Positions 1-64,000 of a DNA stretch of 64,000 nucleotides are shown one piece after another (the first letter of the stretch is position 1; the number at the start of each line of letters is the position of its first letter). The notes under the pieces were generated by a model, which was given only the letters and a program-made list of their open reading frames with translations, had not been told where the DNA came from and made no database searches. The translations under genes were made by a program, and so were the position numbers. The DNA lies in assembly GCF_902652985.1 (NCBI RefSeq), contig NC_047017.1, positions 26,722,001-26,786,000 on the forward strand. The letters run 5' to 3'. This stretch comes from Pecten maximus (lineage: Eukaryota).

Positions 1-789
1 CAGGAGTGCACGTGTGTGATGTTTAAACATAGACTTAACGTACAAACCGCCAAATCGTGACGACCGACCGTATGCAATCAGCTGATCGTGTGAGGTACAA
101 TGTAAACACTTGTAAAAAAAATGTACATGTAGAATAAATTTTCAACAGAAAATGGATTTGTGGTAAATACACACACGCAGCAGAATTACATTCTCCTCAT
201 CATAAACTTCTTCAGAAAGTATCATTTGATTAGTAAGACTTAATTTATCAGTGTATATACTGATACATATTTGGACATGTTGGTAAAATTCACCATATTT
301 TAATTTATCATAGCATAACATTTAAAACAATTGACCGGGAAATTACTGTTTCCTCTAATATATATGTTACGTATTTTGCCTTTTTATCATGTACTACTAA
401 CTGTACATAGATTTCATCTGAATAATGTTTACTAGTTTTGCATGTACACGTTATATATAAGTTGTTTTTTTACTAAATACAATGTAAAGAACTGAGTACT
501 AACCAGTGATTTTAAATCTCTATAGAATGGCAGTATTCATAAAATGGATATTTAAAAACTACACTTTTTAGCAAACACTGTGAATTTGAGAATAATTCAA
601 ACATCATTAAACATTCAATATCTTATTAAGACATTAGTATTTTGTCAGGTACATGACTGTTATGGTCTATTTGGTCGGCGTAGACACAGAGGCGCGTTGA
701 GCGAGAGTCCTGGGCCCGGACCGCATTGGAGGGGGGTCGGGATAGCTGTGTAGATCAGGCAGAGTAGTGACATGGGCCTTACGTTGCTG

Positions 790-2572
790 GTTATCGCGGA
801 TAACAATACGACCATCAATGGTTAATTGTTTCAAAGCTTACCTATCTGACAGAAAGCAAAGGGTAACCTTTGAAGGATATCAATCTAGCACTAAACCTAT
901 ATCGGCAGAAGTCCCTCAAGGATCTGTCCTTGCTCCATTTTTGTTTCTTCTTTTCATTAATGATATTACTAATAATATAAACAGCAATATAAAACTCTTT
1001 GCTGATGACAACTCTTTATATGTAATGATACAAAACAATAATGATTTATATACACCTTCTTTACTGGTTAATAATGACTGGGCATATAGATGGCAAATTC
1101 TCTTCAATCCTAATAAAACAATAGCTATGAACTTCAGTCGTAGACAAAACATTGATTATCCACATCTTTTGTTTAATAATTATCTAATTCCACAAAATGA
1201 ATCTCATAACCACTTAGGGCTTACCTTTAATAGTGAAGGAACATGGGCGGACCATATTTCTAATGAGTATCAAAAAGCTAACTCTAGGTTAAGTTTACTT
1301 CGTGTATGAAAAAAAAATAGTTGATAGGAAAACTTTGAAAACTTTATATTCTTCATACATAAGACCAATATTCGAATATGCTGATGTAGTTAGGGACAAT
1401 TGCACTCAAGCCGAATCTGATCTTCTTGAATTTATTCAACTGGAAGCCATGCGTATAATAACAGGACTCAGAAGAGGTACTTCTCACCATATCTTATATA
1501 ATGAAACTCAACTAGAACCTTTAAGTAAAAGAAGACAGAATCATAAACTTGTATTAATATTCAAAATTATTAATAACTATACTCCATTGTATCTCATTAA
1601 TATTATACAACCATATTTAAATGTAAACAATATAAACACTTTTAGACATAACAGAGTATTTAATATACCACAGTCACGAACTAATAGCTACATGAAAAAA
1701 AAATTTTCCTTCAACTATGACTATGTGGAATTCACTTGATATTTCTTCTCTTAAATGCAAATTAAAAACTACAAATGATATAACTATTTCTTAACTTTTC
1801 ATGAATTCTGCTCCCAGACAACTTAACATAATTTTATGCCAGCTTAGAAATTTTAAAAGTGACCTTAATTATCATAAATATTTTGATCACCTGATTGATA
1901 ACCCATCCTGTGTATGTGATGCTCCTGGTGAAGATTAAGTGCATTTTTTCTTTCAATGTCCCATATATTCCAATTCTTGGCACCATATTCTATCCATCTA
2001 CAACTTGTTAGGTTATATACATCTTCAATGCCTAATGTATAAGAAACTATATGTAATACTGTCTTTAGTAATAATACAATTACAAGATTGTATATACATT
2101 TACTCCACTATCATAGCAAGTTTGTTATGTTAAATACTCATCCTTATAACATTCTAGTATGAATTAATGTGTGTGAGTGAGTTATTGTTGTTTATTACAT
2201 TACATATATCTTTTCATTTTAGGCTTGGTGGAAATATGCTGTGTCTTCACTTTATTAAATAATAGTTTTGTTTTCTTACTAAGTAGTTTTGAATAGTAGT
2301 TATCTCTATAATTATAACACCTATTTTATTTTATTTCATGATGAACATATACTTCCTTACATTAATCCCTTTTGAATTAGATAATATACATGTAATGATA
2401 TATAATTTCTGTTGAAATAATAAAGTGAGACATATCATCTTTCTACTAAGCCTAACCGGATGTAATAGAAGATGACTGCTATTGGCTTTGCGCCTGTTGT
2501 CTTATTCTTTTGACAATACTTTGTATTCATTTATATTTGTATTGTTAATAAAATATTTCTGAAATGAAAATG
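790..2572 (+). mobile_element. 5'-truncated, degenerate CR1/L2-group non-LTR retrotransposon (RT C-terminal part, zinc knuckle, 3' UTR)
   Basis: ORF 767-1309 carries RT motifs YLSDRKQRV, VPQGSVLAPFLFLLFIND, LFADD and HLGL. It continues by frameshift into 1302-1739 (LYSSYIRPIFEYA, LEPLSKRR). A C-x-C...E...HFFFQCP knuckle with an in-frame stop lies near 1910-1960. The AT-rich 3' UTR ends in AATAAA plus a short TGAAA-type tail at ~2547-2572. Confidence 0.9.
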
Positions 2573-3087
2573 ACACCACTCAAATACATTTTACAACACA
2601 TTATGCAAAATACTATAAACATGTATGGTACTGTTCATTAGACAACCATTCTGTTCTTTTTTTTTTCTGGTTTTTTTTAGAATTGAATTTATTTGATCTG
2701 TTATTTATCGTTGATCTTTTTATCTTTTATCTGTTATATTTCTTTTTATAAGCATGTACACAATGGTGGAAAAATTTCCGTGTTATCAATTTCTAAATAG
2801 ATATTAGCTTTTACCTTTATGGCAGTTTTTATCAGGTTATCATTCACTATAGATATCGTTAAGTAAAATGACAGATACCAGTGATAACGAATGGAGAGAA
2901 GAATTAAAATGAGTCCCGAAATTAAAGGTCAAAAATCAATGAAAGAGTATAAAAAAATATAATTTACTGGACGATATACAGAGTTCGCTTCATCTGACGT
3001 GCATCTTTAATAGGACAACATATTTAAAGCTTAACTTTGTCAATTTGTTGGATGACAGGAAACAATAGGGTTTTTTTATCGAGATGT

Positions 3088-3325
3088 CTGATTCAACCTC
3101 GTCATCTCGCGCATATCGATTTCGCGTAAATCCGAGAGTTCCTAAACACGTTTGGAAAGTTTGCGCACATCTTTGGAATGAGAAAGCTCCAACTCGTTCA
3201 TTTGTTCTGTCAACATTACTAACTGCTGACCAGCAGTGGTAGTTTAATGTAATCAGACTTAACCTCTCTTTCTTGAAACATATTGAACAACAATATGCAC
3301 AATATTCGAATGAATTGATTGCCAT
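3088..3325 (-). pseudogene. C1qDC copy E: remnant of exon 1 (coiled-coil region) only
   Basis: An alternative minus frame reads TTAGQQLVMLTEQMNELELSHSKDVRKLSKRV*ELSDLREIDMREMTRLNQ, closely matching exon 1 of copy B (ELSHSNDVGKLTKCVQELSDLRDIDMREMTQSN). It has a stop and frameshifts, and no gC1q exon follows it within the window. Confidence 0.8.
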
Positions 3326-3687
3326 TTCCGATGTTTGTTGTCAACGCGCAAGCAAATAACGCGCTGCCAAGATGGACAAGATGGTTGTATATTGTTTCAT
3401 CCTGAATAGTCAGGTGCCACCAGTTCTTTTTTTCTGTAGTTGAAGTAGAAAGAAATGGTGCCCTGTAATATCAACATTAAGGTCAAAATGAAAATACGTT
3501 TAGGTTGTGTGGGAGGGTGGGTGTGGATATGTGTGCAGGTATGTGTGGTTGTGTGTGGAAGTTATACATGTTTATCTGCTTTGCAGAAATACTCATGGCT
3601 GTCCATATGTTCCTTACACCACAAACATCATATGTCTGTTTGTTTTTGATTTTTTGTTTTTATTATTTTATCATGACATGAGAACTT

Positions 3688-3757
3688 GTGATGATGTTGA
3701 TGATGACAAGGATGAGAAAATGATTATGATAGTAATGATGATTAGGATGAAGGATTG

Positions 3758-3793
<36 letters not shown>

Positions 3794-4275
3794 GACAATA
3801 ATTATGATAATTATTATGAATGATTATGATTGATGATAATGATAATGATGATGATGAGACAATAATTATGATAATTATTATGAATGATTNNNNNNNNNNN
3901 NNNNNNNNNNNNNNNNNNNNNNNNNNNNNNNNNNNNNNNNNNNNNNNNNNNNNNNNNNNNNNNNNNNNNNNNNNNNNNNNNNNNNNNNNNNNNNNNNNNN
4001 NNNNNNNNNNNNNNNNNNNNNNNNNNNNNNNNNNNNNNNNNNNNNNNNNNNNNNNNNNNNNNNNNNNNNNNNNNNNNNNNNNNNNNNNNNNNNNNNNNNN
4101 NNNNNNNNNNNNNNNNNNNNNNNNNNNNNNNNNNNNNNNNNNNNNNNNNNNNNNNNNNNNNNNNNNNNNNNNNNNNNNNNNNNNNNNNNGATGATGATGA
4201 ATAATGATGATGATGATATGCTCTAGTTAATATTAAACAAGTAATAGACGATTAATGAGAAAGATGATGATTTTG
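3688..4275 (+). repeat. (GAT)n microsatellite / low-complexity tract spanning a 300-N assembly gap (3890-4189)
   Basis: Direct reading: GATGATGAT runs flank the N block on both sides. Confidence 0.95.
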
Positions 4276-7200
4276 ATGAAGGATGGGAATGATAATGGAA
4301 TGAATTGTATACTTGTATGTGAGTGGATATAACATGTATATGTCTTTATTATCAAATGCTTTTGAAAATAAAAAAATTATAAAAAAAAATGAAAATACGA
4401 TAAACCATAAACGTAGTATTACAGAATGAGTATCACCAACACCTGTGTACATAACTAGGCCCTCCAGTACTGATAGTGTTCCTTTTTGTTTTCATGAGAT
4501 AATATTCTCATTACTATCGTATTGCACCAATGAAACAATTTCATTCTTTATTTATTTATTTTATATATATATATATTAAAGTCTTTCTGACATTCGTTTG
4601 AAATCCGTATTGTTTTTGAGTTTGTTTTTTTTCCGGCTTGGAAATACATTCACTGATTTCGTTCGTGATCGAGTTTTGTACCGCTTCAGGCTTGGATGCA
4701 CATTAATTTTGTGAATTGAGTAAAATTGTTATAAAGTTTTAAGATTTAAGTACTAAAACAAATACTAGTGTACTGAAAACACATCATCCGACAAAACGCT
4801 GACATCACATAAATCCTCCACTAATAAATCTGCGACTAAAATCCACGTTGTTGTACTTTTTTAGTGTAATTTTGAGCTCTGACATCCCGGCTCCCAGAGT
4901 GCATCACTTATACTGTCACAGGGGTTTGGATTCATACCGTCTTTTGAATAACCGCCAAAACTAAAAATGTCATTCACTCTTTATAAAAATCAAGCTTAAA
5001 AGGGTTTTCGAGTGTTGTGGTTTTCCCTATTGTTGTCTCATAGCCCCTATCGTCTCGTCTCGAGTGACAAAATCACACATATACTATACATACTATATTC
5101 ACACTGTGCATTACATTCAACATCGATATCGTAATAAGCAAAACGTATCTGGAGCTATATTTTGTGTTAACTTGGGGACGAAAGTAGATGACTGACCGTG
5201 TTCCACTACAATGCACATATGTACGATAGGTAAAACAATGTAATGTCATACCGTTGCGAGCGAAGGTTGTAAGCTGACGGCGGTAATTTTGAATTCTTAA
5301 CCGTTAATATAAGGATTGATGTTCAACTTTGTTGCTGGCATTCTTCATTAGTCAATGCACGCAACAAAACTGAAAGCTCTTAAATAACAGCTGACTACGG
5401 CTTGTCTCACTGATGTTACCTGTTGCTGTGTGTAATAACCTAGTTCTCTCACATCATTTAGAAACAAAGTCATTCAAGCTGAAGCTTGGTTAAACCTTAT
5501 CTCTTTCTTTGCATTTTGATCTTCACCAAGCATTATATTTTGTTGTGTGGATCGAAGAGGTGTGGTGTTTCAATAATGTATGGTCAACATTTGACTATGG
5601 GGATAAATTTCAAACGGAAGCCTTTGAGGTTGTTTCTGTCAAAATCGGAATTAACCCTATAATATTTGTTATCGACTTTTAATTTGTCGAATTTTCATAT
5701 GTACTCGTTATCCGCGCATATTCTTAGGATTAATTTATTATATAGTCAGTGTTTTGTCTTCGTTGCTTCATCGGAACTGTTCAACTAGGAAAACTAAGAA
5801 ATCGTTTAAATGGAAATCCCCAGATGAGTCCTACAGATTTTCCAGGTTCCTGCGGATCTTCATCAATTATATTTTGTGAAGAGGCTAACGTCAATATCTG
5901 CTTCTTATGCCTTTGATTGAGGTTGACATGAAGATATCACCTTCCTTATTATAATGTCTCTACTTGTGACTTAAAATGCAATGCATGCATGTTCTTGATT
6001 TGTAGTATTTTATTAACTAATCATCTTTATGTAATGCGATATTATTATGAATACGCCGGGTGTATGACATTCTGATTTATTATCTATTTGAAATTCTTTG
6101 TCAAAAACTACGATATGTAAAATTGCCTCAAATCAACGTTATGATTGGTGTTAAATTACGGTGTTGTAATTAAAAAATTCCATTAACTGAAATAAGACCT
6201 AATTTACCGTTCCTCAAGATGTTTTTACGTTTGCTGATACTCCAACATTGTTAAAGATTTACACGGCGAAACAATTATGATGGGGAAACGTGTAACCTTT
6301 AACTTCACAATGGCGATTTGCCCAATGATGACTGTCACATTCGGATTTCAATAAGATATTACGTTTTTCGCAAATACGAAGCATCAAAGATTTTAAATAC
6401 TTAGTCTTCGCAATTAATTAGAAACGGTTATTTTTTCTCCTTTAAATTTGAAGATTAAGGAAAATCAGCCATTTTCACTGAAGAGATAAAGAAACGCAAT
6501 GTAAATGCAAAAAACGTCATGCAATTATTCACAGGGGAAATAAAACGGAATTGCTTTCCGTTTCGTTGTTTGCATTTGTTTTATATAGAACACTATTTTC
6601 GGTTTTGCATAGACTGCATTATTTGAAAGATAGGTCAACTTGCCATGGACTGCAACTGAGAGTTTTTGTCTTAATAATTTAGCATTTGTCGAAAGTGTTG
6701 CAAGAAGTATCTTCGAAAAAAAATTCTGCCCAAATCAGAACCATGTAAGCGACCAGGGGAAAATCGACCACCATATATTTTCCATTTGTTGACAGTTCAG
6801 GATATATAAAATGGATCATATTCGCACAAACAAATATCACCTTTGGATCATCACAATTATACCAACTGGAACAAAATCCTCACAACACACCACCTGATCA
6901 ATTCGCACAAACTCACCTTAGATTCTCAGTACCAACAAAATCGTCTGGAATACTCAATCACCCGTTAGAAATGTCGCATATTCTGTCACAGAATCAGTCA
7001 GCATTTGCCCTAAGCTTTCGTTCTATATTACTGTTTTGAGTAAATATGATTAAAGAATATTTTGATGAATCGGTAGGTTGTTTTTTCTCTATTTGGTATC
7101 TCCAATGCTTGTGTGTCTAAAAGTTTTACTCCATAGTACATTCATTCAAGCGACTTTTTCTTGTTAACCAACTGTTAAAATACCTTATACATTGATTTCA

Positions 7201-7410
7201 AGTGTTGTTCAAACAATTGATATATTTAACTATTAAAGAATTTCCATGAGCCATATGAATACAACATTTTGCCAGTTAGTTCCTGAGATAATGGCTTCCA
7301 AAAATATCGTGATAGAATGAGAATGGAATATTCACAAGGATAACATCAGATAGACTGTTTTGATTTATTTAGGGTGCTAAGAATAACCAACACAATTTGG
7401 AGATATATGA

Positions 7411-8714
7411 TCAGAGGCGAAAGCCAGTAAACATTGATAGATAAGGTTGTATATCAGAGCCAGACCCGTGTCTATTCACAAGAACCCAAACTACATCTCC
7501 GACCTCCAAATGTACAGTTACTGTTGCAGAGCCAGCAATGGAGAAACCTGTATCCTGGCCAGTTTGGGCTGATCCGATGACAGCGTTGTTACGTACTAAA
7601 TCAGTAAAAATGAAATGATGGCCTTCTACAAATATCGACCAAGAAAAGACGTAAACTCCAGTCTGAGTACACGTAAAGATGCCGGTATCTGAGTTATAGT
7701 GGGCGCCTCCAGCGTTGGTGATGACGTGGTTATATTTTACAACGTGGTTGTTGGATGGATCGGATATTTGATGTGCAAGTATCGCATGGAACGCCACAAC
7801 GTCTTCTTTTGGACCTAGGGATGAATGCGTTAGTTTCAGTTTCAAATCGAATGTCCAACTTTATTATGTTACTCGCGTTTGGCGCTTAGCATAGAAATTC
7901 TCAAAGCCATCGGAACGACAAGAAAACGTAATAGCCTTTAACTTTTTCTTTAATATTTTGAATCTAATTTTCAAATTGAAAATTCGAACGATGAAAACAA
8001 CCTCAAACTTAAATGATATTCTATGTATGCTCAGATAAAGAAAATATTCGAAGATAGAAATTTGTAGATATCAATGTCTCGTTGAATATAAAGATAGACA
8101 AATTGGTGTTTAGAAATTGTCGATATGAAATAACACACTGTTCGTCATGCACTTACTGACACGAGTAATCCTGTGATGCCCAGACTGGATCCTTCTTTTC
8201 TCATCACTGCTTATAGAGCTCGCTTGGTGTGCCATGCTTTGGTTTGTCCTCTTCAGCTGTAGTTGATTCATTAGAGGTTGTTTCAGCGGGCGACCTCAGT
8301 GTTAGGTTACTTCCCTTGTTATACGGCTTGTCGCTGTAATGTGGAAATCTTATCTTTATCACACACACGCTCCAAATTCTTTATCCTTTGTATAAACATC
8401 GATGTCATGTCTGAATCTATGACGCATAAACGTTTAAGTTCCTTCACTTCCTTGTTCAGCTGGGTGATTTCACGCAAATCATTTTTGCGTGAATCCGAAA
8501 GTTCCTGTACACGTTTGGTCAGCTCGTTCACATCTGTGGAATGTAAAAGTTCTAACTTGTTCATTCGTTTGGTAAGCGTCGCCAACTGCTCAGTAAGAAT
8601 GATCGTTTGGTCAATGGGATCAGTCTGAACCATCTGGTCTGGAAACATTTGGAAAGCTGCTATTGCTCCCATCATAGCCAATACACATATTATATTGCTA
8701 TTCGCCATACCCAT
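7411..8714 (-). pseudogene. C1qDC copy A (exon 1 8714-8157, exon 2 7814-7411); exon 1 frameshifted, gC1q exon intact
   Basis: Signal peptide MGMANSNIICVLAMMGAIAA is followed by a coiled coil. The GTAAGT donor is at 8156-8151 and the acceptor CCCTAG ends at 7815. Exon 2 encodes a full gC1q domain (VAFHA...YNSDTGIFTC..GVYVFSW...LEVGDVVWV...SMFTGFRL). The exon-1 frame stops at 8319 and needs about two frameshifts to reach the donor (..RRIQSGHHRITRV). Confidence 0.8.
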
Positions 8715-9877
8715 TATTACATGTAATTAACGAGGTAACTTCTAAGGAAGCCGCCAACAAAGTGTCTAGAATATGGCTTTATCTGATCATCGCGACTTGT
8801 CACGTGGACTTACCTGTTTTTATCTTTAATAAAGAAAAGACGGTGTTCAAATTTAACATATGGTTTAGCCACGACCCTTTAATGCGAACTGCTATCTTTC
8901 TTGGCAACGACAATGGGCAGCATTTTCCTTGATATAGGTTCATGAAGTATGGAATATCTTACAGGTTAAAATATTCTTTAAAATTTTTACTACATAAGCT
9001 CTTGCTATCAAAATACTTATCTTTGGTAACAATCAAAAGCGATTTACTATTGCTTTGGACAGCAATAAAGCCTTCAATTCTTGTATTATTGTTATATTTT
9101 TGAGTATGACGTAACAATAAAATGTTTTGCTGTAAAACTTAATGATTTGCTTCAACACACGTTCATAATATTAAACCTTTAAGTAGTAATTTCTGACGTA
9201 CAGATAAAAACAGATTTGGTTTCTTATCAATTATGTCAGATGTATTACACACACGCTGTGTAAATGTGTGACAGACTTGAATTTTGTATTACCTCTTTTG
9301 GGCTGGTCTTTCAGCCTTGTGTATCATTGAAATGTTTTGACTTCATAATTGTTGTTAAAACAAAGGTTGCATTAATGTCAATATGAAATACACAAAAACC
9401 TTTCTAAAAACCTATGACAGCAGTGAAAATAGCAAAACGTCATTGTCACCTATAGAAAAAGACACAACATGGGCACTGCACTTTTGTGACATGTACACAT
9501 ATATGAATTGTTTAGTTCATCGGTTTTCAAGTTGTAGCCCGGAAAGACTCTGCGGACTGGTGGACGGAGGACGGGTGGATAGAACTAAAGATAATATCCC
9601 ACACAAATGCGATTTGCAGACGATTACAAGATGAGTTGTACCTGTCATATTCTTATCCTGACATAACATACAAAGACCTTTTGGTGTAAAAATCCTTACA
9701 TGCATTTTGCAGTTGTGGAGCAATATACACTTCTGAGAAAAACAATAAGTTGGATCCATAAGTAACAATTCCCCATCAAACCCTACTCTTGCGTCATAAT
9801 TACTAACAAACCAAATACCTTGTCTCTTAATGGTATATTAGTAACATTGTTTTAATTTGCTGAATCAGATTGATTTA

Positions 9878-11029
9878 TCACAAGCGAAAGCCAGTGAACA
9901 TGAATAGGTTTTCTAATACATCGGATCCACTGTGGTGGCTACGAACACGTACCCATACCCATACCTCCAGGTGTGTTGCGGCAGTTGCAGATCCGGCTGT
10001 GTAGCTGCTTGTGTCCTCGCCTGCTAAACTGAACCCTATAACGTCATTGTTGCGTACTAAATCCGTATAAATGTATTGATTGTTAAATACAAATATAGAC
10101 CAAGAGAAAACCTAAACTCCAAATATAGACCAAGAGCAAACATAAACTCCAGCCCTAGTAAAGGTTAAGACGCCAGTACGTGTGCTAAAGAGGGCGCCTC
10201 CAGTGTTGATAATGAAATTTTGTATTACACCGGGTGGTTTGTGTGTTGATGGATATCTTGTGTGTAAGGGTAGCATGGAGTACCATATTTACCTCAACCG
10301 AACCTGGGGAGACAAATATCGTTTGTAAAATATGCATACTGCTATATTACTATGATTATATTCATTGTTCGAAATCATTTAATACTGAAATTAGCATTTA
10401 CATGTACAAGGGATTTAAATTGTTACTGTTTTTATTCCTCATTCAAATACGTACTAACACGAGATGTCAGTCTGTTTGGCCTGGACAGGGATCCTATCCG
10501 ACCTCTCACTTAATTTGGATCTCAGTTTTCTACGAGGTGTCGACCTTTCATTCCCCGTCATCGTCGTTTCCCGAGGTTTGTCATGAGACGACAGTGGTAT
10601 CTCACTTGTATTATAATGCGGCGTCTCGTTATGTAGAATATGTATTTGCTTAGATACATCAATTTGTTCATATTCATCACAACGACGCTCGATTTCCTCG
10701 ATACGTTGAGTCAAAAAAAGAGGTCATGTGTACAGTTTTACTCGCAAACGTTGTAGTTCTTTTACTTGTTTATTCGACTGCGTCATCTCGCGCATATCAA
10801 TATCGCGTAAATCCGACAATTCTTGCACACATTTGGTAAGCTTGCCCACATCATTGGAATGAGAAAGTTCCAAGTCGCTTTTTCGTTTTTTCAACATCGC
10901 CAACTGCTCATCAGCAATGGTAGTTTGGGCAATGGAATCGGCCTGAACCGTTCTATCTAGAAACATAAGTACCGGCAATGTGTACAATCTTTGCATGAAT
11001 GTATTACTATTTTCTCTGTTTGTTGTCAT
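9878..11029 (-). pseudogene. C1qDC copy B (exon 1 ~11029-10455, exon 2 10303-9878), disrupted
   Basis: Coiled-coil exon with in-frame TGA at 10724-10726 and a frameshift before the GTACGT donor at 10454. The gC1q exon has a frameshift, an internal 30-bp duplication containing TAG and a deletion in the LxxGDxVW motif, and ends MFTGFRL*. Confidence 0.85.
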
Positions 11030-11820
11030 CGTGCAAGCAAGTAAGGCCTTTGATAAGGTGGCCACAATATATATTGGTCGTATATTATTTTATCTGTCAC
11101 GCTTCGCCAGTAGTAAATTTTATCGGTTGTTGAAGTAGAGACAAATGTTGCGCTGTTATATCAACATTACGGTCAAAAGGGCAATGCGATAAAACCACAA
11201 CCTAGAAGAATCACTAGGGCCTTCAGTATTAATAGTTTTACCTATTCATATTATTATCATTACTGTTGCATTGCACCAATTAATGAAACTCTTGTTTTAT
11301 ATCACGAATCCCCTAATGGACCCTACTGGGCATTACCTATATAGCATAAGACATGTTTACCCTACTCCGCCTCAATGTAACTAGTAAACCCAGATTACTT
11401 CAATCTTTACATTGGTGATATATTGTTGTACTGCTTTGCAGTTCCTTTCATTTGAACGAGGTTCACTTCCCTTCATCAGTCCACGCAAGCCACAAAATTG
11501 ACAATTTCTTAAAAAACAACTGATTACTGCTTGTCTCACTTATGTAAAGTATCTGTGTGTGTAATAGCCTACTCCTGTCTTTTTTACTTAAATAAGCATT
11601 TTTATTTTCATTTGTTGATTTGAGCTGAACTTGGTTAAACATTATTACTTTCCTTGCATTTAAATCTTCCTCTTGCATTATACTTTGGTGTGTGGTTTCG
11701 TTTGGTTAATGTTAAATTGATACATTTGTACTGATTTTACGAAGTCACTTGGACGGAAATATGTAGTGTTAGAATAAAATATTATCACCATTTAATTATG
11801 GAAATAGACTTCAAACGGAA

Positions 11821-12050
11821 GGGGCCGCGGTGGCTGAATGGTTAAGGTGTCCCGACACTTTATCACTAGCCCTCCACCTCTGGGTTGCGAGTTCGAAACC
11901 TACATGGGGCAGTTGCCAGGTACTGACCGTAGGCCGGTGGTTTTTCTTCGGGTTCTCCGGCTTTCCTCAGCCTTCAAAACCTGGCACGTCCTTAAATGAC
12001 CCTGGCTGTAAATAGGACGTTGATAAAAAAAAACAAAAAAAAACAAAAAT
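11821..12050 (+). mobile_element. tRNA-derived SINE with A-rich tail and ~10-bp target-site duplication
   Basis: Pol III A box (TGGCTGAATGG) and B box (GTTCGAAAC), 3' AGGACGTT plus an A/AAAC tail. Flanked by TCAAACGGAA (11811-11820) and TTAAACGGAA (12051-12060). Confidence 0.9.
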
Positions 12051-14454
12051 TTAAACGGAAACCTTTGGGGTTGTTTCCGTCAAATCTCTTTATTTGATCA
12101 GCAACCCTATGGTATTTGATGTCCTTTTTATTTGGCGCATTATGCTCTGTACTTGTTATCGGCGTCCACGCATATTCCTAGAATTAATTTACCTTCTATT
12201 GTATTCTGTATTCGTTGGTTCATCACCACTCTTAAACTGGAACACACTAAAATGGAAATTCCCAAATGAGTCATACAGATTTTCTAGGTTCCTGTGGAAC
12301 TTGCAGAACTTTATCAATTTCTTCAATACTTTTTTTTTCTATGAATGAGAACAAAGCCTATTTCAGCTTTTGCTGTCTTTGACTGAGGTTAAGTTGATGA
12401 TATCGACTTCCTCATTACAATGTCTCTACTTGTGGCTGAATATGCAGCATATATATGTTCCCGATTTGTAGTGTTCTATGAACATATCGTCATATTGCCA
12501 TGCAATATTATTATGAATACATAGAGTTTATGGCATTAACAATTCCAATTCTTCACTATTTATTTTTAATTATTTAGTCAAAACATAGACTGTTTATATA
12601 TTTAATGCTACATATGCTAGCCATCAAAATTGCCATTAAGCAACGAAATAATTGGTGTGGTATTTAAGCAAAACATTAGCCGAAATAATAACTAATTTAT
12701 CTTTCTGCAAGTTGATTTTACGCTTAAACTAATCTAATATTGTTCGAGAATTACACGGCGAAGGATTGATGATAGGCGTCATGTTACCTCTAACATCCCA
12801 ATGGTTTAACCGATCTTAGCAGTCACATTTTCATAGTTCGGATTTCAATAGCAAATTGTGTTTTTGCTTCGATGCGAATCAGTTTTTAAAGTCATTAGTC
12901 TTCGCCACCCAACAAAATCTTAATTCTATCACTAAAATATGGATAGTTTTTTTTTCCTCTTCCAACCTGAAGATGACATAAAATTAGCACTCTTCATTGA
13001 AGAATGAAAACGTCGAGTGAATATGAAAAAAACGGAATATGAATACCCACAAAGAAAATAAAACGGAATTGCTTTCCATTTCAGTTACTAGCATTCGTTA
13101 TATATAAAACACTCATTTTTGGGTTTGAATTGACCGAAAACGCAATGTTTGTAAGCTAGGTCAAGTTAGCCATGGACTCCAGCTATGATTATCTGTCACG
13201 ACAACTAATTATACATATTTTTCTTAGTATACGTAGGTTCGTATTCGTGATTGGACTTCGATAGATTGTTATAGTTGCGTTATTGAAAGGAATTGGCCAA
13301 AGATGGAATATAATCTGTTGGGAAGGTTGGGAGCTCTTGTACAAGAAAAACAGGTAAAAGAAGAAGTATATGAAATGTAAATAATCCGCAATATAAAAGA
13401 CTCTTGAATACACTAATTCAACAAGGGGCTTACGTGTGCATAGAAAAGACAACCACGTATACGCATTTGTAAAAGAAATGCCTTTGTCTCATCACAATTA
13501 CTGGGGTAAAATCCTTGCTGTTGTCAAAACGTGCAAGACACAATCTCATCTACTTGCACAAGCACAAGCACAAACTATGGTGTGTTGCTTCACTTCGTGT
13601 TTGCTCGCCTAATTAGCTACGACATGAGTCCTTTTGCAGAGGTTGTGCTTGAATGACGAGAATCATTAGGTTATAAGATACCTACAAAATTGTCCGAACT
13701 AATCAATAACCTATTCGAAGTGTCGCATATTGTGTCACAGAACCAGTCAGCATTTATCCTTGGCTTTTATATCACTATGCTATATCACAGTTTTGAGTAA
13801 AACTGAAAAAGATAGTACCTGTAATTAGTGTTTTCTCTTTAATATCTTCAACGAGACATGTTTCTATCACTTTTCACTCAAACGTGCAGGCATAACACGA
13901 CTTCTTCTAGACAAGCAAGTGCCATAGTATCTTATCAAATTGATAACAAATATTGATCCAAAGAATGACAAAAGCTCCTATTTCCCAGGAGAAATGTGTA
14001 TTAATCAAGCTGTGTCCCTCAGAGTGACCACGACGCTAATGAATATAACAGTTAAACAGTAGGTTGCTTCATTAAGGCATTAATTGATCTTGATAAAAGA
14101 ATATTTCAAATCACAAAAATAAAATCGGATAGACTACTTGGGATTCCATTTGGGACTCTAAGAATGACCTACACAATTTGGAACTATAACTGTACAAATT
14201 GTTAATTGAGTGTAATAATTCAATTCTCAGACTTCGTTATTTCTGTTGATGATACATGTACATGAAAAATACAAAACCATTGGTTATCTTAATTAATGTC
14301 AATTCCAATTGATTACGATTTATTCATATTATTACCCGATAATGTCTTATGTCTGCATTTTACTTAAACGAAACATTTATATTAGACAATAAACAACCAC
14401 AACAAAGTTTCAGCTTCGTCATTTTTTATTCACTATATCCACAGAGATATGTGA

Positions 14455-17407
14455 TCAGAGGCGAAAGCCAGTAAACATTGATAGATTAGGTAGTATATCA
14501 GAGCCAGCCCCGTGTCCATTCACACGAACCCAAACTACATCTCCGCCCTCCAAATGTACAGTTACTGTTGCAGAGCTAGCAATGGAGAAACCTGTATCCT
14601 GGCCAGTTTGGGCTGATCCTATGACAGCGTTGTTACGTACTAAATCAGTAAAAATGTAATGATGGCCTGCTTCAAATATCGACCAAGAGAAGACGTGAAC
14701 TCCCGGTTGGGTGCAAGTAAAGACGCCGGTGTAAGCATTGTAACTGGCGCCTCCGGTGTTGGTGATGACATGGTCATATATTACTGGATGGTTTGTGGAT
14801 GGGTCGGATATTGTGTGTGTCAGGATAACATGAAATGCCACAACGTCGTTTGACACACCTGGTAAGAAAAGACATATTGTTGCATATGAAACCGGATTAA
14901 GTAAAGCACCAGACAACTCATATTAAAGGGGAAATATTACAATCGCAAACAAGCAGAGCCATGTACAGATGAGAAGGGATTTCAAATAGTAATATTCTGA
15001 ACGATCAATGTTGCATAGGTTCCTGCAAACTTCACTTAATTTTTGCTTCCGTGAAAATATTTGATAATGTCTATTGTTCCTTTCGAGTTTTACGTTAATA
15101 CCAAATTTTTAAAGCAACTCGCAGTATAAGTAATAAAATTAAAAGACATTTTCTCGTGTTTAACAGGTACCCGCCTTAAGTGCGCCTCCTTACGCTAAAC
15201 ATTTTGTCACACAAATCTCTCTTGAAAACAGCTGATTTAGCGCAAGGGAAATGAATAAAATCCATTAGGAAAGAACAATTAATTGGTTAAAGTCATAAGG
15301 TATGATATATTCAGGTGACATTTATGTATGGCCAGTTTTCAGGGAAGCCATTGTCAAGTTGAAAACATGTCTTACAATGATTTGTTTTTACTGTAAATCA
15401 CTTATATTTCGCGTGGGATTTATTTTCGCGTTAATTCGCGAGGAGAGTCAAACGCGAATTCAAATCCCTCGCGAATATTTGTATAAGAATGACAAAAATA
15501 CTAAGTGGCGTCCATTTTGAATCTACCGTTATCTTTAGTGGGTGAGCAAACATCGCCGTTAAAGTCATGATAGAGTGATAGATTATATACTTATATCAGA
15601 GTGTGTTTTTATATCACAAAACACCAAAATTTCACACACAAAAACCCCACTGAACACTGATATTGTGGTTGAGCTCGGACTTAATTAACTTCTAGACGAC
15701 GTTTTACATGTAGTTAATTTAAGTACAATAGGTACGGTCCCGAGGATCCCGGATGGTCATCCGGAATATGTCCTACTTTATTACCCACGCTGTTGTAAGT
15801 TATGTAAGGTTTCATGTATATATAGCACTTCACATCGCTTGATTCTCGACAAGATATTTACCATAACAAAGTTGAAATCAAACAAATTATTTATTTAATT
15901 CAAACATTCAGAGCAAATAATCGCCTGGAGTATAAAATCATTCGCAATAGACTGTCCCGAGAGCTGTTCATCGGTATCACTGTATACACACGTACGTTAA
16001 TTACAATGTACGTTAACTCACAACCTATTGTAGTCCCGTCATCTTCCAGACATTCTTAATGAGCCGTGGGTTTTGTTCAATGTCTGACACCGCCTTTGTA
16101 AGCCATTAGCATGTATACAGGTACGGTAAATACAATTCAGTATGTCCAGACACCGATATCACATGATTGAATCACATGACTTTTCTTGTACCATCACATG
16201 ACTCTCATAAACAAAATGGCTACCAACATGGAAATATCGGCGACCTATTAATATCATTCGCCAATTTAAAGTCATTTTGAGATCAGAATTCGCGAAATTA
16301 TGTATTCGCGAATAAGTCAAATTAGGTGAGTTCGCGAAATATAAGTGATTTACAGTATTATCACAATCGGAATTAAGGAGACATTGACGGCTATTTTCGC
16401 AAGGTCATAAGTATCAAACCTTTCATACTTACCTGCCAATTTTCAATATATAAAAAACGCATTTCTGATGCGATCTTCAGAGTAAAATCAGGTTCATGCG
16501 AGTTTTATAACACGTATTATACATTGCAGTTATATCAATTAAAAAATAACATTTTGAAATTATTTTCGTTGTTTTTCTTTGCTTATAATGCATGGTGTTT
16601 ATTGATTTTAATGTCGATGAGTATTCCGTTTGTAAATATATCCAACAGTAATTTGAATAAACGGATGCATATATTGCAGTTAATTATCAAAATTAAAGCT
16701 GATTACTTGATGTATAAATCAGTTACCATGATCATAAACATTTTATTTATTTTTTCTATTGAAAAGCAAATAGAAATAATCCAATATACTTTTCTTGTGA
16801 TGTGTACATAAATTCAATGTTTGTGAAATCATGTAGTTTCAACCATTTTATCAATATTAGCATCACCTATTTACTTTCGGATAGTCTACGCGCACTCTAG
16901 GTATATGTACTTACCGGTGCGTGTAACTCTTCTGTAACGTCCATACTGGATCCTACTAGAACTGTCACGTGATTCAGGGCTCGATTGACTTACATATGCC
17001 GAACGAGCTTCATCTTTTCTCGTCGTTCCATCAGGTGTTGCACCACTGATGTTGTGATACAGTGCTTCGTCTTTAGCTGGAGTTATGTTGTTCGCAGCCT
17101 GCACATCGTCGTCCCTTTTACGCTCCAATTCCTCTATCCTCCGAGTCAGCATGGAAGTCCTCTCTAAATCGACGATGCGAAAACGTTGTAGTTCTTCTAC
17201 TTTCTGGTTCAGTCGAGAAATTTCGTTGGCATCATTTGAATGCATGTTTTCCAAATCATTCCTTTGTTTTGTGAGCATCGCCAACTGATCAGTAGGAGTG
17301 GTCGTTTGGTGAATGGAAACAGCGTTAACCATTGTGTCTGGAATCATGTACGCAGTAGTTGCAGCCAAAACGCACAACATTCGCATGACTGGTCTGATAA
17401 TTGACAT
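14455..17407 (-). CDS. Intact secreted C1q-domain-containing protein, copy C (exon 1 17407-16915, exon 2 14858-14455; 298 aa; signal peptide + coiled coil + gC1q)
   Basis: Exon 1 is 493 nt (phase 1, GTAAGT donor 16914-16909) and exon 2 is 404 nt (acceptor TTACCAG ending at 14859), giving 897 nt in frame. Signal peptide MSIIRPVMRMLCVLAATTA, heptad region LAMLTKQRNDLE...LTRRIEELER, canonical gC1q motifs, AATAAA at 14430-14425. Confidence 0.92.
15391..16355. mobile_element. Non-autonomous TA-targeting DNA transposon (MITE) in the intron of C1qDC copy C
   Basis: Perfect 23-bp terminal inverted repeats CTGTAAATCACTTATATTTCGCG (15391-15413) / CGCGAAATATAAGTGATTTACAG (16333-16355), flanked by TA on both sides, with repeated subterminal TTCGCG motifs and no transposase ORF. 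Confidence 0.88.
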
Positions 17408-17452
17408 TTCGTTGTCTCGGCAAAAACGCTACCATATCCCAAAGAACATCTC

Positions 17453-17460
17453 CTTTTATA
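17453..17460 (-). promoter_or_regulatory. Putative TATA box of C1qDC copy C
   Basis: TATAAAAG on the minus strand ~45 nt upstream of the ATG at 17407. Confidence 0.55.
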
Positions 17461-19571
17461 GATTGTTTGGTCTAGACCAGACACGTCCATACATTGCGTA
17501 AGATAACGAAGTGGAAGGGGTGATTGTTTCTCAGTCCTCTAGCCTAATGCGGGTCAAAATACCGGATGCAATTTTACTATACATACCCAATACGATAATT
17601 TGAATTGATAACTTGACAATCCAGTGGATAACTATGAGATAGCACAACAGGATACAGTGTGATCCTTGTTTACTAAACTGATATTTTTCTGCATAAATGA
17701 AACGAACTGATAACATTTCAACAGATTTACAGTAAATATAAGTCAATATGATTGGCTCAGGCATAGCCTATCGAAGGGCTCTCCTTACTATGGCATCTAG
17801 TGGTGAAGCATAATAAACACAGAGCTACAATAACATAATGAAAATGGTAAGGGAAGTCACTCTTCATATGTAAGCTTTTTCGGTTTTTTTAGTTTTGCAC
17901 TTTGTCTTTGGATATGATGTGTTACAAATTATAAACATTTCATATACACAACACACAATCCTTTATCGAAATTCCATTACGAAATACTGTCAATAAAACA
18001 TAGATACTCGATAAATGTTTATTAAACTAAGTAAAATCATTGACCAAGGACTAAGTCTGAGTTGTTGTTGGGTTTTATTGGTGTTTTTTTTTTAATGACC
18101 CTTTAAATTACCCATTGGCATTATTGGACAATACCAAGTGGAGGCAATTTATTATCTGCCATAAAAAACACAGTCAACCTAACTTTACGAACAGCCGGTC
18201 AATATGACACGTGAGAACAACTTTTTAGCCATTTAGACAGCATGACAGATAATAATATAGCAAAACAATAAAGTTGGTTGCCAGGGTTGGATATTTTTTT
18301 CCGTGATAATGAAACTATGTGTCGACCTTAGGCTATACACGTGAATATACATTGTATATTATTATTAGACTTGAAAGTGTTCAAAGAGTATGAAAAGCAT
18401 ACACTTACCAGCAATTTCAAACATTTAGTAAAACATTTAACTCAACTACCAGACAGACAATGTGAGCTGATTACGGTGCAAAGACCAGCGACAAATTTTC
18501 GTTCATCTCTTCTCCTTCATGCTAGATAGTCCTTAGATCAGGATATCTACAATATATATTTTGAATATCAATGTCGTTTAATTTTAGATACATGGATTTT
18601 TTCGTCTTAATAATCAAGCGTAATAGTATCTTCAGTAAGTTCAAATGAAGGCCTTTCAAAAGATTGTTCCACATTAACCCATTCAACAAGGTAAAAATGT
18701 ATCCCTCAAAATTGTTTCTTCAATTTCTTCAAAAAAATCACGAAGCTCATTGGTACAACATTTTGACAGAAGAATACTGTGATTAATTAACATAACCAAA
18801 TGTCATCTGAGGTCACAGGAATAGAATCGGGGAGATCATTGAAATGAATAAAGGGGCAAATTGTTTTGGATTTTAACTTCAGAATTGACGTTTTCAATGG
18901 TGACAGTACCCAAATTGGATCATAAAGCAATTGTCTTGATCATTTGTTTAAAATTCAGAAGATAAAGACGACCCATTTATGTTTATGCATCGAAGACGAA
19001 TATCGAATTGTGTTTAAATAAGCAAACACAAAATTGTCACTGAAGCTCAGAAGAATGTTTCATTTATTTATTTATTTTTAATATTTTATTTATTTTTTCA
19101 AATGAACATTTTTTGCTTTGCAAGTATGTCATTATCTGAGAAATAGATTTGGAACAAAAGAATATCTTTTTTTTTTCTTAAGTAAAATAACACTTATAGG
19201 CCTCGCACGTGCCATTTTTTAGCAACATTCAAGACTTATTTATATTATATTCTTGTGTTATCAAACTCTACAGACATAACAGACGTATGTAGACACAAGA
19301 GTTGATTTAACTGTTTTTCTTTCTGCAAAAAAAATATCCAGTTTTGGTAACATACTGGTTTGGGTATGTCGCCTTAAAAAGTGAACTGTAACGGGAGTGG
19401 TTACAATAACTGCAGCCTTTATGATAAGCTCTGCTGCTTAAGCAATTGATCTAATTCCCCATAGTCCATAACGTGTTATAATTACAGTTTCATAGTGCCT
19501 CTACAGATTTATTTGAAGAACCAAATGTTGGGCTGCGACATTATTATTAACTATCATTAACACAGGTATGA

Positions 19572-22100
19572 TCAGATGAGAAATCCGGTAAACATTGATA
19601 GTTAAGGTTGAATATAGGACCAACTTCCGTGTATAGTAACAACCACCCATACCTCATTCCCGACATCCAGCTGTGTCGCAGCTGTTGCAGAGCCGGATAT
19701 AGTGTATTTCGTATCCTGATCAGTTTATTCTACCTGTGTACGTAACAAATCCGTATGAATATACATACCCATGGCCACTTAGAAATATAGACCAAGAGAA
19801 GACATAAACTTCAGCCTTAGAACAAGTAAAGATGCCGATGTTTGTGCTGTAGTGGACGCCTCCAATGATGGGACCGCGGTGGCCGAGTGGTAAAAAGTGT
19901 CCCGACACCAATATATTAAATAGTTTATATTAAGCATATAGCTTTAAAAAATCTTCATATCATACTATACTGTATATCTATTCAGAAAAATACTCAATAT
20001 AGAGGTCTAGTAAAAAAAAAGTAAAGGTAATTTTTATTAAAACGATTGTTATTAATCATCAATATTATTGAATATAGATATGTTTGAAATATTTTTTTAT
20101 TACAACATATACCCTTTATAAGTGGAATTTCATTTTCCTCTGATAATTATAATCCCTAAGTATTTATTTGAGACATTTTTTTCTGAAACGCATGTAGGGA
20201 TTTAATTAAATAAGTCCCGATTTCTGGTTCAGTCAATGTTGCGATGTCATATTCCGAGGAGTTCCGAGAATGAGAAAATGGCGGCTGACAACCATGTGCT
20301 TGCCCTGTCAGATTTGCATACGGTTGTTTTTGTAAGTAAAACAATTATGACAGACATAACTATTGCTTTGTCCCTGTTTTGTTGGTCTTGATAATGATTT
20401 AATTACCACATGACCTGGTTTTGAACATTTATTGTTTCATAACATATGTTGATTTGAAAAAGACGTCTATTGATATGACGTTTGACATTGGATTTGTTTT
20501 AATGGATTTTTGCCCTTTCCGCCGCCCATACATAAAGTCGTTGTGTATAAAAACATCGACCATCTACCTAACTGAGATGCATGACAGTTCTTAAGCAACT
20601 CTGCATATTATGGTATACCATATTAGAAGGGCTTTAACTTGTAGGATGAATTTTCAGACGGTTATACTGTGAAAGACATTTATGCATAATTTCCATATAA
20701 TAAAGTTGGTATAAACAACCCATCATTATCAATAAGGTTTGTAAAGCTTAATGAAGCTACTTAATCAGATGTTGTATCATCAAAGGTGCAGTTTTCCATC
20801 TAAAACTTACGTTGTTTTTTTTTAAAGCGACTGTCACTGTAGGGACTAGGTTATCACTCCTATTTTTACATATTTTTTTTTATATATTTTTATTGCCATC
20901 AGAGGCGTTAGAGTACTCATTAAATGTGTATTTCCTATGATAAATAGTGACATGGAGTAAAGATAAATCGATACATGAGCCTAAACCGTAAAAAATGTGT
21001 TATCAATATATGTAAATGTTTACGATTTCAAAATACTGTTTACCTCGGGTGTACATGGCATACCTCAAGACACTGTTAGATATCTTCTATAGCATTATAC
21101 CATTGATGCAGATTCACTGATGAACTGCCACCTACGGATTCTGTGTATAATGTACTGTTTATTTAGACTGACAGAGCTAAGCCTACTGATTGTTTAATGG
21201 AAATGCAGGTTTTCGTCTTATTTGTGTACTTCACTTAAAAGAGAGATGAACAAGCAATATATATAAACATCTGCTACATCATTTGGTAGACTAGACATTC
21301 CGAGGTGGAATTTTGTCAAAATGCAATAAACCAAGAAACCTAGTTAATATGGAACTGCGTACCAAATACGTTAGACCCATGAGCTCTAGTGTGTTGTTAA
21401 TAGAATGAATAATGTGTATCAACAATAACATGGGATGGCATGATGTTGTTTCACTCGCCGATAGAAAGGTAAATGCGATTTTATATATACATGTTCAAAG
21501 TGTACATATATAAGTAGGAACAAATGCTGTACTATTAATGTTTATTGACGACTAAACATATTTTGCTGTCTTACTAGAAATACTTACCAACATGTGAAAT
21601 TCTTCTGCAAGGTCTAGATTGGAACCTACCCGAATTTCCGCTGGACTTGGAACTAGGACGACTAACATATGTCGACATATTATATTCCTTAGTCGTTATT
21701 TCATCGGATGTTCTTGCAGCATGAGAAGGCAAACTTATGTCATTTGTATTAGAACATGGTCTATTGTTACTTAGATGGAACAGGTATTTGCTTAGATACC
21801 ATGCACTATGTTTTGAGCTTTTCCGCAATGGCGCTCCAGTTCCTCTACTCGTTGTGTAAACATGGTTGTCAAATGAAAGTCATTAACATGTAAACGATAT
21901 ATTTCTTCTACCTGTTTTGTCAACAGGGAATCCTCGTCCAAATCTTTAGAACGCAAATGTTCCAACTTGTCAATCCGTTTGTTCATGATTGATTACTGCT
22001 CAGTAGTAGTGGCCTTTTATTTTCTGCAATCAGCTTCAACTTTCTTGTCTGGCAACATTTGGGCAAATGAAAGTACAAAATAAATGTAATTTTCTTCTAC
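19572..22100 (-). pseudogene. C1qDC copy D (exon 1 ~22100-21588; partial exon 2 19866-19572)
   Basis: Exon 1 reads QMLPDKKVEADCRK*KATTTEQ*SIMNKRIDKLE...MFTQRVEELERHC and frameshifts to ..GRFQSRPCRRISHVG, with GTAAGT at 21587-21582. The exon 2 remnant (GGVHYSTNIGIFTC..VYVFSWSIF...SGSATA..LDVGNEVWV...SMFTGFLI*) is frameshifted and lacks its 5' part. Confidence 0.85.
19870..19908 (+). mobile_element. SINE 5' head fragment (same family as 11821) at the breakpoint of copy D exon 2
   Basis: GGGACCGCGGTGGCCGAGTGGTAAAAAGTGTCCCGACAC matches the first ~40 nt of the SINE at 11821. Confidence 0.75.
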
Positions 22101-22584
22101 TATAGCTGTTACTGTTTCCTGCTGTTCTAAAAGTAAGTAAAATTAAGATGTTTTTTTTTCTAATTATTTTCTGTATAATTTTAAATCATAACATTATCTG
22201 AAATGGACATCCTTACATCCTTGACGAAGCGTTTGGAACCATGCAAAACAGGAAAGTCAGTATCCGCATTCTTATGCGGCAACCAGAAAGTTATGGAGGC
22301 ATGCCTGTGTCCACTGAAAGTATTGGTTATAATTTACAATAATTTACACGCGTAAAACAAACAATATTTATACATTATGACAATGTATTGATTGTCAAGT
22401 ACGGATTAAGATTTATTCTAAGAAAGAAAATCATATTTAAACGGTATGGGAGACACCTACCGACCATTTGGACTTTCCCGGGATATTCCGGTTTCCTTAT
22501 ACCATCTGGGCCAGCAAGAGCGATTAACTTAAGTTGCTATAATTTAGTCTGCCATTGTTGTAAAACAAATAAATTATATAGAGG

Positions 22585-23010
22585 ATATCTAACAGTGTTT
22601 TCAGTAATACCAAATATATTTCACGAGTGTGGCTAATATTTTGATATTTTTCACGAGTGCGCAGCACGAGTGAAAAATATTAAAATATTAGCCACACGAG
22701 TGAAATATATTTGGTATTACTGAAGTCACTGTTAGATATTCTGTTTATTACATTTTTTATCAACGAAAAACCTACCCCGTATGCTAACTAGGCCTACAGC
22801 GATAATTTGTAAACAAAAAAAGTAGTTTTTCCCTGTCCAGGTGCTGACATATATGTCGGGCTTTCTGATTGGTCAATTATTTTGGTATTTTCTAATCATT
22901 AATTTGATTGGTCAAATCAGCAAAAGTGATATTTACATATGATATTTTTCACTAGTGAAAAGTGAAAAATATCACTTTTATAGAATGAATAATTTTTGAT
23001 ATTTCACTGG
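22585..23010. mobile_element. Palindrome-bearing non-autonomous DNA element (76-bp-arm foldback at 22585-22739)
   Basis: Arms 22585-22660 and 22664-22739 are near-perfect reverse complements around a 3-nt loop, with CACGAGTG cores. A second short palindrome ATATTTTTCACTAGTGAAAA lies at ~22942-22961. Confidence 0.7.
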
Positions 23011-24132
23011 TAATCAAAGTACTGGAAGAACTGTAAACGAACATTATTGTTTAATGCAAAATCAGTAATCTTCTAAGTTTAAAGTTTATCAATTTACTGA
23101 TATCGGTTTAGGAATTAATTGCAAATAATTTGAAATGTTTGCAGCTGTTCTGATATGATTGAACACATGCATGTTTCTGTAAGGTCCTAATTGAAATTGG
23201 AAGTTTGTTGATCTATCTTGGATGGATGAAAATAAAATATGTCTTCTTTCTTTCGGGAAGGCATCATCAGTTATAATACAGCCAGGACTCTGTGACCTTA
23301 TTGATGCCAACTTCTAATATGCACTAAATTTAGGCTAGTTTCATCCTTAGTTTAGCATATTTCAACTTAATATGATGAAACACACATAAAGAATTACTGA
23401 AAACCAAAACCAGAGCTGCTAATCAAGGCCCGGATTAGGAATGTATCCTATTGAAACTGTACTCAAGCATGTATGGTACTTCAAAACAAAAAACTTGACT
23501 CCTTTTGTTCAGGAATCATTTGATGTTAATAAATCTTTATATGAGAAGATATACTTCTCGTATAATTACAGTATTGTACACAATGTGATAAAGAATAACA
23601 ACCATATAAAGACTATCTTCATCAAATAATTCAGCACACAGGAAAAGAAAACTTGAGGCTTCATTTTCAACTTCAAAGCTGATAAAGGTTACAGTCCATT
23701 CAATGGGATGACACATTCCCTATTTATTGTCCCTTTCCAATGTTGATTATCCAATCATAGTGAACCACACAGTTCAGCAATGTAATTGCACAAATCACAT
23801 CCTTTATGTGGAGAAAACATTTTTCGGGGTGTTATAAGATTCTATAACTGTATGCAAATTTGTGAATCATTCCATATCTATATGTATATATATACCGTAC
23901 GTGTATATATTTACACATATCAAAATTGGAATGACACGGGAGATTTAAGTTCAAGTTTAAGTTCACCATCAGTCACGGGAGGTTTATGTAAAATGTTATA
24001 TTTACCGGGGTAATTAGTAATGTTGATAATATATTTATGAAGCTCTATTCTGTACTTTCTACCAGTGCTTATATTAGAGAATGGACACAAGTATATGTTC
24101 TCCAATGTCAAAATTAATCATATGTAAAATAT

Positions 24133-25209
24133 TAGGGGTTTATTTGACCGAGACGTATTAAAAATGTTTGTAATCATTCGCCATTCGAGGCCTGATTGCC
24201 GTCATAGTTGAATTACCAAAATGGACCTGAAATCAATATTTTTAAAAGAGAATGATCTGTGACTTGAATATTTCATAAAAATAATTTAATACATCGTTTA
24301 TTCACTTCATTTAGATCTTCAGACACCACATAATTTGTGAAGTCATATATAGAAATATATGAACCATTTTGTTATTGATTGATAGTTCACACAAGTAAGC
24401 ACTAGATGTAAGCAGTAAGTATATGTACCGCTATCTTCTGGCATGGTTTTGAGTACAGTAGACTACACTCGCTTTGTGGATATTGACAGGATAACATATA
24501 TTTACAGTACATACTAATTCAATTTTAGAATTGTAACTGAAATCTTGTAACAGCATGGCACAAATAGTCATCTGAACATTTGTTGTATATTGAAAAAATA
24601 TTAAGGTAAATATTAACTCATTTGCTTGACTTCAATTTTCAGTTTATCAATTCATTGATTACTCCGTGTTTGAAGTATGGTGTAGTGAGATTTTCAAGTC
24701 TTGATCATGACTTGATGAAAATTCTAAATTAACAAATTATTAAAATGAATTTGTTTGAAAAATAACACAGCAAGTTCCACAGCAATATTATATAGAGTAT
24801 CAATTACAATATATCAGAAGTTACAAAACTACAGATTAACGGCTGAATCTCAAATTAAGTGAATATCACAAGTATTTTTGCATTTGTTTTTAGATAATCC
24901 GGATTTCCGTCTTTAAAAAAATTTACCTAGTAGACGTAGTGCATGCCATGTAACAGCTGATTTTAATCAGATTGACTTAACATGAACTTAACACCGTCTC
25001 AGAAGTTCGTCACAATCGAAAATTTGGTCGTGAATTCGGTATTTTGCAAATTATTTCAAAAAATACTTCCAGGTAAATGAAAAAAAATTCTCGTAAAAAT
25101 ATCGATTTTGGGTCCACTATCGGCCATTTCGGTAATTCAACTCTAACGACAATCGGGCCGCGATTCGCAAATGAATAATTAATTTAAAATTCGGTCAAAT
25201 AAACCTCTA
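24133..25209. mobile_element. Non-autonomous DNA transposon with TAG...CTA termini (Academ-like)
   Basis: TAGGGGTTTATTTGACCGA / TCGGTCAAATAAACCTCTA termini (1 mismatch), further imperfect subterminal inverted homology (~24172-24225 vs ~25123-25176), ATAT on both flanks. Confidence 0.75.
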
Positions 25210-27162
25210 ATATTTTATATATGATACAATTAGGCATTGAAGAACATATATTTTGGTCAATCCTCTGAAAATAATGCCAATTTATATTATAATAATTAAG
25301 CCTCATTTTTCTTCGTTTCGGTATTTCCAAGTCCGCTTCACGTGTGGTCCATTTCAGTAAATATTCTCGTCTTTACCGAAATAAAAACAAGCTATATAAT
25401 TGTTCATTTTAAACATGACAACTGCCAACCACACATATCCAAAAATGTTATTGTTGATATCATCTGAATATTGCCGTAGTTATCTGTCACTTCGATTGTA
25501 AACCCCCTGCCAAAGTCATGGAAGAATCGACCAATCAAATTGGTTTAACTTTTGATTTCCGTAATCTTGCAGTTACCTCCCTTACAACAGTAAATACGTT
25601 CCAAGTATCGCCTACAACAAGCAATCCCGTGCACATAACAAGATATTATCATTTGCATTTGATTTATTGGTCATTTTCGTCAAAGGAAATTGGTATGACA
25701 ACGTTAACGCTATGACCAGTCACCCTGACCACAAATGTCACCTAATTGTAAGTCTATACATATGTACAGTTCTTTCTCGCAAACACCGTTAACACCTGTA
25801 TAGTATGATACAATGTATCGTCTCGTATGCCGTTATTGATATATTTCTTTCTCTAAATTATAGAAATACACACCTAGTTGATAATGATGTAACATTCTAG
25901 AATATACATATTACACATTTAAGTAAATCGCGGACATATTTGCAGACCTATGCTATAATGTCAACCGTTTTGGAATGAACACGGAAGAGCAAAACTTTCT
26001 AAACATCCGGAGACGAATGGTAGCAGGTGTACAGTAAAAATAACCTCTAATAAAGTATATATATTTGAAATCTGTACAACATTTGCAATTTTAATAGAGC
26101 TCTGAAGGATAAGTAAACTGATATTTTCTGTGATTTTTAGAGCTGTGAATACCATGGTAACAGCTTAAAAAATTCTCAAAAATTGCAAAATATTATGATA
26201 TTTGACCCAAAATGGCACAATTCTCTACATAATTTTTTTTCTGAAACATATTTAAAATTAAATATCTCTAACCCAAAGACAGAATTAATCTTGTTTGGAC
26301 ATATGTTGTAAATTAAGTTTTTCCGCTATCTTACCTTTTCTGTGGGCTTCCATTTTGCGCTGTAGGCAAAACTAAATTTCCTGTGTAAACACACGTTCGG
26401 AAAATCCGGATATTTAAAATCCGGAACCAATTTATTGATTTTTGTTTTAATAAATGTGAAGCCTGTATATACTACTTCATACTGAATATACCAATTATAG
26501 TGTACATTTATTTTTTCGTTTTTTATGCATATCACAATACAGGAGTTATTTGCTTAACAAAAAAATTGCCCATGGCCAGGCTGTCTTACTGTGGTGTGCT
26601 ACCAATGCGCCTGCGCAATAGTTGTTTACATAGAGAATACATGGTCAGTGTCTTAAAATATAAGCTGTATTTTGGCGAGGGTAAAGAAAGACAAAAGTGG
26701 CGAGCCTTGGCGAGCCACTTTTGTCTTTCTGTCCCGAGCCACTGACCATGTATTCTATTTATCCTGCAACAGTCATAAAAATAATCATTTTTAAATGAAA
26801 CGGTGTCAAAAATGACAGAAATATGTTCGCCTTTTAAACGTAGTTTCACTTTGAAGTAGGTTAGTCGAACTGACGCACGTGCTGGGATTCCAAAATACAG
26901 CTGTTTTCCGTCACTGCCGTATACAGCAAAAATATATACGGTGGGTGTATTCCGACAATGCGGTGGCAGTTGCAGGATAAATAAATATATTGACCTGGAG
27001 TTATTCTCAAAGTTCAGGTTTATTTAGTCTTAACATTTCGCTAGCGTTAGGCATTTCTCAAATCGTATGCATCTTGAAAACATCTACTGAATATATTTCA
27101 ACATTTTCGGTAAAACTTCTATATAAAACGAAGATGTTTTTGCAGGTAAATTATTTGAAGCG

Positions 27163-27423
27163 TAAGGCAATGGGGGCAGTCATATTTCATTGAAACAGAC
27201 AGTAGATGGCGTATTGGTGAATGTGGTTACCAAATATGGTCATATTTCTCAGTCCAGTTCTTGATTGCAATAACCGAACATTATGTTCGTTTAAGGCAAT
27301 GGGGGCAGCCATATTTCATTGAAACAGACAGTAGATGGCGTATTGGTGAATGTGGTTACCAAATATGGTCATATTTCTCAGTCCAGTTCTTGATTGCAAT
27401 AACCGAACATTATGTTCGTTTAA
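27163..27423. repeat. 129-bp tandem duplication (2 copies, near identical)
   Basis: TAAGGCAATGGGGGCAG...TTATGTTCGTT starts at 27163 and again at 27292; one visible substitution. Confidence 0.95.
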
Positions 27424-28158
27424 AAATGTAATAAATATGTTTTCCTAAATGCATGTTTGATAACTCCAAATGATTATTAGATGTTTCAGTTATTTCCCTT
27501 TTACCGAGTCAAATATGAAATGAGAGAACACTACCTAAAGATTTGCTTGTCGGGTCATATTTTGACAATAACGATTACTTATATTCCAATAAAATCCACA
27601 GCCACTAACTAGCATTCCTGTATGCTGTCTCCTTGGTCGCATCACAAAGTTTGGGGGATTTGCACCTTTAATCAAAATAATAAAGTGGTAGGGAGACATC
27701 GGGAAGGAAAAAAAGTTAAGATGAATATTTTTTGTGTCTTGTGTGGTATCATTATTTTCACTCGTGGGAAAATCTGTGGTTTGTAGGAAATACCCTTTCA
27801 TATCCATTTGAGGTATACATGTCTTATTAGGCCAGAAACATCAAATTGCTTAGTCCGAATTAAACATTAAAGAGATATCAATGAATGGATAAAATCGGAA
27901 AAGAAAATACTAATTCTTACATCTATTTCTTTAACATTTATTATCAAGAATGTGTTACATTAGATCTTCCGTGTACAAATTAAATAAAAACATGTATAAA
28001 CTGAAAGTCACCGTCAATAACAGTATCATCTAACATGTATATCAAAATAATCAGAAGCATATACCAACAGAGAGTTGGTGAAAAATAGACATGAATGTTG
28101 TTTGCAATGGAAAGCCCGTGGAATGTAAACTTGCCCAACCTCAATGATTTTTAAAACC

Positions 28159-29784
28159 TTATTTGCAGTACCATCGGCACGGATGCTGTCTGGGATTTGC
28201 AAACGTTTTCCGTTCTCCAAAACGGCATGTTCCTTCGGCGTGATTGAACCGTCCTCTGTAGAAATGACTAGTTGGTCTGTCGTCAAACTCGCCTTTGATA
28301 TTGCAACTTTCGAATGCTACAAGTCCGTCGTTTGGAAGTGAAAGTTGTGTGTATGCGGACACAAGGTGTAAACGAGCACTCATGGAGAAAGACATGTCCA
28401 TTCCGAAAGCGCTCGTTCCACACACAGCACCGGATATGTGACGCTTGGCCGTTCGTATAAGGTCATTATATGATACACCGGTAGGGGAAATGTATGAAGT
28501 ATTCATCGTCACATACGCATGTGACGGGTGATTGCTATTTGGTTCACAATAATGTAGCTCTCTTAACACAATATATGTAATTTTAGTTCCAAAATTCTTT
28601 TTTGAGCAAAGAGTTTGTAGCTCATCCGAGACTTTACTGCCTCTCCAAGGTGCTTGTATTGAGTACCAAATACTTGTTCTATGGTCAAACTTACAGATAC
28701 GTCTATGGAATGCCGCGGCAACCACTAAATTACCCATAGAGTGGGTAAATAGCATAGTGTTTGAAATCGGCCGACTCGAATTGCCGATCGCAAATTCACA
28801 AAACCATTCATGCGTTTTTGTATCGTCCCAACCACGGTCAATACTATTATACCACATAAATCTGCGTGTAAGGCATTGGGGAGTGTAATGTTCAATGAAG
28901 CTCCCCCAATAGATCGGTAAAGCTCCCATGTCTTTATAGCTGTCTGTTGGCGGTCGCTCTCCTGCTCCGTGAATGAATAAACAATGTTTCCTTCGTTTTG
29001 TCTTCAGGAGTGTATTTTCTGATTTTGTGATATAATCGTCAGTTGAAACGATACCTTCTTGTAGATGTGGTATATTCGGGTCCATAAAATTGCATTGTTC
29101 TAACTTTTGAGGTAGTTTGATAACGTCAGACGAACGCGAGTTCCATTTCGTTACCATGGCGCGTGTTCCGCCGTGGTCAATATAAACCAATCGCGATCCT
29201 TGGATACACAATACTATATGTCCTTCTGTTGTATAAAATTCGCTTCCTGTACAGGTAGAATCGTTTGCTTGTCTTCCAGTAAATAATACGGCCTGTTTCT
29301 GGAGAATGATTTTAATAACCGTTAGCCATTCGACTGATTCTGTGTCGTTTCGACAAAACCATTCCTCATCCGTACCATAAATCAGACCATATACTGCCGA
29401 ATTGTTGGCGTATATAAACCTGCTAATCATCTTATCGTGTGAAGATGAATCGGAAATACTTGTATGAGTTTCTTGATATGTAATAGTTTTAGCATTCGAG
29501 TTCCATTCAAAATCGATCATTATATGTGTACCTTCTGTTCCATCCTGTAACTGTTTTGATAACTTCAACTGCGCTTGGAAGAAATGTGAAAATATGTGTT
29601 GCGCAGTTTGGCTTGTAGCAGAGAAAGTATCGGTAGCGGATGTGACGTACGCAATATGGACACGGATGAATATAAATACTAGCGCTGCGAGCAACACAAC
29701 AGCCAGAGCCACTTTACAGTATGGTCGTCGAGGGGGGCGTCTCGTGTGTGTCTTCAGAAGTCTTGTTCTTTCCTGGTCCGCCAT
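28159..29784 (-). CDS. Uncharacterised type II membrane alpha/beta-hydrolase (lipase/esterase-like), 541 aa, single coding exon
   Basis: Uninterrupted ORF with N-terminal TM (VALAVVLLAALVFIFI), CLFIHGAG oxyanion segment, THSMG nucleophile elbow, APWRGS, NDG Asp and FNH His. Splice-acceptor-like CCTTTCAG ends at 29823, just 5' of the ATG. Paralog of 39945-41603. Confidence 0.88.
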   Translation of the reverse strand: MADQERTRLLKTHTRRPPRRPYCKVALAVVLLAALVFIFIRVHIAYVTSATDTFSATSQTAQHIFSHFFQAQLKLSKQLQDGTEGTHIMIDFEWNSNAKTITYQETHTSISDSSSHDKMISRFIYANNSAVYGLIYGTDEEWFCRNDTESVEWLTVIKIILQKQAVLFTGRQANDSTCTGSEFYTTEGHIVLCIQGSRLVYIDHGGTRAMVTKWNSRSSDVIKLPQKLEQCNFMDPNIPHLQEGIVSTDDYITKSENTLLKTKRRKHCLFIHGAGERPPTDSYKDMGALPIYWGSFIEHYTPQCLTRRFMWYNSIDRGWDDTKTHEWFCEFAIGNSSRPISNTMLFTHSMGNLVVAAAFHRRICKFDHRTSIWYSIQAPWRGSKVSDELQTLCSKKNFGTKITYIVLRELHYCEPNSNHPSHAYVTMNTSYISPTGVSYNDLIRTAKRHISGAVCGTSAFGMDMSFSMSARLHLVSAYTQLSLPNDGLVAFESCNIKGEFDDRPTSHFYRGRFNHAEGTCRFGERKTFANPRQHPCRWYCK

Positions 29785-32700
29785 TTTGTCTTCTTTCCTA
29801 CCAGACGTATTTCCACTGTGTCCTGAAAGGATATCAGATTGTTAAGAAGTGTAAAGTGAACATATACAATTCAATGTGATATTTCGCTGAGTTCGCGTGT
29901 TATGTTCAAATTAAAAGTCCTAATTCAGATGCGAAAAGAATGTCCCGTCTTTAAGTTTATTGATCATATGCTGATATCATTCCAGAAAATATCTATAGTC
30001 AAAAGACAAATAAGGAAGGTATGCGCGTAGAAGATTAAAAAAGAAAAAGCCATTGAGCCTTGGTCACCTTTATTCTTAAATAATACTGATTGTTGGTGTT
30101 TTTGTTTTCAAATTCAGAATTCAACTAATTTGACCAGTGCAACCTTGAAGCAGATCAACGTCATTCAGATGAACAAACTTTTCAGTCTGTTATCAAAGCA
30201 TGTCATCCTCCCAGTATCATAACCATGGGCTTATTTATTGTTTACACCTGTTACCTTGAAAGTAGGGCAAGGTCATAAGTTTAGACTGTATTTTATATAT
30301 TATAAACAAACATTAAAGTCAATACATAAATAAACAACAAGGACTCGAAATAAATATTACTTATCTAAATGTGTCTCCTTATCATCGTGAATTTGCGTAA
30401 GGACAGCATTGTTACTTAATTTGGGATGGTATCGTAAAACATGGAGGTAAGAAAATCAGGAAAGGAGGGTAAAAATGGGAGGGGCACCGAGAATAAGAAG
30501 AAAAAACTTAAGAAGGCCAAAACAAACATGAATAACTCAATAAATGGGATGAAAATCTTATTAGAATGTATTTGGTGGCATACTTAGGCTAAATATCTCA
30601 CTATTACAAACATTCACAGGTTTATAAATACATTTAACAAAGTCCATAATGTATGCTTACTTGCTTTATCACATCAATTTGAAACAAAGTATACTGATAG
30701 AAGAGAGAGATTACATAAAGTTTGGAGCGGGTATACTAAGAACATCGGCTGTTTCCCTGACAAGACGAGGGTTTATAGGGCCAGGACCAACAACTATTTT
30801 GCAGTCAAAGGGGTGTATTACGTCAAAAACATCCTGTCGGGATACATAACAATGTCAGAACGAAGGTGATTATGAGTGTTGTGCTGATCGATCTTCCACC
30901 ATTCCTTCCAATTGGTGTTATCATGGTGTTAAACTTTACACAAAAGTTTATTAAAACAACCACGTTTAATTTTACGAAGGGTATCTGTACACGTTTTATG
31001 GGCTTTTCTGAATTTCAGCGTGGCTTCAGACTTCTGTGACTATTCAGCTTTTCGGGGTTAATACTTTCGTTTACGAATCAATTTTCTTATTACATTATTC
31101 ATTTACAAAGCATAATTCTCTCTGATATTTATATCTTCACTTGGTATACGCGCACTTGCAATATTAAGTCCACAGCGTGTAAATTGGTCTCCACTTTTGT
31201 CGGTGTCATTGGTGTCAAGAGTACTGCCCAGGTAAATATTAAAAAGTCTATCGAGATATTCATCTAGGTCATAAACCATATTTACCTTTAAAACAAGATC
31301 TTAGGGGTTTCGAAAATGTAGGACTGTCATACACAGGACAATGAAATCGTATAGACTGGTCAATGATAGTCTCACTCACAAGACACATATTTACTAAAGA
31401 CGAATCTTTTACGCATTTACGCAGACTATATCTAGGAACGAGGGGGACGATAAGGGGGGGGGGGGGGGAGGTGTCCATTTTACTCTTATATTCGTCAAAA
31501 ATATATTAAAAATTATTATTACAGAAAAAAAGCGAAGTGTTTTCAAATTAGTCAAATTATGAAGTGTGAATAATGTAAAAGAACTCAATAAAACTGGTAA
31601 ATTATCCATTTAGCTTTTAGAAAAAGGGTAGAAAAAGTTAATAGTTAAATATTATTTTGTTAAACTAATGGGATGCATAAGCTTACAATATCATGTTGAA
31701 CACTCTCCGACCATGTAACTGTTTTATTGTATATCTATGCATTACCATGTTGTTATTTTCACTTATGGACCGGTAGATCATTGGAATAAATTGAACTTGA
31801 ACTTATAGACCTGACAACGCTTTGGGTAGGATTAAAGGTATGGCAAAAAAGGCAGCCGCAATAGGTCACTTTAGACTTCACTTCGTCTAAGGTGATCTGA
31901 AAATATAGGTTCATTGCACGTACTTGTATATGTAATAATTATGTATTTGAAACGTATCAGCATGTGTTGACAAGATATTTGAAAAATACTGACGTGATGA
32001 ATCAAAAGATATTTAAAATCCATGTACAAATGTAGATAATATAATGTAAAAATGTCATTTATCGTCATGTTTGCATAAAATATAGAACAATACGTGAGTC
32101 TTACAAAATTTAAAATCGAAAACGATATAAAGAATTAATCTGAACCGTGGTTTAATATCACTTATTCATAAACTGTTCAATGTAATCAGGATGCTACTTT
32201 TAAATTTTAAAAATAGCATACTTGTCAGTAATTGTATACGTTCACGTGACATACAGTTCCGAATTAATAATGTACAGGGTATCAATGCATGACAATAAAT
32301 ACTAAACGTCCCAATGCATTTTTCATCGGTGACTGATAAGAGGTACATACAATGTACATACGTACCCACGTATTGTACATGTAAAATTATACGCTAAATT
32401 TATACGATACATTTTTAAATCCGTGTACATTTTCAATTGTCAGTGTTTATTTACTTTTTATATTGCACTTTCATGAGATTCAGACAAATAATTTTACAGT
32501 AGCGTATTAAATCATACCTAATCATGAATATGTAACGTGTCTATGATTGAAAATGATATTTAAAATATATCAATATCTGTATAGAGAGATTTATCCGTTT
32601 ATCAGCAAATAAATAAGTAATGATCAGCAAAATACCACAGTTTATCTCCTGTAACATACGCAAAAGCATACCTACACTTAAGTTTTCATTCTGGGTTATA

Positions 32701-34582
32701 CGTAGGAACGCGCCAAGCTCGAGCTCCTGTGTACACGTCCCGCAGTATTACATAAAAAACTGTATTGAGTGGTGTGCTGGGCAGGTAAGGTAAACAATTG
32801 AATAAGATAGAAAATGACGTGAAAGCACGAAAACAAGGAAGTTTTTGAACAAGGAAAAAACTCATTGAACAAGGAAAAAACTCAGTTGACAATGTCCTGT
32901 TCTTTGTAGAGTATAAGTGTCAGAACAAATAATCGTTCGTTACACGCAAAGAAAATGATTCTAAGAAATCATAACCATTCCTCAAAAATACGGTTGATGC
33001 GTATTATTTCTATGAATTGAAACTTTTTTTGTGTAAACTTATAAAAACCAATCAGAAGGGTAGAGTCTAAGCAATTAAATCATATAATACATAACGCATA
33101 TATATGCTTGCGAGAAAAATATGCTCACCAAATAATTGCATAAGAAAAAATTGTTTCTAAACAATAGTGATTGTAAAAAAATGTATCTATTACGTAATGG
33201 AAGTTTATGTTCTTATTGAATAATTAATTAACATGTTTGTTAAAATCTGTATATTGTATGTCCATTAAAGTCACCTAAGAAGTTGTACGTTCAAGATTGA
33301 TAATTTTTGCAGATGCCCCTAATACGCCGCCGTACCTAGGATAATGACATAAAATACAATTTTCAAAACAAAAGAGATTCGATAGGCCTAAAAAGGTTGT
33401 TACACAACCGGTATGGGGTCTATTTGACCAGACAAACAGAAAACAACCCTCACCTCACGGTAGTTCTAAAACACCTTCTCCGGTAAATATACCGGTGAAA
33501 AATTCAGCTTATATGACACAGTATATAAATGAATCCCTATTTCTTCCTCAAATAACACCTACCTCCTGCTGAGACAAGTGTTAGTGTATAGAGAACACCC
33601 CCTGTAGTCCTGTGTCCTTGCCGGTATTGGATAGTGCCTCTGGAAAATGCATCTTACTCGCCAAGAAGAGTATTGTCCAATTAATTAGAGGCCAGAGCGC
33701 ACATCTTGTATAAATTTGTAAACTACCTGCAAGATAAGAAATAGCCTTTATACATGAACATGTACAGTATAAATACTTATATGATAATTGTATGTACTAC
33801 ACATAAGTACACATACGGTATGTGTAGGGATTTATTCATATCGTCAAAGCAAAATATGCTTTCCTTGTTTTTGTGATTTGTTTTTTAAGTAAAAACAGTT
33901 TAAAAAATCACTGCAAAAATGTAGGTTATATGTTTTATGGCTGAAATAAACTGTTGAAAGTTATTGCCTTGTTCACAGGGACTTGGCTTGGTCCACATAT
34001 GTATACATGTACCACAAGCATTTGCATCTAGTCTGTATTTATAGAAAATGTACAAGCCACTACTACTACTATAAAGTATCTATAGAAACATAAATACTAG
34101 CGCCTACTCCTACTATATTATGGGTGGCGGCTAGTTTTGTTTTTGTTTTTTTTAAACACTAACCAAAAAGAGACGCCTGTGTTTGTACAAATGATACCGT
34201 ATTTAACAAAAAAATATATAATAGGTATTGTATAGGGATAATGAAATTGGCAATGTATGTCAAGTCTCTGTGAGCCGTCTGACAATACATGGTATACCCT
34301 AGAACAAACATTGTCTTGTAAGTTAAAAGTATGTAAAGCTATTCGTTTATAACCTAAGTTTTCTCCAAACAAGTCTGTCGTCAATGGTCAAACAACATGC
34401 CTTTTTGTTGGAGATTACCGAACTCCTGTCGTTGTCTGGGAACCACGTCTGGGAACCAACAAAGTTTAACACTGACGCGCCTCCACAGTAGATACCATTT
34501 TAACAATAGGGGCTAATTGTAGTCATTAGGGTATTATGTGGGGTTAAATTACTGCACGCCTCCAGAGTAAAACCACTATAAC

Positions 34583-34785
34583 AATATGGGTTAAATATAT
34601 ATATATATATGTATAGTCGTCAGGATATTAATTGTTTAAAGAAATTAAGTAAGTGGAACTGTAATATATAATACATGTACCCCCACATGTAAATATGGGT
34701 TAAATATTTATATATATATATATATATGTATAGTCGTCAGGATATTAATTGTTTAAAGAAATTAAGTAAGTGGAACTGTAATATA
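34583..34785. repeat. ~110-bp local tandem duplication containing (TA)n
   Basis: AATATGGGTTAAATAT(TA)nGTATAGTCGTCAGGATATTAATTG...GGAACTGTAATATA occurs twice. Confidence 0.85.
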
Positions 34786-37700
34786 CAGCTCCCCCCGGAT
34801 AGAAAGAAATAATAATGAAATATTACGATCACTGTTTTGTCTAAAATTATACACTAAATCACTAAATGTTAGAATTCATGTTAGAATTCAAAAATAACCG
34901 CTTGCACATTTTCCTGAAGAAACTACCTAAATTATTTAGAAAAATGAGTTTATGATACATATCATAATATCGATGTCGAACACAACAAGCTATGTATATA
35001 TATTGTATATATCAGCCAAGGCCGATCAGTTATTTTTAAATTTACTATATCAACCTATGATAGACCCCTATATTTCTTAAGATCTCTTCGTTGTCCGCCC
35101 AACGTTGAGATTTTGACTGCTAACCCTATTGTTATTGAGGCGCGGGGCGGGTGTGTGACGGTAGTCACTGATGGGGTGGGGACATACACACAAGGAGGAC
35201 GTATTCATTATGAACACACCTCGTTAGATTTACAACATGATTCCTGGTAATTATCCTATAACAAAATAATCGAATCACATTACAACAAAATCATTAAATA
35301 ACTTCAAAAACAAGTTACGGTGTACAATCTCTAACAGACAACACTACAGCATATGTGTGTACTATTATACACACGTCATGTCACTGCCGTACATGTGTAA
35401 TGCATGCACACGTAGAGTCAATGGTCTCTATATTAGATCCCACAACGTGTTGGAACAGAAATTAATAAAACATAAACACTTACCCCATATTCTCCATCTA
35501 GGAACCCGTGTCGGATGTTTGGGCTTTACTCTGTGTACAGTCGTGCATGGTTACGTCGACCGGTCTGACCTCAATATAGGACGAACACAAGTGAAATCGT
35601 ACGATTCGACCGATATATGATGTTGCAAACCTGAATAACCCGTCGTTTATCTTCAAGTACTCTTACTTGAACATTTTGGTTGTCAAAGGCGTAAATTAAT
35701 AGCGATGTGTAATTATCACATGACTTTTTTTGAGCGTGCCGTGTTTATCACACCTCGTGATTGTAACTAAGGCTAGGTAAAGCGAGAGTTACACATTTTA
35801 CACGCCACAAGCACTGACAACACTGTGACTGTGTAAAATAAGACAGGACCGACCTGGAAACAATAAAACACCTGGGGCGGGGAAATTACACTCGTAACCA
35901 ATGACGATTCACGAATTTAGCCATTTTCCCTTAGGCTGTTTACTGTCATATTGTCATAGTGTAGGATCAGACACAATTATGATTACGGTTTATTTTAGTT
36001 AGATATGTTTTACCTAAACTACATGTATGTTCTGACTTTGATTACAGTTGTAATATACATGTATAGTGAAGCACTAGATTACATTGTCCTACGATTTAAT
36101 TTTACTTCGATACAACACTGCATATGGTTATCATGTTTATCCAGGATTTATTTGAAAAAATTAGCGTGGCATACGAATTAACGTGGCAGGTTTTGGAAAT
36201 CATCGTTATAACTTTAAATCGTAGCTTTCGCGATATTTGAACGTATGAAAAATTCAAGTCCGTGTCAAAACTAATGACATATATTCTTTAATCTCCAATT
36301 TAACACATAAACAAATACGTCATCGGACTGATATTCAAAAATGCAAAAAATCTTAAGCATACCTATATTAAACTTATTATAAAAACGTTGACACTACAAA
36401 AGAAATTCTGGTACGTGTAGCGATTCCTATGACGAGACAACTAAGAAACATTCATTAAAAATCCAATGCATGGACACCGGTTCTATATTTCAATTCTTTA
36501 TCAAAATTTGGAAATACATAATCGTCCAGAAAAAAATACAATAAACATTATGATATGAAATATTCTAAGAAGCATATTAATATATATATATATATATATA
36601 TATATTAGGTTGAAATAAATTTTATTTTTCTATAATTTCTATATTTTTCGGATAATATAAATTACATAATTCAAATTCAAACAATTTGAATATATATGCC
36701 TTGTTATAAAAAAATATATGCAATACTAGCCAACACCAGAAATCCGTAATAAACGTGTTATATGTGTTATACACTGTTCAAACAGCTAGTCGATACAATT
36801 GCTTACTGGCGAACTTGACATTTCATTTAGCGAGAAGTATGTCCATGCGTTAACAAAATGACATATTTGTCATTTTATGTGTAAGGAGATGTTTATGTCG
36901 TTTGGCCTGTCATATTCTCATCTTTGAATTTTTGTTTAGTGTTAAGGAAGGACAACTCTAACGACATTGTCGACATACGATCTCTTACTGCATATCGCCA
37001 TGACGACGGGGCATTGTCGTAACATAACCGCGAGTGACATAGCGACACAAATGTTAACTCAATGTTCAGTTTAAAACGTGCGGGATAACATCACTTAAAG
37101 AGATTAGACACCGATACCATTTCCAATAAAGACGAAGAGCTTTTGTTCTACGGTTACAAGTGTAAAGAATACACATGTGTGTTTATTTCATTATGTCAGG
37201 TCACGAAATTCCTCATTCAAAACACTTGCATACATGTGAAGTAGATGTCACCCGTGTCCTGATACATAAATAGTTTTTAATCTGCACGTTTTTGTTTGCT
37301 GATTGACCAATCAGTATGTAAAATATACCCTACATCGCTCCACAGACAATAAGCGTAGTCATATAGGCAGTAAGACAGTGTCACTTCCTCATACCTTTCA
37401 TCTGACGTATATCTCCTGGTCGTATGTCGATTGAAAGGAGCAAGCACATATTTTTACAGGAATAGGAGACTTACAATTACAACCATTAGCCAGTTGTTCC
37501 AAAACTTAAAGCGTTATAAAGATGTTAACGCAACATTCAGAATTTAAAAAAAAAATGCTGAAAAATACAAACAAAAACAAAAAACAAATATGCTTGTGAA
37601 TTAATTCGTTTAAATATTTTTACACAATATTTAAAACATTAAATTAGTCACCCGTTTAACTAAATCATGATGCATATTTAGTGATGTTTTATGATTTTCT

Positions 37701-38021
37701 TCCTGGATGTTTCTTTGCTTTTCAAATCTATTTACGGTGATTAAAATAGCCCTGTTTAAGGAAGTTTTAAAATCAAGTGATCACGTTGGAGTTTCCGTAT
37801 ATATATTCTTCCTTGTTAATACAGAAACAAGACGTTTGATCAAAATTGTCATTTCAGAAAGTCCTGATGTGCCAGCAGAGAGAGTCCCTGCTCATCATAT
37901 GGGTTTAGGTAAGAAAACATTTATTGGAGTTGAAGTTGATATGTCACATCGTCGTAAGACTTCTATGGGTGGTACTAAGCATTTGCTGTACATACCCATA
38001 CTACAACTAACGACGATTTAA

Positions 38022-39850
38022 AGTCACAGTACATCACTACAGCTGTATATGTAGTCACAGTACATCACAATATCTGTGTGTGCGGTCACAGTACATCACT
38101 ACATCTGTATATATAGTCACAGTACATCACAATATCTGTGTGTGCGGTCACAGTACATCACTACATCTGTATATTTAGTCACAGTACATCACAATATCTG
38201 TGTGTGCGGTCACATTATATCACTACATCTGTATATATGTCGTCACAGTACATCACTACATCTGTATATATAGTCACAGTACATCACAACATTTGTATAT
38301 TTAGTCACAGTTCATCACTACATCTGTATATGAAGTCACAGTACATCACAACATCTGTATATTTAGTCACAGTACATCACAATATCTGTGTGTGCGGTCA
38401 CATTACATCACAACATCTGTATATGTCGTCACAGTACATCACAATATCTGTGTGTGCGGTCACATTACATCACAACATCTGTATATTTAGTCACAGTACA
38501 TCACAATATCTGTATATGTATTCACAGTACATCACTACATCTGTATATTTAGTCACAGTACATCACTACATCTGTGTGTGTGGTCACAGTACATCACTAC
38601 ATCTGTATTAGTCACATTACATCACTACATCTGTATATATAGTCACAGTACATCACTACATCTGTATATTTAGTCACAGCACATCACACTATCTGTATAT
38701 ATAGTCACAGCACATCACTACATCTGTATATGTAGTCACAGTACATCACTACAGCTGTATATTTAGTCACAGTACATCACAACATCTGTATATTTAGTCA
38801 CAGTTCATCACTACATCTGTATATAAAGTCACAGTACATCACAACATCTGTATATTTAGTCACAGTACATCACAATATCTGTATATGTATTCACAGTACA
38901 TCACTACATCTGTATATTTAGTCACAGTACATCACTACATCTGTGTGTGTGTGGTCACAGTACATCACTACATCTGTATTAGTCACAGTACATCCCTACA
39001 TCTGTATATTTAGTCACAGCACATCACACTATCTGTGTGTGCGGTCACATTATATCACAACATCTGTATATATAGTCACAGTACATCACTACATCTGTAT
39101 ATGTCGTCACAGTACATCACAATATCTGTGTGTGTGGTCACAGTACATCCCTACATCTGTATATATAGTCGGAGTACATCACAACATTTGTAAATGTAGT
39201 CACAGTACATCACAACAGCTGTATATGTATTCACAAAACATCATAACATCTGTGTGTGTGGTCACAGTACATCACTACATCTGTATATATAGTCACAGTA
39301 CATCACTACATCTGTATATGTATTCACAGTACATCACTACATCTGTGTGTGTGGTCACAGTACATCACTACATCTGTATATTTAGTCACAGCACATCACA
39401 CTATCTGTGTGTGCGGTCACATTACATCACTACATCTGTATATATAGTCACAGTACATCACTACATCTGTATATGTAGTCACAGTACATCACTACAGCTG
39501 TATATATAGTCACAGTACATCACTACATCTGTGTGTGTGGTCACAGTATATCACAACATTTGTATATTTAGTCACAGTTCATCACTACATCTGTATATAA
39601 AGTCACAGTACATCACAACATCTGTATATTTAGTCATAGTACATCACAATATCTGTATATGTATTCACAGTACATCACTACATCTGTATATGTCGTCACA
39701 AAACATCACAATATCTGTATATGTATTCACAGTACATCACTACATCCGTATATGTCGTCACAAAACATCACTACATAATTATGTATATTTAGTCACAGTA
39801 CATCACAACATCTGTGTGTGTGGTCACAGTACATCAAAACATCTGTATTT
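38022..39850. repeat. 31-bp minisatellite, ~59 copies (consensus AGTCACAGTACATCACTACATCTGTATATNT)
   Basis: A period of 31 is read directly (38022, 38053, ...). Variants are concentrated at a few positions. It generates the spurious repetitive ORFs in the track. Confidence 0.97.
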
Positions 39851-39944
39851 ATTTCATACACACGTTCAAAATGATTTTTACTTGCCTGATAATCTTCCTC
39901 TTATTCGTTTCTATTTCACCGTTTCAGAACTATCACACCTCGAT

Positions 39945-41603
39945 ATGGTGTACACATCAGAAACCGAAAGCCTTTTAGGGCCACAAAACACAAAATACAG
40001 ACACCGGAAGCGGAGCATCATCGTGATAACCTTGATTACGATTGTAGTGCTGATTGGAATTACTACTGGATTAGCTTACGGCTACATCTATTGGAAAAAG
40101 AACATAAAAAATGACAAGAAAGTTCATTTAAAACACGTTTTACCGAGTTCTTTTGGCGTTATGTTCAAAATTCAGACTGAAAATTCCTCTGATTCTGTGA
40201 ACGGAAATGTCAAAGAGATCAAGTGGGAAAATGAGCCAAAAACGATCAGATACCATCAGAAAACAGAGCAAATGATTTCCAACGAAAGTATCTTAACGGA
40301 CGTCATCATAATTAACAACAAAGCCGCAGTTTCGTATAAGCTTGGAAATCAGACTTGCTGGATGGACCCAGGGGATTTAAATGTCTTCAAATGGTTTTCA
40401 ATTTTACGACTTATCATGGATTCTATTCAGTCTCATTACACCGAAGAACGTTGTCCTGGACGTATGTGGACAGTACCATACGATGAGCAGAGCGTGTATA
40501 TCTGTATCACCCGCCAGCAAATAGCGTACATCAGGTATGACGACAAAGTCGCAAAATCGCAAGAGTGGCTGGTCCCATCAAGATCGTCCATCAAGATGCC
40601 CAAAGACACACCTAAATGTGAGTCGATGAACCTTGAAATGCCTTCACTACGCATGACTCAACAAACTTATGAACAAAACACTTCTGATTCCATCCGAAAG
40701 AAATCGGAGGATATACAAAACATAGGAATAGTTTATGAACCTCGGGGACAATCAGACGTATTTACAAGAAGCACAAGGCCAGACTGTTTGTTTGTGCACG
40801 GGGTAGGTGTGTCGACACCAAAGACAGGATTCAAAAGTGTCACTAGCCTTGATTACTGGGGTCACATTGAGAGAAACACCCCACAATGTTCATCACACAG
40901 GTTTATTCAGTTCAACACAGTCGACAATGGTTGGGACTCTACATTACTGCACCAGATGTTTTGTGAGTTTGCCACAGGCTCCAACTTGGGGGGAAGCATT
41001 TCCAACAAGATCATATTTTCACATTCCATGGGAAACAACATCATCGCGGCCGCGCTCCACCGCAAGGTTTGTACTTTCGATAAACAATCAAGTGAATGGT
41101 TCTCCGTGTCTGCGCCTTGGCGTGGAAGCAAGGTGGCAGACAAACTCCAAAACCTTTGTGCTGGTCACTTTGGTCCGAGCCACCACATATCCCATAATAT
41201 ATTGAGATTGATATTAGGACACACAAAGTTCTGCACAAAGGCCGGGAAAATGTCGCCAGCTTATAAAACACTGCAACCTGCATACAAGTCCACGACAGGC
41301 GTCTCCTTTGACGATCTGATATCTGTGGCTAGTCTCTATGTTAACGGGGCACTGTGTGGTACGTCTCCATGGGGTATGGGTCTAAACATCGCCTTCAGTG
41401 GGGCTTTGGATTTCGTCCAGGGTTTCTCACATCTTGAGACGCCTGATGACGGCGTCGTGGCACTAAGCAGCTGTGATGTCCTTGGCAGAAAATTCCAAAA
41501 ATCATGGAAGGACAAATTTTACATGGCATCTGTTAACCATCTTGAGAGTTCGACTTCATATGGCTGTCCTACGCCTCTCTGTTCATGGTATAAACACTTA
41601 TAG
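39945..41603 (+). CDS. Uncharacterised type II membrane alpha/beta-hydrolase (lipase/esterase-like), 552 aa, single coding exon
   Basis: The true start is probably MVYTSETESLL at 39945, after acceptor-like GTTTCAG at 39921-39927; the 690-aa track ORF is extended by the minisatellite. TM IIVITLITIVVLIGITTGLAYGYIYW, then CLFVHGVG, SHSMG, APWRGS, DDG and VNH. Confidence 0.88.
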   Translation: MVYTSETESLLGPQNTKYRHRKRSIIVITLITIVVLIGITTGLAYGYIYWKKNIKNDKKVHLKHVLPSSFGVMFKIQTENSSDSVNGNVKEIKWENEPKTIRYHQKTEQMISNESILTDVIIINNKAAVSYKLGNQTCWMDPGDLNVFKWFSILRLIMDSIQSHYTEERCPGRMWTVPYDEQSVYICITRQQIAYIRYDDKVAKSQEWLVPSRSSIKMPKDTPKCESMNLEMPSLRMTQQTYEQNTSDSIRKKSEDIQNIGIVYEPRGQSDVFTRSTRPDCLFVHGVGVSTPKTGFKSVTSLDYWGHIERNTPQCSSHRFIQFNTVDNGWDSTLLHQMFCEFATGSNLGGSISNKIIFSHSMGNNIIAAALHRKVCTFDKQSSEWFSVSAPWRGSKVADKLQNLCAGHFGPSHHISHNILRLILGHTKFCTKAGKMSPAYKTLQPAYKSTTGVSFDDLISVASLYVNGALCGTSPWGMGLNIAFSGALDFVQGFSHLETPDDGVVALSSCDVLGRKFQKSWKDKFYMASVNHLESSTSYGCPTPLCSWYKHL

Positions 41604-44600
41604 AGCAATCGTGGATTTTGTGGATTAAACATTCTTTCTTCATTCATTCTTTTGACAAATATGTATGAATATGAATGTAGCTTAAACATTACCAGTTTAT
41701 TTACAATACGCAATGGCTATTTTTTCGCTGCACCGCTAATATGACGTCGTTTTTTTTGTTTTTTGTTTTGATCTTTGATTCTCCAACTTGGTCTTTGTCA
41801 TAATAATAGGGGCGCAATCGGACAAAATGTCACTTACAAATGATGATATCGGATGTATATAACAAGTACATTAAGGAAATTATTTATCACCTGCAAATAA
41901 ACGTAGGAAATATTTGTTATCAATGTTTTAATAGAATATATTAATTTTCAACTTATTAATGATATATGAATTGTCATTGTTCTTAAAGTCGGTTCATCTT
42001 TATAGTAAAACAAAAATTCTTGAATATTAATACATGTGACAATATTAAGATTCTTTTTTTTGATGAATGAATGATTAACTTTGTAAGATGGCTTTGTTCT
42101 TTAATGTATATGCTTTGTTATCCAATAGTTGTAAAAGTTTAACCTGTCGCTGGGTTGGTTGTAGTTCACACCACGATACTAAAAATTTCTTTAAGAAGAT
42201 GTTGATTTAAAATCGTATTATCGTTTTCCACAGAAGAAATGGATGGCACTGAAATAAAAATATTGTAAATTGTGTGTATTGTAAATTATAAAATGGCAAA
42301 CGGGGCTTTTTGACAACTTTTGATGTTCCTGTAGTGATGTAAATAAAAAGAATTATGTTAATTATATTTGTAGCATCGTGCAATAATTCGATATTCTTCT
42401 CATATTCTTTTCATTAATGACACGTTGTGTTATTTCTCATTATTCTTAGATTATGTATTACCCAGTAACCACTTTTAAATATTTACAAATGAAATATTTT
42501 TAACGTGTAATTTAAATGATGTTGGTAATAAAATACAAAAACAATGTATCAGATAATCTTGATTATGTTTGCACTTATTGATATCGTGTGTGTCATGTTT
42601 ACTAATAAAATGCAATATTCAAACGCAGCAATGATCAAAGCATCTGTATCATAGATGTTTACGTCTAGGAACAGGTGAAATATAAAAAAAAAACTTGTAC
42701 CCGAAAATGCAAAAAGCAATGCAGTATTGAGAACCTTTAGCTAACATTGAAAAAAACTGTATTGACATGACATATAACATAGACAATTCTGATTGAATAT
42801 ACATGTATACATTTTGTTTAAGTGTCACATACACCGGTAGGTACATGTATATTGTTTTGTCGGGAATTATTATCAGATTAACTGTATTAGCATATGTATT
42901 GCGTCAACCTTGCTTTTATGTGCATAAAACATTTACTTGTAGAATACATCGCATTAAATGTATATAATGTTTATTCATTATCCAGTTTTACAATTATTTA
43001 CTATTATGAATAAAGGTTTGATTAATAAACCAAATATATTTCGTTTTCAAATATCCTTAACGCACCCTTTTGTTAGCTGGATATTGAAATGACGCATATT
43101 TATAGTTTTACTCTACTATATAACATTTCACTGATACTCTTTTTTCAATTAACCATTTATTTTGCTATTCAATTTCATTGGTGTATCTATGATCTACTTT
43201 GTATTATTGTGATCGAAAGTACAAAAGAAAATGCGGCGTTGTTTAAAAGGCTAATTTTTACAGAGATAGAAAAAGTCCTCTTAAAATTTAACTATCTGTT
43301 CATGTTTATACTTTTAGCTTGTTTAGTAATAATAATGTTAAACATGTCATTACGGCGAAGACTAAATTATGTGTGTATCGTTATGCATCAATTGAGAACA
43401 CTGAGCTGCGTGTTACTACACTTCCGTATATACGTGTATATGTATAAACACCATTATACAATTATCCACCAGTTTGTAGGTGAATACATTGGTTTATCAA
43501 CCTGAGAAACTGATATTTCCCGAGGCTGTCGTTTAAGACTCTTTGTCGCAGCTTGAAAAGCGTTTCGTTTTTAGCTAATGACTGTATATGATATCGATGT
43601 CAGAATGGATTGTAAAGGACCAATTAATCGTCGTAACGAAAACAACGAATCCTTTGTAACACTTTAGATGGTCGGGTGGCACAGTGACGACTACGTGGGA
43701 TTTCCCTCTACTGTAAGAACCCTGGAGCGCTTCAATCCAGGTTAACCAGAAAGATTAGTATAAGTTGATATAACTTGTTTCACAATTGTTGTAAAATAAA
43801 TCAAGTTTACTTTTTACATTTGTAATGTGAACCTTTCTTACTGATCTCACCCTCGGCATCAAATTTAGTAGAAAGTCATCTAAATGAGCAGCTGACAGGG
43901 TGTCAGTTGGCTCTCTTTTCCCTGTAGAAAGCATCGGAATAATTTTTCTGAGACGTCTGCCTGTCATCTTGTCGACTAATTTCAACAGCAACCGCCGATC
44001 TAGAAGCGCGCTGATTGATTTTGTTTTATTTGACGTCGTGATTTTTTTTTTTTTTTTATAATTTTGACGTCATGGAATGAGGGAAGTCCCAGGTTACTAC
44101 ATTATGTTAAGAACTCGTGTTCTTGGATTGCTATATCAACCCGGGGCGCTGATTTGTGGTTGACAAAATGTTTGAGTCAAGTTAGAATGTTTAGAATATT
44201 CATCAGGAAAAGGGGAAAACAATATCATTTTATAACGTTCTATACGTACACTTGAGTCATACAAACGTGTTTGTCGAATGGATTGTATACTGATACAATA
44301 ACAAGGAAATATTAACGAATGGTCAAAAATAAATACAGAAAAGTCGTTATTTCAAAATTGTTTTTAAGCGATGCCATATCATATTCCCTCCAAAGGCCGG
44401 CAGCCATACAAAACGGAGAATTCATGTAGATTTACTTTTATGTAACACCACTACGTTAAAAGATTTATCAATAAATTCACACCATTAAACCTTCTTGTTT
44501 CTCTCCCTTTTTTTTTATTAAATTGTAATTATGGAGTAGCAATCATCTGCTTTGTTAAGTCTTCATAAAATGTGGTATTGCTGCTTGAAAGATGCCGCAT

Positions 44601-45199
44601 CGTCATCAATAATTTCCTTATTATACATTCATTGATGTATTTAAAAAGCTCCTGACATAACGATAGGGATAATCTATTATACAGAGCTACCACACAAAGG
44701 CTGGTTGTAATGGACATTCAATATTTACATACCAGAGAGAGACATATGTTCAGTCTCAGTATCAAAGCTTCTTATAGACGCAGTAAAATGTGTCAAGGAT
44801 TGGAATCGTATGTAGAAAAATGACAACACTAAATAAACCATGACATCATCAAATAAAAAAAACTTTTCTTACCATGTCAGACATCGTTTCTGATAATTCT
44901 TGAAACACTTCGCACACATGCCAATCTCTTGATCATCAGTAAAGTTATTACCATCTGCTTTTAAAACACCAAGCAGCTAATTGAGCTGGGGAAGTCTTAT
45001 GTTTCTGGCAGATTTCTTGGTTTTAATGTTTCTCCTTTAAAACACTTCGTCTTCGTCAGATGCAATTTTATAAATAAGACAGAAGCGCTTTGATATGATC
45101 TTTCAAATCATCGACATAGGAACTATTGAACAAAATGTAAAAAGTAATGTCAAAAGAACAATGGAATTGGGGTATATGGATTTTGGTTAATAGTTAATT

Positions 45200-45440
45200 T
45201 TGTTCAACGTTCTGTTAACCGCCATGGCCATTTAAGGATGAGCCAGAGGTTTTGGGAGTGGAGGACAACCGGATTATCCGGGTGAAATAACGGCCTATTG
45301 TTAGTACAAGGCAACTGCCCCGCGTGGATTTCAAGTTTTCAAGTTTATTTTATTTTATTTTATTTCGAACTCGCGACCCAGAGATGGAGGGATAGTGATA
45401 AAGTGTCGGGACACCTTAACCACTCGGCCACCGCGACCCC
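45200..45440 (-). mobile_element. tRNA-derived SINE (same family as 11821), with a short internal AT-rich insertion
   Basis: The reverse complement starts GGGGTCGCGGTGGCCGAGTGGTTAAGGTGTCCCGACACTTTATCACT and continues GTTCGAA...GGGGCAGTTGCC...CCTTAAATG, matching 11821-12020. Confidence 0.88.
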
Positions 45441-45544
45441 AATGCGGTTGCTGAGTATAATGGGTATATTGTTGCAAGAGTTGCTTTGTCACTATCAGTC
45501 ATGTGACATATCGTATTAATTATAATAGCAATGGTCATACTGTA

Positions 45545-45720
45545 TAAGGACATGACCTACACAAGTCGGCATTACATATTAGGGAAGTCGCATGTGTACA
45601 TTAAGGTTTGGAGTGCAACAGGGTGTTCTGCTATCTCCACTTGAATTCAACATGTCATTGTGGTGACAATCAAAGCTAAAAATCTACACTTTGCACAAAT
45701 GGTGCAGTTCTGATTTTTGG
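45545..45720 (+). mobile_element. Very degenerate LINE reverse-transcriptase fragment (RTE-like)
   Basis: From 45607 it translates FGVQQGVLLSPLEFNM, resembling the GVRQGxxLSPxLFN motif of non-LTR RTs; the flanks are decayed. Confidence 0.45.
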
Positions 45721-47339
45721 GCAGGATTAGGGTAAGTGATGCAGCTCTCTATTTGCTAAATAATTTTGAATGGACTGAATATGGAAGACATTTGTTTACC
45801 AAAAAAAAAGACTCTTTCCACAAAATGCTCAATAAAAGTATCACTTGCGATATATGTACTGTTTTAGTATTTTGGTATTTAGTTTATGATTTATTAAAAA
45901 AAACAATATCTGTTTTGTGTCAACCTGCATTCTTAGTTTAGAAAAGCTATGTAATTAGTTAATTAGGGAAGTGCACTCGCAACTAATTTGGGAACCAACT
46001 TTAATGCAACAAAGCAATGTATCGGCAAATGGTCTCTAAGAGTAAACAAATCTTTTGGCCGACCCTATTTGAAATTAACATTGATGGAAACCTCACCTTT
46101 GAATTAGATCAGCAGAACCAAACATTAATCAAGCTTCATTATACGTCTATTTTTGTCCGTCTAGGACTGCTAGTGATTATAAGGGCAAACCCATATCATG
46201 AATGCCTCATCTTAAATCTGAAGGTGTACCTCCCTTTTTTCATTGTGTATGTTTCATATTTCCTAGATCCACCTAACTTAAAAATGAGTTGCGATAACTT
46301 TCCACAGGAATGCATATATCAGCAACTATGTACAATAAAGAGATTCTGTAGTTAAACATACTGTATTTCGAACATATCTACAATCAAGCATGTCATCTAT
46401 GAGATGTTACACTCTTCCCTTGCACTTATTTGTTTTAAAGTATTATGCTGCTTTTTGATATTGATAATCAAGATATAATATGTGTCAAAAAATTACAATG
46501 AGACTAATGTAAATCGAAAATTGTGATATTTAGGTGTTTACTATTAGTTTTTTTATTATACGTTAATTATTTTAATTGCTTTTCAGACATTCTTGATCTG
46601 GAATAGATATATCAATTTTTAAAATCAATTAGAAATTACCCGACCTTCATTTTCACGTATTTAAGTTACTGGATATCGTTTACCTCACTCAGGCCTGAAT
46701 ACTTTGATTATCAAGCACTGGTGTAGGTAGTTTTGACCAAAAAATGAACTCATGTGGTGTGAAACAAGGCATACATTAATCTGCCATATACAGTCGAACG
46801 ATATACCACCTCTATGGAAGTATGATAAAGGATCAGCTTTAATAGGAGGTGTCGATTCCCAAACTCGATCCATCCTAAATTTGTTTAAATACCCTACCAC
46901 TATTTGCTGTATATAAGCGACAGGCGAACGCGTTAGAGTTTAGGTTTAAGGTCATTGTTTATTCTCTCCACTCCCCACACTGGTGACTGGGGTACTTGCC
47001 GATTCATGGACTGGTGATACGTAAGTGGGATTTGTGGCGGATTAAACATATTTCACAGGAGAACACAGAGACAAATTAACTATGGTAAAAGGTGAGTAGA
47101 AGTAAATCAAAGCTCACTTGATCATGATGAATTCAATCATGCACTTATTTATACAGTGAACAAGTTCATTTATGGAACAACTCATATAGTGAATACTATG
47201 TTCTTTTTTCATTCATAGCTAAAGATTATAAGAAAATCAATATTAAACATCAATTACCTTTACCTAGTTTAGTTACCATTGCTAAGGAGATGATTTCATA
47301 TGTTGTCCTCATGTCCTCAGTTCTATATAGTCGATAGTT

Positions 47340-47410
47340 GTTTATAGGACGTTAAAACAATACAAAACCAATCAACAATACAAAACCAATCAACAATACA
47401 AAACCAATCA
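47340..47410 (+). repeat. SINE-tail remnant with 18-bp tandem repeat (CAATACAAAACCAATCAA) x3
   Basis: TATAGGACGTTAAAA (same 3' end as the SINEs at 11821 and ~60280) followed by the repeat. Confidence 0.55.
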
Positions 47411-50400
47411 TTTGATCATTAAAGAAAAGTGAGGCAATCAAATTAATCGTCAGTTATCATGTTTCGTTCATTCCAATCTAGGTTACGTTATTACAGAACA
47501 AATGCGTTCATTTTTTTTTTTTCACGATGATATAGCGTAAACGAGTAAATGGTATACATATACCAAAGGATAACAACACTATTACCTACATTGTACCCAT
47601 TTGTCTAGTTGCTTTTATGAGTCTAAACCTAACTTCAGTCCATTTTGAATACATAGTAAATAGTTTACTTTTACTACAATGAAAAATTGAATTTCGTTAA
47701 AATTAGACATACCTACATATACCTACTTATCGCTTAAACAGAAGCTGTCCATTATTGTTATTACATTTGTAAATTGACGAACTATAAGTTGATTTCAAAT
47801 ATGCCTCTTTGATCATTAAATCAATGATATCATTTAATGTGTTTATTTAACGAAAATATGGTTACAGGAAGCATGATATGGATACCGTATTTGAGTGACA
47901 CACCTATGACAGAATGGCGTACCTGGATTAGACAGTTATATCAACAATTTGGTTTTATCGTGACAGTCTATTGTATCCAGGGGATATTCTCCCCGATAAT
48001 CCTTATATTACGACACTTTTTAAATAAAACCTACTCCAATATCAATATTGACTGTATTTACTAGCATTTAGATCAATAGTTTGTTATTAAGAATTCACAT
48101 GATGTTATTGCTGGGAATGTGTGCTCCATTCGATGACATAACGATAAATGATTGCCTTTATTCATACGTTGTCACTGTAAAATGTTTCAGTACAGCTGCT
48201 ACAATGAAGAAAGCGGAAGCGTAAACCCGGTACTCGACTTTGGAATAACACTGGTTCGTGACACTGTAAGTCAAGCGCATCGTTGTTTCCATATTTCAAG
48301 ACCGTATACTAATTAATGTTATCATTTAAACAGATAAAATGAGTAAAATAAACCTGAAGAATTTGTCGATTCATTTCATCATCTACTTAATGATTTTTTT
48401 AAATACATTTGACCTCTTTTCTTTTATATAATATATAAGTTGATGTCAATCCCATATGATTTGCTGACACTTATTTTAGGGAATTGGCACTATTTTGCAG
48501 GCAGATATTCCTTTCTTATCACTTACACTTTACACAACAGATTTTAGAAAACATACACTCTTTAGGAAATGATGAAATTAATTCACCTAAGACTACTGAC
48601 TAATTAGGTAGGACCCTGCTTCTGCGTATCTTATAGTTCTCGGGTAACGAAAGTTTTTTTGTAAAATTAGAGTTTATGTCATTAACTTTATCAGCTTGAG
48701 GCTGACAAGGAAATAACATGGTAAGAACCACCTGTGGTGCCTAAAATGGTTGCTTAACAAGTGACTACAAAAGTTGTTTTATTGGGGTGTACATCAATTT
48801 TGAATTGCTCGAAGCAGGAACTTCAATTTACAATCCATTTTTGTTTTTTACTTAAAACTTCTCAATCACAAGGATAACTACTCTCGGCACGTTAATCGCG
48901 GTTAGACCAATTTTATCTTTATTTTTTATATTGTTACTTTTCTATTTATATATGTTAAAATACTGTTGTCTGCAAAATTACCTAACATCAAAGTTGGTTT
49001 TTTAAATGCTGTATCCCCGTAAAAGAGGCACAAATAAAATAGCTGCCGATTGCTGTAAACAGTAACTACACCCCCGATGACCTCTTTCGTACAGAACGGT
49101 ATATCAATACATTTTACCACAAGCTTGCTGACTTGAAGAGACCTTACTTATTATCTTATACGTTATTATATACCACAAAAACAGGATAGTGTAACCAATT
49201 GAAGTATGACTTAAATTCCACACTGAATGATAAATGGGATAATTTCTTCACTACCGGTATCAATTACATGTAAACGTACAATATTGGGAGTTAAAACTCT
49301 ATTTAAATGTAGATATTGTCCATACATGTTCTTTGTGATATAAAGTCTTGTAACGTTAAAATAGGGATTCCCTAGTCGTAAACGAGGACAGAAGAAAGGA
49401 ATTAGATTACGATCAGTTATTTTCCTGTCGATTACATGCAATATGCGTTGCATATCTAAATGTAAAAAAATGACTCCATTCATATTTACCAGACTAAGGC
49501 CACATTCCGTATCCTGATACCCATTGCTCTGAAGGTGAAAGAGCTGTCCAGTATAAATTTATCAAACATTTGTCTAGGGGAAGCATGAACGTGCAGACCA
49601 CATGAGTAGGTTGTGTACAGTGGAGTCAATGTCAACACGCACGTGCACTTGATAGCAAGAATTATTGACTTAGAAAATGTTTTAGATAGGCTTATACCTT
49701 TGAAGTGGTTCAAACATACCTCCATCATTTTTCGTATCCAAAATAGAATTATGTTTGAAACACAGTATTTACCTGATACTTGTATAGAAAATATATTGAG
49801 CAATGGGATAGTGTACACTCTAAATCTTAAATTATTGTATGATCTTTTAATCTAATATCCCTAATGGTTATGTGTATCCGACAAAATTTAGTCTTAATTA
49901 TTCTTAATAGAGAAAGGATATATGCTAAAAGGAGGCTCTAATCAATAATTTTTAAATTTTTAATCTATCATATTTGGTATAATCTGTTTAATTGGTGATT
50001 AAATCCTGGAATTTTCGTAGACTTTACGTATTTCTTGTTTTAATTGTGACGTCATTTATTTAATAGATCGATTTTTTTTTATCTTTATAAAAATACAATG
50101 TAGTAAATAGGTAAATATGGAGGTATACTTCGTGTTGTGCATTTAATTACTCCGGGCAAATTACTTAAATAAAAATACATTAATTTGTATAATATTACAA
50201 AATATAAAATATGCTTCGTTTAATACCAAATCTTTATTAATCTTGTTCAAAAGAAAATCCTCGAGTTCTATTACCATTCTGAGAATGCCCGTCGAATTTT
50301 GTTTGTTTTGTATTATTAGGTATGGGCGTATTTCATCCACAAAATGTAAAAACCTTGTTTATCATCGAACCGTAAACAAAACATTAATAGTTACACAAAT

Positions 50401-51107
50401 TAAGTTATAGAAATGTTGCTTCAATGCAAACACTTACGCTCGCAAACCTGTTTATTACAAGTATTTAACTTTGATTTTATCAGATGTTATTCTTGTTAAA
50501 AGTCACTTAAGTTACGTCTCTATCTACAGGGCTCCAGACAGATCACACGAGATCGCTCAAGGAGACCACCGGTCCTTACCAATCTGTGTTTGCATTAAGC
50601 CAATCGCTAGCCTATCAGCAAAACAGACCCGACTTTTACATCCATGACAATTCGGCCAATGCTGTTATTATTATAGAAGCAACAATACACAAGGGAATAT
50701 GTGAAACCTATCTATCGAAAGAAGGTGTAACAACATAATGACCGTCGCTTTTGTTGGAATGAAGTGGCGTGAAAATACAACAGACGCATTGTCAGTTTAT
50801 TCAAGGACATGGACGTTTCACTGGATTAGTGATCAGCCATTTATATCTAATTTTTAAATTCCTTCTCATAATAGGCAAATATCTACCAGGTACTTCATAG
50901 TGTGGGTTAGTTTTGTCACATGTTGAATTTCTTTACGATCACATACTTCAGGCGATTAGACGTTTACATGAATATTGAAAAGGAAAGGTGATTATCTTAC
51001 CAATATTTCTTTAATTTTAAAAGTATATATGTATTGACAAAAGAACAATTGTTTTGCTATTTGCACAAACTTTCTTTTGAAAACAGAAAAAAACATAAGT
51101 TTCAACA

Positions 51108-52874
51108 ATGGTTGCGGACAAAGAAAATTCAGAGGTTAGAAACAGTCATTTCAATAAGCCTAAGAACAACACACGTATATCAAGTAGTAAGAAAAGGAGA
51201 GCGAGAGACAGAAATCATGTTCTTAAGGTCATTACAATACCGGGATACCAACACAGAGATCACAGTGTGCTTACGGAGAAGTCGAAGTCTGAGACAGACG
51301 TAACTACTGTAGATGTTTCGTCCAATTCTGATGATAGAAGCAATGTGGTTGTAAACAATGATAGTGGAAGAACTATTGAAAACAAAGCAGAAAGGAAACA
51401 GTTGAAAATTCAAGTTGATTTGAGGTTAGAGCTTTGTCAGGAAACACACGTTTCGGTTGCAACTGACAACGAAACCGACACAAGTGAAAATGAACGAGAC
51501 CAATTGACAAGCGATAACAAAAGAGACACAGAGTCCTCCAACTCATGTAACAAGAAATCGATTATTCGAAAAGATTCATCGTTAGATGTGATAACGGAAG
51601 AGAAGGAAACAGGTAACAGTCAAAATGTCGTCAAGAAAGAATCTCTCCGACGGGAAATAACGTTTGACGAGCTAGTGTTAGATGATAGCGAAATACTTAG
51701 AACAAGTACTCCAACTGGAAATTCTTTTGCACAGTCTCGCATAAGACCAAAGACTTGTTCGTCAGTTTCCAAACGTAAAGAATCATTTCGATCCTTCGCT
51801 AGACCGAAATCTTCCCTCACTCCAAGGACTCCTAAACGATCTGACGACAGTCATTTCCGTAACTGTAACAGTCGTTCATCTCTATCGCGTTCTGACCGTC
51901 CATCAACAGCAAATACAAGTATGTCGAATTCTCCCCGAAGGAGTATTGAAACGAGGAGATCCTTCAAGATAACAAAGGAAGATCTAGAACATTCTCTTCC
52001 TAAGAAAAGTTTCTTTAACTGTCATGATAAAGTTCTAAAGGATGCCGGGTTTGAGGTGGAAGAGGTCTCACCAGCTGGTGCAAAAAAGCGACAATTTATG
52101 CAGCTTTTACAGCAAAGAAATAAAGATCGAATAGAAAGAGACAAAGCTAGAAAAATGCCTCCTCCCAAGGTGCTTGGATTGCTAGATCTGTATGAACTGG
52201 AATGTAGCACAGATGAAAATTCTACATCTGTAGTTAGTTTTGAGGATCAACAATCGAAAAACACGAGTAGCAAAAACAAGAAAAATTCTAAATCTACATC
52301 TAAGAAAAAGGGTGAGGACGAGGAAGATATTCGTGTGGATTATCAACTATTGTTGATATATCTTAAATACATAAAAGCGAACCCCGAGGAATTTCTTCAG
52401 TATCACGAAAGACAGGCGGCTTCAGTGAACCTGATACACGTTCGACATGGAGATTCGCTTGTGAAATTAGGGAGTATATTCCAGCGTGGCCGACACGGAA
52501 TATCCACAGAGAGCATCCTTGTGAAAGCTGTGCATGACATTCGGCCGCGGTTCACAGATCCGGGACAGTGGGCCTCTGCTAACAAGGAGAAAGAACTGTT
52601 AGCTCTTACCTCTACCAAAAAGGAAAACAGTATTCCTACAAAGCAGGAACCAACAAAGAAGGAAGCTACCAATAATCAAGAAGAGCCAAAAACAGAATAT
52701 GAGAGGATAAAATTAAAACTAGATGGATGGCTAAAAACAGTGACAACAGCACAACTGAATAAGGCAAAGGAGTTAGCTCTTAGAGAGCTAGGGCAAGAGG
52801 ATGTATCCCTTTCTAGATGGTGGATTTCGCTAAAGTCATGTAATTATATTAGGCAAAGAACTCATAAAACTTAA
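51108..52874 (+). CDS. Uncharacterised 588-aa S/K/R/E-rich, largely disordered protein, single coding exon
   Basis: Long uninterrupted ORF in AT-rich DNA with a low-complexity body, helical islands (YQLLLIYLKYIK, IKLKLDGWLK) and terminal WWISLKSCNYIR. Confidence 0.8.
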   Translation: MVADKENSEVRNSHFNKPKNNTRISSSKKRRARDRNHVLKVITIPGYQHRDHSVLTEKSKSETDVTTVDVSSNSDDRSNVVVNNDSGRTIENKAERKQLKIQVDLRLELCQETHVSVATDNETDTSENERDQLTSDNKRDTESSNSCNKKSIIRKDSSLDVITEEKETGNSQNVVKKESLRREITFDELVLDDSEILRTSTPTGNSFAQSRIRPKTCSSVSKRKESFRSFARPKSSLTPRTPKRSDDSHFRNCNSRSSLSRSDRPSTANTSMSNSPRRSIETRRSFKITKEDLEHSLPKKSFFNCHDKVLKDAGFEVEEVSPAGAKKRQFMQLLQQRNKDRIERDKARKMPPPKVLGLLDLYELECSTDENSTSVVSFEDQQSKNTSSKNKKNSKSTSKKKGEDEEDIRVDYQLLLIYLKYIKANPEEFLQYHERQAASVNLIHVRHGDSLVKLGSIFQRGRHGISTESILVKAVHDIRPRFTDPGQWASANKEKELLALTSTKKENSIPTKQEPTKKEATNNQEEPKTEYERIKLKLDGWLKTVTTAQLNKAKELALRELGQEDVSLSRWWISLKSCNYIRQRTHKT

Positions 52875-55800
52875 GATGGTAAGAAAGATATTTCGCATTT
52901 CACGTTTTAACGGAACTGTGGTGTCGAACATGCAATAGCAGTGCGTTGTATCTATGGATAAGCAAGCAATATATGATAAGTTCTAGTTGGAGTTCATATT
53001 CAGAGACATCATGATAGAGAAAAGGAATGCTTGGGAAGATTATGTTTAGCCTATTGTTTCTTTTTTACTTTTAGCCATTGTTTTAGGAGAGTTAAGGTGC
53101 ACATTATAATCACATTATGTAAATATTTCAGTCAATATGCTAATTTGATGTCCTATCCAATCATAGTCATAATAATTTGCATGCTTATACATGGTAGTTG
53201 GTAATATGCAAAGGCGGTAGAGAGAGCGAGGATATTGTCTGTGGTAGTAAAGTAAAATCCGTGTATATTACAGTTCATTATCCACTTAAGAAATACTATA
53301 TGAGTTTTCAATACTAATTGTTATTGTGAGTGTGTGTCAGAGAGACTACTGTAAATACTGTGGTTCGTCGATCTGATCATTACACATGGCAGATGAACAG
53401 TGTACATTTTAAGTCTCCATGTAGTAATTAGCATAAAAATTGACTGCAGAACTAATTCCCTCCATCAATTACATACAGTGCTCATTTTACACAGATGCCA
53501 CGTCTGTTTCTAAAATATTTTACCTGTGCGCGGCGAAAATGGCCAGATGACTTCTGGTAATTTGGTATTAGTTCCACCTGCCGCTAGTTAACATTACTGT
53601 TGATACACACCGTACTCTTTCATCATATTTATGTGTATGCATGGATACCCAGTTTTATATTTTTCTCTATTCTACTACAATTGTACATATTATGTAATGT
53701 CAAAATAACATATTCTTAAGTACGGTGCCATTCTGACTGATGTAGACAGATGTTGTATGTCATACATACCGTCTTATGCAGCGATACCATTCAACCCTAT
53801 AATATCATGGTTGGTTATTCACTGTTTTATTTTTGAAGACAGAAAAAAAAATGGGAAAATATAACAAATAAATAAAACTAGATAAATATATTCAATTACT
53901 TAGTAATGAAAACGTATACAGAAAAAGCATTGCCCATGTCATTCTTTCTCCGCTAAAATAACTCTTTGTCTTTTAAAACTTTTCGCAGAAACCGCAGAAA
54001 TTCCACCTACCGAAATATAAATCTATAAGTAAATAAGGGTTTGTGATGCGTATCATGTATTTGTTTTTACTTTGTTTTGCAGACCTGACAGCAACGTTGT
54101 AATTCATACCATACTATTTTGTCTTCCATAATTGTACTGTTATACAACGAACATTCGCCAGTATGCTATATACAAGCAATGAAATCACATAAAGCAGTTT
54201 TAATGTAAAAAAAAATCAATATCATTTCAAACACAAAGTATTAAACTCAATTTTGAAAATGTATTTTGCTCTTGATTCTTCTTTTATTTTACATGCTAAC
54301 ATATACCCATGAATACTTTGTATTTAAAGGTATGGCAATTACATGTATCATATCCAAAGTGACGGAAATTTACGTTCTTAATGACGCATACATAATTGCA
54401 ATGAATGACACTTATTTGATATTCCGATTTCTTTCACAATCACCAAAACAACACTGTTTAAATGGAATGAATGTAATAATAAGACTGGTCATGACATGTT
54501 CTATGCTTTTGTTACATGTAAGATTTTAATGATTACCAGTAGAGAAATTTTGATGAATATATTTTTAAGACATATATTGTTTTATATATCAAAACTGTAA
54601 CCGTTTGCGCTTCTAACTGGAATCCTTACAAATGTTAATTTAGATAAGTAAGCTGACTAGTTGTGATGGCAACAGAAAAACGTCACCGAGTCATAATGAT
54701 GGCATGGTCTCGTGACATCTCTAGAGTTGTCTTGTGACTTATAATGCGGAAACACTTAGTACATTCATCATCCTATACCTCTAATACTCCACACAGACTC
54801 GTGTATATACAATCAGTTTGGTCTTATGCACCGCAGTTTGTTAGGATAACGCAACTTTAAAATCACTTATCTACTCAATGTTAAGGACAAGTTTCAATAA
54901 AAACAAACCTTTATTTCAATATCACCTTTATACATTCTAACAGTTAACTCATAATTAACTTTGTGGCGTCATTTTGGAGCCCAACTTAATAGTTTGTGTA
55001 GAAGTTACCTCTAGCTTCGTAAGATCCAAGATATGGCATGTTAGCATTTACTTCTAAATAACAATATATTATTTGGTGTTTACAGTCATCGAAAGGACTC
55101 TGGTCTATTGAATAAATTTCAATATCACTAAAACCACTTTTTTGTTATTTTCATTCATATCTGTGATATTAGTTTCCTGGTTTTTAATAGAGGTACGAAT
55201 TGTTTATCATTATTATCATTTTGATGCCGGATTCCTGTTATCCTGTTATCAAATATGATCTTTTGTTACATTGGGTCCGTATGTTAACGCTCTTGACATA
55301 GTGCATTTTGCCCCTTTACGTTGAAGATGATATTTGGTTGAGTTTAATCTGTGATACATTTTATCGAGGAATTACAGATGTGTTGTTCCCTTGAATTATT
55401 TTTTGACGCTTAAGTATTATATTTGGTTTGTCAGGCATGTTGTTGACGTTGCCATCATGGTAAAGTTTTACTATCTTATATTTCATAGCAAACACAATAT
55501 ACTACCCTAACTCTACCTTTGGACAATACTAATATAGAGGCAAACACTGTTTTATATACACTGCCATACACAGTCATATGACCAATAATCAAATATTTCA
55601 TCAAATATCAAATATCAGTGTTAAATACTTTGATAAATAAATAACAAACTTAACTATTGTGGATTCATTACTTAAACACTTAACACTCGCGTTTATAATC
55701 ATTTACATATTGGTTTTAATTTTCAGCTGGGAGTATTAAACTATACATTTCCAATACGTATCTTTACCTAACACAGATTTAGTGACACCTTCCTATGGTG

Positions 55801-56139
55801 TATTGTTGCGTATGAGACACCGGGACTTGTATTTCGATTAGATCTTGTTATTTCTTCGATCACGTTGAAACCCACGTGAAGTGAATCACTGTGAATAAAA
55901 GAAGTACATTAAGGAAGAAAATTGCATAAATTAACTAGACCTTTAATACACTTTTGTGTATCAATAAGGTTTAATTGGATTCAGTGCCATATATAGATAG
56001 CTATTATACGTCTGTATTTGTGTCCTATTGCTTGAATATTTTTAAAGTGATTAAATTTAATCTTTGAATTCAAAATTGAATCAAAATACGTGTGCAAATT
56101 GGATACATCCTCTCAACAAAAGGTGATATGTTCACTTAG

Positions 56140-56441
56140 TTTGTTTGTGTTTGCTTGTTTGTTTGCTGAGTTTATCGCTCCGTGAAAAGCCATGGTAATT
56201 TTGAGGCGGTGTCTCCTTGTTGTAGTTGATGACTACCTAGCTGAACAACATACGGGTGGCCCGTCACATGCCATTCAGGTCAATTAAGGTAATATGTCTT
56301 TCCCAAGGACACAGCCATGATAACACAGACCGGCCCGTTTCTCAGCTTTCCGAGAAACACAACCGACATTGGTTGGGAGGGTCAAACCACGCAACTCGGA
56401 TCTACGTTGCCGGCGCTCTTACCGACTGAGTTATCGCGGCC
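56140..56441 (-). mobile_element. tRNA-derived SINE of a second family, with (AAAC)n tail
   Basis: Minus-strand head GGGCCGCGATAACTCAGTCGGTAAGAGCG (A box), internal TGTGTCCTTGGGAAAGACA motif (V-domain-like), GTTT repeats at 56140-56165. Confidence 0.8.
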
Positions 56442-59400
56442 CTCACTCATTCGTGTCAAACCCTTTACATGGCATTATTAAGATAAACATAGTTTACTGA
56501 TGAGACAAGCGGAAAGACTTAGGATTGATAATTAACAATTTCAGAAACAGAAACAGATCAACATCATATAATTATATCAGCCTATATAGATACAATTATC
56601 GATAAAAAGGAAGAATTTACATCACCTTTGTTTCATAACTTCAAGGATTTTCGTGTTGTTATGAGGAAACATATAATTTTGAAAGTTAATGAGGAAATAA
56701 ATGACAGGAAATAATGTTTTGTTAACATTAATAAACGCGGAGTTATTAAAGATAAATTATCGGCTCGCGTGTGTGTTGAACATCACAGGGACATAAGAGC
56801 GAATTCAACATAATTTTATATTATTGCATCATTGTCTATTTATAAATATTCCTAAATCAATGTCAGCAACACAACGTCTTGTAAAAGTGTTAAATACCTT
56901 AAAACGTGTACTTCATTTTCCAGATTATATTCTCTGAGAAGTATATCATTCTTTTTATGAAAGGCTGAATTATAGATAAACACTTTGCATGGTGCATAGC
57001 AATACTAAAGTGCCGATGGTAAAAGGCATATTAAACATGAGTGTGTACTTCAAGCCTAAGTACGTAGGCGACCAGGAGATGACATTTTATTTAAAATAAA
57101 TCACGGGATAATATTAAGTTCAAGGGTCATGATGCAATAAAAGTACTTATCACCCCTGCGCTGCATTGTTTAATTTTAAAATCTTTTTTGAATATGAGTG
57201 GACGCCAAATTGACATTTTATCACGTATTTCTAAACATAAACAAAATTGTACACACACATCAAGATCGTAGCATCTATCATATTCATGACACCAGTGGAA
57301 GTACAAATATCGGTACCCAATTTAACACAATTTTGCAAACTGAATCACGGGGTGATATCGGTTTATTATTTACCTTAGGGGTATTTGTCTAACCATTGGG
57401 CTATACCTCCACTCCCTAAGGCTCAAGTCCTTTAGCATGCACTATACAATCGTATTTGTTTTTAATTAAAGTACCACACCCACGATAAGTCAGTAAGCGT
57501 TTGAAATTCAAAGCGTCGTGTACTGAAATTTCCTAATCTTTGAGTGAAGATATACCAGTTTTTCCTATATTAGGAAAATGTACTTGAAATTCAACAGGTT
57601 GCACACTGCTATATGACAGCGAATCATTCATTCCCAGTAAGTGCATTTAATATGCACGTCATAGTTTTGACGGGAATTGCAATCTAGGTTTACATTAAGC
57701 TGAGTAGAAAATGTATATTTTATACTCGTCAAAATATTGACAGACTGTGCCATGTTCCGAAAAAATATTTGGGAAACCACTAATATCCTCTTTCGTTTAC
57801 AGTGTAATTAGGTACATTCCCCACAGTGTTAACCAACAGAATGAGAGAAAACCGAACACAAAATAAATCTAAAAATATGACCATGACAACTCATTTGTAA
57901 GATATTTTCGATTGTAAATAAAAGCTAAATAAGAGCTCTTGCCACACACAAAGATTTTACTCGCAAAAACAATCGTGTAGAACTGATCGACATCAATTAA
58001 CAAAAACAACTCAAACCCGACAGCGCGAAAAAGTACTGTTCAGTGAGAAGACACAGAAAATACAGGACAGCGATGAAAAACTCGTTAAATGTACTTGATG
58101 CGAAATAAGATGAGGTGCATGTGTAACCCGGCCTTATGTTAGCCACCATCTCCAGCGAATTTCGTACAGGACAGAGGTAACGGTAAGTGGAAGGGGAATG
58201 ACAGACGATGCATGGTGATAATGTAGTTGTTAGGTCGTGTTAATAATTTATAGTCGTCTTACTTATAACTGAGTGAAAGAACATAGGTTTTATCATGTTT
58301 TCCACTTATTGTTAACACTTTGGATGCGTATCATAAACTGACAGATTATATGTGCCTACTGATATGACAATGTCACAGAATCAGAGACTGAATATCGTAC
58401 CAGGGGAATTAACTCATACTGCCATCGAAAAATATCCAGCTTGACCAGTCAGCTCAACAATTGGACTATTCTTTATGGGAAGCATTATATACCAGGTAAA
58501 AATAATGTATGAAAGTATCCGTTTGCGTAATCGCACCAAAATAAATACGTGGCTATCATTAAGGTATAAGCTCTAAAACATATCATCGAACATTTATTAT
58601 CTTTGCAACATACGAGCCGGATACTGGTCAAAGGTTTATATGTACCGAGAAATAGACAAAGTATTTAAATAAGATTGTTAAAATATGTGTTCTGATATCA
58701 CCTCATTAACGTTTTATGTATTTTGGCAGTTCGTTGCAAGGAAACCTCTACTTTTGTTCCCAACTTGAGTTTAAGTTTAACAATATAACCATTATCTTGT
58801 TATATTTCAAAACAAAAACATTGACATCTGAGAATATTTATCTCAAAATGAAGAATTAAAAACATGTCAATACTCGGTACCAAAGTACCTGATGACAAAG
58901 ATCTCACTGTTATTTGTAAATATTTGATGGTAGTTTCTCCTCTCCTAAATAAACTACTAAAACCGTTAATTTCTCTGACTTATGAAATATCATTCCACAT
59001 GAATAAGTTTAAAATCTGTAATGATACCTATGGGCAATAACGACCTAAATAAATACTGTTTGTATTCAAGATCCACGAGTGGCTAATTGTGGGGATTTTG
59101 TTTACCGTTCCTCGTACACTATCTAGTACAGAATCACAGCAAAGGTTTACTTGTACAGCCAATGTAAATATGCTAGGCGTGGACATCTATTGAGACAGCC
59201 CGTACGGTGTTGTCAATGACGGTGGCCTGTATGTAGACTTAAGTCAGTATTAAGAATAATAACTGGTCTGTTTAAACATTTTTGGTGTGAACATTCGGAA
59301 GAAGAATATATTATTTGAAGATAAACGATAATACAGCGCCCTGTAAACTTAAAAAGCTATTTTTAGAGACAATGTTATTGCCAATCAACGAAAGTGTTGA

Positions 59401-59834
59401 CTATGCTACCGGTTTCCTTATTTCATCTCACGACTAAGTTTGCGTTCGGCAAAATAGAGCGTGCAGTTGGCATCTTAAAATATAAGATATACATTGAGCA
59501 ATGATATGCAATGAAAACAATGAGACTTACTCATATATATCAAGTAATGCCACTCATTTATAGCATGCGGCATCCAATCATTCACAGGGATACGAAATGA
59601 AACGAGTGCTATCAATTAACCAGTCGATAGTGGCTTACAAACCACATACATTTAATAACAAAAATAAGGTACCGGTAAATATTGAACAAAATGTGTTCTA
59701 TCTAACTAAGAACACTTCAGGTCCTGTGTAAGCAATACCTTTTTGCCGTTTCCTTTGTGTTGAGTTGCATAAATTGTACTAGCAGGTAATGTCGTACATT
59801 ATGCTAAATATGGTCATCAACCGAGCATGTCATG

Positions 59835-60295
59835 CAGGTAGGGCGTAAGAATTGTACCTGTTTCTCTATTGCATGTTTGTAAGAGGCGACTAAAATTGGG
59901 ATCTGACCTTTTTCTTCCTTCTTCACAACAGTCCTCTTCTTAATGTAACCCTTGACATTTCCCCACTTGTACCCTTTATTTGAGTTTTCACCCCTGTGAT
60001 TCAGGCTTCAGGTCCTGTCCCTTTTGCTGATACAACCCAGAGTCTACAAAATTGGTAGTTACTACTCCTGATCATCACTCAACATTTTGGGAGTTCGCCC
60101 ATTGTCAGTATAATATGACCGGATGGATTTCTTCGGCACTATGCTTCAATACCCTTGCACTGCCACAAGGACATAAACATGTATATACTACAGCCTCCCT
60201 AAACATCCACACTCACTTAACACATGCAACTCTCACACGGGGGAGGTCGTCTTTGAATGACCATAACTGTTTATGGGACGTTTGATAATACAAAC
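59835..60295 (+). mobile_element. Degenerate Meta-core-like SINE with a 5' extension
   Basis: GTTCGCCCATTGTCAGTATAATATGACCGG...CTTCGGCACTATGCTTCA recalls the Meta central domain of bivalve SINEs (from memory). The 3' end TGACCATAACTGTTTATGGGACGTT matches the tail of the 11821 SINE. Confidence 0.6.
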
Positions 60296-63200
60296 TTTAT
60301 CTAGCGGCAAGAAGATGTATTGACAGAATCATATGACACTGTAAATGCCTTAGCAATACATACATATAGTGAATACCCGGTGCATTTCTTATAATTTAAA
60401 TCCTTTTGACATGACAATGATTGTTTTTATGCTTACCCAATAGTTGAAGTAGACATATGGGCATTTCATAACGCGACAATGTAAATACTCAAGCTTTCCT
60501 TAACCCTTTATAACACGTGTATGTACTTGGCCTTCTAACATTAAAGATTTATACGTGTAGATTTTATCATAAATAAAAAGTTTATGGAATCAATCTAAAA
60601 GGATTGTTTATAAAACACACGTGCATATCACCTCTAGATATGATTTTAGTAACAACAACAGTATATAGGTACGAATAATGAAAGTTCGTATCGTCAATGA
60701 TGATAGAAAGGGAAAGAAAATTAAAATTCGACGTAAAAACATCAAAATATAAACAATGGTTGAGTGACACTAATTTAATCCATCTGATGCTACTTGTATT
60801 TAGATAATTCTAATGTCTAAACCATACAGTTAATGAATAATACATATGTGTGTATGTAAATATATGTATATATATTGAAATGATGAACGACAAAAAATAG
60901 AATCTATCAATGATGCAAACCTACAGCTTATACCGTTATCGATCAGATGTGAGGTACAATGCAGGTAAGTATAAAGAGTGACATTTTCCTCTGATGGTAT
61001 CCGACATCAATTCTCTAACCGTTGACCAGAAATAATCGTGTTATCCACATCAACTATTCAGATGTATTACTTCACGGGAGATCAGTAAAAGGCTAGAGGA
61101 TATCAAAGACTCTCGCATCACTATCGAACTATCGAACACCGGTATATAAACTAAGTTCTCCACGCAGGAAAAAAATACTTCATTAAATGCCACAAGAATT
61201 GCAGAAAGGGAAATCTAAAGTATACCATGGACAATTTCTTTTACAGATCCTGCTTATCAAAAGTGACTTCTAAAAAGGCGTAAAGCGGTATGTTTATCAC
61301 TTTGTGTCGTAAACGGTGTAATTGAAATAAAATCATTCTGATGATCAATTGATAAAACGACCAACACTATGACCTCTCTGTCGATAACATTCAATATGGA
61401 TTATTTACAACAAACGTGGGATAGTTTGTATGCCAGCGGGGTATTTATCTCTACGATATCCACATTTTTTATTAATATCTTATCTCAGAACAAATGACAT
61501 GTGTTCTCAGAATAAAAGTTCTTTTATGCTAAAAGGTGAGCTATTTCTCTGCCACCTATATTGGTTGTAGTGATTGTAAATACCTAGGAATCGTTCCCTC
61601 TGCCCTTTGCTCTTACAATCCGACGTAAGCTAGGATTCTGACGGATTTATCGTAGATAGGGATAGGAGCTGTTCCACTCTAGCGTGCCATTTAACTCTGT
61701 TGACTCGCTACTTAACGTTACATTGTTGGCGTAAGGGGACAAATATTGATCAAAATTTAATCTTGAGTAAAGATTGCTATTTTCACGTCCGGTTTTATAA
61801 ATCTGAATGTTTTTATCTACAATGGTACTAGATAGAAGCTTTGGTTGACTACAGGACACTACAGCGTTAATAGCAGTTGTCATCAATATGAGCATGGATG
61901 TCTAGCTAACAGGTAAGTGACAATAACATTTAATATGGACGATATTTTTGGACACTTTTATGTTTTCTTAAATATCAAAATTTCTAAAATACATTACATT
62001 ATACATATATAATAAGCATCAACAATTAAGTTCACTTGTGGATTATTCAGATTGAATATAAGTATTTATATTATTTAAGTGAAACATCAAAACAAAAACA
62101 CTTTTAACTGCAAACATTATCAGTGCTTATCTTTAAAATGTTTCCTTGATGGCAATGCCCATGTACAGAAATTTTGTACCAAAAGCTTCCATTGTGTTAG
62201 ATCACATTGATGGTATTACAATGAACAAGGCGTCAAAGTTAAACATTCCGATGTCGATAAAACTTTAATTCTAACTCTATCTAACCAGTGCAAAATAATC
62301 AAAATATGTATATTTGTAAACACGCAGAATTTCTTGAAAATAAAAGGAGGAAATAAGACCAGTGTCCCTAAAGGTTGATCGTCTTCTGCTTCTTCGTCGA
62401 TGCGCGCCGTATTAATCTTGATGAAAACAATGGAATATCATGTTCTCAAAATGAGAACCGTGGTCGCGATAGAGAAAACGGCAAATAAAGGGCATCGAAC
62501 AGCTCACACTCACTGCATGGCAATACGATACAAGATGTGTGAGTGACCATTACATTGACCATTAAACTCTCCGTTGATTTTCATTAACATACCTATCTGG
62601 AAGCAAATATTGCCTTGTCCTCGGTCGATATATTTTCGAGTAAATGAACCCATATATTTACCTTAACAAAAGTCTGTAATTGTATATATTATCATTGATA
62701 TATGATGACATGGTATATACAGTTACTATGGGTGCGGATAAAAATAAAATGCAGTACTGCATGTTAGTGGGCGGGAGAATATAATTTCGTTCACAAACAA
62801 TAAAAGCTATTCTATATTCATGATTTTGTCTCGTTTTTATATATCCCGCCATGAGTTATGAAGAATATAGATAAAGGAACGACATTTTAATTTGTTGTAG
62901 AAGTGTGTTGACAGTTTATCATCAGTCTTTGAGATAAATGTGTTCTGTGCCACAATGTAGTAGTGACAGATGGTCCTGTTTGTTCACAATGTAAACTAAT
63001 CGTGTTTCCCTGTTATATCGTTAGCCTTATTAAATATAAATAACGGACTGAGCGTTATCATCATACGTCAATACAACACCGGGAGTGATCTGTGTAATGG
63101 TATCAACCAATGGATGGCAGGGAGACATTCCTCCACGATACCCATGAATCTGTTAATCTATTTCAGATGACGAGGTGTTTGCAGCTGACCCAGATATATG

Positions 63201-63607
63201 AGTAAATATTCTTCTCAAGACCGAGTAATAAAGGTGTGGCAGTGGATTACCATCCAAATCAACGGGGCTCCATAGCAGTGATAAAAAGACAAGCATATTA
63301 TCTACTTAATCTTGAATATGGTGAACAACTTAATCGAGAATATTTTTATTTGGAGGTGTCGTTATGAATCGTCGACGGATACTTTACGTTGGACACGTAT
63401 TTTACTGTGCCAGTTTTGAGAATGATTTGAACTTTTAAAGTGTGAAATATGTAAAAACAGAGAAAACACCATGTACAAGGTACATATCACATGGATATAA
63501 TTGATACAGAAAAAACACTCATAATTTATGTAACCATAAGTAATCACAACGAATTATATGCCATTTGTTAAACTAACATTAACATTTAAACGCAGTTATA
63601 TTTGAAA

Positions 63608-64000
63608 ATGAGTTTGATTCCCGAAATAGGACATCTGTATCACGACTTTAGCATTTCGAACGCTTACACTTCCCTTGATGCACGTGAACAACTTCGAACT
63701 CGCCAGATCAATGCACGTGAGGATAAACAGCTTGGAAAGTATACGGAGGTCATAGACAAAGCTAAGGTCATATGCAAAAGGAGGCGAGAATGGGAGGAGG
63801 ATTCTTTGCGAAGGCAGCTGCGAGTTCTTCAGACGAAAACTCCTTCAATACAAAGGGGTTTAAGACAAGAGACCGAGCGACTCAGACGATACGAATCGTC
63901 CATGATGTCGCGCAATAGTACATCAGGGCTGAGAATACAATCACGGATGACCAGCGTTTCGGAAAAAGCAACGTTGTATAGCCATCAATGGCCATCACAT
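63608..64000 (+). CDS. Partial ORF (131 codons, open at window end), coiled-coil N-terminus, possibly CCDC190-like
   Basis: MSLIPEIGHLYHDFSISNAYTSLDAREQLRTRQINAREDKQLGKYTEVIDKAKVICKRRREWEEDSLRRQLRVLQTKTPSIQRGLRQETERLRRYESS...; no stop before 64000. Preceded by acceptor-like AAACGCAG; visibly higher GC than the flank. Absent from the ORF track. Confidence 0.7.
   Translation, partial: MSLIPEIGHLYHDFSISNAYTSLDAREQLRTRQINAREDKQLGKYTEVIDKAKVICKRRREWEEDSLRRQLRVLQTKTPSIQRGLRQETERLRRYESSMMSRNSTSGLRIQSRMTSVSEKATLYSHQWPSH

What the first reader, a model, noticed from the sequence alone, without database searches (positions are those of the whole stretch)
29640..29784. Both hydrolases keep an ExxxLL dileucine motif before a type II anchor: predicted endo-lysosomal enzymes
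Seen: the otherwise dissimilar cytosolic tails read MADQ-ERTRLL and (39945 gene) MVYTS-ETESLL. Each is followed by a basic patch and a ~16-25 aa hydrophobic helix. Established: [DE]xxxL[LI] is the AP-adaptor signal for endosomal/lysosomal sorting. Inference: these are lysosome/phagosome-targeted lipases or esterases, e.g. for intracellular digestion in digestive gland or haemocytes. If the family is foreign, a host sorting signal has been grafted on.
Basis: partly seen in the sequence, partly recalled or inferred. Interest (0 to 1): 0.7.

Follow-up and report, generated by a model that had tools for sequence, protein, structure and literature searches.

The report
Lysosome-tagged ependymin-fold lipases of scallops
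Two neighbouring scallop genes encode membrane-anchored proteins that join a predicted lipid-carrying (LolA/ependymin-fold) domain to a predicted lipase domain, and a short acidic dileucine tag kept across distant bivalves likely sends them to lysosome-like compartments, although neither location nor activity has been tested.

Summary
Observation confirmed. Both genes (29784-28159 minus; 39945-41603 plus) are spliced and found in RNA-type libraries. Each carries ExxxLL in a short N-tail before a hydrophobic helix. The motif is not chance: 12 of 16 long-tailed relatives in the bivalve-containing clade have it (0.33 expected from shuffles), including freshwater mussels, while the rest of the tail diverges. 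The two genes are 33%-identical paralogs, so they are not independent cases. New here is the architecture. A LolA/ependymin-fold domain (11 strands, a cysteine pair placed like the conserved EPDR disulfide) precedes an alpha/beta-hydrolase that is closest in fold to Pseudomonas-type lipases and lysosomal phospholipase A2, with an intact Ser-Asp-His triad. No Pfam family covers it, and my literature searches found no description. Named members are pectinid and unionid bivalves, oomycetes, amoebozoans and heteroloboseans; one homolog lies on a viral contig. Best reading: a type II endo-lysosomal lipid hydrolase with a built-in lipid-presenting domain, sorted by an AP adaptor (0.62). Foreign origin is unresolved (about 0.35). 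Short-tailed paralogs in the same genome lack the motif.

The parts
28159..29784 (-). Gene 1 CDS, one coding exon, 541 aa (P0001)
   Evidence: contig X13 record 2 covers 27954-29821 and both upstream exons
29755..29772 (-). Gene 1 acidic dileucine motif ERTRLL, residues 5-10
   Evidence: aligned LL column
29638..29709 (-). Gene 1 predicted signal anchor, residues 26-49 (core 26-40, then Arg41; three orthologs have Gly or Cys there)
29077..29607 (-). Gene 1 LolA/ependymin-fold domain, residues 60-236: 11 strands and a central helix; Cys144 ends strand 6 and Cys231 lies in the C-terminal loop
28162..28995 (-). Gene 1 alpha/beta-hydrolase domain, residues 264-541; predicted triad Ser349 (THSMG), Asp486 (NDG), His515 (NH); HG oxyanion motif at 272-273
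33563..33726 (-). Gene 1 second exon, non-coding
   Evidence: joints
35484..35618 (-). Gene 1 first exon, non-coding (5' end not determined)
37843..37908 (+). Gene 2 upstream exon (5' end not determined) with an in-frame ATG at 37899 that adds 9 residues
   Evidence: RefSeq model P0155
38022..39848 (.). 31-bp tandem array (58.9 copies) inside gene 2's intron; the 637-aa ORF from 39690 is read-through of intron sequence
39945..41603 (+). Gene 2 CDS from the conserved ATG, 552 aa (P0002); predicted triad Ser361, Asp502, His532; one contig runs on to 43790
39960..39977 (+). Gene 2 acidic dileucine motif ETESLL, residues 6-11
40017..40088 (+). Gene 2 predicted signal anchor, about residues 25-48

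Best explanation
These two paralogous scallop genes encode predicted type II membrane proteins whose conserved N-terminal acidic dileucine motif likely binds an AP adaptor and sorts them to lysosomes or lysosome-related organelles, where a predicted LolA/ependymin-fold domain would capture membrane lipid and hand it to a predicted Ser-Asp-His lipase domain. Shown here: genes, splicing, motif, its conservation and the triad residues. Predicted by modelling: both folds. Inferred: topology, sorting, a preference for AP-3, lipid hand-over and acyl-ester substrate. The motif was likely gained once, early in the bivalve-containing clade, and lost or altered in several branches.
For: Motif in 12 of 16 long-tailed clade members against 0.33 expected; 5 of 7 deep lineages, one row each, P about 1e-7 under shuffling, which ignores shared ancestry. 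In 13 of those 16 tails set in register (two near-duplicates and the one tail without a dileucine left out): Leu 12 and 12 at the pair, Glu 9 and Asp 2 at -4, Ser 7 at -1, Gln/Ser/Asn at least 9 at -5, while no residue exceeds 4 of 13 at +2 to +7. Glu at -4 with Ser at -1 favours AP-3 over AP-1 in OCA2 (PMC3418312, section 9); polar -5 and hydrophilic -3 matter in Vam3p (PMC2132875, section 16). All N-glycosylation sequons (5 and 4) lie after the anchor. Model pLDDT 88.0, pTM 0.84. Hydrolase domain: 1ex9 Z 17.6, rmsd 3.6 over 231; lysosomal PLA2 4x90 Z 14.7, rmsd 3.6 over 225; a sequence profile also returns only 1ex9, weakly (E 0.23). N-domain: VioE Z 10.3, LolA up to 9.8, sponge EPD 8.5, mouse EPDR 7.9. 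Cys144 and Cys231 are at least 90% conserved in 84 rows and sit at strand 6 and the C-terminal loop, like the EPDR beta6-L12 disulfide (PMC6363788 section 12). Human EPDR1 is lysosomal and binds BMP liposomes at acid pH (same paper, passages). Catalytic domains of this clade are cationic (median pI 8.69, n 24; others 6.27, n 135).
Against: No localisation, binding or activity data. The x positions can inactivate a consensus motif (PMC3418312 passages). Gene 1 has Arg at -1, and Lys there did not give wild-type AP-3 binding in OCA2. The motif ends 10 and 12 residues before the end of the basic patch, at or beyond the 6-11 residues from the membrane quoted for lysosomal signals. Gene 2 has a basic run on both sides of its helix, so charge does not fix its orientation. 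Four of 16 long tails lack the strict motif, and three intact paralogs in this genome have short tails without it, so the enzyme does not always need it. The cationic pI is shared by most short-tailed members. N-domain Z-scores are middling, and no row matches Pfam Ependymin (0 of 84 at E 0.01).
Confidence: 0.62

Rival explanations
1. The motif is real but serves AP-2 endocytosis or AP-1 polarised sorting of a cell-surface or recycling-endosome ecto-lipase, not delivery to lysosomes.
For: The same consensus serves several adaptors; motifs further from the membrane tend to drive internalisation (PMC3418312 passage); two members place the motif 27-29 residues out; gene 1 has Arg at -1.
Against: Ser at -1 in 7 of 13 tails disfavours AP-1 in the OCA2 test; the EPDR-like domain and cationic catalytic domain fit acid compartments.
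Confidence: 0.2
2. The sorting is as predicted, but the enzyme is a transacylase or thioesterase (like lysosomal PLA2 or PPT2), not a digestive lipase for food lipids.
For: LPLA2 Z 14.7 and PPT2 Z 11.5; LCAT is the commonest weak Pfam match (11 of 84 rows; both window proteins below the cut-off).
Against: The best fold matches are triacylglycerol lipases (Z 17.5-17.6). At 12-16% identity the fold cannot decide the substrate either way.
Confidence: 0.3
3. The helix is a cleaved signal peptide with a long n-region, the enzyme is secreted, and the dileucine is incidental.
For: Outside the clade 35 of 64 full-length rows have a short n-region like a signal peptide; gene 1's core is only 15 residues before Arg41; no signal-peptide predictor could be run.
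Against: n-regions of 20-27 residues; orthologs have Gly or Cys at position 41 and longer hydrophobic runs; a discarded peptide would not explain a motif kept between scallops and freshwater mussels.
Confidence: 0.08
4. On origin: an early bivalve or mollusc took the gene from a protist, possibly through a giant virus, and then added an animal-style dileucine tail and 5' UTR introns.
For: Every taxon-named animal hit is a pectinid or unionid bivalve; one coding exon in all 5 intact copies in this genome; a supported clade (SH-aLRT 97, 97, 99); the strict motif is nearly confined to that clade (1 of 22 outside); a homolog lies on a 165-kb viral contig.
Against: No supported sister group; the viral homolog falls far from the bivalve clade; amoebozoans have the family; only 150 of 475 hits were listed and only 8 of 30 clusters looked up carried a taxon name; cluster representatives can hide other animals; GC3 is ordinary (0.38, 0.48).
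Confidence: 0.35

Closest known systems
Yeast vacuolar alkaline phosphatase (ALP/Pho8) and other AP-3 dileucine cargoes (PMC2132875, passages and section 16)
   Same: Membrane-anchored hydrolase with a dileucine-type signal in a cytosolic tail; no Pro needed at -1. That ALP is type II with an N-terminal tail is recalled, not read in the paper.
   Different: Unrelated catalytic domain; sorting of ALP is demonstrated, here it is only predicted.
EPDR + cathepsin proteins, 26/29 kDa peptidases (PMC6363788 and PMC10380794, passages)
   Same: N-terminal LolA/EPDR domain fused to a C-terminal hydrolase; wide eukaryote spread with gaps.
   Different: The partner is a lipase-fold hydrolase, not a papain-type protease; a signal anchor with a sorting motif replaces the signal peptide in the bivalve long-tail members.
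EPDR1/ependymin-related proteins (PMC6363788, PMC6608618, passages)
   Same: 11-strand LolA-type sheet, cysteine pair in the conserved position, lumenal setting.
   Different: EPDR1 is a soluble single-domain dimer with no lipase activity detected (PMC6608618); identity 6-7% in the structural alignments; no Pfam Ependymin match.
Pseudomonas/Burkholderia-type bacterial lipases (1ex9, 8xy5)
   Same: Best fold match (Z 17.5-17.6); Ser-Asp-His order; helical region after the nucleophile.
   Different: 15% identity; [TSA]HSMG in place of GxSxG; eukaryotic, cysteine-rich, with an extra N-domain and anchor; no homolog found in prokaryote genomes.
Lysosomal phospholipase A2 / LCAT family (4x90; PF02450)
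   Same: Same fold class (Z 14.7); lysosomal acyl hydrolase role as a functional model.
   Different: Below the Pfam cut-off (14.7 and 19.7 bits against 21); 12% identity; LPLA2 is soluble and lacks an EPDR domain (recalled).

Membership tests
Acidic dileucine ([DE]xxxL[LI]) AP-adaptor cargo | Consensus match | tested here: met
   ERTRLL and ETESLL; consensus as given in PMC5297682 passages
Acidic dileucine ([DE]xxxL[LI]) AP-adaptor cargo | Conserved beyond chance in relatives | tested here: met
   12 of 16 against 0.33 expected; column profile
Acidic dileucine ([DE]xxxL[LI]) AP-adaptor cargo | Lies in a cytosolic tail of an uncleaved membrane protein | tested here: inconclusive
   Starts checked with RNA-type contigs; hydropathy, helix and sequon positions fit type II; cleavage not predicted or measured
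Acidic dileucine ([DE]xxxL[LI]) AP-adaptor cargo | Binds AP hemicomplexes; LL>AA mislocalises the protein | not testable with these tools
   needs experiment
alpha/beta-hydrolase, lipase-like | Fold | tested here: met
alpha/beta-hydrolase, lipase-like | Ser-Asp-His triad and HG oxyanion motif | tested here: met
   D486 invariant; S349, H515, H272, G273 at least 90% conserved in 84 rows; xHSx[GA] in 153 of 159 domains, NH in 151 of 159; geometry not measured
LCAT / lysosomal PLA2 (PF02450) | Pfam gathering score 21 | tested here: not met
   14.7 and 19.7 bits
Bacterial true lipases (Pseudomonas type) | Sequence-level family membership | tested here: not met
   no NCBIfam match for either protein; profile hit to 1ex9 only E 0.23; 15% identity
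LolA/EPDR fold superfamily | 11-strand curved sheet with central helix | tested here: met
   model of residues 60-236, pLDDT 89.0; the top 15 VIA rows are VioE, LolA, LolB, EPDR or a T. thermophilus uncharacterised protein, Z 7.5-10.3
Ependymin-related proteins (PF00811) | beta6-L12 disulfide | tested here: inconclusive
   Cys144 and Cys231 conserved and in the matching elements; bond distance not measured
Ependymin-related proteins (PF00811) | Pfam match | tested here: not met
   0 of 84 rows at E 0.01; Atlas features give ependymin clusters at 0.84-0.87, a lead only
Horizontally acquired animal gene | Real host gene, not contamination | tested here: met
   spliced leaders, 53-Mb contig, syntenic-looking neighbours in other scallops' annotations (adjacent LOC numbers), paralog cluster
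Horizontally acquired animal gene | Nests inside a donor lineage with support; absent from other animals | tested here: inconclusive
   no supported sister; most hits unnamed

The most novel reading that the evidence does not exclude
An undescribed eukaryotic lipase family carries its own ependymin-type lipid-presenting domain, the job that separate activator proteins do for animal lysosomal lipid hydrolases. Bivalves acquired it from protists and split it into a dileucine-tagged lysosomal form and a short-tailed form released by a furin-type cut, to digest algal lipids inside and outside cells.
Probability: 0.2. Interest if true: 0.72.

Novelty: new variant of a known kind. Interest (0 to 1): 0.45.

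Why it matters
The tag alone is textbook. The value is the family it marks. At least 475 sequence clusters, with no Pfam family, appear to fuse a LolA/ependymin-fold domain to a lipase; I tested the N-domain fold on gene 1 only. The natural role of ependymin-related proteins is open, and EPDR1 itself showed no lipase activity. A natural fusion makes the idea that the fold presents lipids to hydrolases directly testable by deleting one domain. The bivalve paralogs also give a natural pair, with and without the sorting motif, for a trafficking test, and a candidate for intracellular lipid digestion in filter feeders.

Tried and rejected
Chance motif: rejected. Different start for gene 1: rejected. 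The 637-aa ORF from 39690: intron read-through. A 625-aa gene 2 product from an ATG at 37707: unsupported, since laid contigs begin at 37843-37854, though contigs cannot show a 5' end. Conserved convertase site in the dileucine members: not supported; basic sites occur in 4 of the 14 linkers printed, whereas short-tailed members show Kx[KT]R-D. Bacterial source: 58 pattern matches in genome contigs, none a relative; the patterns came from a bivalve-biased alignment, so this is weak. Viral donor: one viral contig found, and it branches far from the bivalves. Sequence searches of PDB with the single protein and the full profile gave nothing useful. The bootstrap tree did not finish; supports quoted are SH-aLRT. 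The metagenome collection was not scanned. Tissue expression could not be read: runs are coded and contigs give no level. Gene 2 was not covered in run X12 and only at its 5' end in X5, which shows nothing about absence. Adaptor-tail co-folding was not run because no intact adaptor subunits were in hand. Literature: no paper on this family in searches (five gene ids, 0 papers; listings and abstract starts only); the two held supplements of PMC6363788 contain no 'lipase' or 'hydrolase'. Subscription papers and other supplements were not seen; PMC1170590 was not held.

Full report
What is there. The window is AT-rich animal DNA. Gene 2's product is identical to a RefSeq protein named Pecten maximus LOC117323747, so this is a scallop. 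Two divergently oriented genes about 10 kb apart encode 541-aa and 552-aa proteins that are 33% identical. Each has one coding exon. Contigs of public runs splice gene 1's exon at 29822 to upstream exons 33563-33726 and 35484-35618 with GT..AG ends; two of these runs are on record as RNA and one is guessed. The leader has five upstream ATGs with short frames and an in-frame stop 43 codons before the start, so Met1 is the first usable in-frame start. Gene 2 is spliced from 37908 to 39928 across a 31-bp tandem array.

Is the motif real? Yes as a conserved feature. Tail shuffles give p 0.008 and 0.004 for the two window proteins. Trees of the family place both genes in one clade holding all named bivalve proteins and a few unnamed ones (SH-aLRT 97, 97 and 99). 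In that clade 16 of 23 non-redundant full-length rows have a tail of 12 or more residues before a strong hydrophobic stretch. Twelve of the 16 carry [DE]xxxL[LI], against 0.33 expected. They include scallops (Argopecten, Ylistrum, Mizuhopecten) and freshwater mussels (Potamilus, Sinanodonta). Three of the four misses are near variants (ETMGIL, MDASLL, PTTALL); one has no dileucine. Set in register, the acidic residue and the leucine pair are conserved and the residues after them are not. These rows are related, so the shuffle figures show constraint, not independent origins. The strict motif needs at least 5 changes on the tree, which fits one gain and several losses but does not prove it. Outside the clade the strict motif is in 1 of 22 long tails, while YxxPhi is in 8 of 22 (2.87 expected, P 0.001 without regard to kinship). 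So some protist members also look membrane-anchored and may use tyrosine signals.

Which adaptor? [D/E]xxxL[L/I] is the AP-recognised consensus (PMC5297682, passages). In OCA2, Glu at -4 is needed for AP-3, and Ser at -1 is tolerated by AP-3 but not AP-1 (PMC3418312, section 9). In Vam3p a polar -5 and hydrophilic -3 residue also count, and the vacuolar hydrolase ALP lacks the -1 Pro (PMC2132875, section 16). The bivalve profile (Glu 9 of 13, Ser 7 of 13 at -1) fits AP-3. Against this, gene 1 has Arg at -1, Lys there was a poor AP-3 binder in OCA2, consensus motifs can be inactive, and the spacing from the membrane is at or beyond the usual 6-11 residues. Sorting therefore stays a prediction.

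What the enzyme is. No Pfam or NCBIfam family reaches its cut-off. The AlphaFold model is confident (pLDDT 88.0, pTM 0.84). Residues 264-541 match Pseudomonas-type lipases best (1ex9 Z 17.6, rmsd 3.6 over 231), then BlEst2 (16.4) and lysosomal phospholipase A2 (14.7). Ser349, Asp486 and His515 are conserved family-wide. Residues 60-236, folded alone (pLDDT 89.0), form 11 strands with a central helix and match VioE, LolA/LolB and ependymin-related proteins at Z 7.5-10.3. The Atlas feature search also points to ependymin clusters, at lead level only. Cys144 ends strand 6 and Cys231 lies in the C-terminal loop; both are at least 90% conserved. That is where the most conserved EPDR disulfide lies (PMC6363788, section 12), though I could not measure the bond. 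Human EPDR1 is lysosomal and binds BMP or GM1 liposomes at acid pH (passages), and showed no lipase activity itself (PMC6608618, passages). The known EPDR-hydrolase fusion is with cathepsin L. I found no paper on an EPDR-lipase fusion in searches, nor the words lipase or hydrolase in the two held supplements of PMC6363788.

Mechanism. Inferred steps: the helix anchors the protein with the N-tail in the cytosol; the sequons (all after the anchor) and cysteines face the lumen; the dileucine recruits an adaptor, likely AP-3; in the acid compartment the EPDR-like cup and the cationic catalytic domain (pI 9.2 and 8.3) engage anionic membranes, and the Ser-Asp-His site cleaves acyl esters. The substrate is not known; transacylase or thioesterase chemistry is a real alternative. 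The genome holds five intact copies and two broken ones. The three other intact copies have tails of 4-9 residues, no motif, and a Kx[K]R-D site just before the catalytic domain, which would release a soluble lipase if cut. Their starts were not checked with RNA here; each has an acceptor-like site upstream, and in two the frame stays open to it. An Argopecten RefSeq model and a Logan protein in the same subclade also have short tails.

Origin. The profile-free search found 475 clusters and listed 150. Named members are pectinid and unionid bivalves, Willaertia and Percolomonas, Luapelamoeba and Rhizamoeba, Aphanomyces and Thraustotheca; the nearest Atlas clusters are mostly oomycete. One homolog is on a 165-kb viral contig and branches far from bivalves. 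None was found in prokaryote genomes with two bivalve-derived patterns. The narrow animal range and single coding exon fit transfer, but there is no supported donor, only 8 of 30 clusters looked up had a taxon name, and amoebozoan members allow old descent with loss. An earlier scan note (e1-9824072, unchecked) describes native intronless tandem families in bivalves, which weakens the intron argument. I put transfer at about 0.35.

Verdict. A dileucine-tagged membrane hydrolase is a known kind of thing. The ependymin-fold plus lipase architecture and its split into tagged and untagged paralogs appear undescribed. New variant of a known kind; interest 0.45.

Noticed in passing
G000:C3:26179900-26194717, 26672227-26673660, 26718464-26718801 and C8:23621116-23622525 (L002-L009): Five more family copies: three intact with short tails, no dileucine and a Kx[K]R-D site before the catalytic domain; one split over two frames (L005/L007); one degraded about 3 kb before the window (L008/L009).
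   Followed up: partly
window 35618-29785 (minus), gene 1 leader: The 337-nt spliced leader holds five upstream ATGs with frames of 2-23 codons, which could damp translation.
   Followed up: no
window 38022-39848: 31-bp minisatellite, 58.9 copies, fills most of gene 2's intron and creates spurious long ORFs.
   Followed up: yes
window 8319-8714, 10724-11029, 16886-17407 (minus); L011:8631-9110: Three related signal-peptide plus coiled-coil ORFs; a C1q domain (E 4.5e-22) lies just before the window, so these may be first exons of a C1q-domain gene cluster (inference).
   Followed up: partly
L010:2632-3768: A family member on a 165-kb viral contig, beside an adenylate/guanylate cyclase-domain ORF and a collagen-repeat ORF; 74% identical to P0096.
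   Followed up: partly
P0140, P0147, P0058, P0150 and others: Long-tailed members outside the bivalve clade, including an Aphanomyces protein, carry YxxPhi motifs more often than shuffles predict (8 of 22 against 2.87).
   Followed up: partly
window 29754: One contig (X13) reads a variant that changes Lys11 to Glu right after the dileucine, the residue seen in the Argopecten ortholog.
   Followed up: no
window 51108-52874 (+): 588-aa single-ORF, low-complexity basic protein with no Pfam family above cut-off.
   Followed up: no
window 818-1309 (+): Reverse-transcriptase fragment (RVT_1, E 6.5e-10), probably a decayed retroelement.
   Followed up: no

What the first reader, a model, noticed from the sequence alone, without database searches (positions are those of the whole stretch)
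28159..41603. Divergent pair of intron-free serine-hydrolase genes resembling an oomycete/protist family: possible horizontal acquisition or patchily retained family
Seen: two oppositely oriented 541/552-aa ORFs without coding introns share an ordered motif series. It runs CLFxHGxG, YWG, TPQC, NxxDxGWD, FCEFA, [TS]HSMGN, AAAxHRxxCxF, W..xAPWRGSKVxDxLQxLC, GAxCGTS, [ND]DGxVAxxSC, FY...NH. Established: HG, x-H-S-x-G, DG and late His is the alpha/beta-hydrolase Ser-Asp-His arrangement. Inference from memory, unverified: the same string, including the Cys spacing of the N-terminal domain, characterises an expanded uncharacterised family in Phytophthora-type oomycetes and other protists, and I do not recognise it from model animals. 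The copies are strongly diverged yet both intact, which implies an old duplication under purifying selection.
Basis: partly seen in the sequence, partly recalled or inferred. Interest (0 to 1): 0.85.

Follow-up and report, generated by a model that had tools for sequence, protein, structure and literature searches.

The report
Protist-type lipase gene pair in scallop
Two head-to-head scallop genes encode membrane-anchored enzymes that join a lipid-binding barrel to a bacterial-type lipase; their only relatives found outside bivalves are in oomycetes and other protists, so they may be an old gene transfer into animals.

Summary
The window is Pecten maximus. Gene A (28159-29784, minus, 541 aa) and gene B (39945-41603, plus, 552 aa) are 33% identical and carry every listed motif.

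Gene B is transcribed and spliced. RNA contigs from four studies join 37908 to 39928 across a GT..AG intron filled by a 31-bp minisatellite.

Each protein has a short cytosolic tail, a type II anchor, a LolA-fold domain, a disordered linker and a Cys-rich alpha/beta-hydrolase. The hydrolase is most like Pseudomonas and Burkholderia family I lipases, and its HG, S, D and H positions are nearly invariant in 147 homologues. No Pfam family reaches its cut-off.

A search of 1.84 billion proteins found 684 relatives. Named ones are scallops and freshwater mussels, or protists: Saprolegniales oomycetes, Heterolobosea, an amoebozoan and a euglenid.

Bivalve sequences form one clade (100/97). Paralogue lineages predate the pectinid genera. 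dN/dS is 0.20 overall and 0.10 in the hydrolase domain.

Ancient transfer from a protist is the more economical origin. Patchy retention is not excluded, because the tree backbone is weak and unrooted. The enzyme's activity is inferred, not shown.

The parts
28159..29784 (-). Gene A coding sequence, 541 aa, one ORF including the stop. Oxyanion H272-G273 at 28966-28971, nucleophile S349 at 28738-28740, acid D486 at 28327-28329, base H515 at 28240-28242.
   Evidence: own-genome match to the family profile E 2e-217
29785..29824 (-). 38-nt 5' UTR part of gene A's coding exon (29785-29822), preceded by a pyrimidine tract and the AG acceptor (29823-29824).
   Evidence: Sequence. Homology with a pectinid orthologue transcript (L017/L018) stops at 29819.
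35487..35605 (-). Candidate non-coding exon 1 of gene A. It would imply a 5' intron of about 5.7 kb.
   Evidence: 70% identity over 119 nt to the 5' UTR of orthologue transcript L017, E 3e-10. Inferred only; not tested with P. maximus RNA.
37822..37908 (+). Gene B exon 1 (at least this much). It holds an in-frame ATG at 37899 and is followed by a GTAAG donor.
   Evidence: RNA contigs of 4 runs, pattern match, sequence, NCBI model P0001
37909..39927 (+). Gene B intron, 2019 nt, GT..AG.
   Evidence: The joint 37908 to 39928 appears in contigs of 4 runs from 4 studies.
38022..39848 (.). 31-bp minisatellite, about 59 copies, 82% matches, filling the intron. It is the source of the spurious repeat ORFs at 38138-38611 and 38943-39509, and of the GTG-extended ORF that starts at 39531.
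39928..41900 (+). Gene B exon 2. The CDS runs from the ATG at 39945 to the stop ending at 41603 (552 aa). The transcript continues beyond 41900.
40017..40085 (+). Gene B type II signal anchor (residues 25-47). Before it lie a basic cytosolic tail and an ExxxLL motif at residues 6-11.
   Evidence: Hydropathy and motif scan; predicted helix 18-53; motif conserved in A-type and B-type bivalve proteins
40122..40619 (+). Gene B N-terminal all-beta domain (residues 60-225), LolA-superfamily fold, with three conserved Cys.
   Evidence: Model pLDDT 92.3; VioE Z 10.8, many LolA at Z 8-9.8, EPDR1 Z 8.9; Foldseek gives the same families
40620..40766 (+). Low-confidence linker, probably disordered (residues 226-274).
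   Evidence: pLDDT below 50; length varies in the alignment
40767..41600 (+). Gene B lipase-like alpha/beta-hydrolase domain (residues 275-552). H285-G286 at 40797-40802, S361 at 41025-41027, D502 at 41448-41450, H532 at 41538-41540. Nine conserved Cys.

Best explanation
The two ORFs are real, expressed paralogous genes of the great scallop. They belong to a bivalve multigene family with at least five intact copies and two decayed copies in this genome.

Each protein is a single-pass type II membrane protein. Its luminal or extracellular part joins a LolA-fold hydrophobic-ligand-binding half-barrel to a disulfide-rich lipase-type alpha/beta-hydrolase. The hydrolase has an HG oxyanion motif, a [S/T]HSMG nucleophile elbow, an NDGxV acid and a late NH histidine.

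The most likely activity is hydrolysis or acyl transfer on a lipid ester (triacylglycerol, phospholipid or sterol ester). The N-domain would capture or present the acyl chains. In the A and B subfamilies, a tail ExxxL[LI] motif would send the enzyme to the endo-lysosomal or digestive compartment.

The family is unnamed and Pfam-less. It is widespread in protists: Saprolegniales oomycetes, Heterolobosea, Amoebozoa and euglenids. Among named animals it was seen only in Pectinidae and Unionida.

The most economical origin is one ancient acquisition from a protist by an early bivalve, followed by duplication under purifying selection.

Shown: gene structure, transcription and splicing of gene B, fold, residue conservation, family distribution among named hits, bivalve monophyly and purifying selection.
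Inferred: enzymatic activity, substrate, localisation and the horizontal origin.

Rough odds: lipase-type active serine hydrolase 0.85; horizontal origin 0.5-0.6.
For: Genes and expression:
- The ORFs are 33% identical.
- They sit in a 53-Mb chromosome scaffold among C1q genes.
- The GT..AG joint 37908 to 39928 appears in RNA contigs of 4 studies.
- An orthologue of gene A is transcribed in a related pectinid, and homology stops at the predicted acceptor.
- The genome holds five intact single-ORF copies plus one broken copy and one remnant.

Fold:
- The full model has pLDDT 84.7.
- C-domain best matches are P. aeruginosa lipase 1ex9 (Z 17.4, Foldseek E 6e-8), Burkholderia and Proteus lipases, Legionella PlaB and LPLA2.
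- The family profile's best PDB sequence hit is also 1ex9 (E 0.038). It aligns APxxGS, the CG cysteine and NDGxV with LipA's catalytic D229 region.
- The N-domain matches VioE, LolA, LolB, EPDR1 and LprG.
- HG, S, D and H are at least 90% conserved in 147 sequences.
- Type II anchor, 14-16 luminal Cys and N-glycosylation sequons.

Distribution:
- 684 representatives at E<=1e-3.
- Named members are listed.
- The nearest Atlas clusters are all Oomycota.
- N-domain homology to protists by hhalign is 94% and 96%.

Tree and selection:
- The bivalve clade has support 100/97 and 98.
- dN/dS is 0.20 overall and 0.10 in the C-domain.
- Composition is host-like, GC3 0.38-0.48.
Against: - No enzymatic, localisation or tissue data exist.
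- The PDB sequence link to family I lipases is marginal (E 0.038). The N-domain Foldseek E-values are only about 1e-3.
- Only about 35 of the 150 listed hits could be given an organism.
- Nine to ten members of the 'bivalve' clade are unnamed transcripts or metagenome contigs (P0009, P0010, P0012, P0013, P0015, P0016, P0018, P0043, P0179). They could come from other animals.
- The tree backbone is weak and unrooted. The nearest group is a short, C-domain-only protist clade (96/91), which lacks the N-domain that bivalves share with other protists.
- An amoebozoan member means an ancestor of amoebae and animals could have had the gene.
- Host-like composition gives no independent sign of foreign origin.
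Confidence: 0.6

Rival explanations
1. The family is an ancient eukaryotic one. It was inherited vertically into bivalves and lost in nearly all other animals and opisthokonts (differential loss, no transfer).
For: The family spans at least three eukaryotic supergroups, including Amoebozoa. Bivalves are monophyletic and not nested inside any one named protist lineage. Gene composition is host-like. Unnamed members of the bivalve clade might be other invertebrates.
Against: No named protein from any non-bivalve animal, fungus or choanoflagellate appeared in an exhaustive HMMER search of 1.84 billion representatives, nor in three word-indexed searches. Oysters, mussels and clams with NCBI annotation are missing too, so dozens of independent losses would be needed. 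In all five intact P. maximus copies the family match lies in one open frame, in an intron-rich genome.
Confidence: 0.3
2. The proteins are catalytically dead lipid-binding or receptor-like pseudoenzymes that merely keep the hydrolase fold.
For: No activity data exist. The first position of the elbow is S/T/A rather than the canonical G. The N-terminal LolA-fold domain alone could bind lipid.
Against: All four catalytic elements are at least 90% conserved across 147 sequences. The hydrolase domain is under the strongest constraint, dN/dS 0.10. xHSMG elbows occur in lipases described as true lipases in the literature (AHSMG lipases, PMC9408867).
Confidence: 0.07
3. The genes are divergent members of a known animal lipase-like family (LCAT/LPLA2, PGAP1 or DUF676/FAM135).
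For: Sub-threshold Pfam LCAT hits of 19.7 and 14.7 bits against a cut-off of 21. LPLA2 4x90 matches at Z 14.9. Atlas look-alikes include PGAP1/LCAT/DUF676 clusters.
Against: No Pfam model passes its cut-off in 12 members tested. Bacterial family I lipases are the better structural and sequence match. The strongest relatives are protist proteins at E 1e-40 to 1e-83.
Confidence: 0.02
4. The genes are contamination or an assembly artefact from a protist living in or on the scallop.
For: Protist-like relatives and a single-exon CDS.
Against: The genes lie on a chromosome-scale scaffold beside animal C1q genes. Gene B has a spliced GT..AG intron carrying a host minisatellite. There are paralogues and pseudogenes on two chromosomes. 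Orthologues lie on large scaffolds of four other pectinid or unionid genomes.
Confidence: 0.01

Closest known systems
Bacterial family I.1/I.2 'true' lipases (Pseudomonas aeruginosa LipA 1ex9, Burkholderia cepacia/glumae and Proteus mirabilis lipases)
   Same: Best structural match (Z 17.4, rmsd 3.2 over 213 residues; Foldseek E 6e-8) and best PDB sequence-profile match. The order and spacing of HG, xHSxG, APxxGS, NDGxV and His are the same. The cysteines aligned near the acid residue suggest the same disulfide as LipA C183-C235; this is an inference.
   Different: Sequence similarity is marginal (E 0.038, 16% identity). The elbow is [S/T/A]HSMG, not GHS[HQ]G. There are nine conserved Cys instead of two. 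The protein is eukaryotic, membrane-anchored and fused to a LolA-fold domain. No Lif-type foldase partner is known, and the Ca2+ site was not examined.
Uncharacterised oomycete/protist proteins (e.g. Saprolegnia diclina SDRG_13397, Aphanomyces astaci H257_04898, Thraustotheca clavata THRCLA_12010, Willaertia magna ABK040_001005, Acrasis kona AKO1_007852)
   Same: Same family by sequence (E 1e-40 to 1e-83 against the bivalve profile). They have the same two-domain plan with the same conserved Cys and catalytic motifs. Some oomycete members also start with an anchor-like segment.
   Different: C-domain identity is only 20-35%. The N-domain is recognisable only by profile-profile comparison. Many protist members have a cleavable-looking signal peptide or lack the N-domain altogether. 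None has been characterised.
LolA superfamily (LolA/LolB, VioE, LprG, ependymin-related protein EPDR1)
   Same: The N-domain adopts the open half-barrel with a central helix: Z 8-10.8, with 140-152 of 168 residues aligned. Like this protein, EPDR1 is a luminal animal protein with this fold; that EPDR1 binds lipid is recalled knowledge, not tested here.
   Different: There is no detectable sequence similarity (5-11% identity). Here the domain is fused to an enzyme. Ligand binding is untested.
LCAT / lysosomal phospholipase A2 (PF02450) and PGAP1/DUF676
   Same: Same clan and fold (4x90 Z 14.9). There are weak Pfam hits around the nucleophile elbow. LPLA2 shows that a lysosomal lipase of this general kind works in animals.
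   Different: Scores are below the Pfam cut-offs. The family lacks the LCAT cap and membrane-binding insertions. The match is worse than to bacterial family I lipases.
Fungal and yeast AHSMG-pentapeptide lipases (ThaL of Trichoderma harzianum, TaLipA; PMC9408867)
   Same: They have an xHSMG elbow, an ENDGLV acid motif, Ser-to-Asp spacing of 141 residues and a lid modelled on 1ex9.
   Different: ThaL is 340 aa with no signal peptide or anchor and no LolA-fold domain. Homology to the scallop family was not tested because no sequence was on hand.

Membership tests
Alpha/beta-hydrolase fold serine hydrolases | Canonical alpha/beta-hydrolase core fold | tested here: met
   AlphaFold model pLDDT above 90 over most of residues 275-552. 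Hundreds of hydrolase matches, top Z 17.4.
Alpha/beta-hydrolase fold serine hydrolases | Nucleophile elbow (small-x-S-x-small), acid and histidine in that order, plus an oxyanion HG | tested here: met
   H285-G286, H360-S361-x-G363, D502-G503 and N531-H532 are nearly invariant in 147 sequences. They are present in both window proteins. Their contact in 3D was not checked, because no coordinates were available.
Alpha/beta-hydrolase fold serine hydrolases | Measured hydrolytic or acyltransferase activity | not testable with these tools
   Needs recombinant protein.
Bacterial lipase family I.1/I.2 | Significant sequence similarity to LipA-type lipases over the domain | tested here: inconclusive
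   Best PDB profile hit is 1ex9, but at E 0.038 and covering only 126 profile positions. It is the best structural hit at Z 17.4.
Bacterial lipase family I.1/I.2 | G-H-S-[HQ]-G pentapeptide | tested here: not met
   The elbow is SHSMG in gene B and THSMG in gene A, and [S/T/A/G]HS[M/L/Q]G across the family.
LCAT/LPLA2 (Pfam PF02450) | Score at or above the Pfam gathering cut-off (21 bits) | tested here: not met
   19.7 bits for gene B and 14.7 bits for gene A, each covering only 43-70 residues around the elbow.
PGAP1 (PF07819) / DUF676 (PF05057) | Score at or above the Pfam gathering cut-off | tested here: not met
   No hit in the window proteins. One oomycete member scores 14.1 bits against a cut-off of 24.3.
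LolA superfamily (N-terminal domain) | Open antiparallel beta half-barrel with an internal helix, as in LolA, LolB and VioE | tested here: met
   Domain model pLDDT 92.3. The top 15 VIA hits are VioE, LolA, EPDR1 and LprG at Z 8-10.8, covering most of the domain. Foldseek lists the same families at E about 1e-3.
LolA superfamily (N-terminal domain) | Binding of acyl chains or another hydrophobic ligand in the cavity | not testable with these tools
   Inference from the fold only.
Horizontally acquired gene in an animal | Stable integration in the host genome, with expression | tested here: met
   Chromosome scaffold, spliced intron, RNA contigs from 4 studies, paralogues and orthologues.
Horizontally acquired gene in an animal | Absence from other Metazoa and close outgroups | tested here: inconclusive
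   All named animal hits are Pectinidae or Unionida.
Horizontally acquired gene in an animal | Recipient sequences nested inside the donor group in a supported, rooted tree | tested here: inconclusive
   The bivalve clade has support 100/97, and its neighbours on all sides are protists. The tree is unrooted and no named donor lineage is sister.

The most novel reading that the evidence does not exclude
A phagotrophic protist's secreted or lysosomal 'LolA-barrel plus lipase' enzyme was transferred, eukaryote to eukaryote, into an early autobranch bivalve. There it gained a type II anchor with a dileucine sorting tail and a host 5' intron. It then radiated into at least three paralogue lineages that now serve intracellular lipid digestion. 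This would be a rare, ancient protist-to-animal gene transfer that founded a new animal enzyme family.
Probability: 0.4. Interest if true: 0.75.

Novelty: new variant of a known kind. Interest (0 to 1): 0.6.

Why it matters
Well-supported transfers from eukaryotic microbes into animals are few. Most bivalve candidates proposed so far are bacterial.

Here the candidate is an old, expressed, multi-copy family under purifying selection. Its domain combination, a LolA-fold lipid binder fused to a family-I-type lipase, has no Pfam model and no characterised member in any organism.

If the origin is confirmed, it would show that filter-feeding bivalves took a digestive enzyme from the kind of organisms they eat or are infected by.

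Whatever the origin, the work defines a large unnamed protist family (684 or more cluster representatives, expanded in fish- and crayfish-pathogenic Saprolegniales). It also gives a testable catalytic model for it.

Tried and rejected
- Pfam and NCBIfam scans of the two proteins and ten relatives gave only sub-threshold LCAT, PGAP1 or Abhydrolase_6 hits.
- A PDB sequence search with the bivalve-only profile found nothing relevant.
- Two of the three word-indexed homologue searches added little. One search found only more pectinid paralogues. One search, using the 147-sequence alignment, returned the same bivalve set.
- Pattern scans of bacterial/archaeal genomes and of viral contigs found no relative. 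One attempt failed because the alignment was too diverse. These are weak negatives.
- A JGI metagenome scan gave six contigs at 23-41% identity over the best aligned segment, protist-like in divergence and without organism names.
- Attempts to name the source of the unnamed bivalve-clade sequences failed. Text searches for SRR22671415/16/20, SRR27895283, SRR21524757 and SAMN14422906/BUSC20 found nothing relevant.
- An N-domain-only HMM recovers bivalves only. The apparent full-length HMMER matches to oomycetes therefore overstated N-domain similarity, and profile-profile comparison was needed.
- An AU test did not reject a tree in which all pectinid paralogues form one clade (p 0.246). The claim that the A/B split predates the scallop/unionid divergence therefore rests only on 91/81 branch support.
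- Synteny in Mizuhopecten is only partial. The A orthologue and a B-like gene are divergently oriented on one scaffold, but 26 kb apart with other genes between them.
- Literature searches found no description of this family or of its transfer.
The 561-aa form was used only as the database protein P0001.
Full report
**What is in the window**

The window is from Pecten maximus. A database protein identical to gene B is 'uncharacterized protein LOC117323747 [Pecten maximus]', on a 53-Mb contig.

Gene A is a 541-aa ORF on the minus strand, 28159..29784. Gene B's mechanical ORF runs from a GTG at 39531, but only because an upstream tandem repeat is open in that frame. From the ATG at 39945 to 41603 it encodes 552 aa.

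The two proteins are 33% identical over 493 columns, E 8e-86. The one correction is that four residues, not three, lie between FY and NH.

**Gene structure and expression**

Both ATGs are preceded by a pyrimidine tract and an AG. For gene A the AG is at 29823-29824, 38 nt before the ATG. For gene B it is at 39926-39927.

For gene B the splice was seen directly. Contigs from four runs in four studies join 37908 to 39928 across 2019 nt with GT..AG ends. They start at 37822 or later and run on past 41900.

Exon 1 ends ATGGGTTTAG|GTAAG. Its ATG at 37899 is in frame, which is where the 561-aa NCBI model starts. The coding sequence is therefore single-exon, except possibly for three codons and one base.

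The intron is almost entirely a 31-bp minisatellite of about 59 copies, 38022..39848.

For gene A I could not lay P. maximus reads. Two transcript contigs of an orthologue from a related pectinid are 76% identical in nucleotides. They match the window only from 29819 downstream, that is, from the predicted acceptor. Part of their 5' UTR matches 35487..35605 on the minus strand, E 3e-10. The two genes therefore appear to be head-to-head, with first exons about 2.2 kb apart.

Contamination is excluded by four facts: the chromosome context among C1q genes, the host-type intron, the paralogues, and orthologues on large scaffolds of other bivalves.

**The family in this genome and in bivalves**

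The P. maximus genome holds five intact copies in which the family match lies in one open frame. Two are in the window, two more are on the same chromosome and one is on another. There is also one copy broken by a stop and a short remnant 3.2-3.6 kb before the window start.

Named relatives are from:
- Argopecten, Mizuhopecten and Ylistrum (several paralogues each);
- the freshwater mussels Potamilus and Sinanodonta.

A careful ML tree of the hydrolase domain (56 rows) gives one bivalve clade with support 100/97. It has three pectinid paralogue lineages, each containing several genera at 99-100 support. The unionids fall with the B lineage (91/81). However, an AU test does not reject a pectinid-only clade (p 0.246).

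dN/dS between gene A and its pectinid orthologue is 0.20 overall. It is 0.34 in the N-terminal half and 0.10 in the hydrolase domain, with dS 0.84. An old duplication under purifying selection is supported.

**What the protein is**

With a 147-sequence alignment, AlphaFold gives pLDDT 84.7. The predicted parts of gene B are:
- a helix at residues 18-53; hydropathy puts the anchor at 25-47, behind a basic tail;
- an all-beta domain at 60-225;
- a low-confidence linker at 226-274;
- an alpha/beta-hydrolase domain at 275-552.

The hydrolase domain is closest to P. aeruginosa lipase 1ex9: Z 17.4, rmsd 3.2 over 213 residues, Foldseek E 6e-8. Next come Burkholderia and Proteus lipases, BlEst2, Legionella PlaB and lysosomal phospholipase A2.

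The family-wide profile also has 1ex9 as its best PDB sequence hit. The hit is marginal (E 0.038), but it aligns APxxGS, the CG cysteine and NDGxV onto the LipA stretch that contains D229 and C235.

H285-G286, H360-S361-x-G363, D502-G503 and N531-H532, plus nine cysteines, are at least 90% conserved in the 147 sequences.

Folded alone, the N-domain has pLDDT 92.3. It matches the LolA superfamily: VioE at Z 10.8, a dozen LolA structures at Z 8-9.8, mouse EPDR1 at Z 8.9, and LprG. Foldseek lists the same families.

The A and B subfamilies carry ExxxL[LI] in the tail. The third pectinid subfamily has a very short tail without it.

My reading is a luminal or extracellular lipid-ester hydrolase or acyltransferase whose LolA-type domain handles the acyl chains. 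In the A and B lineages it would probably be sorted to the endo-lysosomal or digestive compartment. Activity, substrate and location are inferences.

**Relatives outside bivalves**

An exhaustive HMMER search of 1.84 billion cluster representatives found 684 proteins at E<=1e-3 and 241 at E<=1e-30.

Those that could be named, apart from bivalves, are:
- Saprolegniales oomycetes: Thraustotheca, Saprolegnia and Aphanomyces, the last with several paralogues;
- Heterolobosea: Acrasis, Willaertia and Percolomonas;
- an amoebozoan, Luapelamoeba;
- a euglenid, Jenningsia;
- an MMETSP marine protist.

The three nearest ESM Atlas clusters to the whole protein are all Oomycota, scoring 0.99, 0.94 and 0.94 with 64, 159 and 71 members.

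About 35 of the listed hits align over both domains, and many have only the hydrolase domain. An N-domain-only HMM finds bivalves alone. Profile-profile comparison links the bivalve N-domain to a heterolobosean-type group (94%, E 1e-7), and that group to the oomycetes (96%). The three cysteines align in these comparisons. The direct bivalve-oomycete comparison is weak at 43%.

No Pfam family reaches its cut-off in any of 12 members tested. Pattern scans found no bacterial or viral copy.

What was verified is Saprolegniales, not Phytophthora.

**Origin**

No named protein from any other animal, fungus or choanoflagellate surfaced. Annotated oysters, mussels and clams are absent as well.

In the tree, bivalves are one clade surrounded by protist clades. 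Their nearest neighbours (96/91) are short, hydrolase-only proteins that include the euglenid, not the oomycetes. Gene composition is host-like, as expected after long residence.

A single ancient acquisition from a protist needs far fewer events than vertical descent with dozens of losses, and the single-exon CDS fits it. The case is still incomplete:
- nine to ten members of the bivalve clade are unnamed transcripts or contigs of one host-associated-looking metagenome;
- the tree is unrooted;
- an amoebozoan member keeps vertical descent possible.

I put horizontal origin at 0.5-0.6 and differential loss at about 0.3.

**Comparison with what is known, and verdict**

The enzyme works like a bacterial family I lipase, but it fails that family's pentapeptide test and its sequence link is marginal. 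It is not a member of LCAT, PGAP1 or DUF676 by Pfam criteria.

The xHSMG elbow and NDGLV acid motif recall the fungal and yeast AHSMG lipases (PMC9408867). Kinship with those was not tested.

Literature searches found nothing on this family or on its transfer into bivalves.

The finding is a real and fairly unusual one. It is an unnamed two-domain lipase family, shared between protists and, among named sources, only a few bivalve lineages in animals. It has a sound catalytic model but an unresolved evolutionary story.

Noticed in passing
window 38022-39848: A 31-bp minisatellite (about 59 copies, 82% matches, strong C-over-G skew) fills the 5' intron of gene B. It creates long spurious ORFs (38138-38611, 38943-39509) and extends gene B's ORF upstream to 39531.
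   Followed up: partly
window 51108-52874 (+): A 588-aa single-ORF gene candidate, rich in Ser, Lys and Glu, with no Pfam hit. Its only other match in the genome is a partial, stop-containing copy on the same chromosome (C3:32439517-32440077). It is not found next to the Mizuhopecten orthologues.
   Followed up: partly
window 27163-27423: A 129-bp unit repeated twice at 99% identity, about 0.7 kb downstream of gene A's stop codon.
   Followed up: no
Together they show an ordinary animal gene and repeat context around the pair.
   Followed up: partly
G000:C3:26718437-26718849 (L009/L010) and C3:26179807-26181287 (L007/L008): Two decayed family members: a short remnant with stops 3.2-3.6 kb before the window start, and a copy split by a TAA next to an intact paralogue. 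They indicate birth-and-death turnover in the family.
   Followed up: partly
L020:9596-11224 (Mizuhopecten yessoensis NEDP02005595.1): The annotated A orthologue LOC110440616 (409 aa) looks like a truncated model. Gene A's full 541 aa align there at 66% identity in one frame.
   Followed up: partly
P0036 (Acrasis kona KAL0478962.1), residues 579-645: This heterolobosean family member carries a C-terminal BolA domain (PF01722, E 6e-13). It may be a gene-model fusion or a real fusion.
   Followed up: no
L011 and L012 (ENA ERZ23487774, sample SAMN14422906): Two different bivalve-clade family members lie as single ORFs on gene-poor 5.6-7.5 kb contigs of one 'metagenome'. This is probably host DNA of an unidentified animal.
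   Followed up: partly
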